The notes below the pieces were generated by a model. It made no database searches and was not told where the DNA came from. It saw nothing but the letters and a program-made list of their open reading frames with translations. A program made the translations under genes and the position numbers. This document shows, in pieces, positions 1 through 64,000 of a stretch of 64,000 bases of DNA. The stretch's first letter is position 1, and every line of letters starts with the position of its first letter. The stretch spans positions 103,927 through 167,926 of the forward strand of contig JBLYPW010000002.1 of assembly GCA_048538275.1 (NCBI GenBank), given 5' to 3'. Origin of the DNA: Candidatus Komeilibacteria bacterium (GTDB taxonomy: Bacteria; Patescibacteriota; Patescibacteriia; UBA1558).

Positions 1-68
1 ATCATTGGGCGGTGATCAAAAGAGATCGTCAAGAAAAAACAGCTTAATTTATTTATTATTTGGTGGGA

Positions 69-110
69 CCCAGCTGTAGAGATATGATCAATCATATCTC
101 TACAGCTGGG
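69..110 (+). promoter_or_regulatory. 42-bp perfect palindrome (19-bp arms around central TGATCA) in the rplA 5' leader; possible L1 autoregulatory or attenuator hairpin
   Basis: cccagctgtagagatatgat|caat|catatctctacagctggg read directly; sits about 25 nt upstream of the rplA RBS and ATG; no T-run after it. Confidence 0.45.
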
Positions 111-134
111 GTTATTACCACGAAAGGAAATTTT

Positions 135-809
135 ATGTCAAAAAGAATGAAGGCTGCTAAAGCCAAAATTGATAAAACCCAAAAATATCCAATTGCTGAA
201 GCAATTGCTTTGTTAAAGGAAGTTAGTCAGGTGAAGTTTGATCCAACGATAGAAATTCACGTGCGTTTGAATATTGATCCTAAAAAATCAGATCAACAAG
301 TACGGGGCGCAATTAATTTACCAAATGGCAGTGGCAAGCAGAGAAAGATTGCCGCTTTTGTTGGTCCGGACAAAGTTAAGGACGCACAAGGTGCTGGCGC
401 TAGTTTGGTTGGCGGCGAAGACTTGATTGCTGAGATAAAAAAAACCGGTAAAACCGATTTTGACGTTGCGGTGGCCACGCCTGATATGATGGCTAAATTG
501 GCGGTGATTGCCAAAAATTTGGGACAAAAGGGTTTGATGCCCAATCCTAAAGCCGGCACCATCACTACTGATATTAAGAAGGTTGTGACTGATTTGACTA
601 AAGGCATGATTAATATAAAGAATGACGCCAGTGGCAATGTACACGCTGCCGTTGGTAAGCTTTCTTTTACGGACGATAAGCTAGTTTCCAATGTTGAATA
701 TTTTATGGACGAATTAAAGAAGATGAAGGGTGAAGGAGTCAAAAGTAATTTTATTATAGCTGCTTATCTCACCTCATCTATGGGTCCGAGCGTGCCGATT
801 GCTTTCTAG
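135..809 (+). CDS. rplA: 50S ribosomal protein L1
   Basis: MSKRMKAAKAKIDK...NLPNGSGK...AVATPDMMAKL... is typical L1; RBS aaaggaaa at 124-131; the ORF-track start at 60 is an in-frame extension through the leader palindrome. Confidence 0.9.
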   Translation: MSKRMKAAKAKIDKTQKYPIAEAIALLKEVSQVKFDPTIEIHVRLNIDPKKSDQQVRGAINLPNGSGKQRKIAAFVGPDKVKDAQGAGASLVGGEDLIAEIKKTGKTDFDVAVATPDMMAKLAVIAKNLGQKGLMPNPKAGTITTDIKKVVTDLTKGMINIKNDASGNVHAAVGKLSFTDDKLVSNVEYFMDELKKMKGEGVKSNFIIAAYLTSSMGPSVPIAF

Positions 810-965
810 ATTATTGTTTGAATTTATTGATAAAACCCGTCTAGTCTTATTAGGTGGGTTTTTATTTACCCTCCAACCTTGAAGGTCTTGGGGTATGTTT
901 TCCACATTTGGTGAGTAATTGATATATCTGCTACAATAAAGAAAGCTAATTATTCTCACAAGCCT

Positions 966-1469
966 ATGAGCAAAGGAAAATCTAAGCATATTCGCCCCAG
1001 TTGGGATGAATATTTTTTAAAAATTATGGAAACGGTGGCTTTACGGGCTACTTGTGGTCGTGGTCGTGCCGGTTGTGTTATTACCCATGAAAATAGGATT
1101 ATTTCTACTGGTTATGTTGGCGCGCCACCGGGCATAGCGGATTGTGATGAGGTTGGCCATCTAATAATACAGTCAACTAATGAAAATGATGACTCTGGAG
1201 AATTGCATGACCATTGTGTACGGACGATTCATGCCGAGCAAAATGCTATTGTACATGCTGCGAGAGTGGGGACTGCTTTGCAGGGTTCAACATTATATTG
1301 TCGGATGGAGCCTTGTGCTGTTTGCGCCCGTCTGATTATTGCCGCTGGTATCAAAAGAGTAGTCTGCCAACATAAGTATCATACGGCTGGTTATACCAGA
1401 GATTTATTTAAGGAAGCAGGCGTGCGACTAGATGTTTTAAATGATAGTGATGTAACATATGAAACATAA
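966..1469 (+). CDS. dCMP deaminase (cytidine/deoxycytidylate deaminase zinc-binding family)
   Basis: HAEQNAI...CRMEPCAVCARLI zinc-binding motifs (H-A-E, P-C-x2-C). Confidence 0.8.
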   Translation: MSKGKSKHIRPSWDEYFLKIMETVALRATCGRGRAGCVITHENRIISTGYVGAPPGIADCDEVGHLIIQSTNENDDSGELHDHCVRTIHAEQNAIVHAARVGTALQGSTLYCRMEPCAVCARLIIAAGIKRVVCQHKYHTAGYTRDLFKEAGVRLDVLNDSDVTYET

Positions 1470-2049
1470 TAAATTAGTCTGTATAGTGGGTTTGACTGGT
1501 GCGGGAAAAACTGAAATTGCCAATTATTTTAAGGACCAGGGTTATGCCTATGTTCGTTTTGGTCAGATTACCCTAGATGAGGTTGCCAGGCGTGGCCTGG
1601 AGCCAACTGAGGAGAATGAAAGACCTATTCGTGAAGCTTTTAGAAAAGAATATGGACCGGCCGCTTATGCTATTTTAAATATGCCCAAATTTGATGCTGG
1701 GTTGCAGAAAAGCAATGTTATTGGTGATGGTTTATACAGTTGGGATGAGTTTAAAGTTCTCAAAGAAAAATATGGTGAAAATTTTATTGTCATTGCCGTG
1801 ATAGCCAAGGCCGGCATTAGATATGCTCGGTTGGTAAATAGAGCAGAAAAACACGGTGCTGATCCTAAGATGATTTATCGTTCTGCCACCTTTGAGGCTG
1901 CTCAAGCCAGAGATTATGCGGAGATTGAAAATATTGCTAAGGCGGGGCCAATTGTGATGGCTGATTATACGATTGTTAATGAAGGCACGATGGCAGAATT
2001 TCAAGAAAAAATAAAACAGTTATACAATACAATAAACAATGAAAATTAA
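1459..2049 (+). CDS. P-loop (d)NMP/nucleoside kinase-like protein
   Basis: Walker A VGLTGAGKTE near the N-terminus; embedded in the dTMP-synthesis operon with overlapping starts and stops. Confidence 0.5.
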   Translation: MKHNKLVCIVGLTGAGKTEIANYFKDQGYAYVRFGQITLDEVARRGLEPTEENERPIREAFRKEYGPAAYAILNMPKFDAGLQKSNVIGDGLYSWDEFKVLKEKYGENFIVIAVIAKAGIRYARLVNRAEKHGADPKMIYRSATFEAAQARDYAEIENIAKAGPIVMADYTIVNEGTMAEFQEKIKQLYNTINNEN

Positions 2050-2461
2050 AGTAAAAAAATTATATCCAGAGGTTCAGCTTCCTAGTTATGCCAATCAGGG
2101 AGACGCTGGCATGGACGTTTTTTCTTTAGAGGATAAAATATTACAGCCGGGAGAGCGGTATTTATTTAAACTGGGTTTTGCTATGGAAATCCCGGATGGA
2201 TACGTGGGGTTGTTTTGGGATAAATCCGGCATAGCCGCTAAACACGGTATTCATACTTTAGCCGGCGTTATTGATTCGGTTTATAGAGGAGAGTTTGGCG
2301 TGGTTATGTTAAACACCGGTGATGTAAGCTATGAATTTCAAAAAGGAGATAAACTTGCCCAGCTCTTAATACAGCCCATTGCCAATCCTGAGCTTGAAGA
2401 AGTTGCAGAGCTTTCGGATACTAGTAGAGGCGAAGGTGGCTGGGGCAGTACCGGTAAATAA
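2039..2461 (+). CDS. dut: dUTP diphosphatase
   Basis: LPSYANQGDAGMDV...RGEGGWGSTG are canonical dUTPase motifs. Confidence 0.9.
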   Translation: MKIKVKKLYPEVQLPSYANQGDAGMDVFSLEDKILQPGERYLFKLGFAMEIPDGYVGLFWDKSGIAAKHGIHTLAGVIDSVYRGEFGVVMLNTGDVSYEFQKGDKLAQLLIQPIANPELEEVAELSDTSRGEGGWGSTGK

Positions 2462-2476
2462 TTAGTTTATATAATT

Positions 2477-3373
2477 ATGCAACAATATTTGGATCTTTTG
2501 GACAAAATAATGAAGGAGGGAATTGATAAGGGCGACCGTACTGGCACGGGCACGCGTAGTATTTTTGGGCAACAAATGCGTTTTAATTTGGCGGACGGCT
2601 TTCCTTTATTGACTACAAAAAAAGTTCATCTCAAATCTATTATTCACGAACTAATTTGGTTTGTACACGGCGATACCAATATAAAATATTTAGTTGAAAA
2701 CGGTGTGCGTATATGGAATGAGTGGCCTTTTCAAAAATATTTGGAAGCCAATAATTTAACCGGCAAGTTTCCGAAATATACCTCTGAATGGGATGAGCAG
2801 ATGAAAATATTTGTTGACAAGATTAAAAATGATGATGAATTTGCTAATCAGTGGGGGAGTATAGGTCCTGGTTATGGCAAGCAGTGGCGTGATTTTAATG
2901 GCGTGGATCAGCTGGCGGAGGCTATTGAAAAAATAAAAAATAATCCCAATGATAGGCGTATTATTGTGTCAGCTTGGAATCCATTTGAGATAGACAAAAT
3001 GGCGTTGCCCCCTTGTCATATGTTTTATCAGTTTTATGTGGCCAATGGTAAATTATCATGTTTGATGTACCAACGCAGCTGCGATACTTTTTTAGGCGTA
3101 CCTTTTAATATCGCTTCTTATTCTTTGTTTACTATGATGGTTGCGCAAGTGACAGGTTTGCAGCCAGGAGAATTTATTCATGTATTGGGTGATACACATA
3201 TTTATAAAAATCATTTTGATCAAGTTCAAGAACAATTGAGCCGTGCTCCCAGGTCTTTGCCCACCATGAAGATAAATCCTCGGGTAAAGAATATTGAAGA
3301 TTTTGTTTATGAGGATTTTGAATTAATGGGTTATGATCCTTATCCGACAATTCATGCCCCAATATCTGTATGA
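2477..3373 (+). CDS. thyA: thymidylate synthase (ThyA)
   Basis: DRTGTGT...[11 protein letters not shown]...[12 protein letters not shown]...DTHIY; TGA stop overlaps the folA ATG (ATGA). Confidence 0.95.
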
Positions 3374-3870
3374 AAAAACCAAGGCTTAGCACCATAGTGG
3401 CTATAGACAAAAATAGAGGGATTGGTAAAAATAATAAATTATTATGTCATTTGCCCAGTGATTTACGTCGTTTTAAAAAGATCACTAGCGGGCATGCCAT
3501 TATAATGGGCAGCACCACCTTTGAATCTATTGGTCGTCCCTTGCCAAATCGTACCAATATTGTATTAGCTTTTGATAAAAATTATAAAGCCGAAGGCTGT
3601 TTGTTATTTCATGATTTAGATAAGGCGATTGCTCATGCCAAAACCATTGAACCAGAGGAGATATTTATCACCGGTGGGGCCTCTATTTACCAACAGACTA
3701 TTGATCAGATTGACCGGTTGTATATCACCGTTATTGACTATGTATTTGAGGCGGATACTTTTTTCCCGTCTTATGATGAATTTAATAAATTAATTAATAA
3801 AGAGGAGGGAGAAGACGGAGGTTATAAATATAAATTTTTAGTATTAGAAAAGGAGGACAAAAATGGCTAG
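3370..3870 (+). CDS. folA: dihydrofolate reductase
   Basis: [31 protein letters not shown]...[11 protein letters not shown] are DHFR motifs. Confidence 0.9.
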
Positions 3871-4477
3871 AGGATTGTTCATTAATTTTGAAAGCATAGA
3901 TGGCGGCGGCAAAGATACGCAAATCCCTTTGTTGAGCGAGCGGTTGCAAAATCTTGGGCACCAGTTATTTATAGGTGTGGAGCCTACTTATAATTTTCCA
4001 GCTGGTCAGCGTATTCGTCAGATTTTAGCTCATAAGCTACCGGCGCCAGAGCCGGCCAAGATGCAGTATTTATACTATGAGGATAGAGTTGCGCATGTTC
4101 ATACTATGCTTGAGCCTATTTTAGCAGCCGGGGCGATAGTTTTGGAAAACAGATATATGTTTTCTACTATGGCCTATGGTATTGCTTTTGGTGTAGATTA
4201 TGATTTGATTCGCCAGTGGCATAGTGATATGCCATTGCCGGATATTAATTTTTATTTAAAAGTATCTCCGGCAGTAGCGATTGAGCGTTTGACTAAAAAA
4301 GGCAAGCTAGAATATTTTGAGAAGTTAGAGTCCCTGACACGGATTAGCGAGTCTTATGATCAATTATGGCAACGAACGGAGTGGAAAGATTCAGTAGTCA
4401 TTATCAACGGTGAACAAACTATAGAGAAAATACACGAAGAGATATGGAGTCATATCCAAGCTAAACTGGTCGCCTAG
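3863..4477 (+). CDS. tmk: thymidylate kinase
   Basis: INFESIDGGGKDTQ P-loop; operon context. Confidence 0.85.
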   Translation: MARGLFINFESIDGGGKDTQIPLLSERLQNLGHQLFIGVEPTYNFPAGQRIRQILAHKLPAPEPAKMQYLYYEDRVAHVHTMLEPILAAGAIVLENRYMFSTMAYGIAFGVDYDLIRQWHSDMPLPDINFYLKVSPAVAIERLTKKGKLEYFEKLESLTRISESYDQLWQRTEWKDSVVIINGEQTIEKIHEEIWSHIQAKLVA

Positions 4478-4491
4478 CGACCAGTTTTTTT
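4466..4491 (+). terminator. rho-independent terminator after tmk
   Basis: ctggtcgc-ctag-cgaccag followed by T7. Confidence 0.7.
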
Positions 4492-4537
4492 ATCAACAAA
4501 GAGCAACACATTGGCTGTCTTGTGGCGTTTTTTACAC

Positions 4538-4566
4538 TTGTAAGCAAAAAGGTTTAATGCTAATAT
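4538..4566 (+). promoter_or_regulatory. candidate sigma70 promoter (TTGTAA-17-TAATAT) for the M23 peptidase gene
   Basis: hexamers read directly; 17-bp spacer. Confidence 0.3.
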
Positions 4567-4616
4567 TATTATATGCCAAAAATTCAACTTTTTAGGTTAA
4601 ATTCTGGTAAAAAAAT

Positions 4617-5852
4617 ATGAAATCAAGACTAAAGCAAAATTGGCTGGCCGCCTTTTTTTTGTTGATAATATTTCCCTTATTTACGGTGTTGTTTTATCAG
4701 CATTATATTGCTTATAATGATGATCAAGGCATTGCTGAGCAAGCAACCGCCGCGGAACCGCCTAACCAAGTTTTGACCATACCTATTGGTAGTGGTGACG
4801 CCTATGGGAAGCTAATGGCTGAGGCCGGGTGGAGCGTAGTTGATTATCAAGGTATTTACAATGCCGCGCACGATATTTATGACTTGGCTAATGTCAGAGC
4901 TGGTAAAGAATTAGAATTGACTATACGCAAAGAGGATAATGTTTTATTGGCATTGGTATATAAAATAGATAGTGAGGACGAATTGGTAGTAGAGCGACAA
5001 GAGACAGAGGATGGTGCAGATGCTTGGCAAGCTAATAAACAGCCAATACCTTATGATATAAAAATCAAACACGCTGACGGCACCGTAACTTCATCCATGT
5101 ATCAAGCAGCACAGGAAAATGATATTGATGAACGAGCGATTATTGCCTTGGCAAATGCTTTTCAATGGAGCATAGATTTTGCTATGGATCCACGAGTGGG
5201 TGATACTTTTCAGTTGGTTTATGAAGAGCGCTACTTGGATGGCAAGTATATAATGCCGGGCAAGGTATTAGCCGGTCAGTATATCAACGATGGTACTACA
5301 TTTGAGGTATATTATTTTGAGGAGGATGATAGTAATATTGGCTATTTTGATGCGGACGGTAATTCAGTCCAGAAAATGTTTTTGAAAGCGCCGGTAGAGT
5401 TTAAGTATATTTCTTCTGGCTATACTACTGGCACGCGTGTAGTGATGGAGGTGGGTTTAGTAGGGCCGCATCGGGCGATTGACTATGCTGCAACATATGG
5501 TAGCCCGATACGAGCGGTGGGTGATGGCGTGATTACTTCGGCCGGCTGGTCCGGTTGTTATGGTAATTTAACAGCTATCCGACACAATGCTACATATACC
5601 ACTCGTTATGCGCATCAGTCTAAGATTATTGTTAAAGTTGGCCAGCGTGTTAAGCAAGGCGAGGTCATTGGTTATGTTGGTTCTACTGGCTGTTCTACTG
5701 GTCCTCATGTTCATTTTGAAATGATAAAAAATGGCGTTAAAATTGATTCATTGCAAGAGGTTTTACCACCAGGTAAGCCCATTAAGGATGAACATAAAGA
5801 GCGTTTTTTCCAAACGATTGTTCCTTATCAAGCCATGTTTAAACAAAAGTAA
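4617..5852 (+). CDS. M23 family metallopeptidase (LytM-like) with N-terminal TM anchor
   Basis: C-terminal GYVGSTGCSTGPHVHFEM motif; hydrophobic N-terminus. Confidence 0.85.
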   Translation: MKSRLKQNWLAAFFLLIIFPLFTVLFYQHYIAYNDDQGIAEQATAAEPPNQVLTIPIGSGDAYGKLMAEAGWSVVDYQGIYNAAHDIYDLANVRAGKELELTIRKEDNVLLALVYKIDSEDELVVERQETEDGADAWQANKQPIPYDIKIKHADGTVTSSMYQAAQENDIDERAIIALANAFQWSIDFAMDPRVGDTFQLVYEERYLDGKYIMPGKVLAGQYINDGTTFEVYYFEEDDSNIGYFDADGNSVQKMFLKAPVEFKYISSGYTTGTRVVMEVGLVGPHRAIDYAATYGSPIRAVGDGVITSAGWSGCYGNLTAIRHNATYTTRYAHQSKIIVKVGQRVKQGEVIGYVGSTGCSTGPHVHFEMIKNGVKIDSLQEVLPPGKPIKDEHKERFFQTIVPYQAMFKQK

Positions 5853-5853
5853 T

Positions 5854-6573
5854 ATGGGAGAAAGGCATGATTTAGGATTTGTGCATCATCGTTCTTCGGC
5901 CATGGCGAATGCTATTCGCGAGGTGGTTTTTGGCATGGAAGATGGTATGGTCTCTACCCTTGGTGCGATAACTGGTATTGCCGTTGGTAGCCATAGCTCT
6001 TTTATGGTGCTGCTTTCTGGTCTGGTAATTATTATGGTAGAGTCTATTTCTATGGGCGTGGGTTCTTACTTATCAAATCGTTCGGCTCATGATATTGATA
6101 AGCGAAAGTTAGGAGAAGAGGAGTTTGAAATTAAACATTTTTTGCCAGAAGAAGCCGAAGAGATGTTGGAGCTGTTTCAACGTGATGGATGGCCGGATAG
6201 ATTAGCTATGGATATGGCAAAGGCAGCCAGCCAAGATAAGGATTTGATGCTAAAGGAAATGGCTTATCGTGAATTAAACGTTTATCCTTATAAGACAAAT
6301 CGATTTAGCCATAATGCTTGGTTTATGTTCACCTTTTATATTTTAGGCGGTTTTATTCCTTTAAGCGCTTATATTTTTTTCCCTCTACAGCCGGCCATGA
6401 TTATTTCCGTGATACTTACTTTGCTGGGTCTATTTATTTTAGGCGCAGTAGTAACAAAATATACGCGTCAGCTTTGGTGGAAAGGAGCTTTACGTATGTT
6501 ACTGTTGGGCGGTTTAGCCTTGGCAGTCGGTTATACTATAGGTAGGCTAGGGGATATGTTTTTAGCGGTTTAA
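5854..6573 (+). CDS. VIT1/CCC1-family membrane transporter (Fe/Mn)
   Basis: REVVFGMEDGMVSTLGAITGIAVG...; hydrophobic C-terminal half; start reassigned to the ATG right after the peptidase stop. Confidence 0.7.
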   Translation: MGERHDLGFVHHRSSAMANAIREVVFGMEDGMVSTLGAITGIAVGSHSSFMVLLSGLVIIMVESISMGVGSYLSNRSAHDIDKRKLGEEEFEIKHFLPEEAEEMLELFQRDGWPDRLAMDMAKAASQDKDLMLKEMAYRELNVYPYKTNRFSHNAWFMFTFYILGGFIPLSAYIFFPLQPAMIISVILTLLGLFILGAVVTKYTRQLWWKGALRMLLLGGLALAVGYTIGRLGDMFLAV

Positions 6574-6586
6574 TTTGATAAAAATA

Positions 6587-6616
6587 CCCAGCTCCTGGTA
6601 AGAAGCTGGGTTATTT
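6587..6616. terminator. bidirectional intrinsic terminator between convergent genes
   Basis: cccagct-N11-agctggg flanked by an A-run and a T-run. Confidence 0.6.
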
Positions 6617-6655
6617 CATATGGATATTAGGGGATAGAAAAGTTTGTATTTTTTA

Positions 6656-7156
6656 TTAAATTCTTTCAAATTCGGCAGTTTCTAATTCGGCTAAATAAAG
6701 TTCTAAACGTAGGGCATTGAGATGAAAGGGTTGGTAAGAAGCAACTGGAGATTCTTTTACCAAATACCACTGATTGTCACGTTTGAGAAAGATAGCCGTT
6801 CCATTTTGTACGTGCCTAATCTTATCATTGCTAAAATCATAGAGAATGTTAGGCATAGTAATGGGGACGGTCACAATCATAATTTGTTCATTGGCCTCTG
6901 TCTGTAAATAATTCATATTGCCATTATGCGCCAGTTGTAAAAGTTTATCAGCATTTTCTTGTCGCCAAGCATTTATGAGTATTTGTCCAGAATTAGTTTG
7001 CAGTGCGGCTAGATCTCTGTTTATGCAGGTCACTAAGGGAAAATTAGATTTGTCTAGCCAATCATCGTTGGCGTTATGCAAGCGCTCCCAAAGTAGAGTT
7101 AGTGATTCTTCTGATAAGATCAATTGACCAGTAATATAATCATATCCATATTTCAT
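6656..7156 (-). CDS. hypothetical protein
   Basis: 166-aa ORF with no recognisable motif. Confidence 0.4.
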   Translation of the reverse strand: MKYGYDYITGQLILSEESLTLLWERLHNANDDWLDKSNFPLVTCINRDLAALQTNSGQILINAWRQENADKLLQLAHNGNMNYLQTEANEQIMIVTVPITMPNILYDFSNDKIRHVQNGTAIFLKRDNQWYLVKESPVASYQPFHLNALRLELYLAELETAEFERI

Positions 7157-7272
7157 TGAATCCCTCCAATCTGTTAAAGAGCCTTTAATTTATTCCTCCA
7201 TTTTTTCTTATTTATATTATAGCGTAATATAAAAATTATTACTAATAGTGAGTAGTTATTTTTGTGGAAAAA

Positions 7273-8199
7273 CTATTTAATACTGGCAATGACTTTTTGT
7301 AGAAGCTTGGCAGATTTTTGTAATTGTTGTTTTTCCTGATTATTGAGTATGGGAGTCACAGTGTTGATTATGCCTTCACAACCCACTACTCGGGGCATGC
7401 TCAGACAAATATTTTTTATACCGTATTCTCCTTGCAGACGGTGAGAAAGCGGCAAAACCGTGTGTTCATCAAATAAAATAGCTTTGATTAAAGCTGTGGT
7501 CCCGGCGCCGATTGCATAATAAGTCGCTTGTTTTCCAGCGATAATGGCATAAGCAGCATTGCGGGCGGACTGGAATATTTTCTTTTTATCAATTGCAGGT
7601 ATTTTATGGTATTTATCTACTGGGGTATTGCCAATTGTAGCGGTACTCCAAATAGGGAATTCACTATCACCGTGTTCGCCGGCAATATAGGCATGCACGC
7701 TGCGTGGATTGACATTTAAATATTGGCCCAGCAACCAGCGAAAACGAGCAGAGTCAAGTAATGTTCCGGTACCCATAATTTGGTTGGCTTTTTTGGGGTA
7801 CATTTGGATAGCTAGATCGGTTAATATGTCTACGGGGTTAGTTACGATCACCAAAGTTATTTTGGCATTAGCACGGAATATTTTAGGTAAGATTTTTTTA
7901 AGAATAGCAGCGTTTTTTTTCACTAGACTTAAACGGCTTTCACCTGGTTTTTGATTAGCGCCACAAGCTATTATTGCTACGTCGCTATCTTTTATATCAT
8001 TATAATCACCGACTTTAACACGGCTATATCCTAAGAAAGGTAAGGCATGTTGTAAGTCCATTACCTGGGCTGTGACCAGCTCTTTATTTATATCAATAAG
8101 CGCTATTTCTTCCGGCAAATTAGCGGCTAGTAAGCTATAGGCAATGGTACTGCCGACAAAGCCGGCGCCAATGATAGTAACTTTATTTTGCGTATTCAT
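7273..8199 (-). CDS. ldh: L-lactate dehydrogenase
   Basis: IIGAGFVGST Rossmann; GEHGDSEF substrate motif; IVTNPVD. Confidence 0.85.
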   Translation of the reverse strand: MNTQNKVTIIGAGFVGSTIAYSLLAANLPEEIALIDINKELVTAQVMDLQHALPFLGYSRVKVGDYNDIKDSDVAIIACGANQKPGESRLSLVKKNAAILKKILPKIFRANAKITLVIVTNPVDILTDLAIQMYPKKANQIMGTGTLLDSARFRWLLGQYLNVNPRSVHAYIAGEHGDSEFPIWSTATIGNTPVDKYHKIPAIDKKKIFQSARNAAYAIIAGKQATYYAIGAGTTALIKAILFDEHTVLPLSHRLQGEYGIKNICLSMPRVVGCEGIINTVTPILNNQEKQQLQKSAKLLQKVIASIK

Positions 8200-8313
8200 A
8201 GGTTTAACTTGCTTTATTATTTATTAATTGTTTATATTATAAGCTATTGAGTTGATTTTAGATAGGGAGGGCTTTGACGAAGTGAGTAAAAAACATTATA
8301 ATTAAGCTATATT

Positions 8314-9603
8314 ATGAAACAATTCTGTTCCAATTTAGCGGGTCAATTTATTGGCCAAACAGTCACCCTCAAGGCTTGGGTGGCTAATTTTCGTAGTAGC
8401 GGTAAAATCTATTTTTTGGAGCTGCGTGATGGTTATGGTTATATACAAGCAATAGCTTCGCAGGGTGACGTAGATGAAGCATCTTGGCGTGCTCTGGGAG
8501 AGCTTAGTCTGGAAACGTCGGTTATTGTGGAAGGAGAAGTTGCCAAGCATCCCAAGAAAGATGCATATGAACTTCATTTGACTAGAGTGTCCATTGTGCA
8601 AAAAGCTGATGAATATCCGATTAGCAAAAAAGAGCATGGCATTGAATTTTTATTGGATCATCGGCATTTGTGGTTGCGTTCGTCTCGCCAGGTGGCTATT
8701 CAAAAAATACGCAATACAGTTATCAATGCCATTTATCAGTATTTAAATGATAATGGTTTTATTAAGATTGATTCGCCTATTTTGACGCCAACTGCCTGTG
8801 AAGGCACCACAGAGCTATTTGCTTTGGATTATTTTGATCAGCGTCAAGCTTATTTGTCCCAATCCGGCCAATTATATTTGGAAGCGGCTATTGCTGCACA
8901 TAGTCGCGTATTTGATTTTGGTCCGGTGTTTAGAGCGGAAAAATCTAAAACCAGACGGCATTTGACCGAGTTTTGGATGATGGACGCGGAAATGGCTTGG
9001 TTTGATCAAGAGGAAAATATGAAATTACAAGAAGAATTAATCAGCTATATCGTGGCTCAGGTATTGGAAAAAAATCAAATTGAATTAAATATTTTAGAAC
9101 GTAATCAAGAACCTTTAAAAAAAATAAAGTCACCTTTTATTCGGATGACGCACGCAGAGGTAGTAGTCAAGCTTAATAAATTAGGTAGTAATATTAAGCC
9201 CAATGAGGATTTGGGTGGCGATGACGAGACTTTACTTACCGCTGATGCGCAGGTGCCAATATTTGTTACTGATTGGCCGGCCGAAATAAAGGCTTTTTAC
9301 ATGAAGCGCGATAAGGCTGATAAATTGGCTTTATGTGATGATATGATTGCGCCGGAAGGTTTTGGTGAGATTATCGGCGGCAGTCAAAGAGAAGATGATT
9401 ATGACACTTTATTAAAACGTATAAAAGATCATAAATTACCGGTCAAGGATTTTCAGTGGTATTTGGATTTACGTAAGTATGGCAGCGTGCCTCATTCTGG
9501 ATTTGGGATTGGTTTAGAACGTTTGGTGGGTTGGCTATGCGGCACGAAACATATTAGAGAAACCATTCCTTTCCCACGGTTGATTAATAGATTGGAGCCT
9601 TAG
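8314..9603 (+). CDS. asnS: asparaginyl-tRNA synthetase (class IIb)
   Basis: GPVFRAEKSKTRRHLTEFWMMDAEMAW motif 2; C-terminal GFGIGLERL motif 3. Confidence 0.8.
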   Translation: MKQFCSNLAGQFIGQTVTLKAWVANFRSSGKIYFLELRDGYGYIQAIASQGDVDEASWRALGELSLETSVIVEGEVAKHPKKDAYELHLTRVSIVQKADEYPISKKEHGIEFLLDHRHLWLRSSRQVAIQKIRNTVINAIYQYLNDNGFIKIDSPILTPTACEGTTELFALDYFDQRQAYLSQSGQLYLEAAIAAHSRVFDFGPVFRAEKSKTRRHLTEFWMMDAEMAWFDQEENMKLQEELISYIVAQVLEKNQIELNILERNQEPLKKIKSPFIRMTHAEVVVKLNKLGSNIKPNEDLGGDDETLLTADAQVPIFVTDWPAEIKAFYMKRDKADKLALCDDMIAPEGFGEIIGGSQREDDYDTLLKRIKDHKLPVKDFQWYLDLRKYGSVPHSGFGIGLERLVGWLCGTKHIRETIPFPRLINRLEP

Positions 9604-9932
9604 TTATGAATAAAACAAATAACAGCGCGTGCATAAATGGTCAGAATTTGTATATGGCAACAAAGGCAAGTCCCCAGGGTGCGTGGTTTGTTAATTTAAA
9701 AAAAGTTTAAAATATATTAAAAAGTAAGTATAGCGTCAGCAAGACTCTTGGTTTTCTAGGTTATGTTAAGGAAAATTACGTAAAAATAAAAAGGCTCCTC
9801 AGGCACAGGGCCGTTCGGATCCTTTTCTATCTATGTCTATTATATGATGGTTATAAATCAAGGTAATGACAAAAAATACTGTAAAAAAGCCAAAATTTAA
9901 CAAAAAAGCTACTTTAGTTAATTAGTAAACAT

Positions 9933-11369
9933 TTGAGTATCATTATGAACAGAATCAAAACAATTGAAACAGTTGAGCAGGAGGGCAAAGAAGTTTTGCT
10001 TAAAGGTTGGGTCAATGCCCGCCGTAATATGGGCAAGATTGTGTTTTTAGATTTGCGCGATCGTTGGGGAATGGTTCAGGTAGTTGGTGTTTCAGCTGAG
10101 CTAGATGAGCAATCGCAGGAAGAATTAAATCGCCTACGCCCAGAATTTGTAGTGACTATCAAAGGCATTGTTAATAAACGAGGCGCCAAGCAAATTAATA
10201 AAGATGTGGCAACTGGCAGTATTGAAATTTTAGCTAAGGAGATAAAAATTATTAATGAATCAGCCACCCCACCTTTTGAAATAGATAATGAAGAGCGTCA
10301 GGCCGGTGAAGAATTGCGTTTGCAGTATCGCTATTTGGATTTGCGCCATGAACGTATGAAGCAAAATATGATTTTGCGTGATAAAGTTATGCTATTTGTG
10401 CGTCAGTGGCTTCACAATAATGATTTTATTGAAGTTCAAACTCCTATTTTAACCAAGTCCACACCAGAGGGAGCGCGTGATTATTTGGTCCCGTCCCGCG
10501 TGCATCACGGTAAGTTTTTTGCCTTACCCCAATCGCCCCAACAGTACAAGCAGCTATTGATGGTGGCTGGCATGGATAGGTATTTTCAGATAGCGCCTTG
10601 TTTCCGGGATGAAGACGCCCGCGCTGATCGCAGCCCCGGTGAGTTTTATCAGATTGATATGGAGATGAGTTTTATGACGCAAGCGGAAATTTTGGATTTG
10701 ACAGAAAGAATGTTCAAAGATTTGATCAAGACCCACTTTCCTGAAAAAAAAATAACCTTTGATCCCTTTCCCAGACTGGATTATCAGGAGGTAGTGGATA
10801 AGTATGGTACGGATAAGCCTGATTTACGCAAGGATAAGAACGATCCGGATGAATTAGCCTTTGCTTTTGTAGTGAATTTTCCCTTATTTGTACAGCAAAG
10901 TGAAGAAGATCATTTTTATGGCGCTGGTGATAAATGGGCACCGTCTCATCATATGTTTACCGCCCCCAAAGAAGAGGATATTCCATTATTGGATAGCGAA
11001 CCAGGAAAAGCCCGTTCTTATCAGCACGATTTAGTATTGAATGGCTGGGAAGTGGGCGGCGGTAGTGTCAGAATTCACGATCCTAAGATACAAGAGAAAA
11101 TATTTGATTTAATTGGTTTTAGTGAAAAGCAGAAGCAGCAATTTGCTCACTTATTGGAAGCTTTCAAATATGGCGTGCCGCCACATGGTGGCATTGCGCC
11201 TGGTTTGGATCGCTTGGTTTCTATTTTAGCTAAGGAAAAAAGTATCAAAGAGGTGATAGCTTTTCCTTTGACAGGCGATGTACGCGATCCCTTGATGGAC
11301 GCCCCTTCAGAAGTTGCTCCAGAACAGCTGGATGATTTGGGAATTAGTTTAAAGAAAAGCAAAAAATAA
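9933..11369 (+). CDS. aspS: aspartyl-tRNA synthetase, compact form (478 aa, apparently lacking the bacterial GAD insertion)
   Basis: ALPQSPQQYKQLLM...FRDEDARADRSPGEFYQIDMEMSF; GIAPGLDRL motif 3. Confidence 0.8.
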   Translation: MSIIMNRIKTIETVEQEGKEVLLKGWVNARRNMGKIVFLDLRDRWGMVQVVGVSAELDEQSQEELNRLRPEFVVTIKGIVNKRGAKQINKDVATGSIEILAKEIKIINESATPPFEIDNEERQAGEELRLQYRYLDLRHERMKQNMILRDKVMLFVRQWLHNNDFIEVQTPILTKSTPEGARDYLVPSRVHHGKFFALPQSPQQYKQLLMVAGMDRYFQIAPCFRDEDARADRSPGEFYQIDMEMSFMTQAEILDLTERMFKDLIKTHFPEKKITFDPFPRLDYQEVVDKYGTDKPDLRKDKNDPDELAFAFVVNFPLFVQQSEEDHFYGAGDKWAPSHHMFTAPKEEDIPLLDSEPGKARSYQHDLVLNGWEVGGGSVRIHDPKIQEKIFDLIGFSEKQKQQFAHLLEAFKYGVPPHGGIAPGLDRLVSILAKEKSIKEVIAFPLTGDVRDPLMDAPSEVAPEQLDDLGISLKKSKK

Positions 11370-11384
11370 AAGTAGGGTTAATTA

Positions 11385-11729
11385 TTGACTGGTGTTATCA
11401 TGGTTTTGTCCAATTTGCAGAAATATATTTTACGCCAAGTCGCCAGTGCTAGCGGTAAAAATGTAAAGCGCAGTATCTTTGATAAATTTTATGATAAGCA
11501 AAAAAAGGCACCTAGTAAATTGGCACGTACTAAGATAATTACCCAGAGTTTAGAGCGTTTGATTGACCGTGGACTTTTGGTGGGTAGTGGTAAACGAACT
11601 CGTTATAAATGGTTTATTACCGAGGTGCGTTTGACGCCATTGGGTAGAAAGGAGACACAAAGATTGTGGGGACAACAAGATGAATTGCCATTTGTCAAGA
11701 GATATAAAAAAGTAAAAATTAAAATATAA
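11385..11729 (+). CDS. hypothetical small basic protein
   Basis: 114-aa ORF, lysine/arginine-rich. Confidence 0.4.
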   Translation: MTGVIMVLSNLQKYILRQVASASGKNVKRSIFDKFYDKQKKAPSKLARTKIITQSLERLIDRGLLVGSGKRTRYKWFITEVRLTPLGRKETQRLWGQQDELPFVKRYKKVKIKI

Positions 11730-11807
11730 ATATTAGATCTTGGTTTGTAAAATCTTCGCCAGCGGCGGAAAGACGTATATATTTTAGTATTATTATAATT
11801 TTAGTAT

Positions 11808-12359
11808 ATGGCCATAGCAAAGAAACTTGTCAAAAAATTAGACGAAGCGCAAGTCAAATATAATATAATTACTCATCGTAAAGTTTTTACGGCCTATGAC
11901 GCTGCACAAACTACCAAGCGCAAACTAGAGCAGATTGTAAAAACCTTGGTAGTGAAAGCGGGTAGTGATCTGTATTTAGTTCATCTGCCCGCTAGTAAGA
12001 ATTTGAATTTGGCTAAGTTGGCTAAGTTATTGGGAGTGAAAAAAGTGACCATTCCTTCAGAAAAGAAAATTGTAGCGGCTTTGAAAATAAAGCCAGGCCA
12101 GCTAACGGCTTTTGCCTTTATGCATAAGCTATCTACCGTGGTAGATAAGACTTTATTATCTCTGCCAAAGGCTATATTTTCCTCCGGCAGCTTAACTGAG
12201 AGTATTGAAATGTCGGTGAAAGAATTTGTTAAGCTAACTGACGATTATATTGATGGCGCGTTTACGGTAGCAAAAAAAATCAAAAAACAAAAAGCAATGC
12301 AGACCAAATCCACCAAACAGAAAACCAAACCGGTGTTTAAAAAAAGTAAAAGACTTTAA
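11808..12359 (+). CDS. YbaK/ProX-like aminoacyl-tRNA deacylase domain protein with lysine-rich C-terminal tail
   Basis: overall similarity to the YbaK editing-domain pattern; tentative. Confidence 0.4.
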   Translation: MAIAKKLVKKLDEAQVKYNIITHRKVFTAYDAAQTTKRKLEQIVKTLVVKAGSDLYLVHLPASKNLNLAKLAKLLGVKKVTIPSEKKIVAALKIKPGQLTAFAFMHKLSTVVDKTLLSLPKAIFSSGSLTESIEMSVKEFVKLTDDYIDGAFTVAKKIKKQKAMQTKSTKQKTKPVFKKSKRL

Positions 12360-13060
12360 TGTATAAAATTAAGTTAGATAAATTTGAAGGGCCGTTAGAT
12401 TTGTTATTGCAATTGATTGAGCAGCAAGAATTATCTATTACTGAAGTTTCTTTAGCACAGGTAGCGGATCAGTATATTGAATATATTCATTCAGCAACAG
12501 TTATTAATCCAGAAGAGATAGCTGATTTTTTGTTGGTAGCTGCCAAGTTATTATATTTGAAATCACGAGAGATTTTGCCAGATATGCTTTGGGAGGAGGA
12601 AGAAGAAGTTGATCTGGAAAGGCAGCTGAAAATTTATAAAGAATATTATGAAGCCAGTAAGAAACTGGACAAATTAGCGCGCCAAGAAAATTTTTCTTAT
12701 TCGCGCCTTGCTCCATTGCGTCACGCCAAAGAAGGATCAAGTGTTGCCATGCCCACTGGTCTGACAGGAGAAAAAATGAGTGAATTATTTAAAAATGCCT
12801 TAACTCGCTTGGAGCCGATTATAAAAATACCACGGAGTATAATTGAAAAAACCATTACTATTACAGAAAAGATCAAAGAAATTCGTGAAGCTCTACACAA
12901 TGCCGTTACTTTTGATTTTCGCAAATTGGTGAAAAAAGGAGGTCGTAGCGACGTTATTATTAGTTTTTTAGCCATGTTAGAGCTTGTCAAACAGTCCGAT
13001 ATTGACGTCGGGCAAGATGGCTTATTTGATGAAATTGTTATTAAAAGATTAGAATCATAA
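12359..13060 (+). CDS. scpA: segregation and condensation protein A
   Basis: MYKIKLDKFEGPLDLLLQLIEQQELSI N-terminus. Confidence 0.85.
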   Translation: MYKIKLDKFEGPLDLLLQLIEQQELSITEVSLAQVADQYIEYIHSATVINPEEIADFLLVAAKLLYLKSREILPDMLWEEEEEVDLERQLKIYKEYYEASKKLDKLARQENFSYSRLAPLRHAKEGSSVAMPTGLTGEKMSELFKNALTRLEPIIKIPRSIIEKTITITEKIKEIREALHNAVTFDFRKLVKKGGRSDVIISFLAMLELVKQSDIDVGQDGLFDEIVIKRLES

Positions 13061-13063
13061 ATT

Positions 13064-13792
13064 ATGTCTTTATCCTTAAGCGCCCAAATAGAAAGTTTGT
13101 TATTAGTAGCGACTAAGCCTTTGAAGTTGACTACTTTAAAGAAAATCTTAACTACAGCTAAAGCAGAAGAAATCCAACAAGCATTGGCTGATTTACAGTA
13201 CAAGTATAATCAAACTGATAGTGGTTTTCGTTTATTGTCAAATCAGGATGCTTGGCAATTGAGCACGGCGCCAGAAGCGGCTGAGCTAGTAAAGGATTTT
13301 GTAAAAGATGAAACTACTGGTGAGCTAACTAAACCATCTTTGGAGACACTGACTATTATTGCTTATCGTCAGCCTATAACCAAGGCAGAGTTGGAGCAAA
13401 TAAGAGGTGTAAATTGTAGTATGATTTTGCGCAATTTGCAGATTCGCGGTTTAGTTGCCAGTCGTGAAAATAAGCAGAGGATGGTAACAGAATATTTAGT
13501 CACTATGGATTTCTTAAAATTTATGGGTATTAATAATGTTAAAGAGTTGCCTGATTTTGATAAATTAAATAATGATACGAATTTGCGCAAGTTGTTGGGC
13601 GAGGATATTGTGGAAGATCCAGAACAAAATAACGGCGATAATGCTACAGATGATTCATCAGGTGAAGACAATGAAGATGATAGTGGCGGGGCGGATTTGC
13701 CTGGCAATGATGAGGTTGATGATACTATAGATAAAGCCAACGAATCATCTAGTGGTGGTAGCGTTTCTTTGCCAGTTAATATTTATTCGTAA
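13064..13792 (+). CDS. scpB: segregation and condensation protein B
   Basis: ETLTIIAYRQPITKAELEQIRGV winged-helix; acidic C-terminal tail. Confidence 0.85.
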   Translation: MSLSLSAQIESLLLVATKPLKLTTLKKILTTAKAEEIQQALADLQYKYNQTDSGFRLLSNQDAWQLSTAPEAAELVKDFVKDETTGELTKPSLETLTIIAYRQPITKAELEQIRGVNCSMILRNLQIRGLVASRENKQRMVTEYLVTMDFLKFMGINNVKELPDFDKLNNDTNLRKLLGEDIVEDPEQNNGDNATDDSSGEDNEDDSGGADLPGNDEVDDTIDKANESSSGGSVSLPVNIYS

Positions 13793-13793
13793 A

Positions 13794-14474
13794 ATGAGAT
13801 TGCATAAATTTCTCGCTAAGAGTGGCGTTGCTTCTCGTCGGGCCAGCGAAGAATTGATAGCCAGTGGGCGAGTCAGTGTCAATGATAAAGTGATAATGGA
13901 GATGGGCGTTGTCATTGATCCTGATCACGATATTATAAAATTGGACAATCAAGTTGTTGAGCTGCCAAATGAGCAGCTTTATATAATGATGAATAAACCA
14001 GTCGGTTATTTGACTACTAAGCAAGATCCACAAGGTAGGCCCACTATTTATGATATTATTCCTGTCTCATACCAACATTTATTTCCGGTTGGTCGTTTGG
14101 ATAAAGATAGTGAGGGACTGTTATTACTTACCAATGATGGACAATTAGCTGAATACTTAGCTCATCCTCGTTATCAGCATAGCAAAGAGTATCGTGTTAA
14201 CGTGGATAAGGATTTGAATCATAACATTGTCAGGCAGCTAAAAGCTGGCATTATACTCGATGAAGGTTTGGCCAGAGCTGATGAAGTTAAGATAATCAAT
14301 AATAAAGTACTGGATATTGTTTTACATCAAGGATGGAAACGGCAAATAAGACGTATGTTGCAGGCCTTGGGTTATGAAGTGGTAAAATTACAGAGACGTC
14401 GCTTGGGCAAATATAATATTGTGAATATGGGAAATAAGGATTTTATTATAGTTAGTAAAACAGAGATTATATAA
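13794..14474 (+). CDS. rluB: pseudouridine synthase, RsuA/RluB family
   Basis: S4 domain MRLHKFLAKSGVASRR; catalytic GRLDKDSEGLLLLTNDG. Confidence 0.85.
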   Translation: MRLHKFLAKSGVASRRASEELIASGRVSVNDKVIMEMGVVIDPDHDIIKLDNQVVELPNEQLYIMMNKPVGYLTTKQDPQGRPTIYDIIPVSYQHLFPVGRLDKDSEGLLLLTNDGQLAEYLAHPRYQHSKEYRVNVDKDLNHNIVRQLKAGIILDEGLARADEVKIINNKVLDIVLHQGWKRQIRRMLQALGYEVVKLQRRRLGKYNIVNMGNKDFIIVSKTEII

Positions 14475-14475
14475 T

Positions 14476-15399
14476 ATGTTTTGGCATTTTGTTTTAAATT
14501 TAGCTTTATTATGGCAAGTCGCCACTGTGCCGACGGTACTTCCTTGGCATGGACCTGTTTTACAACCAGAGGGGAATATTGTGAGCTGGCCAGAGCAAAG
14601 AGTGGCTGGTCATGAGGCTCCTTATAAATTAGATAATGATTCTTTAGGAGTAGATATAAAGGCTGATTCGGCGGCGGTTATGGATTGGGATAGCGGGGTT
14701 TTATTGTGGCAAAAACAAATACAGGTTATTCGTCCTATTGCCAGTTTAACTAAGCTGATGACAGCTTTGGTATGGTTGGATCAACAGACAGATCCGGAAA
14801 AAGTCATGCGTATTAGTACCGATGATTATCGGACGGGTGGTCGTTATTATATTTTTACCGGCGAGGAAATCAAAACACGAGATTTATTTTATGCGACTTT
14901 AGTAGCTTCTGATAATACGGCGGCGATTACTTTAGCTCGTTCTACCGGTTTGGATATGGAACAATTTGTGGCCGCTATGAATACTAAAGCTAAAGCAATA
15001 GGCATGCATGACACTCACTTTGTTGAACCTACCGGCTTGGATAATAACAATGTTTCTACGGCAGCAGACATGCTTAAATTAGCTCGTCAAGCATTTGCTG
15101 ATCCTGACATAGTAAATGCCAGCAGTCGGTCTGATTATTCTTATACTATTCAGAATACCAGCAGAAAAGTTTATGTGATCAGTACGGATAATTTATTGGA
15201 TAGCTACCTTGATATCATAGCGGGTAAAACAGGTTATTTAGATGAGGCGGGTGGTTGTTTGGTTACAGTTGCAAAAAACGAAGGTGGGCACAAGATTATT
15301 GCTATCGCATTGGGTTCGTCTGATCAGTATAGTCGTTTTTCTGATATTAAGGCTATGTTGCAATGGACTTGGGATAATTATGCGTGGCCGATAAATTAA
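14476..15399 (+). CDS. D-alanyl-D-alanine carboxypeptidase (serine peptidase S11)
   Basis: SLTKLMT (SxxK), SDNTAA (SxN), KTGY (KTG) motifs. Confidence 0.8.
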   Translation: MFWHFVLNLALLWQVATVPTVLPWHGPVLQPEGNIVSWPEQRVAGHEAPYKLDNDSLGVDIKADSAAVMDWDSGVLLWQKQIQVIRPIASLTKLMTALVWLDQQTDPEKVMRISTDDYRTGGRYYIFTGEEIKTRDLFYATLVASDNTAAITLARSTGLDMEQFVAAMNTKAKAIGMHDTHFVEPTGLDNNNVSTAADMLKLARQAFADPDIVNASSRSDYSYTIQNTSRKVYVISTDNLLDSYLDIIAGKTGYLDEAGGCLVTVAKNEGGHKIIAIALGSSDQYSRFSDIKAMLQWTWDNYAWPIN

Positions 15400-15881
15400 A
15401 ATTTATGTATCAAATATTAAAACCTTATTTGTGGGCCGCTTTTCTATCCACCCTGCCGGTTACAGAGTTACGCGGCGCGATACCATGGGTCTTGAGTCTT
15501 TATGAGGCCCAACCTTGGTTAGTAATGATAGCGGCTTGTATAGGGAATATTATTCCCGCTATTATATTACTATGGGGTTTGGATCTAATTGCGGGTATTG
15601 ACGATCAGGAGAGCCGTAATCCTGTCCGCCGATCAATTAATTGGGTATTGGATCGGACACGGCGTCGAACAGAGAAAAAAGTTTTACAATACGGCTATTT
15701 GGCGTTATTATTGTTTGTAGCTATTCCTTTGCCAGGGACCGGGGCTTGGACCGGAGCAATGGCGGCTTGGTTGTTTGGATTACGTAAAAAGCCAGCTTTA
15801 TTAATTATTAGTTTAGGTGTTATTTTAGCTGGTATTATTGTTACTTTAATTACTACTGGTGTTATTAATATTTTAGTTTGA
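15384..15881 (+). CDS. small integral membrane protein (COG2426-like putative small multidrug export protein)
   Basis: four hydrophobic segments; family assignment tentative. Confidence 0.45.
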   Translation: MADKLKFMYQILKPYLWAAFLSTLPVTELRGAIPWVLSLYEAQPWLVMIAACIGNIIPAIILLWGLDLIAGIDDQESRNPVRRSINWVLDRTRRRTEKKVLQYGYLALLLFVAIPLPGTGAWTGAMAAWLFGLRKKPALLIISLGVILAGIIVTLITTGVINILV

Positions 15882-16639
15882 TGAAAAAGAAATATATTAT
15901 AGCGAATTGGAAGATGGAGCTGACGCCCCAGCAAGCGCAACAGTTAGCGCAAGATTTTGCGCAAGTGACTAAAAAAAATACTTGGGCGGAAGATCGTCAG
16001 GTGATTATATGCCCCAGCTTTACTGATATTATCCCAATCGTTGCCTTATTATCACATAGTCAAATTGAGATTGGAGCACAAGATGTTTTTTGGTCAGATT
16101 ATGGCGCCTATACCGGCAGTATTAGTGCTAGCAGTTTGCGTCACTTGGGATGTACATATGTTATTGTAGGACATTCGGAAAGAAGAAAGTACCAACATGA
16201 AACTGATAGAGAAATAGGGCAAAAGATAGCAGCGGTTTTGCAAGCTGGCTTGGTGCCTATTTTATGTATAGGTGAAACTTTTGCAGAAAAACAGGGCGGG
16301 GGAAAAGAAGCTGCCCTGATGAAACAACTAACAGAAGCTTTATCCGATATTCATTTAACAGATAAAGATAATATATTGGTCGCTTATGAGCCGGTTTGGG
16401 TGATAGGATCTGGTCAAGCTGTAAATCCTCAGGATGCGAATCAAACCCATCAGTTAATTCGCCGTACTTTAGGTGAATTTTGGCCCACCAGCATAGTCAA
16501 TAAAATAGGTATTATATATGGTGGCAGTGTTAATCATTTAAATATAAAAGATTTTATGTACCAGCCCAATATAGATGGAGTATTGGTAGGTGGCGCCAGT
16601 TTGTCAGTAGATAAATTTTGGCCTATTATAAATTATTAA
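15878..16639 (+). CDS. tpiA: triosephosphate isomerase
   Basis: ANWKM...VGHSERR...AYEPVWVIGSG...YGGSV. Confidence 0.9.
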   Translation: MMKKKYIIANWKMELTPQQAQQLAQDFAQVTKKNTWAEDRQVIICPSFTDIIPIVALLSHSQIEIGAQDVFWSDYGAYTGSISASSLRHLGCTYVIVGHSERRKYQHETDREIGQKIAAVLQAGLVPILCIGETFAEKQGGGKEAALMKQLTEALSDIHLTDKDNILVAYEPVWVIGSGQAVNPQDANQTHQLIRRTLGEFWPTSIVNKIGIIYGGSVNHLNIKDFMYQPNIDGVLVGGASLSVDKFWPIINY

Positions 16640-16648
16640 AGAAATTTT

Positions 16649-17527
16649 ATGTTGTGTCATATCAAAGAAATTGTCAATCCGGCCAAGCAGAATCATTATG
16701 CTATTGGAGCATTTAATACTGCCAATTTGGAAATCACTTTGGCTATTGCCAGAGCGGCAGTAAACAGTCAGTCTCCGGTTATCATTCAGGTGAGCGAGAA
16801 AACTATCGCTTATGCCGGGTTAAAACCGATTACTCATATTGTAGAAACCGTAGCTAAGAATGAGGCTAATCACGTGCCGGTGGCTTTGCATCTTGATCAC
16901 GGTCATTCTTTTAAGTCTGTGGCAGAATGTATCAATGCGGGTTTTTCATCCATACATATTGACGGATCGGAGTTAGCTTTTGATGAAAATATAGCCATTA
17001 CTAAAGAGGCGGTTGCTTATGCTCATAAAAAAGGAGTTTGGGCTCAGGGAGAGCTGGGACGTATTTTAGGTAAGGAAGGTATGAAAAACTTCAAAGGTAG
17101 TTTTGATGAAATGGTTGATTACTTAACGGATCCTGAGGAAGCTATAGAATTTGTGGAAAAAACCGGTGTGGATACTTTAGCGGTGTCAGTGGGTACTTTT
17201 CATGGTAATTTTGTAGGTAAGGAAAAAATATATTTTGAGGTATTGGATAAGATAAGTAAGGCGATTGATGTGCCGTTAGTATTGCACGGCGCTTCGGGAA
17301 TTCCGGACGATGAATTGCAAAAAGCAGTAGAACATGGTATTAGTATTGTAAACATAGATACTGAGCTAAGAATAGCCTTTACAGAGCAATTGAAAAAAAC
17401 CATGCAACAGGCTTCTGATGATATGGTTGATCCACGTACAGTTTTAAGTCCTAGTATAACGGCAGTTAGCGAAGTAGTAGAACGAAAGTTGAAATATTTA
17501 GGTAGTTTTAATAAGTGTTTAAGTTAA
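16649..17527 (+). CDS. fba: fructose-bisphosphate aldolase, class II
   Basis: LHLDHGHS...VSVGTFHG...LHGASG motifs. Confidence 0.85.
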   Translation: MLCHIKEIVNPAKQNHYAIGAFNTANLEITLAIARAAVNSQSPVIIQVSEKTIAYAGLKPITHIVETVAKNEANHVPVALHLDHGHSFKSVAECINAGFSSIHIDGSELAFDENIAITKEAVAYAHKKGVWAQGELGRILGKEGMKNFKGSFDEMVDYLTDPEEAIEFVEKTGVDTLAVSVGTFHGNFVGKEKIYFEVLDKISKAIDVPLVLHGASGIPDDELQKAVEHGISIVNIDTELRIAFTEQLKKTMQQASDDMVDPRTVLSPSITAVSEVVERKLKYLGSFNKCLS

Positions 17528-17546
17528 ATTAAATAGTTTTTGATTT

Positions 17547-18425
17547 ATGTCTTTTTTTATTTTTTTATTAATAGTTGGGCTATTGATATTAGCTTGGTTG
17601 GTAGTAAGGAAGCTACCGCAGTTGAATATGATACAGCCTCACTCTACGCCGCGCGCTAAACAAGAAAAGCGTAAAAAACAAATGTATGAAGATAGATTAA
17701 AACGCCAATTAAGCCAAGTCAGTAGAGGAGCTAGTAAATGGATACAACCTTTATTAGAGGCTACGCAGAAATTATTTAAGGTTTCTTATCAGAAATTACG
17801 TAGCAAGGAGGAAGAATATAGGCATAAATTATTGCATCAAGATTTTCAAGATAGTGTAGATAAGGAACAAAAGATTGCAGCTCTTTTAACTGATGCGCAG
17901 GAAAGTTTTGCAGATAAAAATTGGAATGAAGCGGAAAGTAGATTGATAGATATTCTAAAAATGGACCCTCATAATATTGATGCTTATAATAAATTGGGCA
18001 GACTTTACTGGGAAAAGAAAGATTATGATCATGCAATAGAAATTTATGAATATTTAGCCAAATTGTCAGCTCACCCTGATGTTTATAATAATTTAGCAGC
18101 TATAGCCGAGGAAAGAGGTAATCTCGGTGAAGCTGAAAAAAACTATTTATCAGCTTTGCAATTAAATAATCAAGCCAGCGAATCTCATTATCATTTAGCG
18201 GAGCTATATGGTCAGCAGGATGATTGGGATAAAGCTCAGTTAGAGGCTAAGGCGGCGGCGAAATATAGAGCTAATAACCCTAAATATCTTGACTTTTTAT
18301 TGCGAGCGAGTATAATAGTTCAAGATAAAAAAACCGCTTTAGATACTTTGCAAAAGATGCAAGAGGTGAATCCGGAGAATAAAAAACTAGCGGTTTATCA
18401 AGAGCAAATAGATCAATTATCATAA
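17547..18425 (+). CDS. TPR-repeat protein with N-terminal TM helix
   Basis: hydrophobic N-terminus; repeated AYNKLG/YNNLA TPR-like helices. Confidence 0.6.
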   Translation: MSFFIFLLIVGLLILAWLVVRKLPQLNMIQPHSTPRAKQEKRKKQMYEDRLKRQLSQVSRGASKWIQPLLEATQKLFKVSYQKLRSKEEEYRHKLLHQDFQDSVDKEQKIAALLTDAQESFADKNWNEAESRLIDILKMDPHNIDAYNKLGRLYWEKKDYDHAIEIYEYLAKLSAHPDVYNNLAAIAEERGNLGEAEKNYLSALQLNNQASESHYHLAELYGQQDDWDKAQLEAKAAAKYRANNPKYLDFLLRASIIVQDKKTALDTLQKMQEVNPENKKLAVYQEQIDQLS

Positions 18426-18429
18426 ATAT

Positions 18430-18505
18430 GCCGTTGTAGCTCAGCTGGTAGAGCAACTCCATGGTAAGGAGTAGGTCCGCAGTTCAAGTCTGCGCAACGG
18501 CTCCA
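18430..18505 (+). tRNA. tRNA-Thr (anticodon GGT), CCA encoded
   Basis: manual cloverleaf: acceptor GCCGTTG/CAACGGC; anticodon stem ACTCC/GGAGT; loop AUGGUAA; T-loop TTCAAGT. Confidence 0.85.
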
Positions 18506-18536
18506 CTTTAAAGTCAGGCTTTATCGCCAGCTAGTA

Positions 18537-18698
18537 AATAGTGGCCTTGTAAAATCTACCAGGAGTGGCGCGCCTTGGATAGTAGTACATAGAGAGGAGT
18601 TTATTACTAGACAAGCTGCTTATAAAAGGGAACGTCAAATAAAATCGTATAAAGGTGGTACAGCATTTAAGAGATTGTTTAAAAATAAAATAGATTAA
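18537..18698 (+). pseudogene. 3' fragment of a GIY-YIG nuclease gene (duplicate copy A)
   Basis: near-identical to 18914-19075 (2 mismatches); in-frame TAG TAA immediately upstream; no start codon. Confidence 0.8.
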
Positions 18699-18704
18699 GT
18701 ACAT

Positions 18705-18815
18705 GGGTCGGTACCGAAGCGGTCCCCGCCACATTAGCGTTGCTAATGCACGGGGCGGGCAACCGGGCAGACTGCCACCGCCCTTGGCGGGGTGCCGCCA
18801 CAGGCGGCATAAATC
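18705..18815 (+). other. pseudo-tRNA-Tyr 5' portion (positions 1-40) interrupted by two 35-nt GC-rich hairpin modules
   Basis: 18705-18724 identical to tRNA-Tyr nt 1-20; insert 18725-18759; tRNA-like CAACCGGGCAGACTG; insert 18775-18809; then TAAATC. Confidence 0.7.
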
Positions 18816-18823
18816 TATTAATT

Positions 18824-19075
18824 ATGTATCTGGTTTATATATTACAAAGTAAGCTTTCTGGGCGTTATTACATTGGTCAGACAATTAATTTGGATAAGAG
18901 ATTAAAGAGACACAATAGTGGCCTTGTAAAATCTACCAGGAGTGGCGCGCCTTGGATAGTAGTACATAGAGAGGAGTTTATTACTAGACAAGCTGCTTAT
19001 AAAAGGGAACGTCAAATAAAATCGTATAAAGGCGGTGCAGCATTTAAGAGATTGTTTAAAAATAAAATAGATTAA
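18824..19075 (+). CDS. GIY-YIG nuclease family protein (small, YhbQ/UPF0213-like)
   Basis: MYLVYILQS...GRYYIGQT...KRLKRHNSG...REEF..R.AAYKRERQIKSYKG is the characteristic GIY-YIG pattern. Confidence 0.85.
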   Translation: MYLVYILQSKLSGRYYIGQTINLDKRLKRHNSGLVKSTRSGAPWIVVHREEFITRQAAYKRERQIKSYKGGAAFKRLFKNKID

Positions 19076-19081
19076 GTACAT

Positions 19082-19167
19082 GGGTCGGTACCGAAGCGGT
19101 CAACCGGGGCAGACTGTAAATCTGCTGGCTTTCGCCTTCGTAGGTTCGAATCCTACCCGGCCCACCA
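19082..19167 (+). tRNA. tRNA-Tyr (anticodon GTA), long variable arm, CCA encoded
   Basis: anticodon stem GCAGA/TCTGC with loop CUGUAAA; T-arm GGTTCGAATCC; acceptor GGGTCGG/CCGGCCC. Confidence 0.85.
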
Positions 19168-19214
19168 CGCCCGTGGAGTCAATTGATGAATTTACTCTAC
19201 GGGCGTGTTTTTTA
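19168..19214 (+). terminator. intrinsic terminator after tRNA-Tyr
   Basis: cgcccgtggagt...actctacgggcg stem followed by tgtttttt. Confidence 0.6.
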
Positions 19215-19274
19215 TAGATTATAAATAAAGCCCACCCGGAAGTGGACTATAATTTTTCATTTTGTTGTAAACTT

Positions 19275-20027
19275 TTATTCTATTAAAAGCATGGCAAACA
19301 TCAGACCAACGCCAATACCGACCATGACAAACTGTAATAATGTTTTTTTAATGGCTATTTCCTTATGCAGCTCCGGGACCAGGTCAGAGCCAGCAATATA
19401 GATAAAACCACCAGCCGCGGTTGCTAAAGCGTATTCGGTTACGGCTGTTATGTTATGGCCGATTATGAGAGCTAGTGCAGCTCCGATAATAGCTATGCTG
19501 GCGGAGAGTAGATTGAGCCAAATAGCTTTTGTTTTACTGAAACCAGCATGTAGTAGTAGTCCAAAGTCACTAATTTCTTGAGGAATTTCATGCAAAATGA
19601 CCGTTATGGTGGTGGCTATGCCTACCGGCAAAGAAACTAAATAAGCAACGGCAATAATGATACCATCAATAAGATTATGAATGCCATCGGAAATTAAATT
19701 TAGATAACCCAGCGGTTTAATGGTCTCATGACTATGATCAGAGTGATGATAATGATGCCAATTGAGAAACTTTTCCATGATAAAAAATATACATATTCCG
19801 GCTAAAATAAAGAATGAAGACCATACGGGATGAGTAGCGTCGCTGTATATTTCTGGAATGAGGTGAATAAAAGCATCACCAAATAAGGCGCCAACAGCCA
19901 AACTGACTAGTAGCCAAATTAGAGTTTTTTGTTTTTGTTCCTTATAAAATATGGTGATGACCCCAACCAATGAGATAAGACTGACTACAATTACGCTGGT
20001 CAATGTCCAAATCCAGATAGGCGACAT
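19275..20027 (-). CDS. zupT: ZIP-family zinc transporter
   Basis: multi-TM; HEIPQEISDF and HNLIDGIIIA ZIP signatures; His-rich loop. Confidence 0.8.
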   Translation of the reverse strand: MSPIWIWTLTSVIVVSLISLVGVITIFYKEQKQKTLIWLLVSLAVGALFGDAFIHLIPEIYSDATHPVWSSFFILAGICIFFIMEKFLNWHHYHHSDHSHETIKPLGYLNLISDGIHNLIDGIIIAVAYLVSLPVGIATTITVILHEIPQEISDFGLLLHAGFSKTKAIWLNLLSASIAIIGAALALIIGHNITAVTEYALATAAGGFIYIAGSDLVPELHKEIAIKKTLLQFVMVGIGVGLMFAMLLIE

Positions 20028-20088
20028 AAATTGTTTTCTAATAATAAAAATGCTAGTATAACTATATATAATTTTTTATTTCCTGGCA

Positions 20089-20805
20089 ATGATGCAGAAA
20101 AATACAGTAAAAATAATCAAACGAGAATTAATTGCGACTAACACAATGTTGTTGACAGTGAGTAGGCCGGCCGGCTGGCAGTATCAGGCGGGTCAATTCA
20201 CCAATATTATTTTACCCAATACAGTGGTGCCGGATGATCGGGGCGGTATTCGCAGCATGTCCTTAGCTTCAGCGCCTCGCGAAACCGATTTGCTATTTTT
20301 AATGCGTATCAGTAAGAGCGGTTTTAAACAAACATTGTATCGCCAGCCGGCCGGCTGGAAATTTGATATTACTCCAGCGGTTGGTCGTTGGCTATGGCCT
20401 CAGGACAAAAAACCGGTTATTTTTTTAGTAGGAGGTATTGGCATAGCTCCGGTGCGTAGTTTATTAGTGCAAGCTAGTAAAGATAAGCAAGATAATCGTT
20501 CGTTATTTTTATTTTATGCTAATCATACACAGGACGGATCACCTTGGCTTGGTATGTGGCAAAATTGGTCGGCGGTAGATTGGCATTTTGTGCCCACTAT
20601 GACTAGGCTAGCAAAAAAAGATTCTTGGGCTGGAGAGCGAGGTTATTTTTCGGTAGACATGATTCAGAAATATTGGCGGGATGATCATCAAGCTTGGTAT
20701 TATGTGGTTGGTCCTCAGCGTTTTGTGCGTGATATGAAGCAATTATTATATAAGCTTAATATTAGTCCAGAACGTATTAAAGTGGAAGAATTTTTTGGTT
20801 ATTAA
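20089..20805 (+). CDS. FNR-like FAD/NAD(P)-binding oxidoreductase
   Basis: RSMSLAS (R-x-Y/M-S FAD motif); VIFLVGGIGIAP NAD(P) glycine-rich motif. Confidence 0.65.
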   Translation: MMQKNTVKIIKRELIATNTMLLTVSRPAGWQYQAGQFTNIILPNTVVPDDRGGIRSMSLASAPRETDLLFLMRISKSGFKQTLYRQPAGWKFDITPAVGRWLWPQDKKPVIFLVGGIGIAPVRSLLVQASKDKQDNRSLFLFYANHTQDGSPWLGMWQNWSAVDWHFVPTMTRLAKKDSWAGERGYFSVDMIQKYWRDDHQAWYYVVGPQRFVRDMKQLLYKLNISPERIKVEEFFGY

Positions 20806-20808
20806 ATT

Positions 20809-21666
20809 ATGCCTGAGTTACCAGAAGTAGAGACAATTCGCCATGATTTGCGCGCTCGTATACTTAATAAGCAGATAAAAAAAGTAGTTGTGCGTAAATC
20901 TAATATGGTAGCACCTTCGGCTGCTATTTTTAAGCGTGCTTTGTTAAATAAGAAGATAGGGGACATAGATCGTATTGGTAAATTAATGATATTTAAGCTA
21001 GACGATGGCAATTATATATTATGGCATTTAAAAATGACAGGACAGTTAATTTATCAAGGCAAGAAAGGTATTGTGGCCGGCGGGCATAGCGTGCCTACCC
21101 AAAGTCAATCCCTGCCCAATCAATTTAGCCACGTATATATTATCTTTGCTGATAATTCAGTTTTGTATTTCAATGATATGCGTCAGTTTGGCTATGCCAA
21201 GCTGGCCAATCAAGAGAGCGTTGCACAAGCGAAGAAAAAATTTGGTCCAGAGCCATTGCAATCAGATTTTACTTGGGAATATTTTAAGCAGGCTTTAGGT
21301 AAGCGTAAAACCAGCATTAAGGCAGTCTTGTTGAATCAGCAATTAATAGCCGGCATTGGCAATATTTATGCTGATGAAATATGTTTTCAGGCCAAGGTGC
21401 GACCAGGTAATAAAGTTTATCGCTTATCACTGGCACAAAAAATGGCATTGTTTCAAGCTTGCAATACTATTATTAGTAAGGGTATTAAATATCGGGGCAC
21501 TACTTTGGCTGATTTTGTAGATGCAGATGGTAAGAGCGGTTTGATGGCAAGGCACTTGAAAGTTTTCGCTAGGCAGGGAAAAAAATGTTACCGTTGTGGA
21601 GAAGTTATTAAGAAAATACGCGTGGCGGGCAGGGGGACGCATTTTTGTCCTAATTGTCAGCTATAA
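20809..21666 (+). CDS. mutM: formamidopyrimidine-DNA glycosylase
   Basis: N-terminal MPELPEVE; C-terminal zinc finger CYRCG...CPNCQ. Confidence 0.9.
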   Translation: MPELPEVETIRHDLRARILNKQIKKVVVRKSNMVAPSAAIFKRALLNKKIGDIDRIGKLMIFKLDDGNYILWHLKMTGQLIYQGKKGIVAGGHSVPTQSQSLPNQFSHVYIIFADNSVLYFNDMRQFGYAKLANQESVAQAKKKFGPEPLQSDFTWEYFKQALGKRKTSIKAVLLNQQLIAGIGNIYADEICFQAKVRPGNKVYRLSLAQKMALFQACNTIISKGIKYRGTTLADFVDADGKSGLMARHLKVFARQGKKCYRCGEVIKKIRVAGRGTHFCPNCQL

Positions 21667-21762
21667 TTTTTTTAAAAAAAATAGATTGACCGGGTAGTTG
21701 TATGTTTATTTGACAGCTATTTTTTTATACTATATACTTATTAGTAATTATTCCTATTAATT

Positions 21763-22158
21763 ATGCAGCATATAAAACAGCAAATGAATCAAAAAGGGGA
21801 GCGTTTGACCCGCCAGCGGCGAGAAATATTGAGTTGGCTGCGCTCAGTAAAGACTCATCCTAGTGCTGAAGAAGTATATCAAGCAGTGAGTTTGAATATA
21901 AAGAATATTAGTCGGGGCACGGTTTATCGTAATTTAAATTATCTTGTTGATCGTGGCTTGGCGCGGGTAGTAAAAAATGATGATAATAAATATAGATTTG
22001 ATGGCAATGTAACGATGCATGATCATTTTATTTGCCAATCCTGTGGCCGCATCTTTGATATTCACACTACCGCCACGCACCATAGAAAAAAATTATCTTA
22101 TGGTAAAGTAAAAGAAAGAGAAGTGTTTTATTATGGCTTGTGTAAAAAATGCTATTAA
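21763..22158 (+). CDS. Fur-family metalloregulator (PerR-like by context)
   Basis: RLTRQRREIL DNA-binding helix; HDH; CxxC pairs; adjacent to rubredoxin/Prx/SOD genes. Confidence 0.75.
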   Translation: MQHIKQQMNQKGERLTRQRREILSWLRSVKTHPSAEEVYQAVSLNIKNISRGTVYRNLNYLVDRGLARVVKNDDNKYRFDGNVTMHDHFICQSCGRIFDIHTTATHHRKKLSYGKVKEREVFYYGLCKKCY

Positions 22159-22167
22159 TCATTAACA

Positions 22168-22362
22168 GTGTCTATTATGGCGAGTACAAGTAAAAAATAT
22201 ATTTGTAAAGCTTGTGGTTATATTTATGATCCGGAGAAAGGTGATCCGGATAGCGGTATAGCGCCAGGTACTTATTTTTCCGAAATACCTGATGATTGGG
22301 TCTGTCCTGATTGTGGGGTGTCTAAGGATATGTTTGAGCCTTATATTGAAGGCGAATACTAA
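22168..22362 (+). CDS. rubredoxin
   Basis: [10 protein letters not shown]...WVCPDCG two CxxCG knuckles. Confidence 0.9.
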
Positions 22363-22401
22363 TGAATTTAAATATTTTTCTAATTATTAAATAAAATAAC
22401 T

Positions 22402-22998
22402 ATGGAAGAAAAAAAAGCAGATCAAATAGTCAGACCAGCTTTGATTGGTCAAAAGTTACCTGATTATGAGTTTGAAATATATCATAATGATCAGGTGAAA
22501 AAAGTAAACTTTTCTGATTTTAAGGGTAAGTGGTTAATTTTGTTTTTTTATCCAGCAGATTTTACTTTTGTATGTCCCACTGAATTGGAAGATATGGCTG
22601 ATACTTATGACGAATTTAAGAAAATGGACGCCGAAGTGATTAGTTTTTCTACTGATACGGTCTTTGTGCATAAAGCTTGGCATGATAATTCTAAGGCAAT
22701 TGCCAAGATTCAGTTTCCAATGGCCGCCGATCCTACCGGCAAAGTATGCAAAGCCTTGGGTACTTATATCCAAGATGAAGGCGTTGCTTTGCGAGGTAGT
22801 TTTATAGTGGATCCGGATGGCGAGATTAAGGCTTATGAGATCCATGATAATAATATTGGTCGTAGTGCCAAGGAGTTATTGCGTAAGTTGCAAGCCGCTG
22901 ATTTTGTTCGCCAACATGGTGGTGAGGTTTGCCCGGCTAATTGGAAACCGGGTGAGAAAACTTTGCAACCGGGCTTGGATTTGGTAGGTAAAATTTAA
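22402..22998 (+). CDS. peroxiredoxin (AhpC/Prx1-type 2-Cys)
   Basis: FTFVCPTEL peroxidatic Cys motif; C-terminal resolving Cys (EVCPANW). Confidence 0.85.
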   Translation: MEEKKADQIVRPALIGQKLPDYEFEIYHNDQVKKVNFSDFKGKWLILFFYPADFTFVCPTELEDMADTYDEFKKMDAEVISFSTDTVFVHKAWHDNSKAIAKIQFPMAADPTGKVCKALGTYIQDEGVALRGSFIVDPDGEIKAYEIHDNNIGRSAKELLRKLQAADFVRQHGGEVCPANWKPGEKTLQPGLDLVGKI

Positions 22999-23037
22999 GA
23001 GAGTCAATACTGGTCTAATAATTAACTTATAAAATTT

Positions 23038-23619
23038 ATGGCTTATGAAGTAAAAGATTTTTCTAGCTTGTTGGGCACGACCGGTTTTTCTGATGATTTG
23101 TTGAATACGCATTTTAAGCTTTATCAGGGATATGTAGCCAATACCAATAAATTGGTGGATAAATTAACCGCTATGTCTGGCGATGATATTCAGTCACCAG
23201 AATACGCTGAGTTAAAAAGACGTTTTGGTTGGGAGTTTAATGGTATGCGTTTGCACGAATATTATTTTGCCAACATGTCTAAAGAAGTTTCAATTTTGCA
23301 GGAAGATGGAGCTTTGCATAAGCAGATTGTTCAAGATTTTGGTTCCTATGATCAATGGCTAGCTGACTTTAAAGGCACCGGCTCTTTACGGGGGATTGGT
23401 TGGTCAATTTTGAGTTATGATCCAATCGGTAAACGTTTATTTAATACTTGGATCAATGAGCACGATTTAGGCCATCTAGCTGGCGCACAACCGATCTTAG
23501 TAATGGATGTTTTTGAGCATGCTTTTGTCTTGGACTATGGTATGCAACGCGCTCAGTATATAGACGCTTTTGTAGCTGCAATAAATTGGCAAGAAGCAGA
23601 ACGCAGATTTACTGCATAG
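23038..23619 (+). CDS. sodA: Fe/Mn superoxide dismutase
   Basis: H...H N-terminal metal ligands; DVFEHAFVLDY C-terminal motif. Confidence 0.8.
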   Translation: MAYEVKDFSSLLGTTGFSDDLLNTHFKLYQGYVANTNKLVDKLTAMSGDDIQSPEYAELKRRFGWEFNGMRLHEYYFANMSKEVSILQEDGALHKQIVQDFGSYDQWLADFKGTGSLRGIGWSILSYDPIGKRLFNTWINEHDLGHLAGAQPILVMDVFEHAFVLDYGMQRAQYIDAFVAAINWQEAERRFTA

Positions 23620-23650
23620 GTTGAAATTATTTACAACTTGTTTTAATTTG

Positions 23651-23692
23651 GTCAACCCAGCCGAGTGTGACTCGGCTGGGTTGACATTTGTT
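23651..23692 (+). terminator. intrinsic terminator after sodA
   Basis: perfect 16-bp stem gtcaacccagccgagt-gtg-actcggctgggttgac followed by atttgtt. Confidence 0.7.
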
Positions 23693-23769
23693 AGGTTATG
23701 TATTATATTACGAAAGTATAAATTGGCTAGTCGCATTTATTTTCCTATTATTGATAATAGTAAAGATGC

Positions 23770-23846
23770 GCCAGCGTAGCTCAGGTTGGTAGAGCATCGG
23801 TTTTGTAAACCGCAGGTCAGGGGTTCAAGTCCTCTCGCTGGCTCCA
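23770..23846 (+). tRNA. tRNA-Thr (anticodon TGT)
   Basis: acceptor GCCAGCG/CGCTGGC; loop UUUGUAA; T-loop TTCAAGT; one mismatch at the 27-43 pair. Confidence 0.75.
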
Positions 23847-23891
23847 CAAGTTTATATATTTTAGAATCTTAATTTATTAACTAGCAAAGTT

Positions 23892-24047
23892 ATGTCACAG
23901 GACAACATGATTAAACTGGAATGCACCGAGTGCAAACGGATCAATTATCATAGTCATAAAAACAAAAAGGTGATAAAAGACCGCTTGGAAATCAAGAAGC
24001 ACTGCCCGCATTGTCGTAAGCACACTACTCATAAAGAAACTAAGTAA
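23892..24047 (+). CDS. rpmG: 50S ribosomal protein L33
   Basis: [51 protein letters not shown]; below the ORF-track length cutoff, found by reading the sequence. Confidence 0.85.
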
Positions 24048-24053
24048 AAATAT

Positions 24054-24470
24054 ATGAAGAAGATTTTTCTTCTCGCTATTATATTATTAATCGTAAATTA
24101 TTTTTACGGTGATCGCATTGATACTTGGTGGCAAGGTTGGCGTAGTGGCGCCAAGGTGCAAGAATTAGGTAGTCAAGCCTGGCAACAAGTGCAGGGTGAG
24201 GCTAGTCAGTATAGTGCCGATCAACTAAGACAAGCAGCCGCTAATCTACCAGATGATATAAAATTGCAGATTGATAATTGGCTTCTGTCTCAAGATCTAA
24301 ATCAGTATGGTGATCCGCAGGATACTGTTTATACTGGTGGGACACCTACTTTTGATGAGGCGACCGGTCAAACAACGGATCGTTTTCAGCTTATATTGCA
24401 AAAGTTTCCTGATTTGATTGATCAGTTTCAATTATCATGGGATCAGCTTATTCAGCCCGCCGAAGAGTAA
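24054..24470 (+). CDS. hypothetical membrane-anchored/secreted protein
   Basis: hydrophobic N-terminus, Gln/Asp-rich remainder. Confidence 0.45.
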   Translation: MKKIFLLAIILLIVNYFYGDRIDTWWQGWRSGAKVQELGSQAWQQVQGEASQYSADQLRQAAANLPDDIKLQIDNWLLSQDLNQYGDPQDTVYTGGTPTFDEATGQTTDRFQLILQKFPDLIDQFQLSWDQLIQPAEE

Positions 24471-24482
24471 TTGTATTATCAT

Positions 24483-24556
24483 GGGGGCGTCGTATAGTGG
24501 TAGTACAGGGGTCTCCAAAACCTCTAGCGTGGGTTCGATTCCTACCGCCCCTGCCA
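24483..24556 (+). tRNA. tRNA-Trp (anticodon CCA)
   Basis: acceptor GGGGGCG/CGCCCCT; loop CUCCAAA; T-loop TTCGATT; short D-loop. Confidence 0.8.
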
Positions 24557-24689
24557 TTTCATTATAGCTTGAACTCGCCGATTCATCTCGCCTTTGGCGC
24601 GATTACTCTTGACTCGTTCGACTATTCCTTTTTTTCTCATTCATTTAACCCTTCGGGTCCAAGTGAATTCGAAGTTAAATATATTAGAC

Positions 24690-25020
24690 CGTTAAGGTCT
24701 TTTTTAATTGGTCAGGAAACCCCGCACGAGCCCCCAGCGAGTGCGGGGATGAATGACTCCTCTCTTAACACGAACCGAAGGGTCGTGTTAAGCTATAACC
24801 ATGAGAATCCGAGCTCTAAATCATTCCACCTATCAACACCAATATCATATAGTTTGGGGAACAAAGTATCGCCGGAAATTTTTGAAAGAGTATGTTAAGC
24901 CAGAAGGATACACCGCAAACAACTACGTTCGGATTCTAATGAAACGAAAGGAAACCCCGCCTGAAAAAAGACTACCTTTGGGTAGTCTTTTTGAGCGCGG
25001 GGAGGATGTCATTTGTTTTA
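24690..25020 (+). mobile_element. decayed IS200/IS605-like remnant: two GGAAACCCCGC...GCGGGG subterminal-type hairpins bracketing a truncated Y1-transposase (TnpA) N-terminal fragment
   Basis: hairpins at about 24700-24746 and 24952-25009 share the 12-mer AGGAAACCCCGC; ORF 24801-25025 begins HSTYQHQYHIVWGTKYRRKFL like IS200 TnpA but lacks the HuH region. Confidence 0.55.
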
Positions 25021-25025
25021 GATAG
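24801..25025 (+). pseudogene. truncated IS200/IS605 TnpA (Y1 transposase) fragment
   Basis: YHIVWGTKYRRKFL matches the TnpA N-terminal beta-strand; the HuH motif is absent. Confidence 0.5.
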
Positions 25026-25108
25026 CTATATTACTATTTTAAAAAACATTGTTGTTTGTCAGTATTTTGTGAGATAATGAATATAGCCAATATTATCAAG
25101 TTTTTTTT

Positions 25109-26992
25109 ATGAATAAAAGGATAAGTTGTATTATTTTAGCTTGCGATTCACACATTACTAAAGGTTTTTCTATTTTTCACAGTTTGTTATCTGTTGTACG
25201 ACAGGATTATCTAAATGTTGAGATTATTATTGTGGAAAATAGTCATAGTAAACCTTCTTATGTAAAAGAGTTAAAGAGGAAGTTCTGCAAGTGGAATGAA
25301 TCAAATAAGGGTAAAATGACTTTAAAATTTATTAATAATACAAAGTCGCTAAGTCGTGGGGCGGCGCGTAATATTGGATTAGAATTTGCAACTGGGAATA
25401 TTATAATTTTTTTAGATGATGATACTATTCTTTTGGGACGAAATTATTTTTCTAAAATAATTAAGTTGTCTAGTAGATATGATTATGGCTATGGGGCGAA
25501 TCGTTATTGGACTTCGAATAAAATGTTTCAGAAAAAACATAGGATATTGTTAAAATTGTTTGAAAATAATGAAATTATCCAGTTAAGATCAATGGTTTCT
25601 TCTCCGTCAGTGGAGGGAAGACAGGATGATGATTCTGCTCATTATTTGAGTAAAACATTTATTGGTAATTTTGGGTTTGTTAAAGCTAATTTAATTAAAA
25701 AGGTGGGAGGATTTCCTAATTTTAATGGGTATGGATATGAAGATGATTTTTTGATGTTTAAATTATATAAATCGTATGCAAAAATGGTCATATTAGACGA
25801 CATGGAAGTTATCCATGTAAATCATAAGGTGTGTGAAAGCGGCAGGGAAAATTTTATACTTTATTTTAAAGAGTTAGTTCGTAGCGGATTTTATGGGTTT
25901 AATATTATTAAAACGCTTATTAGCGGCCACAAAAGAGAAGAAGTGTTGGAGCCTTTAAAAGTTTTACATTTTGATAGTCGGGTGGAAAGTATGTTTGAAA
26001 AATATAGGAGCTTACTACCTATCAATTTATATAATTCTACTATTAAACAGAAACAGTACTGTAAAGATAATTATATTTTGTCAAAGTTACGGTTTGTACA
26101 ACTATTATTTAAATTGGAGAATTCTCCTAGTATTGATGATTTTATTTCTAATAGTAGTGCAGATTTTGATAATTTGGCTAATATCATATCTATTGCCTTA
26201 GATTTTGATTTCATCAAGATGAATGGTGATTCTAAAATTACTTATACTTTTGGTTTTCAGTACACAAGTTTATTCTTAGCTAATTCACACGTTGATCCAA
26301 AATTAATTCCAAAAAATTCATTGAATCAATTTCCGTGTAATATGCAATCAAGGCGAAGGCGGTACAATTTTATTAAAGAGAGATATCCATATGTTGAATA
26401 CTTAAAGTTTGCTATAATAGGGGATGATGATTTTTTAAGTTTGGAATTTATTAATGATTATTGGGCGTGGCCAGTGATTATTGAAAAGGATAGTAGGATA
26501 ACTAGATTGTTAAGGAGTGTAAGTGATAGGTTTATGGTTTATGATCTGGATGTTGCAGATAATGACTCATTGAAAAAATTATCTAAAGTTCAAACCTTTA
26601 TTACAGATCCTCCTTATACTCTTGATGGGGCACTGGCTTTTATTTTCTTCGGTTTGTCTATGTTGGTTAATAGTGATGATATAAAAGAGTTTTACGTTAT
26701 TTTAAATCCAGCTATGATGGGAAGGAAGCTATTTCGTTTGCAGAAAATTCTTGCCAATGCTAATATTATTTTAGTAGATGTTATTAATAACTTTAGTCAA
26801 TATAATTTACCTACTAATTATGTTGAGAATAAACGCGCAGGAAAGTTTTCTGTTCAACATGGTATTAAGAAGAATAGTATTAAAACAAGCTCCTCATCAA
26901 ATATGTACATTTTTTCGACAGTTACGCCTGACTTGCAAGAGGTGAGAAGAAATATTAATTATAATAAAATGTATAATCATTATGATAACTAA
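25109..26992 (+). CDS. bifunctional-looking protein: N-terminal GT2 glycosyltransferase fused to a C-terminal class-I methyltransferase/aminopropyltransferase-like domain (GDDD...DPPY)
   Basis: GT2 motifs: VVENSHS, FLDDDTIL (DxD), GYGYEDDFLMF. C-terminal motifs: IIGDDDFLSLEF, MVYDLDVAD, FITDPPYT. Markedly AT-richer than flanking genes. Confidence 0.65.
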   Translation: MNKRISCIILACDSHITKGFSIFHSLLSVVRQDYLNVEIIIVENSHSKPSYVKELKRKFCKWNESNKGKMTLKFINNTKSLSRGAARNIGLEFATGNIIIFLDDDTILLGRNYFSKIIKLSSRYDYGYGANRYWTSNKMFQKKHRILLKLFENNEIIQLRSMVSSPSVEGRQDDDSAHYLSKTFIGNFGFVKANLIKKVGGFPNFNGYGYEDDFLMFKLYKSYAKMVILDDMEVIHVNHKVCESGRENFILYFKELVRSGFYGFNIIKTLISGHKREEVLEPLKVLHFDSRVESMFEKYRSLLPINLYNSTIKQKQYCKDNYILSKLRFVQLLFKLENSPSIDDFISNSSADFDNLANIISIALDFDFIKMNGDSKITYTFGFQYTSLFLANSHVDPKLIPKNSLNQFPCNMQSRRRRYNFIKERYPYVEYLKFAIIGDDDFLSLEFINDYWAWPVIIEKDSRITRLLRSVSDRFMVYDLDVADNDSLKKLSKVQTFITDPPYTLDGALAFIFFGLSMLVNSDDIKEFYVILNPAMMGRKLFRLQKILANANIILVDVINNFSQYNLPTNYVENKRAGKFSVQHGIKKNSIKTSSSSNMYIFSTVTPDLQEVRRNINYNKMYNHYDN

Positions 26993-28370
26993 ACATAAGC
27001 TTAAGCCAAATGATATTACTTTCTTAAATGAAAGTGATGTTTTATATTCTTTGGATTTTAGAGTATTGAGTGAAAATATAGACTATAAGATACCAACTAT
27101 GTGGAAATATGAAAATATATTACCATGGATACTTTCTGGTAGAAATGTTGTTGTTAATGAAAATTATACTGCCTTAGAGTATCCAAATAAAAATTCATTT
27201 GTTGTTACAAAGAAAACAAAAGATCCAAGAGTATCAATCTATGAAAGAATGTCAAAAGGATTAATGGGGGATAATATAAAAAAATTATGGGTAGCTGTGC
27301 CACATCCTGATGCTGATATTTTTTGTAAGGAAAATAAATTAAAAATTAACTATAATTATGATTCTTATCTCAAGTATAATAATAAAATCGAGCAAAAGAA
27401 ATTACTAGGTAATGCGAGCCCTAATTGGAAACTTATTTCGTCCTTTGATGAAATTAAAGGATTACAAAAAAAATATACAACAGGTTATATTAAGAGAAAG
27501 TTTGGATCGGGTGGCTATACGGTTTTTGAATTAAATAAATTGGATCATAATTTTTCTAAATTATTTAAAGAGTCATCAAATGAATGGTATTTTGAAGAGG
27601 AGGTTAAAGGAAAGGCTTATAGTATTCAATGCGTTAAGGATGGTAAAAATGTAACAGTTTTTGGATTCTCAGAACAAATTATTGAAGGACATAAGTTTTA
27701 TTCTGGTTCTAAGATTTTATCTCTTGATTTACTTAATATAAAGCTTTTTAACCAAGTTAAAAAAGCTTTAAGTAGATTTGGTGAATTTTTAGCTGACTAT
27801 AATGGTTTATTTGGCTTAGATTTTATTATTGATAAAAATAATAAAGTTTTTATTTTAGAGGCAAATATTAGGATAACTGCAGTGACAATTTCTACTTTAT
27901 TATTTAATATGGTGGGTGCAGAATCAGCTCTATTTAGGGAAGATGTAAAGAATGATAATATGGCTAAAGATGATGTGGTTCTCACATGCGAAGTTGACAA
28001 TATGAAGGACGTCCTTAGTTTTAATTCAGTTAAAGGTGTTTTAGGAATGAGCATCTATGTAGATTTTAAAAATTGCTTAGTCAACGTAAAAAGAATGGAT
28101 GATAAAGTTGCTAGAGAAATATCTGAAATTGTTAATATGATAATTAGCAATGTAGAAAAGATAGACTATCATAATTTTTGGCCGTACGGTTGGACATTGT
28201 CATTAATACTATCTAATTCACATTGCGTTATGAGTAGTTGGTATTTAGAGAAAAGAGTCTTGGTTGATGTTTTTAGTTGTAATTTAGATTATGATCAGAA
28301 ACTATTTATTAAGAAAATGTCTGATTATTTTAAGTCTAAAAATAATAAATTTAAAGTAGAATTAAGATAA
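26982..28370 (+). CDS. ATP-grasp family ligase
   Basis: C-terminal ATP-grasp signature GLFGLDFIID...NKVFILEANIR; start overlaps the upstream gene by 11 nt. Confidence 0.65.
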   Translation: MITKHKLKPNDITFLNESDVLYSLDFRVLSENIDYKIPTMWKYENILPWILSGRNVVVNENYTALEYPNKNSFVVTKKTKDPRVSIYERMSKGLMGDNIKKLWVAVPHPDADIFCKENKLKINYNYDSYLKYNNKIEQKKLLGNASPNWKLISSFDEIKGLQKKYTTGYIKRKFGSGGYTVFELNKLDHNFSKLFKESSNEWYFEEEVKGKAYSIQCVKDGKNVTVFGFSEQIIEGHKFYSGSKILSLDLLNIKLFNQVKKALSRFGEFLADYNGLFGLDFIIDKNNKVFILEANIRITAVTISTLLFNMVGAESALFREDVKNDNMAKDDVVLTCEVDNMKDVLSFNSVKGVLGMSIYVDFKNCLVNVKRMDDKVAREISEIVNMIISNVEKIDYHNFWPYGWTLSLILSNSHCVMSSWYLEKRVLVDVFSCNLDYDQKLFIKKMSDYFKSKNNKFKVELR

Positions 28371-28375
28371 ATAGT

Positions 28376-29407
28376 TTGGAAATGAATAATTATATTGTAA
28401 TTCCGCCTTATTATAAGGGTACTGCATTTCAGGAGATTGTAATACATATGCTTGTTGCGGTAAAAAAAACAAAGTACAATATAAAATTTATCGGTCTACT
28501 AGAACCAATAGATAATACCTTATCAGGGTTTTTGTTGGATGATGAGATTTATACCAAGTATCAATCTTTTTTAATTTCTGATTTAATGAATTTGAAGACA
28601 CCTGCTAAAATATTATTTTTGGATTTTTTTAATTTAGGTTTCGATTTATTACGATATTTACATGAACAAACTAATGCGAATGTTAAATATGGATCGTTAA
28701 TTCATGGAGGGTCATTTTTTGATGAAGACATATATAATATGCCGTGGTTGAGTAACTTTGAGAATGCGTGGGCAGATTTATATGATACGATGTATATAGC
28801 TTCAAATTATGGTAAGAATAGACTTCCGGATAGTTTCAAAGATAAGGTTAAAGTTATTCCTTGGGGGATGGATGGGTTTAGAAGTGAAGCATCAGTTAAT
28901 AAAATTAATGATGTTATTTTTCCACATAGATTGAGCCCAGATAAGGGGGTTGAGGATTTTATAATGATTGTTGACTCTTTGCCGCAAGTAAAGTTCATCG
29001 TGACTGTGCCTCAAAAAAAGAGTGTAATTAGCAAAAATAAATATTATAATGTCCTAAAAAAATATACTAATGTAAAATTTATTTTCAATGAGAGTATGGA
29101 AAATCACAATATAACATTATCCTCTGCAAGAGTAGTTTTGAGTTGTGCTAAACAAGAAATTTTTGGCTACTCTATTGCTAAGTCTGTTGCGTCAGGGTGT
29201 ATCCCAGTATTACCAAAAGATCAATGTTATCCAGAATTTTATCAAAGGAAATATTTATACAAGAATATACAAGATGCTATTTCTATGATAGAGGATGTTA
29301 TTATTGAGTCGAAAAGTAATACTTTATCAAATGAGGGCAATAGTAAATGTATTTATGATTTTGAAACATTTTCATTTAAGAACCATTTTGATGATTTTTT
29401 TGGTTAA
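28376..29407 (+). CDS. glycosyltransferase group 1 (GT4-like)
   Basis: C-terminal E-x7-E-like region QEIFGYSIAKSVASGCIPV; FPHRLSPDKG. Confidence 0.6.
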   Translation: MEMNNYIVIPPYYKGTAFQEIVIHMLVAVKKTKYNIKFIGLLEPIDNTLSGFLLDDEIYTKYQSFLISDLMNLKTPAKILFLDFFNLGFDLLRYLHEQTNANVKYGSLIHGGSFFDEDIYNMPWLSNFENAWADLYDTMYIASNYGKNRLPDSFKDKVKVIPWGMDGFRSEASVNKINDVIFPHRLSPDKGVEDFIMIVDSLPQVKFIVTVPQKKSVISKNKYYNVLKKYTNVKFIFNESMENHNITLSSARVVLSCAKQEIFGYSIAKSVASGCIPVLPKDQCYPEFYQRKYLYKNIQDAISMIEDVIIESKSNTLSNEGNSKCIYDFETFSFKNHFDDFFG

Positions 29408-29441
29408 AAAAGAGAGTATATATGATATATACTCTCTTTAG
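29408..29441. terminator. bidirectional terminator between the convergent GT1 and GGCT genes
   Basis: aaagagagtatatat-ga-tatatactctcttt palindrome with A/T runs on both sides. Confidence 0.6.
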
Positions 29442-29854
29442 TAATTAACATCGATTTGGGATACAATTTTTTTTATGTTCTTACATTCTCCGATAATTAC
29501 CGATGATTTAGCAACAAATACTATACCTTTGGATTTTTTACCATCAACTTCATAAAAAGTTGTCTCTTTCGGTTCATATAGAGGGCCTTCAAATTCATTA
29601 AGGCGTGATTTTAGTACGGCAAGTGAATTATTAGATACTGTGAACTGAGTTAACCATGCACTAATTTGCAGACCATTATCATCTAATATCACAATTGGGT
29701 ATTTAAAGATATTATTTGGCTCTGTTTCATCCGTCACTTCATACAAGTACCCCTTGATAAAACCAAGAGTTCTTTTTGTGGGTGATGTTTTGAGAATTTT
29801 TTTAATAAGTTTAACATTTTTTAATGATCCGTAAAATATAAATGAACAATTCAT
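29438..29854 (-). CDS. gamma-glutamyl cyclotransferase-like (AIG2/GGCT family) protein
   Basis: N-terminal FIFYGSLKN (YGSL/YGTL motif); LGFIKGYLYEV. Confidence 0.6.
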   Translation of the reverse strand: MNCSFIFYGSLKNVKLIKKILKTSPTKRTLGFIKGYLYEVTDETEPNNIFKYPIVILDDNGLQISAWLTQFTVSNNSLAVLKSRLNEFEGPLYEPKETTFYEVDGKKSKGIVFVAKSSVIIGECKNIKKIVSQIDVNY

Positions 29855-30068
29855 TTTACCTCCTTTTTTGTTTGATTTTATATATTAACATAGTTTTAAT
29901 AATTGTCAATTGTAGTGTCTTTTTTTGGTTAGCTAATAAGATTATTAAGCTAGTGATGATTATTTACAGATCAGTATTCAGACTGGGTTAATAATTTTGG
30001 TATGTAAATATAATCAGTTTCTTGTTGAATTATGGTTATAACTTCATCTACGACTGACTGCCATGAAA

Positions 30069-30098
30069 GCTCAAAGGATGAACCTTTGAGTTTTTTTT
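30069..30098 (+). terminator. orphan intrinsic terminator (no annotated + strand gene upstream)
   Basis: gctcaaagg-atgaa-cctttgag followed by T8. Confidence 0.6.
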
Positions 30099-30222
30099 GG
30101 GCAGGTCGCAAGGTACCAATAGTATGTAATCTGTTTATTGTCGTTAATTTTAGATTTGACAGTTTTGGTTGGTGGTGCTAAATTTTAGGCGTAAAGGTTG
30201 TTTTAAAATAAGGAGGGGTAAA

Positions 30223-30624
30223 GTGAATAATTTTACTGTTTTGTTTTGGCGCTTTATCGTTATTATTTGTTTATTGCCATTGTTTAGCAATTGTACTGCA
30301 AGTAATACGACTTATGCGACAGAGGTTAGTGCAGTTTCTTTGCGGATGATTGCTCAATTGCAGTATCTGAATCAGCAGATTACCGAAGTAATAATTTTGG
30401 CTGACATTACCAATCCATCGGGTTATCATTATGTTATTATTAGCACGGTGATCGGCAAGCAAAGACAGACTTGGGTACTGACTGATTGGCGGGGGACAGA
30501 GACTTTCCCACAGACCGTTGTAGCGGTAAATCAGTTGGGCGGTTGGCAGGTAATTCCTCATGCAATGGGAGGGCTGGAGATCAGGATTGATCCCTTGGTT
30601 ATTTATGAAGTTAGAAAACAGTAA
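30223..30624 (+). CDS. hypothetical secreted protein (GTG start after a GGAGGGG RBS)
   Basis: signal-peptide-like N-terminus; ORF-track start at 30169 is probably too far upstream. Confidence 0.4.
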   Translation: MNNFTVLFWRFIVIICLLPLFSNCTASNTTYATEVSAVSLRMIAQLQYLNQQITEVIILADITNPSGYHYVIISTVIGKQRQTWVLTDWRGTETFPQTVVAVNQLGGWQVIPHAMGGLEIRIDPLVIYEVRKQ

Positions 30625-30704
30625 GCATAATGTTTGAAGACGATGTCAGTTTGGCGTCGTCTTTTCATTTGAGTTTCAGCCTGTTATTTTGTTATAATAC
30701 AACT

Positions 30705-31286
30705 ATGAAATTAAAAGATACTGTACAGCATAGCACTAAAAAAGAAATTCTTTTACGTTTTTTGATTATGTTTGGCGTGCTGTTAGTATATTTTGTTTTT
30801 TTGTCTTGGCAATACGGTATGGCCACGGGTGGTTGGGTAGCCATATTGACTTGGAGTTTTTTTGTTTTGTGCACGCCAATTGCTGATGCTGGTTTTTTAT
30901 TGGATTTTCCTTTGCGTTTATTATTTAATATCAAGATGGTTTTTAGTGAGGTTATTGTTTGGGTTATAGCTATTGTCGTCAATGTGATTGCCGTTCAGTT
31001 TAGTCCCGATATTTATGGCAAAACAGTTTTGACTAGCATATTTTATCAAATTTTAACTAATTTAAATCCTTATGGCCTCATTATCTTATTAGCTACCGCT
31101 GGTACTTTTTTATCAGTCAGGTTTGGGGATGAATTAATGGATGTTATGTACCATCATGAGCGCGCTATATTTCATAGACACGGTCTGTGGGTAAGGATAT
31201 TGGGTTTTGTTACCATTTTTGTTTTAACTGTCATTATATATAATATTTTGATTCAGCAATTTGGTTTAACCGAGTTTATTCAATAG
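30705..31286 (+). CDS. hypothetical integral membrane protein
   Basis: several hydrophobic helices; start placed at MKLKDTV after a TATAAT box. Confidence 0.45.
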   Translation: MKLKDTVQHSTKKEILLRFLIMFGVLLVYFVFLSWQYGMATGGWVAILTWSFFVLCTPIADAGFLLDFPLRLLFNIKMVFSEVIVWVIAIVVNVIAVQFSPDIYGKTVLTSIFYQILTNLNPYGLIILLATAGTFLSVRFGDELMDVMYHHERAIFHRHGLWVRILGFVTIFVLTVIIYNILIQQFGLTEFIQ

Positions 31287-31563
31287 TTTGATTGAATATT
31301 TCTGTGACGCTAAAATATTGTGGAGAAAACAGAAAAGTGCATAGTTGGGTTAATCAATGATATTATCGCGGCAGATATGCATGACTGGAATTTTTAGGCA
31401 AATATTTAATTTTTTATTATAATATTAGCTAATATTAGCTAATATTTTTTATTTTATAGTTATGCACAGTTCAAAATAGTTAATATTATTGTACTTTTTG
31501 GCTTTTTTGCGGTAAAATATTTAACAGTTATTAATAAAACTGCTAATTATTAAGTAAAAAAAT

Positions 31564-31851
31564 ATGGCAGAAGGTAAAATTACCAAAAAGGAATTAGGCC
31601 AGAGATTGGCCGATAAGTACGAGCTCAACAAGAAGCAAGGTGTTGAGATTATTGAATGGCTCTTTGAAGAAATAAAGGGCGAAATGAAAGCTATGCACGA
31701 AGTAAATGTGAAAGATTTTGGCAAGTTCAAAATCCGCGAAAGCAAGGCTCGTATGGGCATTAACCCCATGACTAAAGAGCAGATTCACATTCCGGCTAAG
31801 AAGAAAGTTAAATTCTATCCGGCCAAGGCGGTTAAGGAACTGGTCATGTAA
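31564..31851 (+). CDS. hup: HU-family DNA-binding protein
   Basis: KKELGQRLADK...FGKFKIRESKARMGINPMTKEQIHIPAKK. Confidence 0.85.
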   Translation: MAEGKITKKELGQRLADKYELNKKQGVEIIEWLFEEIKGEMKAMHEVNVKDFGKFKIRESKARMGINPMTKEQIHIPAKKKVKFYPAKAVKELVM

Positions 31852-31873
31852 ATTTTTATTCTTTGCATTTGAT

Positions 31874-31902
31874 ATCCCTCGTTCTGTACTAGAGCGAGGG
31901 AT
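31874..31902 (+). terminator. terminator hairpin after hup
   Basis: atccctcg-N12-cgagggat followed by a weak T-run. Confidence 0.5.
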
Positions 31903-31960
31903 TTGCTTATTAAAGACTTTTTTTATACAATATTAAAGTATTAAATATTAAAATCAGTTT

Positions 31961-32995
31961 ATGGATTGGTGGCAACAAAACAGCCCGCAACAATATGCCA
32001 TGTTTATTGGCTGGCTAATTATTTGGTGGTTGATTTTTAAAGTAGTGATTAAATTATTGGTCAGCTGGGCCAAGCGTTTGACCAGGCGCACTAATAACGC
32101 TTATGATAATATGTTGGTGACGGTTTTTGATAAGTTGGCCTGGTGGTTTTATCTTGTCGTGGCTATTTATATTTCCAGCCGCTCTTTACAATTACCAGCA
32201 ATAGTTGACAATGCTTTACAGACTGTTTTTATATTAGTAGTCGCTTTGCAATTGATCGTGGCTATTAATCGGTTGATTGATTTGTGGTTGGAGCATTATC
32301 AAACCGTGATGGCTGAGCAAGATGATTCGGGCAGCCATAAATTGGGTTGGTTGGGGAAACTCTTAAAGTTACTTGTTTGGGTGATTGGTGTTTTGTTGGC
32401 TATTTCCAACTTAGGATATAACATTACTTCTTTATTGGCCGGTTTGGGTATTGGGGGTATTGCTATGGCTTTAGCAGTACAGAATATTTTGGAGGATATT
32501 TTTTCTTCCTTTTCTATTTATATGGATCAGCCTTTCAAAATAGGTGATTATATTGTGATTGGTGATAAGATGGGAACCGTGAAGAAAATTGGTATAAAAA
32601 CTACGCGTTTGACCAGTTTGGAAGGAGAAGAGATTGTAGTGTCCAATAAGGAGTTAACTAGCGCTCAAATTCAGAATTATAAAAAAATGCAAGAACGACG
32701 GGCATCATTTTCAGTTGGCGTTACTTATGATACTAGCAATGAGCAGCTGGCATTAATTCCAGAAATGGTCAAGGAGGTGATTGGTAAAGTTGATGGTTGT
32801 CGTTTTGATCGTGCTACTTGGAAAGATTTTGGTGACTTCAGTCTAAATTTTGAGATTGTGTATTATTTCCACAACAATGATTATGCTGAATATTTATTGG
32901 CTCAACAGGCAATAAATTTAGGTTTAAAACAAGCGTTTGAGAGGGCTAAGATTGAATTTGCTTATCCAACACAGACAATATTAGTTGAAAAGTAG
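31961..32995 (+). CDS. mechanosensitive ion channel, MscS family
   Basis: TM helices then IGDYIVIGDKMGTVKKIGIKTTRLTSLEGEEIVVSN beta-domain signature. Confidence 0.8.
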   Translation: MDWWQQNSPQQYAMFIGWLIIWWLIFKVVIKLLVSWAKRLTRRTNNAYDNMLVTVFDKLAWWFYLVVAIYISSRSLQLPAIVDNALQTVFILVVALQLIVAINRLIDLWLEHYQTVMAEQDDSGSHKLGWLGKLLKLLVWVIGVLLAISNLGYNITSLLAGLGIGGIAMALAVQNILEDIFSSFSIYMDQPFKIGDYIVIGDKMGTVKKIGIKTTRLTSLEGEEIVVSNKELTSAQIQNYKKMQERRASFSVGVTYDTSNEQLALIPEMVKEVIGKVDGCRFDRATWKDFGDFSLNFEIVYYFHNNDYAEYLLAQQAINLGLKQAFERAKIEFAYPTQTILVEK

Positions 32996-33263
32996 TATGA
33001 AAATTATTAAAATTGGTGCTGTTTGGTGCCCGGGCTGTTTAGTCATGAGGCCGCGTTGGCAGAAAATAGAAGCTAAATTTCCTTGGCTGAAAACTGAATA
33101 TTTTGATATTGATGAACATCCGGAGTTAAAAGAAAAATACCAATTGAGTAATTATCCGGCCTTTATTTGTCTATCAGAGCAGGGAGAGGTCTTGTCACAG
33201 CAATCTGGCGAATTATCCGAAGCTGAACTAGAAGAATGGTTTATACCTTTTAAAGAACAATGA
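32985..33263 (+). CDS. thioredoxin-like protein
   Basis: WCPGC active site. Confidence 0.75.
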   Translation: MKSSMKIIKIGAVWCPGCLVMRPRWQKIEAKFPWLKTEYFDIDEHPELKEKYQLSNYPAFICLSEQGEVLSQQSGELSEAELEEWFIPFKEQ

Positions 33264-34462
33264 AGAAATTAAGTTTTATAATATTAATATCAGTGGTACT
33301 AGTAGCCAGTCTAGTCCCTTTTATTTTTCCAGCGCAAGCCGCCACTGATCCGGTGACAGTTTATTTTTTCTGGGGTGACGGTTGTCCGCACTGCGCTAAA
33401 GAGGAGATTTTTTTGAATAAATTAGAATATGAAACTCCCGGTGTAATAGTTAAGCATTTTGAAGTTTGGCATGATAGTGATAATTTGAAATTATTACAGC
33501 AAGTTGCTGAGCGCATGCAAATTAAGGCCAATGGCGTGCCCCTTACTATCGTGGGAGAATATTCACAAATTGGCTGGCTGAGTGAAGAGACAACCGGACA
33601 GCAGATCCGGCAGTGGGTAAATAGTTATATCGCGCGCGGTGGAGCGCCAGATGTGGTGGCCAACCTTAGAGTGTCGCAGGAAAGCTCTAAGCCAGAAACA
33701 GAAGTTAGTAGTGATACTCAAATGCTGGATTTGCCTTTATTTGGGCAGATTAATACTGCTCATGCTTCCTTGTTTGGATTGACTACTATGATTGCTTTTT
33801 TGGATGGGTTTAACCCCTGTGCTATGTGGGTTTTGTTATTTTTATTGAGTCTGCTTATTCCCATGCAGAACAGGCGGCGGGCCTGGTTATTGGGCTTGGC
33901 TTTTATTGGCACATCGGGGGTCGTTTATTTCTTATTTTTAGCTGCTTGGCTGAATTTATTTTTATTCTTAGGTGTGATAGCGGCGGTACGAATTGTGATT
34001 GGTTTGATAGCGATTGTTTCAGGGTATTTGAACTTGCAAGCTTGGCGTCGTCAACGTACAGGTTGTGTGGCTAGTAATGATGAGAAACGTAGAGTCTGGT
34101 TTGAGAAAATCAGAAATGTGATTGCTCGCAGGCAGTGGTGGTGGGCGCTCTTTGGTATTGTCTTATTGGCAGCGGCAGTGAATTTGGTAGAGTTAGTATG
34201 TTCGGCTGGTTTGCCTGCTATCTATACGCAAATTTTGAGTTTGTCTGATTTGCCTGCTTGGCATTATTATTTATACATGCTTTGGTATATATTTGTATTT
34301 ATGTTGGATGATTTGATTGTGTTTATTATTGGTATGATTAGTTTGCATGCGGTCGGGATTAGCACGAAGTATAGCCTTTATACAAAATTAATAGGCGGTA
34401 TTATCATTTTATTACTAGGTTTGATACTAATATTTCAGCCTGCTTGGCTAATGTTTGGCTAG
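33260..34462 (+). CDS. thioredoxin-fold domain (CPHC) fused to a DsbD/CcdA-like transmembrane domain
   Basis: N-terminal signal and WGDGCPHC; C-terminal multi-TM region with Cys in TM helices (GFNPCAMW, CSAGLP). Confidence 0.55.
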   Translation: MKKLSFIILISVVLVASLVPFIFPAQAATDPVTVYFFWGDGCPHCAKEEIFLNKLEYETPGVIVKHFEVWHDSDNLKLLQQVAERMQIKANGVPLTIVGEYSQIGWLSEETTGQQIRQWVNSYIARGGAPDVVANLRVSQESSKPETEVSSDTQMLDLPLFGQINTAHASLFGLTTMIAFLDGFNPCAMWVLLFLLSLLIPMQNRRRAWLLGLAFIGTSGVVYFLFLAAWLNLFLFLGVIAAVRIVIGLIAIVSGYLNLQAWRRQRTGCVASNDEKRRVWFEKIRNVIARRQWWWALFGIVLLAAAVNLVELVCSAGLPAIYTQILSLSDLPAWHYYLYMLWYIFVFMLDDLIVFIIGMISLHAVGISTKYSLYTKLIGGIIILLLGLILIFQPAWLMFG

Positions 34463-34535
34463 TTTGGTATTGGTTTTTTGTATCTTCTGAAAAATGGTAT
34501 AATATAAATACCATTTTTATTATTAGCAAAGAAGT

Positions 34536-35447
34536 ATGGCTAAGGTAGCGGACAAAACATTATTGCTAGGTATTGATATCGGTGGCACTAAAGTGAAATT
34601 AGTTTTAATGCGGCGAGCAAAGGTGTTGGCGGAAGATAAGTACTTATTGAAAAGTTTTAAGACCAGTCGCCAATTTTTGGCCACTTTATTGGCTCATATT
34701 GAGTTATTATTGCAAGGATATCCGCGTAGCCAAGTGCGCGGCATTGGCATTGGGTTGCCGGCGGTATTGGATGCTAATCGGCGACGCGTAATTTTGCCGC
34801 CTAACTTGTCTATTATTAAGAATATAAATTTTAAGAAAGTTATCCGCACAAAGTTCAATTTGCCGGTCAGATTAGAAAATGATGCCAATGCCATGGCTTT
34901 GGGTGAAATGATGTTTGGTGCCGGCAAGGGAAAACAATCATTAGTAATGTTATCATTGGGAACTGGCGTGGGTGGTGGTATAGTTTATCGTCAGGACAAT
35001 AAATTGAAATTATTAACTGGCCATGATGGCGCGGCAGCTGAGATAGGGCATATGATTATTAATTTTCAAGGTGTGGAAGGGCGTCCGCAGCGCCGAGGAG
35101 AGCTGGAACAATATGCATCAGCTAAGTTTATCAAGCGACGGAGCAGCAAACACCCTCTTAAATTACAAGAAGCAGCTTTGGCTGGAAAAAAAGGAGCGGT
35201 AAAAATATATGAAGAATTGGGTTATTATTTAGGAATAGGATTGGCTAATATTATTAATATAGTTAATCCAGAGGTGATTGTTTTGGGCGGGGGCTTAAGT
35301 GCGGCATATAAAGTATTTAGCAAGGCAGCGAAAAAAAGTATGAAAGCTAATATTTTAGCACCCACTGCCATGGACACAGTAGTATTGCAGAGTAAATTAA
35401 AAGATCGTGGTGGCGCTATGGGCGCGGCTGCTTTGTGGTTGAATTAA
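34536..35447 (+). CDS. ROK-family sugar kinase (glucokinase-like)
   Basis: LGIDIGGTKVK N-terminal ATPase motif; GLGTGVGGGIV; CxCGxxGCxE-like region is degenerate. Confidence 0.7.
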   Translation: MAKVADKTLLLGIDIGGTKVKLVLMRRAKVLAEDKYLLKSFKTSRQFLATLLAHIELLLQGYPRSQVRGIGIGLPAVLDANRRRVILPPNLSIIKNINFKKVIRTKFNLPVRLENDANAMALGEMMFGAGKGKQSLVMLSLGTGVGGGIVYRQDNKLKLLTGHDGAAAEIGHMIINFQGVEGRPQRRGELEQYASAKFIKRRSSKHPLKLQEAALAGKKGAVKIYEELGYYLGIGLANIINIVNPEVIVLGGGLSAAYKVFSKAAKKSMKANILAPTAMDTVVLQSKLKDRGGAMGAAALWLN

Positions 35448-35448
35448 G

Positions 35449-36783
35449 ATGTCTATCAATAATAAAAGTAAAACAAAAAAAAGGACACGCGTCATGGCTG
35501 AAAAAAAAGATGAGGCGGTTTTGAATTTTCCACCCAATTTTTTATGGGGCGCTGCCACATCTTCACATCAAGTGGAGGGCAATAATATACATAATGATTG
35601 GTGGGCTTGGGAACAGGCGGGTCATGCCAATGGCCATCAAGTTTCTGGTGAAGCCTGTGATCATTATCATCGTTATGATAGTGATTTTGGTATCGCTCAG
35701 GATTTACATCAAAATGCGCATCGCTTATCTTTAGAATGGAGTAGGATAGAGCCAGAGGATAATGAATGGAACAAAGAGGCGATAGAGCATTATCGTAGAG
35801 TTTTGCAGTCGGCTAAAAAACATGGCTTGAAGACTTTTGTTACCCTTCATCATTTTACCAATCCTTTGTGGTTTACTCACGCCGGCGGTTGGTTACAAAA
35901 GGAAGCGCCAGAGATATTCCAATCTTATGTTTTAATGGTGGTAAAACAACTAGGTGATTTAGTTGATTATTGGATCACAATCAATGAGCCTATGGTTTAT
36001 GCCTCACAAGGATATTTAGCGGCTGTATGGCCGCCGCAGGAGAAATCTTTGTGGAAGACCAAAAAAGTAATCAATAATTTAGCTCGGGCTCATATTTTAG
36101 CTTATCGTACTATTCATAATCTAATGGATAATGATGATCAGAAGACTTGGGTCGGTTTTGCCAATAATGTCGCTTCTTATCAAGTTTATAATAAACATTC
36201 TTTACGAGATCAGATGTTTGTACAGGTAGTAGATAGACTTTGGAATCACTCTTTTTATCGCCGCACCAAGGGTTGTCATGATTTTCTTGGTTTAAATTAT
36301 TATTTTCATTATCGGGTAGCCAGGGCGAGATTAGCACATTGGCAATTTTTTGCTGATGTTCGTAAAGAGAGAAGAGAGGCATCGGATGTTGGTTGGGAAG
36401 TATATCCACCTGGTATTTTTGACGTAGTTATGGATATGAGTCAGTATAAATTACCGATTTTTATTACGGAGAATGGAATTGCCGTGGAAAAGGATAATAA
36501 ACGTTCACGTTTTATAGTGTCTTATGTGAAAGAACTTTATCACGCAATACAGGCCGGTGCTCCGGTGGCTGGTTATTTTTATTGGTCTTTGTTGGATAAT
36601 TGGGAATGGGAAAAAGGCTATGATGCGCGTTTTGGTATAGTGGGAGTTGATTTTGAAACACAGCAGCGTACCGTCCGAGAGTCGGCTAAAGTATATGCAA
36701 ATATTGCTCAGCATAATGGTATTCCACATGAGCTTTTGAAATTTGTTGGCCATGTTACTTTAGGAGAGATCACTATAAAATAA
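35449..36783 (+). CDS. GH1 beta-glucosidase
   Basis: FLWGAATSSHQVEGN; TLHHFTNP; ITENG nucleophile motif. Confidence 0.85.
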   Translation: MSINNKSKTKKRTRVMAEKKDEAVLNFPPNFLWGAATSSHQVEGNNIHNDWWAWEQAGHANGHQVSGEACDHYHRYDSDFGIAQDLHQNAHRLSLEWSRIEPEDNEWNKEAIEHYRRVLQSAKKHGLKTFVTLHHFTNPLWFTHAGGWLQKEAPEIFQSYVLMVVKQLGDLVDYWITINEPMVYASQGYLAAVWPPQEKSLWKTKKVINNLARAHILAYRTIHNLMDNDDQKTWVGFANNVASYQVYNKHSLRDQMFVQVVDRLWNHSFYRRTKGCHDFLGLNYYFHYRVARARLAHWQFFADVRKERREASDVGWEVYPPGIFDVVMDMSQYKLPIFITENGIAVEKDNKRSRFIVSYVKELYHAIQAGAPVAGYFYWSLLDNWEWEKGYDARFGIVGVDFETQQRTVRESAKVYANIAQHNGIPHELLKFVGHVTLGEITIK

Positions 36784-36785
36784 TT

Positions 36786-37673
36786 ATGTGGTTACCTGTT
36801 GTTATTATTGCTTATTTTCTCAACGCCATTGCCTTGGCGGTGGATAAAAAGTTATTAAACAAGGGTATACCGCAGCCGGCGGTTTATACTTTTTATATTG
36901 CCGCTTTAGGTTTATTGGTGTGGGTACTTGCTCCTTGGGGTTGGCACTGGGCTGGTAGCGGCATTTTTTTGTACAGCTTATTAGCCGGTGTCTTGTTCAC
37001 AACAGCTTTATTGATTATGTTTATGGCGGTTTCTCGTGATGAAGTGTCACGTATAACGCCTATTATAGGTGGTTTTTCACCTTTATTTGTGTTTTTTTTG
37101 GCTTGGTGGTGGCTAGGGGAAGCTTTATCTGGTAATCAGCTATGGGCTTTTGTCTTGGTTGTGCTTGGCAGCTTATTGATTAGTATGCGTTGGCGGCAAT
37201 GGCGTAAAACTCAGTGGCGCGCCTTGGTTTTAGCTATTTTATCAGCCGCGATTTTCGGCGCTCATTATGTTCTTAGTAAGTTTATTTATGAACGAGTAGA
37301 TTTTATTACTGGCTTTATTGATATTAGAACCGGTGCTTTTTTAGGTGCTTTACTTTTATTATTGATCCCGGCTTGGCGCTATAGCATTTTCCATCGTTCT
37401 GCGGGTAATAATAAACAAACGGCCGGTTGGTTTTTGACCGGTCAAACTACTGGTGCACTTTCTGCGGTGATGGTAAATTGGGCCGTAGCTTTGGGCAGCG
37501 TTACTTTGGTAAATGCCCTGCAGGGCCTCCAGTATGTGTTTTTATTTTTTATTGTGTTACTGATGGCGCGCATTTATCCCTCTTGGCTAAAGGAAGAAAA
37601 TGCTCGTTCTGTTTGGTGGCAAAAAGCTTTAGCTATTATTCTTATTAGTATTGGTATCTATCTTTTGGCATGA
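36786..37673 (+). CDS. DMT/EamA-like integral membrane transporter
   Basis: about 10 hydrophobic segments over 295 aa. Confidence 0.45.
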   Translation: MWLPVVIIAYFLNAIALAVDKKLLNKGIPQPAVYTFYIAALGLLVWVLAPWGWHWAGSGIFLYSLLAGVLFTTALLIMFMAVSRDEVSRITPIIGGFSPLFVFFLAWWWLGEALSGNQLWAFVLVVLGSLLISMRWRQWRKTQWRALVLAILSAAIFGAHYVLSKFIYERVDFITGFIDIRTGAFLGALLLLLIPAWRYSIFHRSAGNNKQTAGWFLTGQTTGALSAVMVNWAVALGSVTLVNALQGLQYVFLFFIVLLMARIYPSWLKEENARSVWWQKALAIILISIGIYLLA

Positions 37674-38713
37674 TTCATTTTCCTAAAATATGGGGAGAGA
37701 AAAAGAGTTGGCGGCGGCGCGGTTATTATTTGTGGTTTATAGTGGTTTTGTTATTGGGCTTGGTTATTTATTTATTTAGTATGAGTATTATTCCAGCGGG
37801 TGGTTATGATTATGGTATAACATTTAGTGATACCTATGCTACTGAATTAGGGTTAGATTGGAAAGATACTTATATAAGTTTATTGGACGATTTAGAGTTT
37901 AAAAATTTACGTTTGATGACTTATTGGGATGAAATAGAGATGGTTCCTGGACAATTTAATTGGGAGAAAATAGATTGGCAAGTGCAACAAGCGGCTCAGC
38001 GCCAAGCTAATATCATCATGGTAGTGGGCAGGCGTCAGCCACGCTGGCCAGAATGTCATGACCCTGGTTGGTTGAATGAGCTGAGTGTTTGGGAACAACA
38101 CCAAGCAATAAATAATTTTGTTAAGGCCACTATAGAGCATTTTAAGACGGCCGATAATATCATTGCTTGGCAGGTGGATAATGAAGTTTTTTTAACTACC
38201 TTTGGCGATTGTCCGCTGATTAGCGCTAGTCAATACGAGCAAAGACTCAATTTGGTTAAAAGTTTGGATAGTCGTCCTATTATTAGTACAGAGAGTGGCG
38301 AATTGTCCACTTGGTGGCGCAGCGCTCGCTTAAATAATATATTGGGAGTGAGCGTGTATCGCAATACCTGGACCAAATGGTATGGTAAGTTTTATTATCC
38401 TTTGCCACCTTTTTATTATTATCTAAAAGCAAAATTATTGATGTGGCTGACGCCTTTGCAAAAGGTTTTTGTTTCAGAATTACAATTGGAACCATGGAGT
38501 GATATACCATTAGCGGAAATGGAATTAGCTGATCAGTTAGAGAGTATGAACATTGATACTTTTTGGAAAAATATTCGCTATGCTCAGCGTATAGGATTTT
38601 CTGATATTTATCTTTGGGGAGGGGAGTGGTGGTATTGGTTGAAAGTTAAACGTGGAGATGACAGTTTTTGGCAGGCGGCTAAGCAGGTATTAGATAATGA
38701 TAATAGAGATTAA
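37670..38713 (+). CDS. putative TIM-barrel glycoside hydrolase (GH5/GH113-like), membrane-anchored
   Basis: N-terminal TM; WQVDNEV (NE acid/base-like); aromatic-rich; tentative. Confidence 0.4.
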   Translation: MIHFPKIWGEKKSWRRRGYYLWFIVVLLLGLVIYLFSMSIIPAGGYDYGITFSDTYATELGLDWKDTYISLLDDLEFKNLRLMTYWDEIEMVPGQFNWEKIDWQVQQAAQRQANIIMVVGRRQPRWPECHDPGWLNELSVWEQHQAINNFVKATIEHFKTADNIIAWQVDNEVFLTTFGDCPLISASQYEQRLNLVKSLDSRPIISTESGELSTWWRSARLNNILGVSVYRNTWTKWYGKFYYPLPPFYYYLKAKLLMWLTPLQKVFVSELQLEPWSDIPLAEMELADQLESMNIDTFWKNIRYAQRIGFSDIYLWGGEWWYWLKVKRGDDSFWQAAKQVLDNDNRD

Positions 38714-38735
38714 TTAAAAAATAATAGAGTTTATT

Positions 38736-39587
38736 ATGAAAAGAATAAGTATAATAAAAGCAGATGGCAGTAAGCGCGCTTTTAGCTATAAGAAATTATT
38801 ACATTCAGTAGAACGAGCCGGAGCTAATAGAGAAACAGCCAAGCGAGTGGCTAAATCTGTTTTAGCGCAGTTGCCTCGGGAAATAAATACCAATCAGCTT
38901 TATGATTTAATATATAAAGAATTGCGCAGTACGCATAGACCGGCGGCGCAAGTTTATTCTTTACGCCGAGCTTTGGCTGATTTGCCGCCGGAAGTATGGG
39001 AGAAATATATTGCAAAATTGTTTTCTTATTATGGTTATATTACGACATGGAATGTGATAGTGCCGGGCGCTAGCGTAGAACATCAAGTGGATGTTATTGC
39101 AAAACGAGATGATAAAGTTTGGCTGATAGAATGTAAGCATCATTACGATTATCATCGCGACACCGGCTTGGGCGAAATTTTACAGGTACAAGCTAGATTA
39201 GAAGATGTGCAAGATGGGTATAAAATTGGTAAAAATAAATATGGTTTTACGGGTGCTTGGTTAGTAACTAATACAAAATTTTCTAATCATAATAAACGTT
39301 ATGCCGAAGCAAAAAAAATAAATTTAAGCGGTTGGCGTTATCCGGAGAAATATAGTTTAGAGCGCCTGATACAAGATAAGGCAGTTTATCCGCTTACTAT
39401 TCTTTCATTGGATAAGCAGAGTCGTCATTGGTTAATGAATAATAACATTCTTACCTTGCAAGACGTCTTAGCAAATGGCAATAAGATTATAAAAAATTTG
39501 GGTAAAGATAAGGCAGATCGCTTAGCTCGTCAAGTGCAGCATTTGTTGGATTTTGGTACAGAACAATCAGGCTGGACAAGATTGTAG
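38736..39587 (+). CDS. ATP-cone domain fused to an Mrr-like restriction endonuclease domain
   Basis: N-terminal IIKADGSKRAFSYKKLLHSVERAG (ATP-cone); central Mrr_cat-like D...E.K: VEHQVDVIAKRDDKVWLIECKHH. Confidence 0.65.
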   Translation: MKRISIIKADGSKRAFSYKKLLHSVERAGANRETAKRVAKSVLAQLPREINTNQLYDLIYKELRSTHRPAAQVYSLRRALADLPPEVWEKYIAKLFSYYGYITTWNVIVPGASVEHQVDVIAKRDDKVWLIECKHHYDYHRDTGLGEILQVQARLEDVQDGYKIGKNKYGFTGAWLVTNTKFSNHNKRYAEAKKINLSGWRYPEKYSLERLIQDKAVYPLTILSLDKQSRHWLMNNNILTLQDVLANGNKIIKNLGKDKADRLARQVQHLLDFGTEQSGWTRL

Positions 39588-39677
39588 TTTTTCGTTAAAC
39601 TACTGTCGTTATGTTTCTGATTTTTAGATTATATAGCATAAATTGATGTCTGGTTCTGACTACGGCGTGACAAGTTA

Positions 39678-39698
39678 TAATATATCGGGCTGTAGCGC
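39678..39698 (+). repeat. duplicated 5' end of tRNA-Pro (acceptor plus D-stem, with 8 nt of upstream flank), direct repeat of 39807-39827
   Basis: taatatatcgggctgtagcgc identical at both sites. Confidence 0.8.
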
Positions 39699-39733
39699 CC
39701 CGTACAACTCAATTCTTTCGTTTACGGGGCAAG
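39699..39733 (+). other. 35-nt hairpin module CCCG-N21-ACGGGGC (same architecture as 18725-18759)
   Basis: cccgta...tacgggg stem; ACGGGGC heptamer at offset 26-32 in both modules. Confidence 0.6.
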
Positions 39734-39814
39734 CAGTTTTAGCCACAGGCTAATTAACTTCTGGCCAAGACTAGCACCAAGGTTATTTTTTTGATAGAAG
39801 AATATTTAATATAT

Positions 39815-39891
39815 CGGGCTGTAGCGCAGTTGGCTAGCGCGCCACGTTCGGGACGTGGAGGTCGGAGGTTCAAGTCCTCTCAGCCCGACCA
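39815..39891 (+). tRNA. tRNA-Pro (anticodon CGG)
   Basis: acceptor CGGGCTG/CAGCCCG; anticodon stem CCACG/CGTGG with loop UUCGGGA; T-loop TTCAAGT. Confidence 0.85.
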
Positions 39892-39978
39892 TAAAATTTT
39901 TTCACTATAAGATTTTATGGATAATTATTTTCAAATAAAGCTAAATATTTTAAGTATCTATTATTTTAATATTGTAAT

Positions 39979-40404
39979 ATGTTAAAGAACGTATCAATAG
40001 TAGTAATAATCATTTTAGTCATTATAGCCGCGTGGTGGTATTGGTTTGATAACTCAGTCGTATCTCCGCCGCTTCAAGAAGAGCCTGCTGTTGTTATATT
40101 AGATGATTTGCGAGCTGGAGATGTGATCAGTAGTCCATTAACTTTTCATGGTCAGGCACGGGGTTGGTGGTTTTTTGAAGCCAGCTTCCCGGTACATATA
40201 TTGGATGATAAAGATAATATTATAGCTACCGGTTTAGCTACGGCTAGTAGTGATTGGATGACTGAGGATTATGTTCCTTTTACCGCTCAGATAAAATTTA
40301 CTGTCCCGCCAGGAGTAAAAGGCACATTGGTATTACAAAAAGATAATCCTTCCGGTTTACCAGAACATGATGCCAGTATCATTCTACCAATAAAATTTAA
40401 GTAG
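39979..40404 (+). CDS. hypothetical secreted protein (Gmad2/Ig-like domain possible)
   Basis: N-terminal TM or signal; beta-rich C-terminus; tentative. Confidence 0.4.
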   Translation: MLKNVSIVVIIILVIIAAWWYWFDNSVVSPPLQEEPAVVILDDLRAGDVISSPLTFHGQARGWWFFEASFPVHILDDKDNIIATGLATASSDWMTEDYVPFTAQIKFTVPPGVKGTLVLQKDNPSGLPEHDASIILPIKFK

Positions 40405-40405
40405 T

Positions 40406-40708
40406 ATGGCTTTTATTCGTCAGAAAGAGGATTTTGTTTGTACTCACTGTGGTCAGTCGGTAACCGGTGATGGCTATACCAATCATTGTCCGCATTGCTT
40501 ATATTCCCGCCACGTAGATATAGAGCCGGGGGATAGAGCAGCCGTTTGCAATGGCATGATGGCGCCGTTTGATTGGGAACAGCAAGGCAAGGAAATTGTT
40601 ATTATCCATCGTTGTGAAAAATGCGGTTTAATTCGACGCAATCGTCTGCAAGCGGGGGATAACCAAGAAATCATATTAGAACTTAGTCAGCGCAAGAGCA
40701 GAGAGTAA
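40406..40708 (+). CDS. RNHCP-domain protein (zinc-ribbon)
   Basis: CTHCG...YTNHCPHCLYSRH...CEKCG; contains the literal NHCP motif. Confidence 0.65.
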   Translation: MAFIRQKEDFVCTHCGQSVTGDGYTNHCPHCLYSRHVDIEPGDRAAVCNGMMAPFDWEQQGKEIVIIHRCEKCGLIRRNRLQAGDNQEIILELSQRKSRE

Positions 40709-40769
40709 TTAGTTTTGAGGTATAAAAAAACCCCTACCAAGTTAATCTCAATAGGGGGTTTGGTTGTTT

Positions 40770-41060
40770 TTAGCCAGCAATACGCTGGCTTAATTTTTTT
40801 CCAATCAAGACGATAATTGATGCGAGAAGCCACACCGCTGTTATCGCAAATATTGGGTATTGTTCAAGATTTTTGATAATGGCACCCGCTGTGCCGTGGC
40901 TTGCTGCGTAGGAGAATAGAAGCGCCGTGTAAAACGTTATTGTAAGTAACATCCCCCACGCCATGCTTTCGCACATACTTTTCATTTTAAGTCCTTCCTG
41001 GTTTTTATTGGTCTTTTTAGAGGATGTAAATATGATAGCATATATATTATATTTTGTCAA
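40770..41060 (-). CDS. small hypothetical membrane protein
   Basis: two hydrophobic helices. Confidence 0.4.
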   Translation of the reverse strand: MTKYNIYAIIFTSSKKTNKNQEGLKMKSMCESMAWGMLLTITFYTALLFSYAASHGTAGAIIKNLEQYPIFAITAVWLLASIIVLIGKKLSQRIAG

Positions 41061-41304
41061 TAGGTGTTGTAAATTTTTGGCTAAAATTAGGCAATAAATT
41101 TTATATCATTATTTTATTAGTAATAAATCATTTTTTTATATATTTGTTTGGCCTTAAGACAATGCCTAAATTGAATTATGATGAAGGTAAACAGCTTAAT
41201 CATAATTGGAAATCAGTTGCCGTTCAAACGCCAACTTATCGATCAGATACGGAAGACCATGACGCATGATCTTCTCGTGTCGTAAAAGAGGGTATAATAT
41301 TAAT

Positions 41305-42303
41305 CTATATCCTCTTTCTTTTTTTTAGTATAATTTTAGCTGGACAGCTAGAATTTATTTGAGAAGATTTAGAGATTATTTCTAGCAGTGCCAGGTGTTC
41401 ATTATTTAGTAGCTTTAAACTGTTTGTCAAGAGTGATAATATTGCAAGAGCTTTGTTTCGCAGTGTAGATGATGGGTATCTTAGTATATCTGATGAGAGA
41501 ATATCAAATAGTTTAGATTTCTCAGTATTAGGTAGATTTGTAACTAGTGGTATTAGTTGTAATAGTATAATATTTTTCTCTTTTTCTGATCCAGTAGTAA
41601 GATTTTTCAGTAATTTTTTAAATAGTATAGAATCCTTTTTTACCCAGCTCATAGCATATAATTCCTCATAGGTGTAGTTATTTTCATTATCACGATTAAG
41701 TAAATTATTATCTGTATCCTCCATTATCTGGTTGATTTTTTTTTCGATTTTGTATAATTGTCTATTCTGTGAAAATAACATTCCATCAATTTTTATATAT
41801 TTTATATTTACATTTGATTTTTCAAATAGAAGTTCAGATAATTTTTCATGCTTCTTTATAATAGAATTTAGTTTATTATTTTGGTTTGAAGATTGTTTTT
41901 TTGGGCCTATCATTTGAAGTAGTTTAGGATTTTTGGTTATATCTATATTGATTACAGTATGTCCCTTATCTGGATAATAAGGATTCATTGTAGAACACAC
42001 AATCCAATTATTCTTTTCTAATTCATGAATTATTTTTTTTATAATAAATCTAAATTCTTTTGTGTTATATTTATTACCTAAATAGTATCCAACAATTTTT
42101 GGATTGTTTTCTAAAATAGGTAGAGATGATCCGCTATATGACCACAATTCAATGTCTTTGAGAGTGTATTTCATGCAATTATTATAACATAAATTGGGCT
42201 TATTTATATAATTATAACCTTGGTGAGTGTTCACGTAGAAAATAGGGTATTTTAGAACCATTTTTTTGTAAGATTTATATTTATTACAATCTATTCTTGA
42301 CAA
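41305..42303 (-). CDS. hypothetical protein (AT-rich orphan, 332 aa)
   Basis: long ORF with strongly AT-biased codons; no recognisable motif. Confidence 0.45.
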   Translation of the reverse strand: MSRIDCNKYKSYKKMVLKYPIFYVNTHQGYNYINKPNLCYNNCMKYTLKDIELWSYSGSSLPILENNPKIVGYYLGNKYNTKEFRFIIKKIIHELEKNNWIVCSTMNPYYPDKGHTVINIDITKNPKLLQMIGPKKQSSNQNNKLNSIIKKHEKLSELLFEKSNVNIKYIKIDGMLFSQNRQLYKIEKKINQIMEDTDNNLLNRDNENNYTYEELYAMSWVKKDSILFKKLLKNLTTGSEKEKNIILLQLIPLVTNLPNTEKSKLFDILSSDILRYPSSTLRNKALAILSLLTNSLKLLNNEHLALLEIISKSSQINSSCPAKIILKKRKRI

Positions 42304-42328
42304 TATTTTAGAAACTACTATAATGGAA

Positions 42329-42355
42329 TTAGCACTCTTGAATGGAGAGTGCTAA
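42329..42355 (+). promoter_or_regulatory. CIRCE operator (HrcA binding site)
   Basis: TTAGCACTC-N9-GAGTGCTAA perfect consensus immediately upstream of hrcA. Confidence 0.9.
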
Positions 42356-42366
42356 TAGGAAAACTT

Positions 42367-43074
42367 ATGACTTTAAATAGCAGACAAGAAAAATTACTGT
42401 ATTCTATTATTGATCAGTATGTTAAAACCGCAGAGCCGGTTGGTTCCAAACCTTTAGTAGATAGCGGTAAATTTTCGGTTTCACCAGCCACTATTCGTAA
42501 TGAAATGGCCGAATTGGAGAAAAATGGCTTAGTTTGCCAACCGTACACTTCTGCTGGTCGCATTCCCACCGAAGCTGGATTTCGTTATTATTTAGAGCAG
42601 AAATTACAGTCTGGCAAATTAGCTCAAGCAGATATAAAGCGATTGCAAAAATATTTAAATAAATTGAATGATGAACAGTTAGAAATTGTTATTAAACAAA
42701 GTGCTAAAGAGGTGGCGACTATGGTCAATGCCGCCGTAATTGCCGCTTTTGGACCAGGACAAGTTTATTTTACTGGTATCAGCAATGTTTTTAAACAACC
42801 TGAATTTTATCGTCCGGATATGATTATAAATATTAGTAGAGTGATTGATCATTTGGATCAAGTATTGCTAAGCTTATTGGACGCCATTGATAATACTCAG
42901 GTATTTATAGGTAGCGACAATCCTTTTGGTGAAGACACGGGTGCTATAATTAGCTCTTATCAGTATGATGATGAGCATAAAGGCTTATTTGGTATTTTAG
43001 GTCCGATACGCATGGATTATCAACGTAATTTTAATATTGTTAATTATTTAACCAAGCAAATATCTCATGTCTAA
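42367..43074 (+). CDS. hrcA: heat-inducible transcription repressor HrcA
   Basis: MTLNSRQEKLLYSIIDQYVKTAEPVGSK N-terminus; start placed after CIRCE. Confidence 0.85.
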   Translation: MTLNSRQEKLLYSIIDQYVKTAEPVGSKPLVDSGKFSVSPATIRNEMAELEKNGLVCQPYTSAGRIPTEAGFRYYLEQKLQSGKLAQADIKRLQKYLNKLNDEQLEIVIKQSAKEVATMVNAAVIAAFGPGQVYFTGISNVFKQPEFYRPDMIINISRVIDHLDQVLLSLLDAIDNTQVFIGSDNPFGEDTGAIISSYQYDDEHKGLFGILGPIRMDYQRNFNIVNYLTKQISHV

Positions 43075-43552
43075 GAAAACAGCGGCTGATGGCAAATTGA
43101 TTGAAGAATTGCAAGCCAAAGTGGCCGAATATCAACAGGGCTGGCAACGGGCCCGTGCCGACTATGAAAATTTACAAAAAGAAACGACACAATGGAAAGA
43201 ATCATTCGGTCAATACGCGCAACGTACATTACTACAAGAATTATTACCGGTAATAAACCATTATGAATTAGCATTACAGCATATACCGGTAGAACAAAAA
43301 GAGGCTGATTGGATAAAAGGCATATATCATATTCATAAACAGCTGCAAGATTTTATGACTAAGATGGGTATGACTAAAATTGATACGGTGGGACAACCTT
43401 TTGATCATCAATGGCATGAGGCGGTTGGTGAAGATCAAGATGAGAATCAGCCGGACGGTATTATTTTAAAAGAAATGCAGGTTGGTTGGCGACAAGGAGA
43501 TAATGTTTTACAGCCAGCCAAAGTCATAGTAAATAATTTAGAAAAAAAATAA
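43067..43552 (+). CDS. grpE: nucleotide exchange factor GrpE
   Basis: coiled-coil N-terminus; position between hrcA and dnaK; C-terminal beta domain. Confidence 0.8.
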   Translation: MSKKTAADGKLIEELQAKVAEYQQGWQRARADYENLQKETTQWKESFGQYAQRTLLQELLPVINHYELALQHIPVEQKEADWIKGIYHIHKQLQDFMTKMGMTKIDTVGQPFDHQWHEAVGEDQDENQPDGIILKEMQVGWRQGDNVLQPAKVIVNNLEKK

Positions 43553-43611
43553 TTAACTCATCCGTGCTGGCAAAATAAGCTGCACGAGATGATATAAAGG
43601 AGATAAATAAT

Positions 43612-44043
43612 ATGTCAATTATTCGTTGGACACCAATGCTGGATCCATTTGAGGAAATGGATAATATGTTGAGCCGCTTTAATCCTAGTGGTTTTAGCAA
43701 TGCTTTTGTACCGGCGATGGACGTCTATCAGACGGATAAAAGTGTAGTGGCAAAAGTGGCTTTACCAGGCATTGATCCTAAAGACGTAAAGATTTCCATT
43801 GCCAATGACGTATTAACCGTTGAAGGAAGCGCGCAAAAGGAAACAGAAGTAGATGAGGCGGATTATTATCGTAAGGAAGTGCGTTGCGGTTCTTTTCATC
43901 GTAGCGTGGCATTACCAGCCGCCGTTGACGGCGACAAAGCTAAGGCTGTTTATGAAGATGGCGTATTGAAGATTGATGTGCCCAAGGAAGAAAGGGTACA
44001 GCCTAAAGCCGTAAAAATTGAAGTAAAAAATAAAAAGAAATAA
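43612..44043 (+). CDS. small heat shock protein (Hsp20/alpha-crystallin)
   Basis: alpha-crystallin domain pattern D..V.A.LPG....I.I......L.V.G; GAGGA-type RBS. Confidence 0.8.
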   Translation: MSIIRWTPMLDPFEEMDNMLSRFNPSGFSNAFVPAMDVYQTDKSVVAKVALPGIDPKDVKISIANDVLTVEGSAQKETEVDEADYYRKEVRCGSFHRSVALPAAVDGDKAKAVYEDGVLKIDVPKEERVQPKAVKIEVKNKKK

Positions 44044-44116
44044 ATTATTATTTGTTTAGCGGGTTATCAATCTAAAGTTGATAGCTCGCAATCAGCTAAT
44101 AATGTAAATAAAGTGT

Positions 44117-44440
44117 ATGGATTTTAATAAACGTTCCATTCGTTTGGTCCAGCAATGTCCAGTCTGTAATCGCCAATATCAGGAGAATCGTGTACAGATC
44201 ATTGCGGAGGACAATAATACTTTTTTGGCTTATATGACTTGTCATTTTTGTCAGTCCAATATTATTGTCCGGGTTTTTAGCTTGCCGCAGGGACTGGTTG
44301 GAAGCGCCATCTTGACCGATTTAGCGCCCACGGAAGTTCTACACTTTATGAATCAGAGCGTTGTTTCTGCAAATGATGTTTTGGCGGTACATCAATTGAC
44401 TAGGAATGGACGACTGTGGACATTATTGCGACAAAGTTAG
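44117..44440 (+). CDS. hypothetical zinc-ribbon protein
   Basis: CPVC...CHFC cysteine pairs. Confidence 0.4.
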   Translation: MDFNKRSIRLVQQCPVCNRQYQENRVQIIAEDNNTFLAYMTCHFCQSNIIVRVFSLPQGLVGSAILTDLAPTEVLHFMNQSVVSANDVLAVHQLTRNGRLWTLLRQS

Positions 44441-44478
44441 TTTTCAATTACTAATAATTAAATTTTAATAGAAATAAT

Positions 44479-46410
44479 ATGAGTAAAATATTAGGCATTG
44501 ACTTGGGTACAACCAACTCAGCCATGGCCATCATAGAGGGTGGACAACCCAAGATTTTGGAAAATGGTGAAGGTAATCGCACCACACCGTCAATGGTGGC
44601 GGTCAATAAGAATAATGAACGTTTGGTGGGCCTTTCCGCGAAGCGTCAAGCTGTTATCAACCCTAATAATACTTTATTTTCAATTAAACGTTTGATTGGC
44701 CGTCGTTTTGACGAGCCAGAAGTGCAAGAGGACGTTAAAACCATGCCTTATAAAATCAAACAGGCAGGCGAAGGTATCAAAATTACTATGGGTGACAAGG
44801 ATTATTCGCCACAGGAAATATCTGCTATGATTTTGCAAAAGTTAAAAAGTGATGCAGAATCAAAATTAGGTGAAAAAATTACTGAGGCGGTTATTACCGT
44901 GCCGGCTTATTTTGACGACTCACAACGCCAAGCTACCAAAGATGCAGGTGAGATTGCTGGTTTAAAAGTGAAGCGTATTATCAATGAGCCTACCGCAGCT
45001 GCTTTAGCTTATGGTTTTGACAAAAAGAAAGATCAACAAATCGCGGTTTATGATTTAGGCGGTGGTACATTTGATATTTCTATTTTGGAGGTGGCTAGTG
45101 ATACGGTGGAAGTAAAGTCTACCAACGGTGATACTCATTTGGGTGGGGATGATTTTGATCAACGTATCATTCAATGGTTGATAGACGAATTTAAAAAAGA
45201 TCAGGGTATTGATTTATCTGGTGACCAAACTGCTTTGCAACGTCTCAAAGAATCTGCGGAGAAAGCTAAAATTGAATTGTCTACTCAGTCGGAAACTGAA
45301 ATTAATCAGCCCTTCATTACCACCGACGCCAATGGTCCAAAACATTTGGTTATTAAAATGACTAGAGCAAAGCTGGAAGAGCTAGTTGGTAATTTAGTTA
45401 AAAAAACTTTAGAGCCTGTAGAAAAAGCTATTAGTGATGCTGGTTTTAAGAAAGATGACATTGATGAAATTATCATGGTTGGTGGTATGACTCGTATGCC
45501 CTTGGTACAAAAGATAGTGGAAGAGTATTTTGGTAAGAAACCTAATATTTCTATGAATCCCGATGAGGTGGTGGCAATGGGTGCGGCTGTACAAGCTGGA
45601 GTTTTGCAGGGTGATGTAAAGGATGTGTTGTTATTGGATGTTACTCCTTTGACTTTAGGCATTGAAACTTTGGGTGGTGTAGCTACTCCTTTGATCGAGC
45701 GTAATACAACTATCCCAACATCTAAGTCTCAGATTTTTTCTACCGCGGCCGATAATCAAACTTCTGTAGAGATTCACGTGGTGCAGGGGGAGCGCCCCAT
45801 GGTACAGGATAATAAGTCCTTGGGCCGCTTTATTCTATCCGGTATTCCGCCATCACCACGAGGAGTGCCACAGGTAGAAGTTACTTTTGATTTGGATGCT
45901 AACGGTATATTGAATGTGAAGGCACAAGACAAAGCAACCGGTAAGGAGCAATCCATTACCATCACCGCTTCATCTGGTTTATCCAAAGATGAGGTAGAGA
46001 AAATGAAAAAAGAAGCAGAGGCTCACGCAGATGAGGATAAGAAAAAGAAGGAAAGTATAGAGATAAAGAACAATGCTGATGCCGTTATCTTTAATACCGA
46101 AAATATTCTTAAGGAAAATGGTGATAAGGTGCCAGAGGACATCAAAAAAGAAGTTACGGAAAAATTGGAAGCTTTGAAAAAAGTGAAGGACGGTGAGGAC
46201 ATAGAAGCTATCAAAAAGGCTTTGGAAGAAGTGAATCAGACAGTTAGTAAGATTGGTCAGGCCATGTATAAAGATCAGGCGGCGGCCGGCGCTCAAGCCG
46301 GTGCTGGTGATCAGGCACAGGCTGAGCAAAAAGATGATCAATCAGCTGATGATAAGCAGGAAACCGTGGAAGGCGAGTATGAAGAGGTAAAAGAGGAACC
46401 GAGTAAATAA
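44479..46410 (+). CDS. dnaK: molecular chaperone DnaK (Hsp70)
   Basis: [10 protein letters not shown]; DLGGGTFD; canonical Hsp70 throughout. Confidence 0.95.
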
Positions 46411-46495
46411 TTGATATTTTGAGAAGGGCGGTAGTGAGCTGTTAATGTGGCGGCTGCCGCCTTAGTGTTTATTTAATTATTGATTAGTCAAATTT

Positions 46496-46795
46496 ATGAC
46501 AGATAATAAAGCGACGCAATCAGCTGAAATAAAAATAGCTGACAATATTGCCGGAGCTGAATATACCAATGCCATGCAGGTGCGACACAATCAAGATGAA
46601 TTTCATATGATTTTTATGAATGTAGTGCCACCAGCTGGCCGAGTAGCTAGTAAAATCGTGACTACTCCCGGGCATATGAAACGGATAGCAGCTGCTTTGC
46701 AGGACAATATAAAAAAATATGAAGAACAGTTTGGAGTTATTAGTGAAGCGCAGGCACCGACTGATTTGGGTTTTAGTGATCGCAAACAAAAATAA
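46496..46795 (+). CDS. hypothetical protein (DUF3467-like) inserted between dnaK and dnaJ
   Basis: 99-aa ORF; family assignment tentative. Confidence 0.45.
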   Translation: MTDNKATQSAEIKIADNIAGAEYTNAMQVRHNQDEFHMIFMNVVPPAGRVASKIVTTPGHMKRIAAALQDNIKKYEEQFGVISEAQAPTDLGFSDRKQK

Positions 46796-46798
46796 ATT

Positions 46799-47917
46799 AT
46801 GGCCAAAGATTATTATAAAATTTTAGGCGTTGATAAAACCGCTAGTAAAGAGGAAATAAAAAAAGCTTTCCGTAAATTAGCGCATGAGCATCATCCTGAC
46901 AAAGGCAATGGCAATGATGCGAAGTTTAAAGAAATTAACGAGGCTTACCAAGTATTATCTAATGATGATAAAAGACGGCAATATGACCAGTTTGGTAGTG
47001 GCGGTCCTTTTGGTTTTGATGGTGGGCGAGCAGGTGCTGGCCAGGCCGGGGGTATGAATTGGCAAGATTTTGCTAGGCAGCAGCAGGCTGGGGGAGGAGG
47101 TTTTGATTTTGGTGATTTGGGTGATATTTTTGGTAGTTGGGGAGATATTTTTGGTTTTGGTGCTGGTAGTCGCGGACATGCTGGGCCGCAACACGGTCAC
47201 GATATTGAAGCACGATTGCGAGTTAGTTTTGCTGAGGCCTATCATGGAGTGGAGAAAGTTTTGCCATTAAAACGTCGGGTAAAATGTGAACATTGTCATG
47301 GTAATGGCGCTGAACCAGGTAGCAAAATATCAACCTGTAGTACATGTCAGGGTAAAGGCAGGGTGCAGCGCGTACAACAAAGTATTTTTGGTCAGATTGC
47401 TAGTACTGTTATTTGTCCGGATTGTCAGGGTGCTGGTGAACGAGCCGAAAAACCTTGCAGCAAATGTCAGGGCATTGGCGTACAAGATAAGCAGGAGACT
47501 ATCAAGGTAAAAGTTCCGGCAGGTATAGATAATGGTCAAACTATAAAATTAACTGGTCAGGGTGAGGCCGGAAGCAAGGGGGCGCCTAGCGGTGATTTGT
47601 ATATGACTATTGTGGTAGAGCCGGATAAAGTTTGGCGTCGGGATGGTGATGATTTGTATACCATAAAAAATATTTCATTGACGCAGGCTACTTTAGGAGA
47701 TAAGGTAGTTATCGTGACCATGGATGGTAAGGTAAACTTGAAAATACCGGCCGGCACAGTGGCGGGAAAGCGATTTATGATCAAAGGCAAGGGCATGCCC
47801 AAATTGCATGGGCGTGGTCAAGGTAATTTGTATGTGGAAATAAAGATAAATATACCTGATAAGTTGAGTCGTGAACAAAAGAAATTATTAGAAAAATTAA
47901 GAGAAACAGGATTATAG
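46799..47917 (+). CDS. dnaJ: molecular chaperone DnaJ
   Basis: J-domain HPD (HHPDKG); G/F-rich region; four CxxCxGxG repeats. Confidence 0.95.
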
Positions 47918-48086
47918 AGAGGGTCATCAGTCAGGATAGGTTTTAAGTCTATAAGTTATATTTTTCATGGGATATTTATGAATCTATAGATTTTAAACTT
48001 ATAAACCATATCGTGTATTAGCAATTATTTTGTGCGCATTGATAGGCCTGATACTGATTTTTTCTTAATACTACTTTTGATAAAAA

Positions 48087-48125
48087 AACACCGTCTTGGC
48101 TGATAGGGAGGCGGTGTTTTGTTTA
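48087..48125. terminator. bidirectional terminator between dnaJ (+) and cysS (-)
   Basis: aaaaaacaccg...cggtgttttgttt. Confidence 0.5.
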
Positions 48126-48134
48126 TATGATTTT

Positions 48135-49517
48135 TTACTTGGGTAGGATAGTATATGAATTACCGTCGTCTTGGACAATAAAACCATCTTTTTCTATTTT
48201 TTTACGTAACTTGTCGGCTGCTGCGAAATCTTTATTTTGCTTGGCTTGCCATCTAGCCCTGGCCAATTTTTGTATTAAAGCCGGGATAGTTGGTAGTTTT
48301 GCGATTTGTAGGCCCAGCCCAAACACTTTGTCAAAATTCAAAGCTGTCGCTCTTTTTATAGCTGGTGATATAGTATTATCTTTCAACATATCCCACAGCA
48401 CAGAAAGGGCGCTTGGTATGTTTAAATCATTATTGATAGCTTGCTTAAATTTGTCCCGCCATTGTTGATTGGGACGAACAGGTCGCTTGGGTAAGCTAGC
48501 TATCAAGTAAAGTAATTTTTGATAGGCTTTGTCAGCCGCACCTAGTGCTTCCCAAGAGAATTCAATACGTTTGGCATAATGTGTTTGCAAGAGTAAATAG
48601 CGGAAAGCCAGTGGAGAGATGCCCTTTTTAGCAATGTCGTCCATGGTCAATGTTTTGCCACCTGATTTTGCCATTTTATTTTGACCAATTTGTAAGAATT
48701 CATAATGTATCCAATGATGAGCCAAATATTCTCCAGTTAGCGCTTCCGTTTGTGCAATTTCATTGGTGTGATGAATGGGTATGTGATCCACGCCGCCACT
48801 GTGTATGTCAAAATAGTCACCTAAAAATTTTGTTGCTATAACAGAACATTCCAAATGCCAGCCAGGAAAACCTTTGCCCCAAGGGGAGTTCCATTCCATA
48901 TCACGTTGGCTGTGAGCGGGAGAAAATTTCCAAACGGCAAAATCGGTAGGATGCTTTTTTTCTTTACTCATAGCTACTCGAGCGCCCGCTTTCAGGGTTT
49001 TAGCATCTTGTCCAGTGAGAATGCCATAGTCAGATAGTTTGCTGGTATCAAAATAAAGACCGTCACTGGTTTTATATAGCCAGCCATTATTATAAAGTTT
49101 TTTGACATAAGTTATTTGATCTTTGATTTGGCTGGTAGCGGTGACATATTTGGTGGGCGGTAGAATGTTTAGTTGGTGACAATAGTCTTTAAATATTTTG
49201 GTATAAAATCTAGCTATTTCCCAGGCGGATTTATGCTCTTGACGTTTAGCTTTTTCCATTTTATCTTCGCCGCTATCAGCATCGGAAGTCAGGTGGCCGA
49301 CATCGGTAATATTCATGATATGCTTTACTTGGTAGCCATTATAAATAAGGACGCGTTTTAAAAGGTCATTACAGACATAAGCACGCATATTACCAATATG
49401 AGGATAATCATAGACTGTTGGCCCGCACGAATAAAAACCCACGCGACCACGACGCAAGGGTATAAAATTCTCTTTTTTATGGGTAAGAGTATTATATAGT
49501 TGAAGATCAGTCAGCAT
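48135..49517 (-). CDS. cysS: cysteinyl-tRNA synthetase
   Basis: YSCGPTVYDYPHIGN (HIGH); KMAKSGG (KMSKS). Confidence 0.9.
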   Translation of the reverse strand: MLTDLQLYNTLTHKKENFIPLRRGRVGFYSCGPTVYDYPHIGNMRAYVCNDLLKRVLIYNGYQVKHIMNITDVGHLTSDADSGEDKMEKAKRQEHKSAWEIARFYTKIFKDYCHQLNILPPTKYVTATSQIKDQITYVKKLYNNGWLYKTSDGLYFDTSKLSDYGILTGQDAKTLKAGARVAMSKEKKHPTDFAVWKFSPAHSQRDMEWNSPWGKGFPGWHLECSVIATKFLGDYFDIHSGGVDHIPIHHTNEIAQTEALTGEYLAHHWIHYEFLQIGQNKMAKSGGKTLTMDDIAKKGISPLAFRYLLLQTHYAKRIEFSWEALGAADKAYQKLLYLIASLPKRPVRPNQQWRDKFKQAINNDLNIPSALSVLWDMLKDNTISPAIKRATALNFDKVFGLGLQIAKLPTIPALIQKLARARWQAKQNKDFAAADKLRKKIEKDGFIVQDDGNSYTILPK

Positions 49518-49535
49518 AGTATCGGTACAAGTGAT

Positions 49536-50471
49536 TTAGAGCCACTTTTTATGTTTGAAGTAGAAGAACATGACTATGGTGCCTAAAAACATTATGCCGA
49601 TTACATACCAAAAGTCATATGAGCTTTTCATAAAAGGCATGGCGGTTGTTGTGTTCATGCCAAAAATGGCTGCTAGCAAAGTTAAAGGAAAGACAATAAC
49701 AGAAAAAATGGTCAAAGTTTTCATAATGTCATTAAGGCGAAAAGATATTAAAGATTCATTAGTACTGCGCAGCGCCTCAATTGTTTCTTTCTGATTATTT
49801 AAGATATCCCAGATATCTTTAGTTTGTTCTAGAATATTGGCATAATAGCTGTCTATGCTGGAGGGTATAAAGTACTTGGTATTTTTGGCTATGAGTTTGC
49901 GGATAACATTTTTATGTGCTTGCATGATTTTTCTGAAGTTTACAATATTGCGTTTAATGATCAATATTTCTTTGACCATTTCTTTTTCAAAGCCTTTAAA
50001 TATGCCTTGCTCCAAAAAATTTATGTCATCGTTTATGTGATCAAGCATGGGAAAGCAATATTCTTGCAAGCGATTGAGCACTTCATAAAGTAATTTGGTG
50101 GGGTTGCCGTCCATATAGCGTTGTCGCATAGTATCGTTTAGCTGGCATTGTTCAAATAATTTTTCTATGGGTGGTAAACCATCCTTATTGATTGTGATCA
50201 AAAACTCTGGACCAATAAAGAAGTTTACTTCACCAGAAATTATTTCTTTGTCATTTCTTACATAAATAGGGAAAGTAAGAATCATGAAAATATAATCATT
50301 GTATTCATCTAGCTTGGGTCGTTGGCTAGGAGAGAGACAGTCATCAATATCCAAGGGATGAAAATTATAATTTTCCCTTAGGTATTCAGCTTCATCAGCG
50401 CCAAACTCGGTAAAGTTTAGCCAAGTTATACGACGTGTTTTTATTTTTTTCATAGCATCTAACATGTTCAA
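49536..50471 (-). CDS. corA: CorA-family Mg2+/Co2+ transporter
   Basis: C-terminal two TM helices with FGMNT (GMN motif). Confidence 0.8.
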   Translation of the reverse strand: MNMLDAMKKIKTRRITWLNFTEFGADEAEYLRENYNFHPLDIDDCLSPSQRPKLDEYNDYIFMILTFPIYVRNDKEIISGEVNFFIGPEFLITINKDGLPPIEKLFEQCQLNDTMRQRYMDGNPTKLLYEVLNRLQEYCFPMLDHINDDINFLEQGIFKGFEKEMVKEILIIKRNIVNFRKIMQAHKNVIRKLIAKNTKYFIPSSIDSYYANILEQTKDIWDILNNQKETIEALRSTNESLISFRLNDIMKTLTIFSVIVFPLTLLAAIFGMNTTTAMPFMKSSYDFWYVIGIMFLGTIVMFFYFKHKKWL

Positions 50472-50549
50472 ATTATAACATAAAATAATAGCTTCGTGAA
50501 CCTAGCCCTTATTATATCTTAAAGATTAGACAATTTTATGTTATAATTT
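50470..50549 (+). promoter_or_regulatory. 15-bp inverted repeat pair (AAATTATAACATAAA / TTTATGTTATAATTT) in a divergent promoter region
   Basis: exact reverse complements at 50470-50484 and 50535-50549. Confidence 0.45.
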
Positions 50550-50553
50550 AGCC

Positions 50554-51027
50554 ATGGAAACAAAAGCAAAAGGTATGGAAAAAATGCCAACTTCACCAAC
50601 AGAGCAATCGGGTGATAAAGTAGAGAAAGAGGTGACGGTAGACGAGGTTTTGGGTAAGACCGCTGAACACATTAATCAGTCGGCGGCTTCATTACCAGCT
50701 AATCTTCCGGTGGATGATCAATCACCAAAGACTATGGCGTCGGCTAAGCCCCTGGCTATTGTAGAAATAGAAGATATTTTGTCTGACGGTTTGGGCGAGT
50801 TTTATCAACAATTGAGCGTATCGGAAAAAGAGAATTTTAGAGTGAGTGGTGAAAAAACTGCCGTAGAGATAGACAGTCTTTTACAACAGGCAAAAGTTAA
50901 AATTAAGGAGATTATTAACCTTATTCGTGGATGGCTTCAGTCGGTGCCGGGATTAAATAAATTTTTTGTTGAACAATCAGCTAAAATTAAAGCTGATAAG
51001 ATTTTGATTAAAAGAGGACGACGTTAA
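50554..51027 (+). CDS. hypothetical protein
   Basis: 157-aa ORF directly upstream of the large ATPase. Confidence 0.45.
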   Translation: METKAKGMEKMPTSPTEQSGDKVEKEVTVDEVLGKTAEHINQSAASLPANLPVDDQSPKTMASAKPLAIVEIEDILSDGLGEFYQQLSVSEKENFRVSGEKTAVEIDSLLQQAKVKIKEIINLIRGWLQSVPGLNKFFVEQSAKIKADKILIKRGRR

Positions 51028-51041
51028 TATTATTTCAATTT

Positions 51042-53591
51042 ATGCTTGATCCCAATTATACACAGGCAGTGGTTACGACCAGTCAAATAGGGTGGTTTAT
51101 TTTTGTGACAGCGCTATTGCTATTCATAGTAGTTGTTTTTTGGTGGTGGCGTCGTCATTTACGCCTGCATCATATTGTGCCGTCTGAGTGGAAGCATGAT
51201 GTTTTAGAATTAACAGTTCCAAAGTTAAGGAGAAAAGATGGCCAGGATGAAAAGGTTGATAATACTCATGAGTTGGTTTCTTTGGCGGAAAATCTTTTTT
51301 CTACAGTAGGTGGTCTACAAGTGCAAAGCGGTTGGCAGGCTTGGTTGTATGGTCGTCAGGATACATTTGCTTTTGAGATAGTTGTCCAGGGAGGAATTAT
51401 TTATTTTTATGTATCTGTGCCACGGACAAACCGTGAATTTTTGGAACAGCAACTCAATTCCATATATCCGCATATTAATATAATGCCAGTAGAGGATTAT
51501 AATATTTTTCAGCCAAAAGGCGAGGTGGCGGCTGCCGCTATGCAATTGCAGAGAGAATATATTTTTCCCATCAAAACTTATAAACAGTTGGAAAATGATC
51601 CTTTAGGCATTATTACTAGCAGTCTTAGTAAAATTACAGATAAAGAGGGAGCGGCGGTGCAATTGGTTTTGCGTTCTTCACATCGGCGTTGGCATCGGCG
51701 GGGAACAGAGGTGGCTTCTTTGGTGCAACAGGGTAAAAGCATTTCCGAAGCTATGAAAAATGTTGGTTTTGGCTCTTGGTTTGGTAAATTGCTGGATATT
51801 ATTATAAATCTTATTAAGAGCGCTGGTAGTGGTCAGGAAAATAAAACCCCAGAGCCAGCTCATCAACTGACGCCTCAAGAGCAGGAGATGATTAAAGGGA
51901 TAGAACAGAAAAGCTCCAAAGCCGGTTTGGATGCTAATTTGCGAGTAGTTGTGTCGGCTCAGAATCAAGCCTTAGCGCAACAAAAATTGAATGATATCAT
52001 ACACGCTTATTCGCAATTTAATATTTATCAATATGGTAATGGTTTTAAGGCTTGGCAGCCACGGCGTCAAGCGAAGAAGGATAGTTTGATAGAGGATTTT
52101 ATTTATCGTAACTATGTTCAGTCAAGAGCTATGGTATTGAACACCGAAGAGGTCGTCAGTCTTTGGCATTTACCATTACCGACCAATGAAACACCCAATA
52201 TTAAGTGGCTAAAGGCCAGACAAGCAGCCCCGCCAGTTGATTTACCAACTGATGGGCTATTGTTAGGCATGAGCAAATATCGTGGCGTAGAACGGGAGGT
52301 TCGTATTCGTCGTTCGGATCGGCGTCGTCATATTTATGTCATCGGACAAACCGGTACTGGTAAATCCACTTTCTTAAAACATATGACGGCACAAGACATT
52401 GCTAATGGTGAAGGCTGTTGCGTGATAGATCCGCACGGTGATTTTGCTATTGATATGTTGGCTCAAATACCGCCGGAAAGAGCGGATGATGTGATTTATT
52501 TTAACCCCTTTGATGTTGAAAGGCCCTTGGCGCTTAATATGTTAGAACATAATACTCCGGAGCAGAAAACATTTGTTGTGAATGAATTGCTCTCTATTTT
52601 TGATAAATTATATGATTTAAAATCCACTGGTGGTCCTATGTTTGAAATGTATATGCGCAATGCCTTGCTTTTGATTATGGATGATCCGCAATCGGGTATG
52701 ACCTTGATGGAAGTACCAAGAATTTTGGCGGATCAAGAATTTCGTAATTATAAGCTAAATAAGTGCAAAACTCAGTCGGTGATTGATTTTTGGCGTAAAG
52801 AAGCGGAAAAGGCCGGAGGCGAAGCGGCGCTGGCTAATATTGTGCCTTATATTACCAGTAAGTTAACACCATTTATTGCCAATGATATTATGCGCCCAAT
52901 TATCGCTCAGCAGAAGAGTAGTTTTGATTTTCGTGATATCATGGACAATAAGAAAATTTTGATTTGTAATTTGAGTAAAGGAAAGCTGGGGGAGATTAAT
53001 AGTAATTTATTGGGCATGGTAGTCGTTGGTAAGATTTTATTAGCTGCCTTGTCGCGGGTTGACTTGGGGGAGCAAGAGCGATCGGATTTTTATATGTATA
53101 TAGATGAGTTTCAGAATTTTACCACCGATAGCATTGCCATTATATTGTCGGAAGCACGTAAGTATCGTTTGAATCTAAACATTGCTCATCAATATATTGG
53201 TCAGCTGGTCAAACATAATGACACCACTATTCGCGATGCGGTATTTGGTAATGTTGGTACGACCGTGGCCTTCCGCATTGGTGTGGATGACGCGGAAACT
53301 ATTACTAAACAGTTTGCGCCGGTATTTGATGAATACGATGTAGTCAATGTTCCTGCCAGGACCGCTTATATAAAGTTGATGGTAGACAATGCTAATCCGC
53401 CCGCCTTTAGTATTTCTACAATCCGTGAGCCGCAAGGCGATAAAAAAATTGCAGCCAAAGTAATAGAGTTATCTCGTCAAAAATATGGTCGTCCACGCGC
53501 CGATATAGAAAAAGAAATTTTACAGCGTAGTCAAAATGCGGGTCAGCCAGATTGGCTAGATCAATCACAAAATTCACCCACGGGGGATTAG
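51042..53591 (+). CDS. membrane-anchored P-loop ATPase, VirB4/TraD(TraG/VirD4)-like (AAA_10/DUF87-type)
   Basis: N-terminal TM; Walker A IGQTGTGKST around residue 440; Walker B MYIDEFQNF; 849 aa. Confidence 0.6.
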   Translation: MLDPNYTQAVVTTSQIGWFIFVTALLLFIVVVFWWWRRHLRLHHIVPSEWKHDVLELTVPKLRRKDGQDEKVDNTHELVSLAENLFSTVGGLQVQSGWQAWLYGRQDTFAFEIVVQGGIIYFYVSVPRTNREFLEQQLNSIYPHINIMPVEDYNIFQPKGEVAAAAMQLQREYIFPIKTYKQLENDPLGIITSSLSKITDKEGAAVQLVLRSSHRRWHRRGTEVASLVQQGKSISEAMKNVGFGSWFGKLLDIIINLIKSAGSGQENKTPEPAHQLTPQEQEMIKGIEQKSSKAGLDANLRVVVSAQNQALAQQKLNDIIHAYSQFNIYQYGNGFKAWQPRRQAKKDSLIEDFIYRNYVQSRAMVLNTEEVVSLWHLPLPTNETPNIKWLKARQAAPPVDLPTDGLLLGMSKYRGVEREVRIRRSDRRRHIYVIGQTGTGKSTFLKHMTAQDIANGEGCCVIDPHGDFAIDMLAQIPPERADDVIYFNPFDVERPLALNMLEHNTPEQKTFVVNELLSIFDKLYDLKSTGGPMFEMYMRNALLLIMDDPQSGMTLMEVPRILADQEFRNYKLNKCKTQSVIDFWRKEAEKAGGEAALANIVPYITSKLTPFIANDIMRPIIAQQKSSFDFRDIMDNKKILICNLSKGKLGEINSNLLGMVVVGKILLAALSRVDLGEQERSDFYMYIDEFQNFTTDSIAIILSEARKYRLNLNIAHQYIGQLVKHNDTTIRDAVFGNVGTTVAFRIGVDDAETITKQFAPVFDEYDVVNVPARTAYIKLMVDNANPPAFSISTIREPQGDKKIAAKVIELSRQKYGRPRADIEKEILQRSQNAGQPDWLDQSQNSPTGD

Positions 53592-53828
53592 TTGTGTAAA
53601 AGTTTGGGGTTCAATTGTGTGCAAGTGAATAAAATCGGCTAGCTAATTTGAATTTCTAAAGAGTAGTGGGATAAAATGGTAAAAATAGGCAATTTTTTGT
53701 GCCTTTTTTTATATAATTTTTTTGCTATAATATGAGTGCAAAATAAAAAGTTAGTATAAAAAGGGAAAAAATAAAAATAAAAAGTTAGGATTTTAAAATA
53801 AAAATCTAAAAAAATAAAAAATAAATTT

Positions 53829-54410
53829 ATGGACGAAGAAGAAAAAAAACAAAATCAATCCCCAGAAGTAGATGCGGAAGCATTGAGCGGTATCCAATTA
53901 ACGCTAGGTAAGATTGAGGAAGAATTGCAAAAAGTAAAATTAGAATTGGCCAAATCTGGTTTGGTGTCTGGCAAGAGTCAGGATTTTTCTGGTAAGCTAA
54001 AGGATCTCCAGATAACTGAAGATGATAATGAACAAATAGTAGAGGGTGTTTTTGATGGCCAACAAATGATAGGTCCCGACGGTAAGCAGTATTCTATTCC
54101 TGCCAATTATATTTCTAAATCAAAGTTGGTGGAAGGAGATATCTTGAAACTGAAAATAATGCCGGACGGGTCTTTTATTTATAAACAAATCGGACCGGTG
54201 GCACGTGAGCGGCGGGTAGGCAATCTGATAAAGGATGATCAGGGTGATTTTGCTGTAATGGTAGGTCAGCGTATGTATAAAGTGATTTTGGCGGCGGTTA
54301 CTTATTTTCATGGTAGTGAGGGCGATGAGGCTGTAATTCTTTTACCCAAGGATACGGAAAGTAAGTGGGCAGCCATTGAGAATGTTATAAAAAGCTCTAG
54401 TCCCCTGTAA
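53829..54410 (+). CDS. hypothetical protein (coiled-coil N-terminus)
   Basis: 193-aa ORF after a long A-rich spacer. Confidence 0.45.
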   Translation: MDEEEKKQNQSPEVDAEALSGIQLTLGKIEEELQKVKLELAKSGLVSGKSQDFSGKLKDLQITEDDNEQIVEGVFDGQQMIGPDGKQYSIPANYISKSKLVEGDILKLKIMPDGSFIYKQIGPVARERRVGNLIKDDQGDFAVMVGQRMYKVILAAVTYFHGSEGDEAVILLPKDTESKWAAIENVIKSSSPL

Positions 54411-54424
54411 AAGATAGGGCAAAG

Positions 54425-54457
54425 CGTCCCTCAGAGATTCTCTGAGGGCGTTTTTAT
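54425..54457 (+). terminator. intrinsic terminator
   Basis: cgtccctcagag-att-ctctgagggcg followed by T5. Confidence 0.7.
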
Positions 54458-54519
54458 TATTTATGTATAATTTTATTTTTTGTTATTTATCTGTTACAAT
54501 ATCTGGGTAAGACAAAAGC

Positions 54520-56175
54520 ATGAATCAATCACAATCAACTCTTTATAATAAATATAGGCCTCAGACATTTGCCGATGTGGTGGATCAAAATCATGTCAAA
54601 GTGACCTTGCAGAATGAATTGTCCCAAAATAAGACAACGCACGCTTATTTATTTACTGGAGCCAGGGGAGTGGGCAAGACTACTATTGCTAGACTTTTGG
54701 CTAAATCTTTGAATTGTCAGCAGCGTGCAGGTGACAATAATGAGCCTTGTAATAAATGTCAGTCTTGTAAAGATATAGCTGCTGGTCAGTCATTGGACCT
54801 GGTGGAGATTGATGCTGCTTCTCAAACTAAAGTAGAGCAAACACGAGAAAATATTATTGCCGCTTCCCGAGTATCAGCTACCGCCGGAAAAGTAAAAGTT
54901 TTTATTATTGATGAGGTGCATATGTTGTCCAGCGCTTCGTTCAATGCTTTACTTAAAACCTTAGAAGAGCCACCAGCTAAGGTGGTTTTTATTTTGGCCA
55001 CCACCGAGGTGCATAAAGTACCAGAAACCATTGTTTCTCGTTGCCAGCGTTTTGATTTTCATCGTTTGCCGGTGAAGGCTCTCACGGACTGGCTAGGTGA
55101 CATTTGTCGTCAGGAGAAAGTTGAAGTAGATAAAAAAGTATTACAAGCTATTGCCAAACAGGCCGAGGGAGGAGCACGCGATGCTTTAAGTTTACTGGGG
55201 CAGGTATTGGTCTTGTCTGATAAGCAGATAACTTTTGACCAAGCGTCATTGGTATTGCCGCGGTCTGATTTGAGTGTAGTGCAACAATTGGTGGACAATT
55301 TATTGGCCAAGCAAAGCAGTGAAGCGATTGATAATTTGAACAAAGCTTTGAATGAGGGTATGGATTTGCATCAGCTGGTTAAGGATTTATTAGAATATTT
55401 ACGTTGGGCCATGCTATATATCTTGTCTGGTCAAGAAAAGCAACTGATCAGGGAGCTAGATGCGGACATCCGTACCGATTTAGAAAGGCAGTGCGCTAAT
55501 GTGACTATTGAAAGTTTGGTTTTTATGATTGATATTTTATTAGAAAAATATCAACAGATTAAATATTCCACTATTCCCCAGCTGCCTATTGAGATGGCTT
55601 TTATTATCATTTGTCAGGAAAATGATGTATCGTCAGGTGATAATAGACCCTTACGTCCTAAGCAAGAACAGTCATCAGCTTCTCAGCAGCCGTCTATTGA
55701 AAAAGATTCTGCTCCGCCAGGCATTACTAAAATGTCAGTTGATGGAACAGAGCCGGCTTCGCAAGAGCCGGTTAAAAAAAGCCCAGTCAATAAATCGGGC
55801 AAGCCAGTAAGTTTAGCTGATATTGAGTCAGCCTGGAAAGATATATTAGCTGCTGTACGCGAGCATCATCAATCATTAGCTGCCTTTCTACAAGTAGCGC
55901 GGGCAGTTAGTTTAGTGAACGGTGTTTTGACTTTTGGTTTTCAGTATGATTTTCATAGGGAATTATTGGCGAATCCAGCCAATAGTAAAGTTTTACGTGA
56001 GATTATAGCTGATCAGTTGGGAGCGGTAGTTGATATAGTAGCTATTTTAGATGAAGATTATGATAAAAGACAGGTTTGGGAGGTCTATTTGCCCGGTAAT
56101 AATGGTGGATCTGATGACAATGATGATAGGGGTACCGAGGAGATAGAAGTTGACGTAGCCGCCGCTTTTGGTTAG
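54520..56175 (+). CDS. dnaX: DNA polymerase III subunit gamma/tau
   Basis: YLFTGARGVGKTT Walker A; CxxC zinc module (CNKCQSCKD); IIDEVHML. Confidence 0.9.
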   Translation: MNQSQSTLYNKYRPQTFADVVDQNHVKVTLQNELSQNKTTHAYLFTGARGVGKTTIARLLAKSLNCQQRAGDNNEPCNKCQSCKDIAAGQSLDLVEIDAASQTKVEQTRENIIAASRVSATAGKVKVFIIDEVHMLSSASFNALLKTLEEPPAKVVFILATTEVHKVPETIVSRCQRFDFHRLPVKALTDWLGDICRQEKVEVDKKVLQAIAKQAEGGARDALSLLGQVLVLSDKQITFDQASLVLPRSDLSVVQQLVDNLLAKQSSEAIDNLNKALNEGMDLHQLVKDLLEYLRWAMLYILSGQEKQLIRELDADIRTDLERQCANVTIESLVFMIDILLEKYQQIKYSTIPQLPIEMAFIIICQENDVSSGDNRPLRPKQEQSSASQQPSIEKDSAPPGITKMSVDGTEPASQEPVKKSPVNKSGKPVSLADIESAWKDILAAVREHHQSLAAFLQVARAVSLVNGVLTFGFQYDFHRELLANPANSKVLREIIADQLGAVVDIVAILDEDYDKRQVWEVYLPGNNGGSDDNDDRGTEEIEVDVAAAFG

Positions 56176-56196
56176 AATAGTTTTTGTTATTAATAT

Positions 56197-56270
56197 TCGG
56201 GGATCGTCTAATGGTAGGACAGCTGGTTCTGGTCCAGCCAATCGGGGTTCGAATCCCTGTCCCCGAGCCA
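56197..56270 (+). tRNA. tRNA-Gln (anticodon CTG)
   Basis: acceptor TCGGGGA/TCCCCGA; anticodon stem GCTGG/CCAGC with loop UUCUGGU; T-loop TTCGAAT. Confidence 0.8.
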
Positions 56271-56332
56271 TCAAGGAACTTTTGTGAAAGCAGAAGTTTT
56301 TTGTTTACCTTAAATAAGGTATACTAAATTAT

Positions 56333-57265
56333 ATGAACAATAAAGCTGTAATAATTTTAACCATCATTTCAATTTCATTATCACTGTTATTACTGTTTTT
56401 TTTATTAATAGGCATATATTGGTTTAAACGTGGAGATGCTTGTTTAACACAACCACCATATTTAAATTGTCATACCCAAAATAAGTTTGAGGAAATAGAT
56501 GCTGAATTTAATAATTTATCAGGACAAATATTAAGCCTAAATGAACCATCTATTTTTAGTATTGATAAAAATGAAGGCGTTTTTTCTTTTGACCATATAG
56601 GCGAAGATACTGATTTTGGAGTAGGCTGGACTAGGATAATGCAAAATGAAGAGATTAAAGATTCTTTAGGTTTTTACACATACTATATAGATCCTATTCT
56701 TACACCTTTAACAAAAGATACTTTGATTGGATCAGCTTGGCAATACCCACAAGATTCAAAACTATATAATGGACCATTTATTAATTATTATTTAGATTTT
56801 AAAACCAGAAAAACAGTTGAATTGCCGACTAAAGGCAGGATTATTTCCAAATCTCAAGATGGACAAAAAGTGGTTTTTCTGGAAAGCGCTTGCGACAAGG
56901 AACATATACCCGAACCAACAGCGGATTGCAATAATTTAGATTTGAGTTTGAGGATTATTGATCTAACGTCAGATTTAAATGGTATGATGATTAATCATTA
57001 TTACGCGATGAACCATTGGACAGACCAGGGACCACCCTATGTTAATTTTTTGGATTTTGGCAAACTTGTATTCTCACCCGACGGAAATAGGCTGGCAATG
57101 GAAATTAAAATTGAACAAATTGACTATGACACCCCGAGTGAATATTGGACTCTATTTATCGCTGATACTAAGACAGGAGAAATTATCAAACAGAACAACA
57201 GATTATCCAAGAGTGGATATGAATATATGTTTTGGTCAGATAATGAAAATGTGATTTATTGGTAA
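56333..57265 (+). CDS. hypothetical secreted/membrane-anchored protein (AT-rich)
   Basis: N-terminal TM; no recognisable motif. Confidence 0.45.
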   Translation: MNNKAVIILTIISISLSLLLLFFLLIGIYWFKRGDACLTQPPYLNCHTQNKFEEIDAEFNNLSGQILSLNEPSIFSIDKNEGVFSFDHIGEDTDFGVGWTRIMQNEEIKDSLGFYTYYIDPILTPLTKDTLIGSAWQYPQDSKLYNGPFINYYLDFKTRKTVELPTKGRIISKSQDGQKVVFLESACDKEHIPEPTADCNNLDLSLRIIDLTSDLNGMMINHYYAMNHWTDQGPPYVNFLDFGKLVFSPDGNRLAMEIKIEQIDYDTPSEYWTLFIADTKTGEIIKQNNRLSKSGYEYMFWSDNENVIYW

Positions 57266-57269
57266 ATTA

Positions 57270-57914
57270 ATGAAAAAGATAATAACTACTTTAATTATTC
57301 TAATTGTTATTTTATTGTTTTTTGTTTTTGCAATAAATATTCATATAAACAAAATTGGTAGTAATATGTGTGATTTGGATAATATAAATCAACAAGCCGC
57401 TTTAGTTTTGGGTGCTAAAGTTTGGAATAATGGTAACTTGAGCGATATTTTTAAAGATAGGATTAATACAGCTATTGATTTGTATAATAAGGGAGAAGTA
57501 GAAAAAATTTTAGTTAGCGGCGATCATGGTCAAACGGATTATGACGAAGTAAATACCGCTAAAGAGTATCTGTTAGACAATGGGGTAAGGTTAGAAGATA
57601 TTTTTTTAGATCATGCTGGGTTTGATACTTATGATAGTCTTTATCGCGCTCGAGATGTTTTTAAAGCCGAATCATTGGTTGTAGTTACACAAAACTTTCA
57701 TCTACCGCGAGCTTTATATATAAGTAACAAGTTAGGCTTGGATTCTTGTGGTGTAAGTGCTGATTTACATAAGTATTTAGGTGAAACCACTAGGAATAGA
57801 AGAGAAATTTTGGCAAAAGTAAAAGCTTGGTTAAATATTATTTTTAATTCAACCCCCAAATATTTAGGAGATAAAATTCCCTTGTCTGGTAGCGGTTTTA
57901 ATAGTTGGGATTAA
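57270..57914 (+). CDS. DUF218 (SanA/YdcF/ElyC-like) domain protein
   Basis: N-terminal TM; ALVLGAKVWNNG...ILVSGDHG pattern. Confidence 0.6.
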   Translation: MKKIITTLIILIVILLFFVFAINIHINKIGSNMCDLDNINQQAALVLGAKVWNNGNLSDIFKDRINTAIDLYNKGEVEKILVSGDHGQTDYDEVNTAKEYLLDNGVRLEDIFLDHAGFDTYDSLYRARDVFKAESLVVVTQNFHLPRALYISNKLGLDSCGVSADLHKYLGETTRNRREILAKVKAWLNIIFNSTPKYLGDKIPLSGSGFNSWD

Positions 57915-57926
57915 TGAAATGATTAT

Positions 57927-60065
57927 ATGAAAAAAATTTATTTGATTTCACTCATAACAATCGTAGTAGGTTTAATATTTTATACACTACCTCATTGGTT
58001 TAGTTTTTTGTGGGGTTTTCAACTTTTATTATTGCCCATGTTAGCTGGTGTGTTGATGGTATTAGTTCAGAATGAAGATAGGACTTATAGGTTTTTACCA
58101 AAACTTATTACTGGGTCATTGATAGCAAGTTTTGTTTATTTAATTTTATTGCAAGTAATCGAATATGATCATGATGGTTATTTTGTTTTTTTTGGTTTTT
58201 TAATGCCAGCATTATTTTTAACAGGTGTTAGTATATTCGGTGGTTTAGTAGGAATTGTTATTAAAGGTACCGCTTTGTTATTGAATATAAAATCCGAATC
58301 GAAATTTATTTTAATAGTTAAGAAAATATTTGGAGGATTATTTTTAAGTATAGATTCGATTTTAACATTGATAGCTATTGTATTTTTTTTGATAGTAGCG
58401 TTTTATCCTTCAAGCTCTTGGCTCAACATGGTTATGGTTGATTTTAGAGTAATAGATGTAGTTGGATTTTTTAATTATTATTTGTTGCTTATCTCTGTAT
58501 TATTTATTTTTACAACACCGTTGATATTTGTCACTAATTTAGGTTTAATTTTACTGTTTCCTCTAAAAAGATATTTGAATAAAAAATTATCTTCTCGTTT
58601 AATCATTTATTTTTTTATCTTTTTAGCCGTTTTTCTTTTATCGTCTTCTTATTTGAATTCTAAATTTGAATTAAAGAAAGCAGAAATGAAAAAAAATAAT
58701 ACTAAAGAACATTTTGATATTAAAGATTTTAACAAAATAAATGTTTCGCGTTTTGTTGAATTTGATGAGATAAAAATTATTCAAGGCGATAAATTTGATA
58801 TAGTGGTTAAGGGTAGTCAATATGACCAAATAGGACTTGATATTGAAAAAAACGATGATAAAACATTAGTAATAAAAAGATCAGAGCTTGAAACGTATTA
58901 TAATACTGAAACTTGGACAATGGAGAATGAAGATTCTTTGTTTCCTGCTGGTACTAAGCATTTGGTTATAGAAATAATTATGCCCGATATTGAAAAGATT
59001 GTTTTAGATGGAGGTCATATAGAACTGGTAGATTTTGATGTTGATAATGTTGACATCGAACTCAATAAGCGATTTACTGATATCAAAGGTAATATCATAG
59101 TTGAAGACACATTAAAACTAGATGCTAAAGGAGGCGTAATTAATTTGTCTGGTTCGGCTAAAAATTTAATCATAAATTCAGGCGACTGTTGGATTGAAAT
59201 GGATAAATTTATAGTTCAAGATGCCATTATTGATGCAGTAAATACCAGCAGATTGAATGTGAATGTAAGTAATAATATGGAAATAGAAATAAACAAAAAT
59301 TCTGGTATCACAAATCATAATAATAGTGAAGTTTGGGATTCAGAAATTCAGGAGCTAGCGTTTAAACTCAAATCAAGTATTTCTGGTATAAATATCAGTT
59401 TTCCGAAGGATTCATCTCTTTGGTGGAATGATGAGGATGGCTATAGTATTTTAGTTCCTGGAAACGAATCAATTGAAGTTGTTGGGGATGATGGTGTTAG
59501 GTCTGATAATTTTGCTGAAAGTAGTTTTGTCGCTGAGTTGTTGGATATTACTAAACAAGTGTTATCTACTAGGGGATTTATTTTAAATGAGAGTAATTCA
59601 TCTGCAAATATAATGGATAAGAAGTTTTATGACTATGTTCGAGCATATAAAAATGATGATAAGTTGTGTGTAGTTAGGGTTAATCCTGATTATAGCTCTT
59701 ATGGTTGTACTGATAATATGTTGATGTGTAATGTGGTAGAGATAACCTGTGGTAATGATTTAGCTGGAAGCCAGGTTCAACAAAGACCGTTTTTAGAAGC
59801 ACTTGAACTGCAAAACAAAGAAACAATTGTACAAATCATAAAACAAATTGGAGATTTTTATAAAGTTGCTATTAGCTATCGTCGTACTGGTTCAACAGGA
59901 GTTGTTAAAAAAGAGGATGGTGGTTTACGACTTTTATATACGAGTCAAGAAGATCCACATTGTGAAATAGTAGAAACAGAACGTATTCCAAGTAATGTAC
60001 TTGAGGGTTTTGAAATAAATGGCTGTTGGACTGAAAATGGGTATAGAAAATTTAGTGGAAATTAA
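57927..60065 (+). CDS. large hypothetical membrane protein (multi-TM N-terminus, about 470-aa extracytoplasmic C-terminal domain)
   Basis: 712-aa ORF, very AT-rich; about 8 hydrophobic helices in the first 240 aa. Confidence 0.5.
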   Translation: MKKIYLISLITIVVGLIFYTLPHWFSFLWGFQLLLLPMLAGVLMVLVQNEDRTYRFLPKLITGSLIASFVYLILLQVIEYDHDGYFVFFGFLMPALFLTGVSIFGGLVGIVIKGTALLLNIKSESKFILIVKKIFGGLFLSIDSILTLIAIVFFLIVAFYPSSSWLNMVMVDFRVIDVVGFFNYYLLLISVLFIFTTPLIFVTNLGLILLFPLKRYLNKKLSSRLIIYFFIFLAVFLLSSSYLNSKFELKKAEMKKNNTKEHFDIKDFNKINVSRFVEFDEIKIIQGDKFDIVVKGSQYDQIGLDIEKNDDKTLVIKRSELETYYNTETWTMENEDSLFPAGTKHLVIEIIMPDIEKIVLDGGHIELVDFDVDNVDIELNKRFTDIKGNIIVEDTLKLDAKGGVINLSGSAKNLIINSGDCWIEMDKFIVQDAIIDAVNTSRLNVNVSNNMEIEINKNSGITNHNNSEVWDSEIQELAFKLKSSISGINISFPKDSSLWWNDEDGYSILVPGNESIEVVGDDGVRSDNFAESSFVAELLDITKQVLSTRGFILNESNSSANIMDKKFYDYVRAYKNDDKLCVVRVNPDYSSYGCTDNMLMCNVVEITCGNDLAGSQVQQRPFLEALELQNKETIVQIIKQIGDFYKVAISYRRTGSTGVVKKEDGGLRLLYTSQEDPHCEIVETERIPSNVLEGFEINGCWTENGYRKFSGN

Positions 60066-60162
60066 TTTAAATTGTATCCAAGTTTAGTAAAATGGAGAAT
60101 GGCTGTTATTCTAGAGACTTGATTACAGTTCGAATGTTAGCCTTGAAGAGTTTAACAAAAGA

Positions 60163-60192
60163 GTTCTAAAGTTGTCCCGGTATGCGAGCCAA
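60163..60192 (+). repeat. 30-bp direct repeat copy 1 (GTTCTAAAGTTGTCCCGGTATGCGAGCCAA)
   Basis: identical copy at 61449-61478; the two copies flank the Fic gene. Confidence 0.85.
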
Positions 60193-60213
60193 TTTTTTAA
60201 GGGATTTTTAGCA

Positions 60214-60335
60214 GATAATTGCAGATTGCAGCGATTGAGGTTATAGTAATGCAGCAATAAATTGTTGTTTTTATTACTAAATTTGATGATTTATATATAT
60301 TATGCAGCAATAACGTATTTGAAATGCAGCAATTA
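60214..60335 (+). promoter_or_regulatory. array of TGCAGCAAT-type repeats upstream of the Fic gene (candidate operator array)
   Basis: ATGCAGCAATAA at 60249-60260 and 60302-60313; ATGCAGCAATTA at 60324-60335; TTGCAGATTGCAGCGATTG at 60219-60237. Confidence 0.5.
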
Positions 60336-60352
60336 AGTGCTATAATAAAAGC

Positions 60353-61399
60353 ATGAATAAGAGGCAAAAAAGACAACAAAAAATAATTACTTTTATAAAG
60401 AGTAAAGATAAGGTATCTAACTCTGAAATTTTAGATTTCCTTGGTGGTACAATTGAAAGAACGACATTGCAAAGAGATTTAAATTCTTTACAAAAACAAG
60501 GTTTTATTCTGAAAACTGGGCTTGGTCGGAGTACAGTTTATACCATTGCAGATATAAATAGAATATCCTTACCAGTTGATATTAAAGAATATTTCAATAT
60601 CCCATATTTGAATAGAGATATAAAAGAGACTTTCAATTTTGATATATTTAATATTTTGAATGACGATATTTTTACAGTAGAAGAAAAAGATAAGTTAGAG
60701 AAGCTACAGGCAGATTTCGTTAAAAATTTTTCCAAATATGATAGTCAAACGATTATTAATAAGGAGTTTGAGAGAATAATGATTGAATTTTCTTGGAAGT
60801 CGTCGGTTATTGAAGGAAACACATATTCACTTTTAGGTACCGAAGCTTTGATAAAAAATAATATTATTGGAAAAGGTAAGACTGAAAAAGAAACCCAGAT
60901 GATCATTAATCATAAGGACGCTTTTAACGAGGCAATTCAAAATAAAAATAAATTTATAAAATTACATTCTTCCAGTATTGAATATATTCATTCAGTTTTG
61001 ATTAAGAAATTAGGAATTTCTAAGAATATAAGAAATGAAGGTGTTGGAATTACTGGTACAAAATATAGACCCCTGGATAATAGTTATCAAATTAATGAGG
61101 CAATGCAGAAAATGATAGACTTGATTAATAAGAAAGAATCGTTTTTTGAAAAAGCTTTTTTAGTATTGATTTTTATTTCCTATATTCAGATTTTTGAGGA
61201 TGGGAATAAAAGAACTTCTCGCATGATTTCTAATGCTATTTTATTAGCACACAACTCAATACCACTTTCTTATAGAATTGTTGATGTTGAGGAATACAAA
61301 AAAGCTGTCATACTATTTTATGAAATAAATAATATTTCTTATTTTAAACAAATATTTATTGAGCAGTTTGAAGATGCGGTTAATAATTATTTTAGGTAG
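60353..61399 (+). CDS. Fic/DOC-family protein with N-terminal winged-HTH and a degenerate core motif (QIFEDGNKR instead of HPFx[DE]GNGR)
   Basis: ...YIQIFEDGNKRTSRMISNAILL aligns to the Fic motif with H to Q and G to K substitutions. Confidence 0.65.
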   Translation: MNKRQKRQQKIITFIKSKDKVSNSEILDFLGGTIERTTLQRDLNSLQKQGFILKTGLGRSTVYTIADINRISLPVDIKEYFNIPYLNRDIKETFNFDIFNILNDDIFTVEEKDKLEKLQADFVKNFSKYDSQTIINKEFERIMIEFSWKSSVIEGNTYSLLGTEALIKNNIIGKGKTEKETQMIINHKDAFNEAIQNKNKFIKLHSSSIEYIHSVLIKKLGISKNIRNEGVGITGTKYRPLDNSYQINEAMQKMIDLINKKESFFEKAFLVLIFISYIQIFEDGNKRTSRMISNAILLAHNSIPLSYRIVDVEEYKKAVILFYEINNISYFKQIFIEQFEDAVNNYFR

Positions 61400-61448
61400 T
61401 ATTTTTTATAAGAACATTGCCATCTAATTGTTGTTTGTGGTTAAAAAA

Positions 61449-61478
61449 GTTCTAAAGTTGTCCCGGTATGCGAGCCAA
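61449..61478 (+). repeat. 30-bp direct repeat copy 2
   Basis: identical to 60163-60192. Confidence 0.85.
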
Positions 61479-61547
61479 AAGACCATTCATGATAATAAGT
61501 GGTTTTTTTGTTTTGACTTTTATTTAAGAACATAAGATAATAAGACC

Positions 61548-62264
61548 ATGGATATAATTTTATTAGATACAGAAACCACCGGTATTGATCAAGACGCGCG
61601 ATTAGTACAGTTGGCTTATAAAAATTTGAGTAGCGGTAAATCTGTAAATGAATTTTTCAAGCCGCCGATACCTATTTCTATTAAGGCTCAGGCTACGCAT
61701 CATATTACAGAGCGAGAGGTAGCCGATAAGCCAGCCTTTATCAATAGTGATTGGCAAAAACAATTGATCCAAGAGCTAGCAGATAATATCATGGTGGCAC
61801 ATAATGCGCCTTATGACATTCGTATTCTCAACAATGAAAAAGTAGCGGTCAATAAATTTATAGACACACTGCGTGTCTCTCGGCATTTATTGGAGAGTGA
61901 AGAGTATAATATGCAGTATTTACGCTATGCTTTAGATCTTAATGTTACTGCTTTGGCGCACAATGCCATGGGGGATGTAGCTGTCTTGGAGGCATTGTTT
62001 AATTATTTGTGTAATTTTATTAAAGCAAAGCATACGGTGGCGAGCGACGCAGAGGTTTATGATCTGATGCTGCATTTGACCGAACAGCCGGTTTTATTGC
62101 GAGTGATGAATTTTGGCAAGCACAAGGGTAAGTTTTTTAAAGACGTGGCCGAGTATGATATAAACTATCTGCAATGGTTGTATGATAAACAAATGGAGAA
62201 TGACATGCTTGGTCGCAATGAGGACCTTATTCATACTTTGGAGCAGTATTTGGGGATCAAATAG
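61548..62264 (+). CDS. DEDDh 3'-5' exonuclease (DnaQ-like) domain protein
   Basis: ILLDTETTG (Exo I); HNAPYDIRIL (Exo II); HNAMGDVAVL (Exo III with His). Confidence 0.75.
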   Translation: MDIILLDTETTGIDQDARLVQLAYKNLSSGKSVNEFFKPPIPISIKAQATHHITEREVADKPAFINSDWQKQLIQELADNIMVAHNAPYDIRILNNEKVAVNKFIDTLRVSRHLLESEEYNMQYLRYALDLNVTALAHNAMGDVAVLEALFNYLCNFIKAKHTVASDAEVYDLMLHLTEQPVLLRVMNFGKHKGKFFKDVAEYDINYLQWLYDKQMENDMLGRNEDLIHTLEQYLGIK

Positions 62265-62306
62265 TAGAGTAATACTTGTTTTGTATTGCTAGATGTAAAT
62301 AAAAAA

Positions 62307-62336
62307 GGCGCTAAGTTTGGATACTCAACGCCTTGA
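62307..62336 (-). terminator. terminator for the minus-strand gene 62351-62653
   Basis: aaggcg-N18-cgcctt with a T-run on the minus strand. Confidence 0.45.
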
Positions 62337-62350
62337 TAGCGGTTTATGTT

Positions 62351-62653
62351 TTAATCATCAAACCTGATTTTGTATATTTTGGTCAAAGGCAGGTTTATTA
62401 GTGAGCCACCTGATGGAATAGTTTGACGCACTGTGATAGATTTTTCACCTTTTAATTTTGCTGCTTCAATAATTTTGAGCGTATCTTTTGCAGTATATTC
62501 GTTAATATCCCGTGATATGCCTGATTTAGCTACATAAAATATCAACGGCCAAGCTAGAAACGACACTACTCCCATAAGAAGCATCAAAAAAGTGCAACTG
62601 ATCGTGGCCATTAAAACTGGTACTAGATTATTGGTTGAAGTAGTGATACGCAT
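62351..62653 (-). CDS. hypothetical small membrane protein
   Basis: one or two TM helices. Confidence 0.4.
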   Translation of the reverse strand: MRITTSTNNLVPVLMATISCTFLMLLMGVVSFLAWPLIFYVAKSGISRDINEYTAKDTLKIIEAAKLKGEKSITVRQTIPSGGSLINLPLTKIYKIRFDD

Positions 62654-62658
62654 AATAT

Positions 62659-63084
62659 TTAGCCTATCTCCACTACAGTGGTTACTCCTGCCATTTCACC
62701 TTGTCCAAAGAACGTGTTTGCTTTGGTATCGCTGTAAGAACGGGCTTTGAATCGCTTTTCATCTGACCACCTATTTTGCAGCCATGTACAAATGATATCA
62801 CGATTATGAGATGAAAGTTTGCGAATGGTTTCATTTCGTTCAGAGACACGTTGATTAAACAAAACCTTACGAGTCACTTTGTTAAATACTTGGGGATCGG
62901 TTTCGGCGATTACCGATAATGAGTCAGGTTGATGGATTAATGACCAATCATAATAATTATTTGGGTATAAACCGTTTTTTGGTAGAATTAGTGATTTTTC
63001 GTTTAACATGATAGACTCCTTTGGTTTGATTTTAGGTTTTAAATGAACTAATTTCATCATATAGATATATAAAAAAGATGTCAA
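62659..63084 (-). CDS. hypothetical protein
   Basis: 141-aa ORF (start may be the internal Met). Confidence 0.4.
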   Translation of the reverse strand: MTSFLYIYMMKLVHLKPKIKPKESIMLNEKSLILPKNGLYPNNYYDWSLIHQPDSLSVIAETDPQVFNKVTRKVLFNQRVSERNETIRKLSSHNRDIICTWLQNRWSDEKRFKARSYSDTKANTFFGQGEMAGVTTVVEIG

Positions 63085-63332
63085 TATATGTACTGTAGTA
63101 GATGAAAGATACTTTTTAAGGATAAATATTATTTAAAATTTAATAAAGCAGAGCGGATATTTGCTCCGGATCTGGGAAATTATAATGATTTGGTAGTGGA
63201 GCATGATAAATTGTATATAGTAAGCATAGATAGCTCATTACTAAAGAAATTAATCACGCAATAATTATTTGTTGCGCTTGATTGTCATTGATTCTTGCTT
63301 ATTGGCATAATTTATGTTAAACCATAAAGAGA

Positions 63333-63761
63333 ATGTCTGATGTACTTTCAAACAAGGAGGGAAATATGGTAAGGGATGTTCACCCTATTCGTAAGCGTGC
63401 GATGATCACTGTTTATTTTTTGGCATTTTCCATGATTGGCATTTTAATTCTTATGCATCGTCATGATTGGCGCCATTATACTGACGTGGTGGGGCGGAAG
63501 GTTTATGCTAAAGGAAATTGTGTCATCTATGTTTGGGCAGATAGTCTGCGCGTGGAGGCGTATTCTCCGGAGGATAATATTAAACAGATTATTCACGTGA
63601 GTGACAATTATTGGCAGCAAGATGATTATTTGATTTCTAATAATGGTTCTTTGTTGGTTACTTGTTTAAAGACAAATGTTTTTCAAAATAAGTATCTTCC
63701 TTATTTGCGCTATTTGCCGACAGATATCCAGCGGCGTTTATTAGCGGTGATGCCTAGGTAA
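63333..63761 (+). CDS. hypothetical membrane protein
   Basis: one TM helix near the N-terminus. Confidence 0.4.
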   Translation: MSDVLSNKEGNMVRDVHPIRKRAMITVYFLAFSMIGILILMHRHDWRHYTDVVGRKVYAKGNCVIYVWADSLRVEAYSPEDNIKQIIHVSDNYWQQDDYLISNNGSLLVTCLKTNVFQNKYLPYLRYLPTDIQRRLLAVMPR

Positions 63762-63851
63762 AAAAAGCCACACCCTTGAGTAATATCAAGGGTTTTTTAT
63801 TAGTTTTAAAAAATGCTATAATAAAAAAAGTTATAATTAACAAAAAGATTT

Positions 63852-64000
63852 ATGCAATTACAAGGCAAAGTCGCCATTATTACTGGCGCCGGTAGCGGTA
63901 TTGGTTTGGCTACTGCCAAGCGTTTTTTAGCAGCTGGCGCAAGCGTTGTATTGTCTGATATTAAGCCCGGTGAAGCGATGAAAGTGGTGCAGGATAATCC
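63852..64000 (+). CDS. short-chain dehydrogenase/reductase (SDR), 5' partial at the window edge
   Basis: [25 protein letters not shown] glycine-rich NAD(P) motif; runs off the window. Confidence 0.75.

Follow-up and report, generated by a model that had tools for sequence, protein, structure and literature searches.

A single-domain GIY-YIG nuclease gene and paired hairpins in interrupted tRNA copies: a candidate selfish element of tRNA genes

In the window, by which we mean the whole 64-kb stretch of DNA analyzed, a GIY-YIG nuclease gene lies in one and a half copies between tRNA-Thr and an intact tRNA-Tyr, the truncated copy being joined to a tRNA-Tyr sequence that is broken by two hairpins and then stops. 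The question raised by this locus is what would tie a nuclease gene to an interrupted copy of an essential tRNA gene. Our preferred answer, to which we give slightly better than even odds (a probability of about 0.55), is a selfish nuclease-plus-hairpin element in tRNA genes, present here as 1.5 cassette copies and belonging to a widespread family.

Architecture of the tRNA-Thr/tRNA-Tyr locus

The features of the locus are collected in table 1. The two 188-nt direct repeats of the original prediction (18537-18724 and 18914-19101) were reproduced with their two mismatches, T/C at 18656/19033 and A/G at 18660/19037, and identity ends abruptly on both sides. Each repeat comprises the 3' part of the GIY-YIG ORF and nt 1-20 of tRNA-Tyr, as had been described. 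Read from the sequence, the repeat starts exactly at codon 31 of the ORF, so that the upstream copy retains codons 31-83 and the stop codon; this relic has no in-frame start, has stop codons directly upstream and differs from 18914-19075 by the same two mismatches. The 3' end of the repeat is the exact point at which the first hairpin insert begins (18725). The 20-mer formed by tRNA-Tyr nt 1-20 occurs twice in the 64 kb, at 18705 and 19082, and the 3' 28-mer of the gene once.

Table 1. Features of the cassette locus and its tRNA neighbors (window coordinates).
Feature	Position	Strand	Basis or remark
Promoter-like site, TTATCA-17-TATCAT	18395..18423	+	Consensus match only; 1 found vs 2.6 expected in shuffles
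tRNA-Thr(GGT), upstream neighbor	18430..18505	+	ARAGORN; Rfam tRNA, 66 bits
31-nt spacer between tRNA-Thr and truncated older cassette copy	18506..18536	.	Outside repeat
3' relic of older GIY-YIG ORF, codons 31-83 + stop (pseudogene fragment)	18537..18698	+	Repeat copy 1
GTACAT spacer, ORF stop to tRNA nt 1	18699..18704	+	Repeated at 19076-19081
Pseudo-tRNA-Tyr nt 1-20, same as intact gene	18705..18724	+	Closes 188-nt repeat
D-loop hairpin module, CCCGCC ... GGCGGG stem, inner hairpin in loop	18725..18759	+	DNA fold -10.2 kcal/mol, z -3.1
Pseudo-tRNA-Tyr D-stem 3' strand and anticodon stem 5' strand to nt 34	18760..18774	+	One-base difference vs intact gene
Hairpin A of conserved pair, CCACCGCC-CTT-GGCGGGG, 7 bp, bulged A	18775..18792	+
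Hairpin B of conserved pair, TGCCGCC-ACA-GGCGGCA, 7 bp	18793..18809	+
Pseudo-tRNA-Tyr resumes (TAAATCT, canonical nt 35-41), then stops	18810..18816	+
7-nt leader ATTAATT ahead of ATG	18817..18823	+	Hairpin B end 14 nt from start codon
Intact gene for 83-aa single-domain GIY-YIG nuclease, Slx1/UPF0213-like	18824..19075	+	Pfam, homologues, PDB sequence matches, structure model
GTACAT spacer	19076..19081	+
Intact tRNA-Tyr(GTA), functional copy	19082..19167	+	ARAGORN, Rfam
Terminator-like inverted repeat then T-run, tRNA operon end	19166..19214	+	Sequence

The intact tRNA-Tyr with its terminator-like repeat and the tRNA-Thr directly upstream were likewise recovered where the original prediction had placed them. 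The ORF coordinates held, with a length of 83 aa plus a stop codon instead of 84 aa. The upstream tRNA-Tyr copy is interrupted in the D-loop and directly after canonical anticodon nt 34 by two 35-nt GC-rich hairpin inserts (18725-18759 and 18775-18809), as proposed, and each insert is unique within the window. The tRNA-Tyr-like character of this copy was borne out, with one qualification: the piece between the inserts, CAACCGGGCAGACTG, differs from AACCGGGGCAGACTG in the intact tRNA by a one-base shift or deletion. That the inserts are structured was also supported, the DNA fold of both being better than that of shuffled sequence (z = -3.1 and -3.65, respectively); the RNA fold of the pseudo-tRNA was no better than shuffles (z -1.56). 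A search of the 64-kb window for the exact 35-mers, allowing up to three mismatches, found no dispersed copies. The promoter-like site upstream of tRNA-Thr could be the start of a tRNA operon that contains the cassette.

Neither ARAGORN nor Rfam called a tRNA at 18705-18816, a segment that lacks the variable arm, T arm and 3' acceptor strand and in which no complete cloverleaf was recognized. Rfam covariance models found no intron there either, and over 17.5-20 kb, with E values up to 1 allowed, the scan yielded the two tRNAs and chance matches only, with no intron or known motif. The intron-like alternative of the original prediction was not sustained. Patescibacteria tRNAs often carry group I introns at position 35/36 (PMC13011429), but at this locus no ribozyme was detected, the upstream copy stops at nt 41 and has neither its 3' half nor a 3' exon, only about 90 non-coding nt are left for a ribozyme, and the downstream tRNA-Tyr is complete on its own. 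An integrase-type island remnant would suit the fact that tRNA genes are common integration sites, yet no recombinase is apparent among the neighboring ORFs, which match housekeeping genes of syntenic relatives (TIM, aldolase, TPR, ZIP, NAD-binding reductase, Fpg, Fur and rubredoxin), and the duplicated part is the 5' rather than the 3' part of the tRNA. We regard an island remnant or an intron as exceedingly improbable.

Comparison with related tRNA-Thr/tRNA-Tyr loci revealed empty sites. At four syntenic Komeilibacteria-like loci (L081, L082, L084 and L085), tRNA-Thr and tRNA-Tyr are 18-49 nt apart without a cassette, TIM-aldolase-TPR genes lie upstream of tRNA-Thr, a ZIP gene follows downstream in three of the four, and the terminator stands at the same position as in the window. 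We read the segment 18506-19081 as a lineage-specific insertion between tRNA-Thr and tRNA-Tyr. The TPR orthologues of these relatives are about 46-51% identical to that of the window, at which distance gain and loss both fit; the closest TPR orthologue among 5.8 billion proteins is 55% identical.

A nuclease family at tRNA genes

The protein matches the Pfam GIY-YIG domain (PF01541, E = 3.9e-16) over residues 1-67 and ends 16 residues past this catalytic domain, the linker and C-terminal DNA-binding domain being absent. Y16, R26, H30 and E62 are invariant across 44 homologues. The best PDB sequence matches are the UPF0213/bacterial Slx1-like entries 1zg2 and 1ywl (E = 1e-14 and 7.5e-12), and the structure model, a single compact domain (pLDDT 90), has as its best fold matches Slx1 nuclease domains (TM 0.65-0.70, 29-38% identity). 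By sequence and predicted fold the protein thus appears closer to Slx1/UPF0213 than to I-TevI. As the structure titles also indicate, Slx1 selects its DNA substrates by structure, cutting branched and stem-loop forms. We know of no described function, hairpin partner or tRNA linkage for UPF0213 proteins.

The original prediction had appealed to the GIY-YIG proteins as classic homing endonucleases. An enzyme of the I-TevI/Seg type would cut double-stranded tRNA-Tyr and have its gene copied in by double-strand-break repair, leaving the tRNA fragment and hairpins as repair scars. The GIY-YIG domain is in keeping with this, as are the presence and absence of the cassette at a syntenic site, the location of T4 SegB in a tRNA cluster, and a match to the group I intron endonuclease model TIGR01453, which, like the other NCBIfam matches, is sub-threshold (24.6 bits vs a cut-off of 56). 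We nevertheless consider homing improbable, given a protein reduced to its catalytic domain and nearest to Slx1/UPF0213, and given that the supposed scars are a conserved, covarying module found at fixed loop positions in many phyla and also far from nuclease genes.

Homologues of the nuclease gene share its position. Their ORFs end -38 to +60 nt from a same-strand tRNA in 57 of 80 homologous loci from many phyla (0.32 of 80 expected by chance), and the nearest-neighbor ORF shares the tRNA isotype in 54 of 71 cases. The family has members in Patescibacteria, Ignavibacteria, Bacteroidota, Omnitrophota and other phyla. Most of the tRNA-adjacent ORFs are preceded by a 5' partial copy of the adjoining tRNA: among 59 such loci, the 250 nt before the ATG match a tRNA over 14 nt or more in 40 (control windows, 0), and a match of at least 20 nt at 100% identity precedes the ATG in 24. 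As a rule it is the 5' part of the tRNA that is duplicated, the cassette measures about 0.35 kb, and one uninterrupted tRNA copy is always retained. Homologous D-loop hairpins follow nt 20 at L007, L008, L010, L031, L039 and others. Hairpins stand on both sides of the gene at L004, L008, L064 and L073, and on the 5' side only in the window (18725-18809). Mirrored forms, two-sided forms and tandem arrays, some of them perfect, occur among the loci, and some loci contain decaying relic copies and truncated ORFs. The layout is a conserved architecture, not random decay, and the nuclease-associated insertion at a tRNA gene that the original prediction proposed is upheld both by the empty sites and by its recurrence at tRNA genes elsewhere. 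We found no description of this nuclease/hairpin/tRNA arrangement in the literature on GIY-YIG proteins, tRNA genes, partial tRNAs, Patescibacteria, UPF0213 or YhbQ; the closest papers, on Ssn nucleases (PMC11893778) and on group I introns in Patescibacteria tRNAs (PMC13011429), do not cover it.

A trivial origin, whether through misassembly or through a single tandem duplication filled in with random insertions, has to be weighed since the source is a metagenome-assembled genome and the repeat is 99% identical and near short-read length. It is very improbable: each junction is unique, two positions distinguish the copies, the same succession of ORF relic, pseudo-tRNA, ORF and tRNA is found at L006, layered pseudo-tRNA copies are present at L007, L009, L017 and L037, and the "filler" at 18775-18809 matches the conserved hairpin-pair model R1 with 55.8 bits (E = 1.4e-10).

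The hairpin module and its insertion sites

Both inserts are copies of a conserved module that occurs beside homologous nucleases in many phyla and also alone, a point that goes beyond the original prediction. The consensus of the pair, CCACCGCC..GGCGGGG / TNCCGCC..GGCGGN'A, is located precisely within a tRNA loop. In the alignment of hairpin pairs 97% of cells are paired and 7 of 14 pairs show compensatory changes, whereas G-U pairs are nearly absent (2/361 cells). Conservation of the stem sequence across phyla suggests sequence-specific recognition of a near-palindrome.

Strong matches to the hairpin model (at least 30 bits) were sought across 524 kb. All 55 strong matches on the ORF strand, which come from the 80 homologue loci and the window, lie within about 720 nt of a nuclease ORF, and every minus-strand match of at least 30 bits overlaps a better-scoring ORF-strand match at the same place. 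The flanks match the adjacent intact tRNA in 51 of the 55, the insertion points of these being in the anticodon loop (33), the D arm (12) or the T-loop (6). In a metagenome sample anchored on the hairpins, an ORF start lies 5-41 nt downstream in 32 of 90 matches and the flanks match the adjacent tRNA in 42, while for 38 of the 90 pairs the interval from -700 to +900 nt contains no nuclease ORF on the same strand. Solo pairs occupy further G|AA sites, many of them loops of other hairpins and some far from nuclease genes, and modules are also found on the downstream side of tRNAs, in antisense orientation to pseudo-tRNAs and, where there is no ORF, in loops of unrelated hairpins. Of 152 unique insertions, 124 have G as the last base of the left flank, and the right flank is (A/T)AA; 40% of insertions have a closing stem, vs 16% of random points. 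The clean insertions at L088, a solo site, and at L105 show no target-site duplication. The dispersal of the solo modules is MITE-like and may extend into coding N-termini. Across 2.9 million viral contigs no hairpin pair occurs, which gives no sign of a phage vehicle; phage records contained two weak matches to the nuclease protein.

Because the module lies on the ORF and tRNA strand, within the 5' leader, a role at the RNA level is conceivable. The 5' part of the interrupted tRNA and the hairpins would then give the nuclease mRNA, within a tRNA operon, a structured leader or a tRNA-like RNA, serving as a processing signal, 5' stabilizer or protein partner, and the duplication would exist to supply this RNA. 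Such a role would account for the strand of all 55 strong ORF-strand matches, for the proximity of the hairpins to the ATG (at most 40 nt in 52 of 81 loci, 10 nt in the closest), for the compensatory base changes and for the placement of the ORF and two tRNAs in a segment that opens with a promoter-like site and closes with a terminator. A further hint of an RNA link is the fusion, in bacteria, of Slx1-like domains to TrmH, a tRNA methyltransferase (PMC1564403). Several features of the module speak against it, however: the near absence of G-U pairs, the conservation of the stem sequence itself, and the occurrence of modules 3' of tRNAs, in tandem arrays of perfect copies, on the strand opposite to pseudo-tRNAs and in unrelated, ORF-less hairpin loops. 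Ssn enzymes, moreover, do not bind RNA (PMC11893778). We therefore hold an RNA-level element to be doubtful, and favor action of the selfish element on DNA.

Known systems and a proposed mechanism

GIY-YIG enzymes hydrolyze DNA and do not rejoin it, so insertion must depend on host repair or replication. Among known systems, the best functional analogy appears to be Ssn with its NTS repeats. SsnA (cd10448) is a single-domain GIY-YIG nuclease of about 90 aa that binds its cognate hairpins as single-stranded DNA and whose gene has these hairpins at its flanks (Chenal et al. 2025, PMC11893778). Enzymes of the Ssn family cleave single-stranded DNA beside the hairpin and leave double-stranded DNA and RNA uncut. 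The cassette likewise encodes a single-domain protein (here 83 aa) with no DNA-binding domain, its gene is directly flanked by GC-rich hairpin repeats, further hairpin copies are dispersed in genomes, and the hairpin-gene-hairpin layout of the four two-sided loci resembles an insertion sequence. There is also a hint, at L085, that different nuclease subfamilies have different hairpins, as in Ssn. Unlike Ssn, the cassette has as its module a pair of hairpins, placed exactly within the loops of tRNA segments that have been duplicated, and its gene directly adjoins an intact tRNA; among solved structures, the protein is nearest to UPF0213/Slx1. The Ssn paper never mentions tRNA (PMC11893778). The Ssn SRM consensus, taken as HGTCWYN(0-2)YYVSBRHN(0-5)WNVSBRGN(0-2)RNCYNB, had two matches in 422 kb, none within 500 nt of an ORF, and did not match the cassette hairpins. 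A canonical-looking SRM was observed at L033, with no nuclease gene nearby.

The closest sequence and fold matches, UPF0213/Slx1, differ in that Slx1 has a RING domain and needs Slx4. With homing endonucleases (I-TevI, Seg) the cassette shares a GIY-YIG core in which Tyr, Arg and Glu are conserved, a target gene that is both conserved and essential, and patchy presence; it differs in having no DNA-binding domain, in not residing in an intron, in a target regenerated by duplication rather than splicing and in its accompanying dispersed hairpin module. IS200/IS605 and REP/RAYT elements resemble it in their hairpin DNA signals, the small enzyme gene beside the hairpins, solo copies elsewhere, a short sequence preference at the insertion point and the lack of a target-site duplication (here at L088 and L105). 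They use a Y1/HUH transposase with a covalent intermediate, whereas the only ORF in the cassette is that of the hydrolytic GIY-YIG enzyme, with no Y1 (HUH) transposase, and its gene-adjacent copies are accompanied by duplication of a tRNA segment. An unrelated IS200-like fragment lies 5.7 kb away. tRNA-targeting integrative elements also use an essential tRNA gene as their site and keep it intact by means of a duplicated segment that forms direct repeats, but the cassette has no integrase, is only about 0.35 kb long, usually duplicates the 5' part of the tRNA and carries hairpins inside the tRNA loops of the non-functional copy.

The analogy with Ssn could also point to a domesticated host function, such as control of recombination or transformation at tRNA loci or a decoy for tRNA-integrating elements, as Ssn/NTS modulates natural transformation in Neisseria (PMC11893778). 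Intact catalytic residues and the fidelity of ORFs to one tRNA isotype are compatible with domestication. Against it stand the patchy distribution with absence from four syntenic relatives, the decaying relics, truncated ORFs and tandem amplification, and the MITE-like dispersal of solo modules, possibly into coding N-termini. We find a non-selfish host function unlikely.

As a selfish element, the cassette unit would consist of the 83-aa GIY-YIG gene and a 5' copy of tRNA-Tyr with hairpin modules in the D-loop and anticodon loop. We infer from the Ssn/NTS analogy that the nuclease recognizes its own hairpins in single-stranded DNA. The hairpin pair may act as a miniature mobile unit with clean insertion at G|AA sites of loop-like character, and breaks at the hairpins would stimulate recombination between the tRNA-derived direct repeats. 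Such recombination would duplicate, amplify or delete cassette units and regenerate an intact tRNA, so that an essential single-copy gene could tolerate the parasite; the element would reside in tRNA genes since, with the tRNA partially duplicated, one copy stays unbroken. Most likely, the window's 1.5 copies arose by unequal recombination between the tRNA nt 1-20 repeats (5' of the first hairpin), which would have given two copies, and a later deletion of the 5' half of the older copy. Integration of the Campbell type, by a circle bearing a hairpin-interrupted tRNA, predicts forward and mirrored arrangements alike and is compatible with the data, as are unequal crossing-over and repeated insertion.

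More tentatively, the family may represent a new class of mobile DNA without transposase or integrase, in which a hairpin pair of about 35 nt, recognized by an Slx1-like single-domain GIY-YIG nuclease, inserts cleanly at loop-like G|AA sites in single-stranded form, chiefly in tRNA loops. The gene would lie beside one copy, and partial tRNA duplication would regenerate the essential target, making the tRNA sequence both landing pad and portable homology. This class would extend hairpin-directed single-stranded DNA nucleases beyond Ssn.

If the proposal is correct, a widespread family of miniature nucleases lives almost exclusively at tRNA genes, by a design that tolerates insertion into an essential single-copy gene. 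It would supply a defined, computationally derived nuclease-hairpin pair with an insertion-site rule (G|AA in loops), through which the unexplained spread of Ssn-type hairpin repeats would become experimentally approachable, and new candidate site-specific single-stranded DNA nucleases of biotechnological interest. It would also explain the partial or "interrupted" tRNA sequences and small tandem arrays beside tRNA genes that confuse the annotation of reduced genomes.

Anatomy of the window locus and empty sites in relatives

A single long direct repeat was recovered from the window by repeat search, its two 188-nt copies being 99% identical with two differences (T/C at 18656/19033 and A/G at 18660/19037) and, as the bases bordering the copies differ on both sides, having sharp ends. 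The repeat begins within the GIY-YIG ORF, at codon 31, and its upstream copy thus holds the 3' relic of a second ORF, with no start codon. Nucleotides 1-20 of tRNA-Tyr occur twice in the window and its last 28 nt once; neither ARAGORN nor Rfam made a call between tRNA-Thr and tRNA-Tyr. The original prediction, made from the sequence alone, had described the repeat, the intact tRNA-Tyr, the ORF and the two hairpin inserts, and this description matches the repeat search, the ARAGORN and Rfam calls and the sequence. We refer to the nuclease gene together with the hairpin-bearing 5' copy of tRNA-Tyr as the cassette.

Features of the tRNA-Thr/tRNA-Tyr locus in window coordinates
Feature	Position	Strand	Basis or detail
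tRNA-Thr(GGT)	18430-18505	+	ARAGORN and Rfam
Direct repeat, upstream copy	18537-18724		Repeat search
3' relic of second ORF copy	18537-18698		From repeat start
Upstream tRNA-Tyr copy, part 1	nt 1-20 of tRNA	+	Ends where D-loop hairpin begins
Upstream tRNA-Tyr copy, first insert	18725-18759	+	35-nt hairpin
Upstream tRNA-Tyr copy, between inserts		+	15 nt, reaching anticodon nt 34
Upstream tRNA-Tyr copy, second insert	18775-18809	+	35-nt block
Upstream tRNA-Tyr copy, end		+	TAAATCT, then 7 nt, then ATG of ORF
GIY-YIG ORF	18824-19075	+	83 residues; Pfam GIY-YIG E=3.9e-16
Direct repeat, downstream copy	18914-19101		Repeat search
tRNA-Tyr(GTA), intact, class II	19082-19167	+	ARAGORN and Rfam

As DNA, both 35-nt blocks form hairpins that are more stable than those of shuffled sequence, and no second copy of either was found in the 64 kb. 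A promoter-like site precedes the stretch that holds the cassette unit and both tRNAs, and a terminator follows it. The D-loop hairpin has a 5' arm (CCCCGCC, 18724-18730) whose sequence complements the 3' arm of the second insert's hairpin A (GGCGGGG, 18786-18792), and in minimum-energy folds these arms pair across 55 nt, replacing the two local hairpins; modules with the same stem could cross-pair.

Four loci reached via orthologues of the upstream TPR protein (L081, L082, L084 and L085) have TIM, aldolase and TPR genes upstream of tRNA-Thr in common with the window, and all except L085 also have its ZIP transporter gene downstream on the opposite strand. The gap between tRNA-Thr(GGT) and tRNA-Tyr(GTA) is 18 nt in L081, 21 in L084, 35 in L082 and 49 in L085, with no ORF, pseudo-tRNA or hairpins between the two tRNAs in any of them. 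This comparison of the orthologous locus, proposed with the original prediction, identifies window positions 18506-19081 (576 nt) as an insertion relative to those genomes, at about genus or family level (TPR orthologues about 46-51% identical to the window's).

The nuclease family and its hairpin pair at tRNA genes

By sequence and predicted fold the protein is assigned to the UPF0213/Slx1 type. A protein identical to it is on record from a 200-kb contig of a Candidatus Komeilibacteria (Patescibacteria) MAG. Homologues are 73-127 aa long with Y16, G18, R26, H30, E62 and K66 invariant, all of which the intact window ORF retains. Their profile matches UPF0213 proteins BH0048 (E=1e-14) and EF2693 (E=7.5e-12), then Slx1, and weakly I-TevI and UvrC. 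The AlphaFold model (pLDDT 90.3) is a single compact beta-beta-alpha-beta-alpha-alpha domain, for which the best solved matches are Slx1 nuclease domains (TM 0.65-0.70, 29-38% identity), followed by BH0048 and the I-TevI catalytic domain (TM about 0.52). A homing endonuclease, as raised in the original prediction, failed the domain test, the 83-aa protein being too short for an added DNA-binding domain.

A family scan of one genome per species, all sequences deriving from metagenome assemblies, returned 293 relatives, the best 80 loci of which were analysed as a non-random sample. Their record labels comprise Patescibacteria lineages, Ignavibacteria, Bacteroidota, Omnitrophota, KSB1, Neomarinimicrobiota, Endomicrobiales and others. 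A same-strand tRNA starts -38 to +60 nt from the ORF stop in 57 of these best 80 loci (Tyr-GTA 21, Ser 33, Gly 2, Pro 1), against a chance expectation of 0.32 in 80 from tRNA density elsewhere in those loci; in most of the others, a tRNA on the strand of the ORF lies on its 5' side and ends 2-132 nt before the ATG. An ORF and its nearest neighbour are associated with the same tRNA isotype in 54 of 71 comparisons; a cassette thus usually keeps to one tRNA and switches occasionally.

The pseudo-tRNA with hairpins is a conserved arrangement. Matches of at least 14 nt to the downstream tRNA lie within 250 nt before the ATG in 40 of the 59 loci having such a tRNA (control windows, 0), 34 of them beginning at tRNA nt 1-2, and in 24 loci at least 20 nt are 100% identical. 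The layout of family loci is that of the window: a tRNA 5' part, hairpin A (CC(A)CCGCC-loop-GGCGGGG), a directly abutting hairpin B (T-N-CCGCC-NNN-GGCGG-N'-A), about 7-15 tRNA nt, a few bases and the ATG. Such a hairpin ends at most 40 nt before the ATG in 52 of 81 loci, with a minimum of 10 nt, and many tRNA-Tyr loci carry a lone hairpin after D-loop nt 20, as does the window.

Among 27 compact examples of the hairpin pair, 97% of cells are paired and 7 of 14 pairs show both-sided changes, the second pair of hairpin B varying among G-C, C-G and U-A. The argument for DNA over RNA rests on the scarcity of G-U pairs (2 of 361 cells) in this small alignment. A covariance model built from these examples and searched against the window and 85 loci (524 kb) gave 55 strong ORF-strand matches (at least 30 bits), none of them farther than about 720 nt from a nuclease ORF; every strong minus-strand match is overlapped by a higher-scoring ORF-strand match at the same place. 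The window has one model site, the second insert (55.8 bits, matched on both strands), and the empty-site loci gave nothing above 21 bits. Flanks match the adjacent intact tRNA in 51 of the 55, with insertion points in the anticodon loop (33), D arm (12) or T-loop (6); in the anticodon loop the point follows nt 34 in Tyr-GTA and nt 35 in Ser, Pro and Thr.

Dispersed hairpin modules and other arrangements

The strict pattern CCACCGCCNNNGGCGGGGTNCCGCCNNNGGCGGNA found no match in viral contigs and at least 120 matching stretches in metagenome contigs. Among the matches listed (90 in 80 loci, for this one pattern), and with ORFs detected on the hairpin strand only, a same-strand GIY-YIG ORF starts 5-41 nt downstream in 32, lies elsewhere within -700 to +900 nt in 12 and was not found in 38, the other 8 being too near a contig end; 42 of the 90 listed have flanks that match an intact tRNA next to them. 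In the metagenome loci L088 and L139 the module is cleanly inserted in the loop of an unrelated hairpin, between CCACAGCGCGGGTTTCG and AAACCCGCGCTGTGG, and a similar insertion is seen in L105. The pair lies antisense in the T-loop of a pseudo-tRNA in L121 (4307-4341) and L149 (minus strand, about 6800-6834), beside intact minus-strand tRNA-Pro-CGG and tRNA-Leu-GAG, respectively, indicating that the module can occupy either strand of a tRNA gene. Strand is consistent beside the nuclease gene, and solo modules can be antisense to the pseudo-tRNA.

Of 152 unique insertions, 124 have G as the last base of the left flank, and the right flank has A at position 2 in 120 and at position 3 in 122. Stems of 4 bp or more that close no farther than 5 nt from the insertion point accompany 40% of them, versus 16% of random points. 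Based on these statistics and the solo copies, the pair behaves like a MITE: it is dispersed, its target is loop-like with the junction between G and AA, and no target-site duplication accompanies it. Solo pairs in L110 (about 337-371) and L150 (about 721-755) possibly lie just inside coding 5' ends with lysine-rich N-termini; as a 35-nt insert shifts the frame, either these genes start elsewhere or the insertion is otherwise tolerated.

A mirrored order of tRNA, ORF and pseudo-tRNA occurs in eight family loci (L011, L043, L044, L047, L060, L069, L074 and L075), where the D arm, anticodon loop or T arm of the pseudo-tRNA carries or is replaced by CCCCGCC..GGCGGGG hairpins. In a two-sided form (L004, L008 and L073), a 5' fragment with hairpins, the ORF, the intact tRNA and a 3' fragment with hairpins follow one another, the hairpins of both fragments occupying the same anticodon position. 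L006 has an ORF relic upstream of the pseudo-tRNA as in the window, and L007, L009 and L017 have extra pseudo-tRNA layers between ORF and tRNA. Local amplification was found in L067 (159-nt period) and on a 1-Mb Uhrbacteria contig (L027, 3365-4425), where 12.3 perfect copies of an 86-nt unit directly follow tRNA-Tyr, each comprising the tRNA-Tyr 3' end, terminator, a variable-arm fragment and a TCCCGCC-ATC-GGCGGGA hairpin.

Locus L027 also bears a pseudo-tRNA-Thr with a hairpin (2776-2850). In L017 (2324-2358) and L058 (342-395), where the nuclease gene goes with tRNA-Tyr, hairpin pairs sit in the anticodon loop of a partial tRNA-Thr(TGT); modules in neighbouring tRNAs may therefore share a single nuclease gene.

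Elsewhere in the window, a 74-aa ORF (24801-25025, + strand) lies just after tRNA-Trp (24483-24556). Its residues 10-35 match the N-terminal part of Y1 transposases of the IS200-like type (PF01797, E=7e-5, at the cut-off), and it is probably what remains of a transposase, here too at a tRNA gene. Acquired surface-polysaccharide regions may account for two low-GC stretches (26001-30000 and 58001-62000; 0.28-0.30 versus about 0.38), the first of which lies after a 627-aa ORF (25109-26992) that carries both a BpsA_C-like domain and one of glycosyltransferase family 2.

Known systems and a proposed history

We found no description of GIY-YIG genes with hairpin-interrupted tRNA duplications in the open-access literature. 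Group I introns at 35/36 are enriched in Patescibacteria tRNAs (PMC13011429); the intron-like alternative of the original prediction failed both the ribozyme and exon tests for a group I intron. An integrase island failed the recombinase and polarity tests, and IS200/IS605 the enzyme test. The closest working analogy is Ssn/NTS. The 94-aa Ssn enzymes consist of a single GIY-YIG domain, bind their cognate hairpin repeat as ssDNA and cut a few nt 5' of it, and their genes, flanked by cognate repeats, resemble an insertion sequence (PMC11893778). The Ssn paper (PMC11893778) makes no mention of tRNA, and the SRM consensus does not match the cassette hairpins. A match to the published SRM/NTS consensus (TGTCATTCCCGCGAAGGCGGGGACCCGT) was seen in family locus L033 (1318-1345), intergenic and with no GIY-YIG ORF within about 1 kb.

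Beyond the anatomy, conservation, strand consistency beside the nuclease gene, loop-site rule, local amplification and absence from four syntenic relatives, which are established, we propose that the nuclease would recognise its own hairpins when the DNA is single-stranded. In the window and in 63 of the best 80 loci of 293, the top strand is the richer in G, a bias confounded with gene orientation; with the same confounding, this strand would be the lagging-strand template. Breaks at hairpins would provoke recombination among the tRNA-derived direct repeats, and the survivors would be only those products keeping one uninterrupted tRNA, which would account for the intact neighbour beside every interrupted copy. 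Exchange 5' of the first hairpin would yield the order pseudo-tRNA, ORF and tRNA, and exchange 3' of the last hairpin the mirrored form. The 188-nt repeat of the window stops exactly at tRNA nt 20, the start of the D-loop hairpin. The simplest path to the window's state would start with an unequal exchange in which tRNA nt 1-20 of the pseudo-copy recombined with those of the intact gene, creating a second cassette unit. A deletion that began just past tRNA-Thr and reached into codon 30 of the older ORF would have come next, and the two substitutions would have accumulated since.

The empty-site relative L085 has, away from its Thr-Tyr site, a gene of another GIY-YIG subfamily (8540-8879; PF01541, E=3e-14), preceded by a tRNA-like 5' part with a D-loop hairpin, TCCAGCTGC..GCAGCTGGA (TCCAGCTGCTCGCGAGCAGCTGGA), unrelated in sequence to that of the window. 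A second nuclease-hairpin pair therefore shows the same architecture, in a genome with an empty Thr-Tyr site, suggesting that nuclease and hairpin co-vary.

What the first reader, a model, noticed from the sequence alone, without database searches (positions are those of the whole stretch)
24557..30100. AT-rich horizontally acquired island 3' of tRNA-Trp: GT2–methyltransferase fusion, ATP-grasp ligase, GT4-like transferase and a convergent GGCT enzyme
The segment immediately after tRNA-Trp is visibly more AT-rich than the housekeeping flanks. It opens with a decayed IS200/IS605-type remnant, which suggests integration at the tRNA. It then encodes an apparent three-gene + strand operon. Gene 1 is a GT2 glycosyltransferase fused to a GDDD/DPPY methyltransferase-like domain. 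Gene 2, starting with an 11-nt overlap, is an ATP-grasp ligase. Gene 3 is a group-1 glycosyltransferase. The operon converges, via a bidirectional terminator, on a gamma-glutamyl-cyclotransferase-like (AIG2/GGCT) gene.

The pairing of an ATP-grasp amide ligase with a GGCT enzyme parallels gamma-glutamyl protecting-group chemistry. In butirosin biosynthesis, BtrG is a GGCT-like enzyme that removes a gamma-glutamyl protecting group installed by the ligase BtrJ. Adding two glycosyltransferases and an alkyl/methyl-transfer domain, this reads as a compact cassette for an amino-acid-decorated, methylated or aminoalkylated glycoconjugate, possibly a cell-surface glycan or small glycoside. I do not recognise this exact combination as a described system.
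Basis: partly seen in the sequence, partly recalled or inferred. Interest (0 to 1): 0.8.

Follow-up and report, generated by a model that had tools for sequence, protein, structure and literature searches.

The report
Acquired cassette for decorating 7-deazaguanine bases
An AT-rich, horizontally acquired four-gene cassette next to tRNA-Trp in a Komeilibacteria (CPR) genome combines an aminopropyl-transfer module, two sugar transferases and an amide ligase/cleaver pair; in other genomes and phages it sits beside genes that make or import queuosine precursors, so it probably builds a still-undescribed modified 7-deazaguanine, not the cell-surface sugar first proposed.

Summary
Window 25.05-29.9 kb is the lowest-GC stretch of the window (0.286 vs 0.377). 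It follows tRNA-Trp and an IS200 remnant, and it is absent from the syntenic site of the nearest Komeilibacteria genome. It encodes four genes:
- g1: GT2 + BpsA-type aminopropyltransferase.
- g3: a GT-B/GT4 glycosyltransferase (AF2 pLDDT 94).
- g4: a convergent GGACT-like gene.

The cassette recurs in at least 47 lineages (CPR, Bipolaricaulota, Bacteroidota, Planctomycetota, Firmicutes, Proteobacteria), and the SpeD domain sits in a different position in different versions. Its commonest non-core neighbour is the queuosine-precursor transporter. QueF, QueD, QueE-like genes or a full FolE-QueD-QueE-QueC set also adjoin it. g3's nearest relatives lie in phage modules of FolE, QueD and QueE, often with a TGT/DpdA-like gene, including cultured phages (PA5oct group, ACP17).

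Best reading (from genomic context only): the cassette tailors a preQ1-type 7-deazaguanine by dcSAM-dependent aminopropylation, reversible amine acylation and glycosylation. Whether the product ends up in tRNA, in DNA or as a free metabolite is unresolved. I found no description of this cassette in the literature library.

The parts
24483..24556 (+). tRNA-Trp (CCA). This is the left anchor of the variable locus.
   Evidence: ARAGORN and Rfam tRNA at 59 bits. The same tRNA sits at the syntenic site of the sister genome, L156 8372-8445.
24571..24800 (.). Non-coding stretch where nucleotide homology to the sister genome stops. It contains a terminator-like hairpin at 24686-24700 that resembles the hairpin lying directly after tRNA-Trp in the sister genome.
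   Evidence: The blastn alignment of the window to L156 ends at window position 24570. The hairpin AGACCGTTAAGGTCT plus a T-run was found. The L156 sequence reads agaccttttaaggtcttttttt.
24801..25025 (+). Decayed IS200/IS605 transposase remnant: a 74-aa ORF in which only the N-terminal ~30 aa are recognisable. An adjacent hairpin lies at 24955-25002.
   Evidence: Pfam Y1_Tnp aa 10-35, E 7.3e-5. NCBIfam transpos_IS200 aa 4-34, E 1.5e-6. Inverted repeat I4.
25109..26992 (+). g1, 627 aa. It has three parts: a GT2 (GT-A) glycosyltransferase domain (aa ~1-300), a middle domain (aa ~300-430) and a BpsA_C-type aminopropyltransferase domain (aa ~430-627; GDDD at 438-441, DPPY at 500-503).
   Evidence: PF00535 at 50 bits and PF01861 at 55.7 bits. 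PDB matches: BpsA 5xnc at 5.9e-15, 2qm3, and GT2 enzymes 5hea and 1h7l. Invariant D104/D105, G438-D441 and D500-Y503. About 90 cluster representatives share the same fusion.
26982..28370 (+). g2, 462 aa. It has an N-terminal pre-ATP-grasp domain (aa 1-130), an ATP-grasp ligase domain (aa ~130-350) and a SpeD/AdoMetDC-fold pyruvoyl-decarboxylase domain (aa ~350-462). The putative pyruvoyl-precursor Ser413 is at nt 28218-28220. g2 overlaps g1 by 11 nt.
   Evidence: PF02655 at 47.8 bits and PF02675 at 43.3 bits. TIGR03330 at 1.3e-7. Alignment to T. maritima AdoMetDC. phrog_3125, S-adenosylmethionine decarboxylase, at 1.9e-11. Invariant E293-x-N295-x-R297. PDB ATP-grasp hits. Ser413 position.
28376..29407 (+). 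g3, 343 aa (341 aa if translation starts at the ATG at 28382). It is a GT-B/GT4-type glycosyltransferase from a clade whose other members sit next to 7-deazaguanine synthesis genes in phages.
   Evidence: AF2 pLDDT 94.3, pTM 0.91. Foldseek PDB: BshA 6.5e-11, then PglA, SenB, tetrahydrobiopterin glucosyltransferase and MshA. Family profile vs PDB: WbaZ-1 5.6e-6. 27 of 28 family members hit PF00534. Phage relatives.
29404..29444 (.). AT-rich hairpin between the convergent g3 and g4, with an A-run upstream and a T-run downstream. It is a candidate bidirectional terminator.
   Evidence: Inverted repeat I9, 20-nt arms, 90% complementary, 1 nt apart. The consensus terminator scan did not call it.
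29438..29854 (-). g4, 138 aa. It is a GGACT/GGCT-like (gamma-glutamylamine cyclotransferase-like) protein, convergent on the operon.
   Evidence: PF06094 E 1.8e-3, 19.3 bits, below the cutoff of 22.8. 5 of 14 family members hit GGACT. YG(S/T)L, the E88-G89 pair and other columns are invariant. hhalign to clear GGACT proteins from sister cassettes gives 68% probability, E 4.8e-5. A gene that passes the GGACT cutoff lies in the same position and orientation in L023. Homologues are present in 12 of 47 cassette lineages.
29882..29909 (-). Promoter-like site upstream of g4 (TTGACA, 16 nt, TAATAT, with an extended -10 TG).
   Evidence: Consensus scan, 10 of 12 matches. This is a consensus match only.
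29855..30160 (.). Right-hand edge of the AT-rich segment. GC returns to about 0.37-0.40 from about 30.1 kb. No direct repeat of the tRNA 3' end is present.
   Evidence: Composition. Repeat search.

Best explanation
The segment is a horizontally acquired copy of a conserved, mobile biosynthetic cassette. It is inserted in a variable locus just 3' of tRNA-Trp in a Candidatus Komeilibacteria genome. Its most likely job is to tailor a preQ1-type 7-deazaguanine, that is, a queuosine precursor.

Proposed steps; all the chemistry is inferred and none of it is shown:
1. The SpeD-fold domain of g2 self-processes at Ser413 and decarboxylates S-adenosylmethionine to dcSAM.
2. The BpsA-type domain of g1 transfers the aminopropyl group of dcSAM to an amine, most plausibly the exocyclic aminomethyl nitrogen of preQ1.
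3. The ATP-grasp domain of g2 acylates the new terminal amine with an amino-acid carboxylate, possibly the gamma-carboxyl of glutamate. g4 can release it again as 5-oxoproline. This would work either as a transient protecting group or as a reversible cap.
4. The GT2 domain of g1 and the GT4-type g3 add one or two sugars.

The precursor would be imported or supplied by the host, because the window holds no deazaguanine genes of its own. Whether tailoring happens on the free base or nucleotide, on tRNA after insertion by the housekeeping TGT, or on DNA is not resolved.

Shown: the domain identities, the island status, the conservation of the cassette and the shifting position of its SpeD domain, and its genomic linkage to deazaguanine genes.
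Inferred: the substrate, the order of steps and the product.
For: Island status:
- Lowest-GC stretch of the window, with low GC3, plus an IS200 remnant.
- The sister Komeilibacteria genome L156 keeps the same order (Fur, rubredoxin, Prx, tRNA-Thr, L33, ~140-aa gene, tRNA-Trp, then HU, MscS, Trx, 400-aa gene) with 46-84% identical proteins. It has only two small unrelated genes where the cassette sits.
- Only ~20 of 185,579 species representatives carry the cassette, spread over unrelated phyla.

Functional coupling of the modules:
- g1, g2 and g3 are syntenic in nearly all of ~60 loci.
- The SpeD domain is fused to the ATP-grasp C-terminus (window, L005, L010, L011, L023 and others), stands alone upstream or downstream of g1 (23 loci), or is fused to the g1 N-terminus (P0059/L001).
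- The GDDD motif that positions the dcSAM aminopropyl group in BpsA (PMC12979288) is invariant.

Deazaguanine link:
- A queuosine-precursor transporter (TIGR00697, 113 bits against a cutoff of 51) is the commonest non-core neighbour: 15 loci, 9 dereplicated lineages, usually immediately adjacent.
- QueF lies directly upstream of g1, or heads the operon, in L010, L056, L058 and L154/L155.
- QueD, QueE, FolE and QueC lie in the same direction shortly downstream of the cassette in L012, each above its NCBIfam cutoff.
- QueD-like and QueE-like genes occur in further loci.
- In total at least 14 of 47 lineages have such a gene within 3.5 kb.

Independent link through g3:
- In 68 phage-like loci holding g3 relatives, FolE is present in 51, QueE in 48, QueD in 43 and a TGT/DpdA-like protein (phrog_887, 4.4e-14) in 34.
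- GenBank annotators independently call QueD, GTP cyclohydrolase I and QueE beside the g3-like gene in phages ACP17 and PAC2.

Acylate/deacylate logic:
- ATP-grasp pairs with g4, GGACT or a C26 GATase. GNAT pairs with an amidohydrolase-like or a histone-deacetylase-family enzyme.

Chemical precedent:
- The preQ1 amine is methylated or formylated in phage DNA (PMC10516641).
- preQ0 is glycosylated in huimycin, and CDG is amide-linked to lysine in roseomycin (bioRxiv 10.64898/2026.04.15.718813).
- Queuosine in tRNA is glycosylated by a GT4 enzyme and a GT2 enzyme (PMC11755703, PMC5902498).
Against: - All functional evidence is guilt by association. No substrate was tested.
- The window's 64 kb contain no detectable YhhQ, QueC/D/E/F, FolE or TGT. 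About two thirds of cassette lineages show no deazaguanine gene within 3.5 kb, although many of those contigs are truncated.
- No preQ1 riboswitch was found.
- No TGT/DpdA recurs beside the cellular cassettes; only L015 has one nearby.
- In the window's subtype of the SpeD domain, the residues aligned to T. maritima Glu62 and His68 are Asn and Ser. SpeD homologues are known to have been neofunctionalised into arginine or ornithine decarboxylases, including in CPR (PMC10407285). dcSAM production is therefore not assured.
- g1 lacks BpsA's C-terminal acidic aminopropyl-carrier cluster and has DPPY where BpsA has DPPE.
- An aminopropylated preQ1 offers no obvious hydroxyl for O-glycosylation, so what the two glycosyltransferases act on is unexplained.
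- The g4 fold is not structurally confirmed: the single-sequence AF2 model failed (pLDDT 39).
Confidence: 0.55

Rival explanations
1. First reader's reading. The cassette builds an amino-acid-decorated, aminoalkylated cell-surface glycan or small glycoside that has nothing to do with nucleobases. The island is a surface-variation locus.
For: GT2 plus GT4 is the commonest pairing in polysaccharide loci. Sources often annotate the proteins as 'glycosyltransferase involved in cell wall biosynthesis'. AT-rich, tRNA-adjacent islands often carry surface-glycan genes. Extra GT2 genes accompany the cassette in 9 loci. The genes immediately downstream in the window encode membrane or secreted proteins.
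Against: g1-g4 have no membrane segments. No Wzx/Wzy, ABC exporter, polyprenyl-phosphate glycosyltransferase or sugar-nucleotide synthesis gene recurs among the neighbours. The recurrent neighbours are deazaguanine, NUDIX, radical-SAM and acyl/deacyl enzymes instead. g3's relatives sit in phage DNA-replication/deazaguanine modules.
Confidence: 0.12
2. A polyamine-conjugate pathway. SpeD plus the BpsA-type enzyme extend an ordinary polyamine. The ATP-grasp enzyme gamma-glutamylates it or ligates it to an amino acid, as with glutathionylspermidine or gamma-glutamylpolyamines. The glycosyltransferases then glycosylate the conjugate. The link to deazaguanine genes would be indirect, or would reflect a different substrate for the Vut_1-family transporter.
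For: The only characterised members of PF01861 act on spermidine and related polyamines. GNAT, histone-deacetylase-family (acetylpolyamine amidohydrolase-type), Peptidase_C26 (PuuD-type) and GGACT neighbours are all enzymes of polyamine acyl metabolism. More distant BpsA-like plus SpeD pairs without any glycosyltransferase exist in Hyphomicrobiales.
Against: This does not explain QueF, QueD, QueE, QueC and FolE beside the cassette, since these have no role in polyamine metabolism. It does not explain the transporter reaching the NCBIfam queuosine-precursor-transporter cutoff, nor the phage g3 clade in CDG-synthesis modules. g1 lacks BpsA's acidic carrier tail.
Confidence: 0.15
3. A deazaguanine amide variant. 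The ATP-grasp enzyme activates the carboxylate of 7-carboxy-7-deazaguanine (CDG), or an amino-acid carboxylate, and joins it to a polyamine built by the SpeD/BpsA module. This would give a roseomycin-like CDG-polyamine amide that is then glycosylated. The aminopropyl group is therefore not placed on preQ1 itself. In a sub-variant the SpeD domain is an arginine or ornithine decarboxylase that supplies the amine.
For: Phage relatives of g3 co-occur with FolE, QueD and QueE but almost never with QueC (1 of 68), which points to CDG as the base. QueE-like genes without QueC adjoin several cellular cassettes. There is precedent for CDG-lysine amides with ATP-grasp tailoring. SpeD neofunctionalisation is known. 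The window's SpeD subtype has non-canonical residues.
Against: QueF, which makes preQ1 from preQ0, heads or adjoins the cassette in several lineages. L012 includes QueC. The ATP-grasp enzyme is replaced by a GNAT in two architectures; a GNAT acylates an amine and cannot activate a carboxylate. The phage modules contain neither BpsA nor SpeD nor ATP-grasp.
Confidence: 0.12

Closest known systems
[quoted passage not shown]
   Same: The g1 C-terminal domain is a PF01861 member with the catalytically essential GDDD motif, and it matches the BpsA crystal structures 5xnc and 6j27. A SpeD-fold domain that could supply dcSAM is always in or near the cassette.
   Different: The domain is fused to a GT2 domain. 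It has DPPY where BpsA has DPPE. It lacks the C-terminal acidic carrier cluster and has a conserved Ser-rich YSSSSNLYIF stretch there instead. It occurs in mesophilic, mostly CPR genomes. Its genomic partners are glycosyltransferases, a ligase and deazaguanine genes, not polyamine genes.
Queuosine tailoring on tRNA: QueA (alkylation of the preQ1 amine with the ribosyl moiety of SAM; from my own knowledge), and QTMAN/GTDC1 (GT4) and QTGAL/B3GNTL1 (GT2), which glycosylate queuosine
   Same: The same precursor pool is implicated (queuosine-precursor transporter, QueF, QueCDE/FolE neighbours). The proposed first step alkylates the same amine using a different part of the AdoMet skeleton. The two known queuosine glycosyltransferases belong to the same two broad CAZy families as the g1 N-terminal domain and g3.
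   Different: No specific homology to QTMAN was detected: no PF12038 hit among 28 members, and no eukaryotic proteins were retrieved. GT2 and GT4 are the two largest glycosyltransferase families, so sharing them is weak evidence. No queA, queG or tgt gene is linked to the cassette.
Phage and bacterial 7-deazaguanine DNA modification (DpdA with FolE/QueD/QueE/QueC; DpdM and DpdN acting on the dPreQ1 amine)
   Same: g3's relatives sit in phage modules of FolE, QueD and QueE, often with a TGT/DpdA-like gene. N-substitution of the preQ1 amine after insertion into DNA is established chemistry.
   Different: Eight DNA derivatives are known and none is glycosylated or aminopropylated. The cellular cassettes lack DpdA. 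The phage modules lack the BpsA, SpeD and ATP-grasp parts. There are no PADLOC matches.
7-Deazapurine natural products: huimycin and dapiramicin (glycosylated preQ0 derivatives) and roseomycin A (a CDG-lysine amide)
   Same: In these pathways a GT-B glycosyltransferase and amide-forming enzymes act on free 7-deazaguanine bases made by FolE, QueD, QueE and sometimes QueC.
   Different: Those clusters are actinobacterial, use methyltransferases and QueC-like amide synthetases, and have no aminopropyl module. The present cassette is a 4-5 kb mobile unit found mostly in ultrasmall CPR genomes.
   Same: An ATP-dependent ligase is paired with a GGCT/GGACT-fold or Peptidase_C26 enzyme that can remove a gamma-glutamyl group from an amine. 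The pairing recurs across cassette lineages.
   Different: No acyl carrier protein or aminoglycoside genes are present. The ligase is an ATP-grasp_3/YheCD-type enzyme fused to SpeD. In other architectures the pair is replaced by GNAT plus a deacetylase, which suggests generic reversible amine capping and not gamma-glutamyl chemistry specifically.

Membership tests
BpsA / PF01861 aminopropyltransferase | Domain match above the Pfam gathering score | tested here: met
   PF01861, 55.7 bits against a cutoff of 27, aa 434-622. PDB 5xnc at 5.9e-15 with the family profile.
BpsA / PF01861 aminopropyltransferase | GDDD motif (Asp159/Asp160 in Tk-BpsA position the dcSAM aminopropyl group) | tested here: met
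   G438-D439-D440-D441 are invariant or nearly invariant in 34 homologues and align to GDDD of 5xnc.
BpsA / PF01861 aminopropyltransferase | C-terminal acidic cluster that carries the aminopropyl group (ping-pong mechanism) | tested here: not met
   The g1 C-terminus has a conserved Ser-rich YSSSSNLYIF stretch and no Glu/Asp cluster. The feature is defined in PMC12979288.
BpsA / PF01861 aminopropyltransferase | Spermidine to N4-bis(aminopropyl)spermidine activity | not testable with these tools
   This needs an enzyme assay.
Class 1b AdoMet decarboxylase (SpeD) | PF02675 match above the gathering score | tested here: met
   43.3 bits against a cutoff of 25, aa 358-459. TIGR03330 scores 31.9 bits, below its equivalog cutoff of 75.65.
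Class 1b AdoMet decarboxylase (SpeD) | Pyruvoyl-precursor serine and the active-site cysteine (residue numbering from my memory of the T. maritima enzyme) | tested here: met
   Ser413 aligns with Ser63 and the Cys in DVFSC aligns with Cys83 of T. maritima AdoMetDC.
Class 1b AdoMet decarboxylase (SpeD) | Canonical Glu-Ser cleavage dipeptide and the HTWPE histidine | tested here: not met
   The window has Asn-Ser and SSWYLE. The whole ATP-grasp-fused subtype has [E/D/N]SH and [ST]SW. The standalone and N-terminally fused SpeD copies of other cassettes are canonical: ESH...H(T/V)WPE.
Class 1b AdoMet decarboxylase (SpeD) | Substrate is AdoMet and not arginine or ornithine | not testable with these tools
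   Neofunctionalised homologues exist (PMC10407285). That paper's text gives no sequence diagnostic.
ATP-grasp ligase | ATP-grasp domain above cutoff, with the conserved nucleotide/Mg-binding E-x-N motif | tested here: met
   PF02655, 47.8 bits against a cutoff of 23.2. E293-x-N295-x-R297, K171 and G177-G178 are invariant in 19 sequences. PDB ATP-grasp hits 3df7 and 7r8p.
GT2 (GT-A) glycosyltransferase | PF00535 above cutoff, with a DxD motif | tested here: met
   50 bits against a cutoff of 23.3. D104 is nearly invariant and D105 invariant. E-D-D lies at 211-213. PDB GalT1 5hea at 3.3e-9 and SpsA.
GT4 (GT-B) glycosyltransferase | Two-Rossmann GT-B fold | tested here: met
   AF2 pLDDT 94.3. 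Foldseek probability 1.00 to BshA, PglA, SenB and MshA, TM 0.6-0.7.
GT4 (GT-B) glycosyltransferase | PF00534 above the gathering score; E-x7-E motif | tested here: inconclusive
   The window protein scores 23.5 bits against a cutoff of 26.4. 27 of 28 relatives hit PF00534, best E 1.3e-11. The first Glu (E261) is invariant. The position of the second Glu is a nearly invariant Lys269.
GGACT / GGCT fold | PF06094 above the gathering score | tested here: not met
   19.3 bits against a cutoff of 22.8. Only 5 of 14 family members hit, best E 1.5e-3.
GGACT / GGCT fold | N-terminal YGxL motif and a catalytic glutamate | tested here: met
   Y7, G8 and L10, and E88-G89, are invariant or nearly invariant. 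They align with YG(S/T)L and YEG of clear GGACT proteins from sister cassettes.
GGACT / GGCT fold | Three-dimensional fold | tested here: inconclusive
   The single-sequence AF2 model failed (pLDDT 39). The family profile has no sequence-level PDB hit. hhalign probability is 68%.
tRNA-adjacent genomic island | Deviant composition, tRNA adjacency and absence from the syntenic site of a relative | tested here: met
tRNA-adjacent genomic island | Integrase and a direct repeat of the tRNA 3' end (att sites) | tested here: not met
   There is no integrase in the segment and no direct repeat of the tRNA end of 14 nt or more. Only an IS200 remnant is present.
Queuosine / 7-deazaguanine pathway (accessory tailoring module) | Physical linkage to genuine deazaguanine genes | tested here: met
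   Linkage is seen in homologous cassettes. It includes the transporter, QueF, and QueC/D/E/FolE above NCBIfam cutoffs. Linkage is not met within this window itself.
Queuosine / 7-deazaguanine pathway (accessory tailoring module) | Demonstrated 7-deazaguanine substrate or product | not testable with these tools
   This needs LC-MS/MS of nucleosides or metabolites, or enzyme assays.
Dpd-type DNA modification system | A DpdA/TGT-family transglycosylase within the module | tested here: not met
   A DpdA/TGT-like gene is absent from the cellular cassettes, and the TGT motif scan finds one only near L015. It is present in 34 of 68 phage modules holding g3 relatives. There are no PADLOC hits.

The most novel reading that the evidence does not exclude
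CPR bacteria, a scatter of other phyla and many phages make a previously unrecognised family of hypermodified 7-deazaguanines. The phage versions would be glycosylated. The cellular versions would also carry a dcSAM-derived aminopropyl (polyamine-like) arm with a removable acyl cap. These bases would be installed in tRNA, as an alternative to queuosine in organisms that only salvage preQ0 or preQ1, or in DNA, as a new anti-restriction or self-marking base. The BpsA-type enzyme would then be the first aminopropyltransferase known to act on a nucleobase. The g3 clade would be the first prokaryotic or viral glycosyltransferase family dedicated to deazaguanines.
Probability: 0.35. Interest if true: 0.9.

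Novelty: new variant of a known kind. Interest (0 to 1): 0.78.

Why it matters
If the inference holds, it adds new chemistry to the 7-deazaguanine family: aminopropylation from dcSAM, glycosylation and reversible acyl capping. The known derivatives (queuosine, archaeosine, and the preQ0, preQ1, ADG, CDG and DG forms in DNA) matter for translation fidelity and for phage-host restriction conflicts.

It would give a function to a BpsA-like family that NCBI currently names 'bis-aminopropyl spermidine synthase family protein' in mesophilic CPR genomes, where branched polyamines make little sense.

It would also explain why ultrasmall, auxotrophic bacteria keep a 4-5 kb mobile cassette beside a queuosine-precursor importer.

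Finally, it flags a conserved glycosyltransferase + u115 + FolE/QueD/QueE module, often with a DpdA-like gene, in more than 60 phage contigs. That module also occurs in culturable phages (the PA5oct group, ACP17, Xanthomonas BUDD/X1), so the hypothesis can be tested directly by nucleoside mass spectrometry.

Tried and rejected
1. Specific homology of g3 to eukaryotic QTMAN/GTDC1. This began as my own recollection of similar motifs. I keep it only as an analogy at family level.
2. preQ1 or other riboswitches upstream of the cassette. None was found in the window at E<=1 or in 11 loci at gathering score.
3. Known anti-phage defence systems. There are no PADLOC hits for g1-g4 or for the phage proteins.
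4. Single-sequence AlphaFold of g4. The model was unusable (pLDDT 39), so no fold search was run on it.
5. att-type direct repeats of the tRNA-Trp end at the far boundary. None was found.
6. g1-type fusion in viral contigs. None was found, so the aminopropyl module appears to be cellular only.
7. TGT/DpdA next to the cellular cassettes. Only L015 has one.
8. tRNA identity as a functional clue. The cassettes abut tRNA-Trp, Asn, Gln, Glu, Ser, Cys and Leu genes. I read this as integration hot spots and not as substrate tRNAs.
9. Literature. Searches combining BpsA, aminopropyltransferase, glycosyltransferase, ATP-grasp, preQ1, dcSAM and DpdA found no description of this cassette.
10. A sequence diagnostic separating true AdoMetDC from neofunctionalised SpeD. 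None is given in the text of PMC10407285.

Full report
**Source and observation**

The window is from a Candidatus Komeilibacteria (CPR/Patescibacteria) MAG. g1, g3 and the flanking MscS gene are each 100% identical to NCBI proteins from one 200,731-bp contig.

The described features are all present.
- tRNA-Trp(CCA) is at 24483-24556.
- A 74-aa ORF at 24801-25025 retains only the N-terminal ~30 residues of an IS200/IS605 transposase. A 22-nt-arm hairpin lies beside it.
- The stretch 25051-29900 has GC 0.286 against 0.377 elsewhere. It is the lowest-GC 4.85-kb stretch of the window. GC3 is 0.20-0.25 against 0.32-0.52 in the flanking genes.
- Three plus-strand genes (g1 25109-26992; g2 26982-28370, overlapping g1 by 11 nt; g3 28376-29407) converge on g4 (29438-29854, minus strand). 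An AT-rich 20-nt-arm hairpin flanked by A- and T-runs separates g3 from g4.

**Domain content**

- g1 is a GT2 domain plus a BpsA_C domain, both above Pfam cutoffs. Its DDD, GDDD and DPPY motifs are invariant across 34 homologues. It matches the BpsA crystal structures.
- g2 is an ATP-grasp ligase (PF02655, 47.8 bits; invariant E-x-N-x-R). Its last ~110 residues are a SpeD/AdoMet-decarboxylase-fold domain (PF02675, 43.3 bits against a cutoff of 25; T. maritima AdoMetDC; phrog_3125).
- g3 is a GT-B/GT4 glycosyltransferase. The AF2 model has pLDDT 94.3. Foldseek finds BshA, PglA, SenB, tetrahydrobiopterin glucosyltransferase and MshA at probability 1.0. The family profile hits WbaZ-1.
- g4 falls below the GGACT Pfam cutoff. 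It keeps the YG(S/T)L and (F/Y)EG signatures as invariant columns. It aligns by hhalign (68% probability, E 4.8e-5) to clear GGACT proteins that occupy the same position in sister cassettes. A single-sequence structure prediction failed, so I treat the fold as probable and not proven.
- None of the four proteins has a predicted membrane segment.

**It is an acquired island**

The nearest available Komeilibacteria genome (GCA_048538235.1, locus L156) keeps the flanking order: Fur, rubredoxin, peroxiredoxin, tRNA-Thr, L33, a ~140-aa gene and tRNA-Trp, then HU, MscS, thioredoxin and a 400-aa gene. The flanking proteins are 46-84% identical.

Between tRNA-Trp and HU that genome has only a terminator hairpin and two small unrelated genes. 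Nucleotide homology with the window ends 14 nt after the tRNA. So the tRNA-Trp to HU interval is a variable locus, and the cassette is missing from it in the closest relative.

No integrase or att-type repeat is present. Homologous cassettes abut various tRNA genes in other genomes. One copy lies among type I R-M, integrase and Cas9 genes. The GTDB species-representative scan found the cassette in only ~20 of 185,579 species. They are spread over several CPR lineages, Acetivibrio, Gammaproteobacteria, Phycisphaerales and Bacteroidota. This is a lower bound, because retrieval depends on sequence patterns.

**The cassette is a conserved unit whose domains shuffle**

I examined ~60 loci from genomes and metagenomes, which dereplicate to 47 lineages at 80% identity. 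Among the lineages, g3 is present in 41, the GT2 domain in 37, the ATP-grasp in 33 and a SpeD gene or domain in 31.

The SpeD domain occupies three positions:
- C-terminal to the ATP-grasp, as in the window;
- standalone, upstream or downstream of g1;
- N-terminal to GT2-BpsA_C, in a marine protein seen in 73 assembly blocks.

The GT2 and BpsA parts can also be separate genes. This shifting placement argues that dcSAM production, aminopropyl transfer, glycosyl transfer and ligation serve one pathway.

There are three architectures:
- V1: [SpeD]-g1-g2-g3-[g4], as in the window.
- V2: g3, an amidohydrolase-like gene, g1, SpeD, GNAT, and often a transporter.
- V3: QueF, a 163-aa gene, GT2, BpsA_C, g3, a second GT-B-like gene, SpeD, a histone-deacetylase-family enzyme and GNAT, followed by a convergent radical SAM/SPASM gene.

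In all three architectures an amine-acylating enzyme (ATP-grasp or GNAT) is accompanied by a deacylase-type enzyme (GGACT-like, Peptidase_C26-type, amidohydrolase-like or deacetylase). In the dereplicated set, which covers V1 and V2, 38 lineages have the acylating enzyme and 27 have both.

**The link to 7-deazaguanine**

The commonest non-core neighbour is a Vut_1/YhhQ-family protein that passes the NCBIfam 'queuosine precursor transporter' cutoff. It occurs in 15 loci (9 lineages) and usually abuts the cassette.
- QueF-like genes sit directly upstream of g1, or head the operon, in L010, L056, L058 and L154/L155.
- In an Acetivibrio MAG, g1-g2-g3 is followed on the same strand, after two reductase/activase-type genes, by QueD, QueE, FolE and QueC, each above its NCBIfam cutoff.
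- QueD-like and QueE-like genes adjoin further cassettes.
- At least 14 of 47 lineages have such a gene within 3.5 kb, despite many truncated contigs. By my own rough estimate, a handful of such genes per ~1000-gene genome would give about 4% by chance.

A second, independent line comes from g3. Its nearest outgroups are phage proteins.
- I examined 68 phage-like loci. Most came from a search for two g3 motifs and were not chosen for their neighbours. Of these, 51 have FolE, 48 QueE, 43 QueD and only 1 QueC.
- 34 have a protein matching phrog_887, 'queuine tRNA-ribosyltransferase' (TGT/DpdA-like). 59 have a conserved 115-aa protein of unknown function.
- Cultured phages carry the glycosyltransferase too. 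The GenBank annotators of Acidovorax phage ACP17 and Pseudomonas phage PAC2 (PA5oct group) independently call QueD, GTP cyclohydrolase I and 7-carboxy-7-deazaguanine synthase beside it, inside the replication module.
- The g3 superfamily is large: 477 representatives at E<1e-30. Two further sampled members again sit with a PRTase-GTP-cyclohydrolase fusion or with QueF.

**Proposed mechanism (inferred)**

1. SpeD makes dcSAM.
2. The BpsA-type domain places an aminopropyl group on an amine, most economically the exocyclic amine of preQ1. That is the product of QueF, one of the substrates of the E. coli member of the transporter family (NF008406 description), and the atom that known enzymes already alkylate, methylate or formylate (QueA from my own knowledge; DpdM and the formyl derivative from PMC10516641).
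3. The ATP-grasp enzyme (or GNAT) caps the new primary amine. g4 (or a C26, amidohydrolase or deacetylase enzyme) removes the cap.
4. The GT2 domain and g3 add sugars.

Whether the reactions occur on the free base or nucleotide, on tRNA or on DNA cannot be decided here.
- The cellular cassettes lack TGT/DpdA. This fits use of the housekeeping TGT (tRNA) or a free product.
- NUDIX, CYTH, kinase and, in phages, PRTase neighbours hint at nucleotide-level intermediates.
- The DpdA-like genes and the replication-module context of the phage relatives point to DNA.

**Weak points**

- The window itself has no deazaguanine genes.
- There is no riboswitch.
- In the window's SpeD subtype, Asn replaces the Glu before the processing Ser, and Ser replaces the His aligned to T. 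maritima His68. SpeD homologues can be arginine or ornithine decarboxylases (PMC10407285).
- g1 lacks BpsA's acidic carrier tail.
- The acceptor atoms for the two glycosyltransferases are unexplained.
- Everything beyond domain identity and synteny is inference.

**Comparison with known systems, and novelty**

The parts belong to known families: GT2, GT4, BpsA_C, SpeD, ATP-grasp and GGACT-like. The combination, and its linkage to queuosine-precursor genes, appears in none of the literature searches.
- A 2026 genome-mining preprint on 7-deazapurine clusters covers only actinobacterial natural products.
- The reference survey of phage deazaguanines lists eight derivatives and no glycosylated or aminopropylated form.
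- NCBI names g1 'bis-aminopropyl spermidine synthase family protein'. That name fails one defining BpsA feature, the acidic carrier cluster.

I classify the cassette as a new variant of a known kind: a new tailoring branch of 7-deazaguanine metabolism. Interest is 0.78. The cassette is conserved, mobile and widespread in microbial dark matter. It points to unknown nucleobase chemistry, and it can be tested directly in culturable phages and by heterologous expression.

Noticed in passing
L082-L149 (IMG/VR and Logan phage-like contigs); GenBank phages PP408249.1 (L150) and KY979132.2 (L151): A recurring phage module consists of a TGT/DpdA-like protein (phrog_887), a 115-aa protein of unknown function (phrog_17812), a g3-like GT4 glycosyltransferase, QueD, QueE and FolE. 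QueC is almost always missing (1 of 68 loci). A radical SAM/SPASM protein or a phosphoribosyltransferase is sometimes present. The module occurs in culturable phages (PA5oct group, ACP17, Xanthomonas BUDD/X1, Burkholderia BCSR5, Synechococcus BUCT-ZZ01). It suggests an undescribed glycosylated CDG-type base.
   Followed up: partly
window 56197-62300: There is a second AT-rich patch (GC 0.26-0.33) directly 3' of tRNA-Gln(CTG). It encodes an unknown 310-aa protein, a DUF218 protein, a 712-aa DUF2807 adhesin-like protein, an HTH-Fic/DOC protein and an RNase_T/ExoX-like exonuclease. It looks like another tRNA-adjacent island.
   Followed up: partly
window 41305-42303 (minus strand): A low-GC patch (0.27) holds a 332-aa ORF with no Pfam match, divergent from an hrcA-like repressor gene (42349-43074).
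   Followed up: no
window 23038-23619 versus L156 7169-7561: In the conserved oxidative-stress cluster (Fur, rubredoxin, peroxiredoxin), this genome has an Fe/Mn-SOD-like gene (my own reading of the sequence). The sister Komeilibacteria genome has a desulfoferrodoxin (superoxide reductase) at that position. This is a non-homologous replacement at one position.
   Followed up: no
window 24571-24685: About 115 nt lie between tRNA-Trp and a terminator-like hairpin (24686-24700). In the sister genome a similar hairpin follows the tRNA almost directly. This could be a small extra insertion or the scar of earlier integration events.
   Followed up: no
window 30169-31286: Two genes for membrane or secreted proteins (151 aa and 218 aa; no Pfam match) lie between the cassette and HU. 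They have no homologue at the sister genome's syntenic site, so the variable locus extends beyond the AT-rich cassette.
   Followed up: partly
L001-L003, L017, L053 (marine contigs, including a Phycisphaerales MAG; protein P0059): A triple fusion AdoMet_dc-GT2-BpsA_C (727 aa) is identical across many Tara and marine assemblies (73 assembly blocks). It is flanked by type I R-M, a DprA-like gene, NUDIX, HTH regulators, an integrase and Cas9, which is a mobile or defence-island setting.
   Followed up: partly
L066 13459-14877; L152 74-892: Two unusual fusions occur near cassette or g3-like genes: GGACT fused to an APH-type kinase (472 aa), and a phosphoribosyltransferase fused to GTP cyclohydrolase I (272 aa). 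Both hint at nucleotide-level intermediates.
   Followed up: no
L012 7249-9038: Between the cassette and the QueD-QueE-FolE-QueC genes, the Acetivibrio MAG encodes a double-cubane-cluster reductase-like protein and an acyl-CoA-dehydratase-type activase. This would be an unexpected ATP-driven reductase pair in a deazaguanine context.
   Followed up: no

What the first reader, a model, noticed from the sequence alone, without database searches (positions are those of the whole stretch)
25109..26992. Unusual fusion: GT2 glycosyltransferase with a C-terminal GDDD…DPPY class-I transferase domain
The first roughly 270 aa carry GT2 hallmarks: a DxD motif in FLDDDTIL and a GYGYEDD region. The last roughly 200 aa have a Rossmann-like methyltransferase motif order. 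These are a motif-I-like IIGDDDFLSLEF, an acidic end of beta2 in VYDLD, and a motif-IV ITDPPYT.

GDDD is the signature of DUF43/BpsA-type aminopropyl or branched polyamine transferases. DPPY is the amino-methyltransferase catalytic tetrapeptide. A glycosyltransferase physically fused to such a domain suggests coupled glycosylation and N-alkylation or methylation of a single substrate.
Basis: partly seen in the sequence, partly recalled or inferred. Interest (0 to 1): 0.6.

Follow-up and report, generated by a model that had tools for sequence, protein, structure and literature searches.

The report
Glycosyltransferase–aminopropyltransferase fusion in mobile cassette
This gene really does fuse a sugar-transferring enzyme to a relative of the branched-polyamine synthase BpsA, and it belongs to a rare, horizontally moving four-to-five-gene cassette that probably builds a new aminopropylated, glycosylated derivative of a queuosine precursor base rather than a polyamine.

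Summary

The fusion is conserved but rare: about 75 clusters, mostly CPR/Patescibacteria.

The decarboxylated-SAM side of BpsA is kept (GDDD, D500, Y565). The acidic polyamine-binding side is neutral: D126 becomes N406, DPPE becomes the invariant DPPY, E259 is lost, and there is no C-terminal acidic cluster.

The gene heads a low-GC island (25.0-30.0 kb) next to tRNA-Trp and an IS200 remnant. The island also holds an ATP-grasp–AdoMet-decarboxylase fusion, a GT4 glycosyltransferase and a GGACT-like cyclotransferase.

Among 42 non-redundant related loci, the GT4 partner is found in 38. The decarboxylase module is free, or fused to either neighbour.

Sixteen of the 42 loci carry queuosine-precursor genes (YhhQ transporter, QueF-like, QueE, QueC/D, FolE, one Tgt). 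None of 37 control loci does.

Best reading: a decarboxylated-SAM-dependent cassette that decorates a 7-deazaguanine scaffold. The substrate is inferred, not shown. I found no paper describing the cassette.

The parts
25109..26992 (+). ORF of 627 aa: GT2 glycosyltransferase fused to a BpsA-like aminopropyltransferase. This is the finding.
   Evidence: It is identical to an NCBI MAG protein named 'bis-aminopropyl spermidine synthase family protein [Candidatus Komeilibacteria bacterium]'.
25109..25963 (+). GT2 / GT-A glycosyltransferase domain (aa 1-285). The DxD lies in FLDDDTIL (nt 25409-25432). The conserved D212/D213 lie in GYGYEDD (nt 25727-25747).
25964..26305 (+). Helical, winged-helix-like N-domain of the BpsA-like half (about aa 286-399).
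   Evidence: Model secondary structure is H290-300, H312-321, H326-337, H342-349, H353-365, E369-371, E376-379. This stretch is covered by the free-standing homologues of about 345 aa and by the whole-BpsA Foldseek alignment.
26306..26989 (+). Rossmann-type catalytic domain (aa 400-627). Its landmarks are NQFPC (nt 26324-26338), GDDD within nt 26414-26449, D461 (nt 26477-26491), DPPY within nt 26600-26620, Y565 (nt 26792-26803) and SSSS (nt 26888-26899).
   Evidence: Pfam BpsA_C.
26982..28370 (+). Next gene, overlapping the first by 11 nt: an ATP-grasp ligase (aa about 1-345) fused to an AdoMet decarboxylase module (aa 346-462, nt 28017-28367). The pyruvoyl-precursor Ser lies in LSNSHC (nt 28209-28226) and the Cys at nt 28278.
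   Evidence: Pfam ATP-grasp_3 and AdoMet_dc. NCBIfam best hits are SAM_DCase_Bsu, LdmS and PylC. Alignment to T. maritima AdoMetDC is.
28376..29407 (+). GT4-type (GT-B fold) glycosyltransferase, the obligate partner of the BpsA-like gene.
   Evidence: Weak Pfam Glycos_transf_1 hit. Model pLDDT 93.6. Foldseek matches BshA, SenB, MshA, PglA, a tetrahydrobiopterin glucosyltransferase and glycogen synthase. Found in 38 of 42 related loci.
29438..29854 (-). GGACT/AIG2-like gamma-glutamyl(amine) cyclotransferase-like protein of 138 aa, convergent with the operon.
   Evidence: Pfam GGACT E 0.0018, below the cut-off. It has the YGSL-type and FEG motifs. Orthologues sit in the same position in 13 loci, and other GGACT types occur in 6 more.
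25000..30000 (.). Compositional island: 26-31% G+C against 36-45% in the flanks. It coincides with the four cassette genes.
   Evidence: and at coarser scale.
24483..24556 (+). tRNA-Trp(CCA) immediately upstream of the island.
24801..25025 (+). Truncated IS200-like (Y1 transposase) remnant between the tRNA-Trp gene and the cassette.
   Evidence: Translation. Pfam Y1_Tnp scores 23.3 bits and covers only profile positions 2-27 of 121.

Best explanation
The ORF encodes a soluble bifunctional enzyme. Its N-terminal GT2 (GT-A, inverting-type) glycosyltransferase is fused to a complete BpsA-family aminopropyltransferase that uses decarboxylated SAM (dcSAM). It is the first gene of a horizontally acquired four-gene cassette.

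Inferred pathway:
1. The AdoMet decarboxylase module on the neighbouring ATP-grasp protein makes dcSAM.
2. The GDDD pocket of the BpsA-like domain binds dcSAM and transfers the aminopropyl group to an amine. That amine is not a polycationic polyamine, because every acidic acceptor-side residue of BpsA is neutralised and DPPE has become DPPY. DPPY is the motif that amino-methyltransferases use for planar or exocyclic amines stacked on an aromatic residue.
3. The ATP-grasp ligase adds an amino-acid-type carboxylate in amide linkage. The GGACT-like enzyme would process a gamma-glutamyl-amine intermediate.
4. The GT4 enzyme and the fused GT2 domain add one or two sugars.

The scaffold is most probably a 7-deazaguanine: preQ1, whose aminomethyl group is a primary amine, or preQ0/CDG. 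It would be imported by YhhQ or made by QueCDEF.

Shown here: the domain identities, motif conservation, cassette conservation and gene association. Inferred: donor, acceptor, order of steps and product.
For: Domains:

dcSAM dependence:
- GDDD is conserved, with D440 and D441 invariant. In Tk-BpsA, D159/D160 of this motif position the aminopropyl group of dcSAM (review PMC12979288).
- AdoMet_dc occurs free next to the gene in 14 loci, fused to the ATP-grasp neighbour in 12, and fused to the N-terminus of the GT2-BpsA protein in P0059.
- A sister DPPY clade in WWE3/Saccharibacteria is itself fused to AdoMet_dc.

The acceptor is not a polyamine:
- D126 becomes the invariant N406.
- E of DPPE becomes the invariant Y503.
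- E259 becomes P/A.
- The C-terminal acidic carrier cluster is absent.
- After BpsA, the nearest folds are N6-adenine and N2-guanine methyltransferases.

Cassette:
- The GT4 partner is found in 38 of 42 non-redundant loci and the ATP-grasp in 29 of 42. GGACT-like genes recur.
- Start and stop codons overlap.
- None of the four proteins has a transmembrane segment.

7-deazaguanine link:
- A YhhQ/Vut_1 gene that passes the NCBIfam cut-off abuts or lies close to the cassette in 8 loci.
- QueF-like genes sit directly upstream in 3 loci.
- QueE or QueE-like genes occur in 4 loci.
- A full FolE-QueD-QueE-QueC set lies between the GT4 and GGACT genes in an Acetivibrio MAG.
- PTPS occurs in one locus and Tgt lies 2.3 kb upstream in one locus.
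- None of these genes occurs in 37 control loci totalling 486 kb.

Feasibility: bacterial TGT inserts N-propyl-substituted preQ1 (azido-propyl-preQ1) into tRNA in vivo (abstract of PMC9561289).
Against: - This window has no Que gene within 64 kb, and 26 of the 42 loci show none within the DNA available.
- Only the YhhQ hits and one QueE pass curated cut-offs. The QueF-like and three QueE-like proteins score below them.
- Apart from the one Tgt 2.3 kb upstream in L019, no tgt or dpdA is close to the cassette, and no preQ1 riboswitch was found.
- In the ATP-grasp-fused decarboxylase modules, including this one, the residue equivalent to T. maritima His68 is Ser/Thr. Self-processing is therefore not assured.
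- The GT2 domain's sequence neighbours are ordinary cell-envelope glycosyltransferases.
- There is no biochemical evidence for donor, acceptor or product.
Confidence: 0.5

Rival explanations
1. The cassette makes a glycosylated, amino-acylated polyamine-type small molecule that has nothing to do with 7-deazaguanine. Examples would be a gamma-glutamyl-polyamine glycoside or a low-molecular-weight thiol in the manner of bacillithiol, mycothiol or trypanothione. The Que genes would be neighbours by chance or by co-mobility.
For: - The GT4 partner's best structural matches include BshA and MshA, the first enzymes of bacillithiol and mycothiol synthesis.
- ATP-grasp plus GGACT-like suggests gamma-glutamyl chemistry.
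- In this window the island lies just downstream of Fur, AhpC-type peroxiredoxin and superoxide dismutase genes.
- 26 of the 42 loci show no Que gene.
Against: - The acidic polyamine-binding residues of BpsA are all neutral in this clade.
- Que genes occur in 16 of 42 loci against 0 of 37 controls, often overlapping or abutting the cassette on the same strand.
- A complete preQ0 pathway is embedded inside the cassette in L067.
- The oxidative-stress genes in the window have host G+C and lie outside the island.
Confidence: 0.2
2. The protein decorates a cell-envelope polymer (a wall teichoic-acid-like or polysaccharide chain) with sugar and aminopropyl or polyamine groups. It would be an ordinary surface-glycan operon with an unusual cationic substituent.
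For: - The GT2 domain's sequence and structure neighbours are EPS, teichoic-acid and O-antigen glycosyltransferases: HpsN, PglI, TuaG, TarS/TarP, RmlT and K4CP.
- GT2 plus GT4 pairs are typical of such operons.
Against: - No flippase, polyprenyl-phosphate transferase, polymerase or any membrane protein is conserved in the cassette.
- All four proteins lack transmembrane segments.
- The GT2 domain is dispensable in about a third of the family.
- The cassette is associated with cytoplasmic nucleobase-pathway genes.
Confidence: 0.12
3. The C-terminal half is a true BpsA orthologue that makes branched-chain polyamines from spermidine, merely fused to an unrelated glycosyltransferase.
For: - NCBI names the protein 'bis-aminopropyl spermidine synthase family protein'.
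- Pfam BpsA_C scores above its cut-off.
- GDDD, D225 and Y290 are conserved.
Against: - E259 and the C-terminal acidic aminopropyl-carrier cluster, both needed in Tk-BpsA, are absent. DPPE is DPPY and D126 is N.
- bpsA orthologues are reported only from thermophiles and hyperthermophiles, whereas this family is in CPR and other MAGs.
- Identity to Tk-BpsA is only about 20%.
- The obligate GT4 and ATP-grasp partners are unexplained by polyamine synthesis.
Confidence: 0.08
4. The C-terminal half is a SAM-dependent N-methyltransferase. DPPY would act as an amino-methyltransferase motif IV, and no aminopropyl transfer would occur.
For: - DPPY is the amino-methyltransferase tetrapeptide.
- METTL5, M.BseCI and TrmN are the next-best folds after BpsA.
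Against: - Motif I is GDDD rather than the glycine-rich loop. In BpsA these aspartates pair with the dcSAM amine.
- The AdoMet decarboxylase is repeatedly fused or adjacent.
Confidence: 0.05

Closest known systems
BpsA, N4-bis(aminopropyl)spermidine synthase (EC 2.5.1.128; Thermococcus kodakarensis TK1691, PDB 5XNC/5XNH; Thermus thermophilus 6J27; Pfam PF01861, formerly DUF43)
   Same: - GDDD after beta1, the Asp of DPPx after beta4, and the Tyr equivalent to Y290 are all present.
- A genomic link to AdoMet decarboxylase implies the same dcSAM donor.
   Different: - DPPE becomes the invariant DPPY, D126 becomes N, and E259 is lost.
- There is no C-terminal acidic aminopropyl-carrier cluster. 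An invariant SSSS-N-L-Y and an NQFPC motif appear instead.
- It carries an N-terminal GT2 fusion.
- It is found in CPR and other MAGs not known to be thermophilic, always with a GT4 partner.
- Identity is about 20%.
GT2-family GT-A glycosyltransferases (SpsA 1H7L, PcManGT 6YV7, K4CP 2Z86, TarS/TarP, and the nucleoside 3'-O-glucosyltransferase AvpGT 9JMA)
   Same: - GT-A fold with DxD and a conserved acidic catalytic region.
- Pfam PF00535 scores above its cut-off.
   Different: - It is fused to an aminopropyltransferase and has no membrane anchor.
- Sequence similarity to any characterised member is marginal: PDB phmmer E of at least 0.09, and the family profile reaches 2e-8.
- Donor sugar and acceptor are unknown.
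Amino-directed class-I methyltransferases with an (N/D)PP(Y/F) motif IV (METTL5 6H2U, M.BseCI 7QW5, TrmN 3TMA)
   Different: Motif I here is GDDD, and the donor is inferred to be dcSAM rather than SAM. No homology beyond the shared Rossmann core was demonstrated.
Glycosylated or amino-acylated queuosines: galactosyl- and mannosyl-queuosine made by QTGAL (GT-A type) and QTMAN (GT-B type) in vertebrates, and glutamyl-queuosine made by GluQRS. This comparison rests on my own knowledge, not on a test here.
   Same: It is a functional analogy only. In both cases a 7-deazaguanine scaffold would be further decorated with sugars and an amino acid, by one GT-A-type and one GT-B-type enzyme.
   Different: No sequence relationship was tested. 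Those enzymes act on tRNA-bound queuosine, and no aminopropylation is known there. The target molecule here (free base, tRNA or DNA) is unknown.
Butirosin BtrJ (ATP-grasp) and BtrG (gamma-glutamyl cyclotransferase), a protecting-group pair. This comparison rests on my own knowledge.
   Same: An ATP-grasp ligase and a GGACT/AIG2-type enzyme co-occur in a small-molecule tailoring cluster.
   Different: No carrier protein or acyltransferase is present, homology to BtrJ/BtrG was not tested, and the chemistry is only inferred.

Membership tests
BpsA / PF01861 family (broad sense: dcSAM aminopropyltransferase fold) | Match to the Pfam BpsA_C model above its gathering score | tested here: met
   55.7 bits against a cut-off of 27, E 5.6e-15, aa 434-622.
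BpsA / PF01861 family (broad sense) | Two-domain BpsA fold (N-domain plus Rossmann catalytic domain) | tested here: met
   [not shown]
BpsA / PF01861 family (broad sense) | GDDD motif (Tk G157-D160), indispensable for positioning the aminopropyl group of dcSAM | tested here: met
   G438-D441 are present. D440 and D441 are invariant and G438 is at least 90% conserved in 60 homologues.
BpsA orthologue (branched-chain polyamine synthase, EC 2.5.1.128) | Acceptor-side residues Asp225, Glu259, Tyr290 and Tyr316 | tested here: not met
   D225 = D500 and Y290 = Y565 are kept. E259 aligns to P534/A535 (LNPxMMG). The Glu of DPPE is the invariant Y503. Y316 could not be aligned with confidence.
BpsA orthologue (branched-chain polyamine synthase, EC 2.5.1.128) | C-terminal acidic cluster that carries the aminopropyl group (Tk E339, D342-E345) | tested here: not met
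   The C-terminus reads ...KTSSSSNMYIFSTVTPDLQEVRRNINYNKMYNHYDN and the family consensus is YSSSSNLY...K-Y-HY. There is no acidic cluster.
BpsA orthologue (branched-chain polyamine synthase, EC 2.5.1.128) | Spermidine is converted to N4-bis(aminopropyl)spermidine | not testable with these tools
   This needs an enzyme assay.
Glycosyltransferase family 2 (GT-A, inverting) | Pfam PF00535 above its cut-off, GT-A fold, DxD motif and a downstream acidic catalytic residue | tested here: met
   [not shown]
Amino-methyltransferases ((N/D)PP(Y/F) class) | A glycine-rich SAM-binding motif I, and the (N/D)PP(Y/F) motif IV after beta4 | tested here: not met
   Motif IV (DPPY after E496-499) is present. 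Motif I is GDDD, not the glycine-rich loop. The fold similarity is real but second to BpsA.
Queuosine / 7-deazaguanine pathway (as an accessory tailoring module) | Genomic association with defining pathway genes (YhhQ, QueC/D/E/F, FolE, Tgt) | tested here: inconclusive
   16 of 42 related loci against 0 of 37 control loci. None lies in this window, and several of the Que-like proteins score below curated cut-offs.
Queuosine / 7-deazaguanine pathway (as an accessory tailoring module) | A 7-deazaguanine substrate or product | not testable with these tools
   This needs an enzyme assay or LC-MS.

The most novel reading that the evidence does not exclude
The cassette makes a previously unknown hypermodified 7-deazaguanine: an N-aminopropyl-preQ1 carrying one or two sugars, and in most versions an amino-acyl group. 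The host's tRNA-guanine transglycosylase, or a DNA transglycosylase, would then install it in tRNA or DNA. That would make it a mobile, queuosine-like modification system of CPR bacteria and the first aminopropylated nucleobase.
Probability: 0.25. Interest if true: 0.85.

Novelty: new variant of a known kind. Interest (0 to 1): 0.68.

Why it matters
BpsA-type enzymes are known only as branched-polyamine synthases of thermophiles. This clade keeps their dcSAM machinery but has lost every acidic polyamine-binding residue, has gained the amino-methyltransferase DPPY motif, and is welded to a glycosyltransferase.

If the acceptor is a 7-deazaguanine, three things would follow:
- It would be the first aminopropyl transfer to a nucleobase.
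- It would be a bacterial counterpart of the glycosylated queuosines of animals.
- It would add new chemistry to the family of 7-deazaguanine modifications of tRNA and DNA.

The cassette is compact and soluble, with four or five genes, so it can be tested directly by heterologous expression. It also shows that genome-reduced CPR bacteria, which must import queuosine precursors, spend a mobile gene island on decorating them.

Even if the scaffold guess is wrong, the cassette defines a rare and uncharacterised dcSAM-dependent tailoring pathway.

Tried and rejected
- Riboswitches. An Rfam gathering-threshold scan of the window and of seven related loci found only tRNAs and a tmRNA, and no preQ1 or SAM riboswitch.
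- Phage origin. A scan of IMG/VR found no relative, and PHROGs gave only generic hits.
- Integration repeats. No direct repeat of the tRNA-Trp 3' end flanks the island. Only chance-level AT-rich repeats and two hairpins were found.
- Que genes in the window. tblastn with YhhQ, QueC/D/E/F-like and FolE seeds found nothing.
- The two ORFs downstream (30169-30624 and 30630-31286). They have no family match, host-like G+C and no orthologues in related loci, so I rejected them as cassette members.
- Literature. Searches combining BpsA/DUF43, 7-deazaguanine/preQ1, aminopropyl, ATP-grasp, GGCT, YhhQ and CPR found no description of the fusion or the cassette. One candidate preprint proved irrelevant.
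- The WWE3-type DPPY clade as a clue to function. Its neighbours are housekeeping genes (MnmA, M23 peptidase, RecF, Fpg) and say nothing.
- Sequence search of the GT4 partner against the PDB found nothing on its own. A profile and a structure model were needed.
- Model coordinates could not be read, so the relative placement of the two active sites was not examined.
Full report
**1. The observation**

The ORF 25109..26992 (+) is intact: ATG start, 627 aa.

Pfam finds Glycos_transf_2 (aa 25-148, 50.0 bits, cut-off 23.3) and BpsA_C/PF01861 (aa 434-622, 55.7 bits, cut-off 27). Sequence searches of the PDB hit only two groups. One is the BpsA group: 2qm3 and 5xnc at E about 1e-10 with the single sequence and 1e-15 with a family profile. 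The other is GT2 enzymes.

An AlphaFold2 model built on 60 homologues is confident (pLDDT 93.2, pTM 0.90).
- Foldseek aligns about 360 columns to whole BpsA.

So the C-terminal half is a complete BpsA-like protein, N-domain plus catalytic domain (aa 286-627), not just a 200-aa Rossmann domain.

In the model, GDDD follows beta1 and DPPY follows beta4. The invariant D461 ends beta2.

**2. The family**

The protein is identical to a MAG protein of Candidatus Komeilibacteria that NCBI names 'bis-aminopropyl spermidine synthase family protein'. About 75 clusters at 90% identity share the full GT2+BpsA architecture. They come mostly from CPR/Patescibacteria, with a few labelled Bipolaricaulota, Bacteroidetes, Acetivibrio or Gammaproteobacteria.

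An exhaustive HMMER scan of 1.84 billion representatives finds only 45 at E<=1e-30. About 21 are fused and about 15 are free-standing at roughly 345 aa. The family is therefore rare.

In a neighbour-joining tree of the BpsA-like halves, the free-standing forms are scattered among fused ones. This suggests repeated loss of the GT2 domain. The tree has no bootstrap support and is only indicative.

**3. What is kept and what is changed relative to BpsA**

A 2026 review (PMC12979288) lists the functional residues of Tk-BpsA:
- GDDD (G157-D160), where D159/D160 position the dcSAM aminopropyl group.
- Asp225, Glu259, Tyr290 and Tyr316 on the acceptor side.
- A C-terminal acidic cluster (E339, D342-E345) that carries the aminopropyl group in a ping-pong mechanism.

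I aligned a Tk-BpsA fragment, canonical DPxE homologues, the WWE3-type clade and the cassette clade. Together with the invariant columns, this gives the comparison below.

Conserved in the cassette clade:
- GDDD (D440/D441)
- D225 = D500
- Y290 = Y565

Changed in the cassette clade:
- The D of FDQ (Tk D126) becomes the invariant N406, within an invariant NQFPC.
- DPPE becomes the invariant DPPY (Y503).
- E259 aligns to P534/A535.
- The acidic C-terminus is replaced by an invariant SSSS-N-L-Y and K-x-Y-x-H-Y.

So the donor side is retained and the acceptor side has lost its negative charge. I infer a dcSAM-dependent aminopropyltransferase whose acceptor is not a polycation.

DPPY is the motif amino-methyltransferases use for exocyclic or planar amines. 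Those enzymes are the next-closest folds. This is consistent with a base-like acceptor but does not prove one.

**4. The neighbourhood**

The gene overlaps by 11 nt a 462-aa protein made of an ATP-grasp ligase plus an AdoMet decarboxylase module. The ligase's best NCBIfam relatives are LdmS and PylC, both amino-acid ligases.

Then come two more genes:
- A GT4-type GT-B glycosyltransferase at 28376-29407, with model pLDDT 93.6. Its Foldseek matches are BshA, SenB, MshA, PglA and a tetrahydrobiopterin glucosyltransferase.
- A convergent GGACT-like gene at 29438-29854.

None of the four proteins has a transmembrane segment.

The four genes coincide exactly with a 26-31% G+C block (25.0-30.0 kb) in a 36-45% background. 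The block lies directly after tRNA-Trp and a truncated IS200-type transposase remnant. The module was evidently acquired horizontally.

**5. The cassette is conserved**

I gathered loci in three ways: by exact-protein look-up, from GTDB genomes and from metagenomes. I called ORFs and clustered them.

Among 42 non-redundant loci:

| Component | Loci |
|---|---|
| GT4 partner | 38 (most loci lacking it are short contigs) |
| ATP-grasp | 29 |
| AdoMet_dc, free | 14 |
| AdoMet_dc fused to the ATP-grasp C-terminus | 12 |
| AdoMet_dc fused to the N-terminus of GT2-BpsA (P0059, seen on many marine contigs) | 1 |
| GGACT-like, same type as in the window | 13 |
| GGACT-like, three other types | 6 |
| NUDIX hydrolase | 10 |

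A variant cassette replaces ATP-grasp and GGACT with an Amidohydro_2-like protein and a GNAT acetyltransferase (5 loci).

The wandering decarboxylase module is strong evidence for functional coupling to dcSAM. The free modules have the canonical ESH...HTWPE...C motifs. The ATP-grasp-fused ones, including this window's, keep the pyruvoyl Ser and the Cys but have Ser/Thr at the position of T. maritima His68. That is a caveat.

A sister DPPY clade in WWE3/Saccharibacteria consists of BpsA-like proteins fused C-terminally to AdoMet_dc.

**6. The link to 7-deazaguanine**

Genes next to or inside the cassette in related loci:
- The queuosine-precursor transporter YhhQ/Vut_1 in 8 loci. It scores 113-139 bits against the TIGR00697 cut-off of 51, and in L010, L022 and L023 it overlaps or abuts the BpsA-like start.
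- A QueF-like gene directly upstream in L007, L014 and L096 (67-75 bits, below the cut-off of 86.9).
- QueE or QueE-like genes in L012, L021, L067 and L068. Only the L067 copy passes its cut-off.
- PTPS in L005.
- In an Acetivibrio MAG (L067), QueD-QueE-FolE-QueC sit between the GT4 and GGACT genes.
- A bona fide Tgt lies 2.3 kb upstream in L019.

That makes 16 of 42 loci (573 kb in total). In 37 non-redundant control loci anchored on the sister clade (486 kb), the count is zero. The controls are largely syntenic WWE3 genomes, so they are not fully independent.

This window itself has no Que gene, and no riboswitch was found.

preQ1 carries a primary aminomethyl amine. Bacterial TGT is known to accept an N-propyl-substituted preQ1 in vivo (abstract of PMC9561289, seen). 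So a route through the free base is feasible.

**7. Interpretation**

Most likely (about 0.5): a soluble tailoring cassette in which dcSAM made in situ is used to aminopropylate a 7-deazaguanine scaffold. An amino acid is then ligated and possibly trimmed, and one or two sugars are added. The fused GT2 domain provides an optional second glycosylation on the same molecule.

The domain functions and the dcSAM dependence are well supported. The scaffold rests on gene association. The order of steps and the final target (free metabolite, tRNA or DNA) are not known.

The rivals are weighed in the structured fields:
- an unrelated glycosylated gamma-glutamyl or polyamine small molecule
- a cell-envelope decoration
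- a true BpsA
- a methyltransferase

**8. Novelty**

NCBI already labels the protein as a BpsA-family member, so the domain is not new. I found no paper describing the GT2 fusion, the acceptor-side remodelling, the cassette or its 7-deazaguanine association. The BpsA review states that orthologues are confined to thermophiles.

I rate it a new variant of a known kind, with a realistic chance of marking a categorically new nucleobase modification.

Noticed in passing
window 24801-25025 (+): A 74-codon ORF whose first 35 residues or so (MRIRALNHSTYQHQYHIVWGTKYRRKFLKEYVK) match the N-terminus of IS200-type Y1 transposases. The Pfam Y1_Tnp hit covers only profile positions 2-27 of 121, so this is a truncated remnant. 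It sits between tRNA-Trp and the low-GC cassette and is followed by a hairpin at 24955-25002.
   Followed up: partly
window 56333-62264 (+), after tRNA-Gln 56197-56270: A second low-GC block (29-32% G+C), also directly downstream of a tRNA gene. It encodes an unknown 310-aa protein, a DUF218 protein, a 712-aa DUF2807 adhesin-like protein, an HTH-Fic protein and an ExoX-like exonuclease. It is probably another acquired island, unrelated to the finding.
   Followed up: partly
loci L024-L064 and L112-L148 (for example L024:9569-10882): WWE3 and Saccharibacteria genomes encode a protein of about 437 aa in which a DPPY-type BpsA-like enzyme (GDDD, TDPPYT, GSASSLY) is fused at its C-terminus to a canonical AdoMet decarboxylase. 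This is a self-contained dcSAM-making and dcSAM-using enzyme with housekeeping neighbours. Its acceptor is unknown.
   Followed up: partly
L019, L069, L087, L090, L109: A variant cassette without ATP-grasp or GGACT. The order is GT4, Amidohydro_2-like (about 306 aa), GT2-BpsA, free AdoMet_dc, GNAT acetyltransferase. In L087 and L090 a YhhQ transporter follows. L069 lies next to terminase and N6/N4 DNA methylase genes, possibly a prophage.
   Followed up: partly
L067:7252-9038: In the Acetivibrio MAG, a 2-hydroxyacyl-CoA-dehydratase-like protein (HGD-D) and its BcrAD/BadFG-type activator sit between the GT4 gene and the QueD-QueE-FolE-QueC set. I could not explain this pair. The locus has no QueF.
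   Followed up: no
L012:7952-9508(-), L068:6867-8423(-), L015:5944-7041(+): An extra GT2-like protein of 365-518 aa accompanies the cassette in three loci, in addition to the fused GT2 domain. APH-type kinases also recur near the cassette (L015, L019, L022, L096), as do NUDIX hydrolases (10 loci).
   Followed up: partly
window 29404-29444: A 20-nt inverted repeat, 90% complementary with a 1-nt loop, lies exactly between the convergent GT4 gene (stop at 29407) and GGACT-like gene (stop at 29438). It looks like a shared bidirectional terminator.
   Followed up: no
L095 (contig ODLC01000019.1): Under translation table 11 the cassette genes of this locus break into short ORFs (BpsA-like 132 aa, ATP-grasp 145 aa, GT4 117 aa). 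This is what one would expect if the organism reads UGA as a sense codon, as Absconditabacteria and Gracilibacteria do. I did not re-translate it.
   Followed up: no
window 20809-23619 (+): Upstream of the island, at host G+C, lies a run of oxidative-stress and repair genes: Fpg DNA glycosylase, a Fur-family regulator, an AhpC/Prx peroxiredoxin and an Fe/Mn superoxide dismutase. They are not conserved next to the cassette in other loci.
   Followed up: partly
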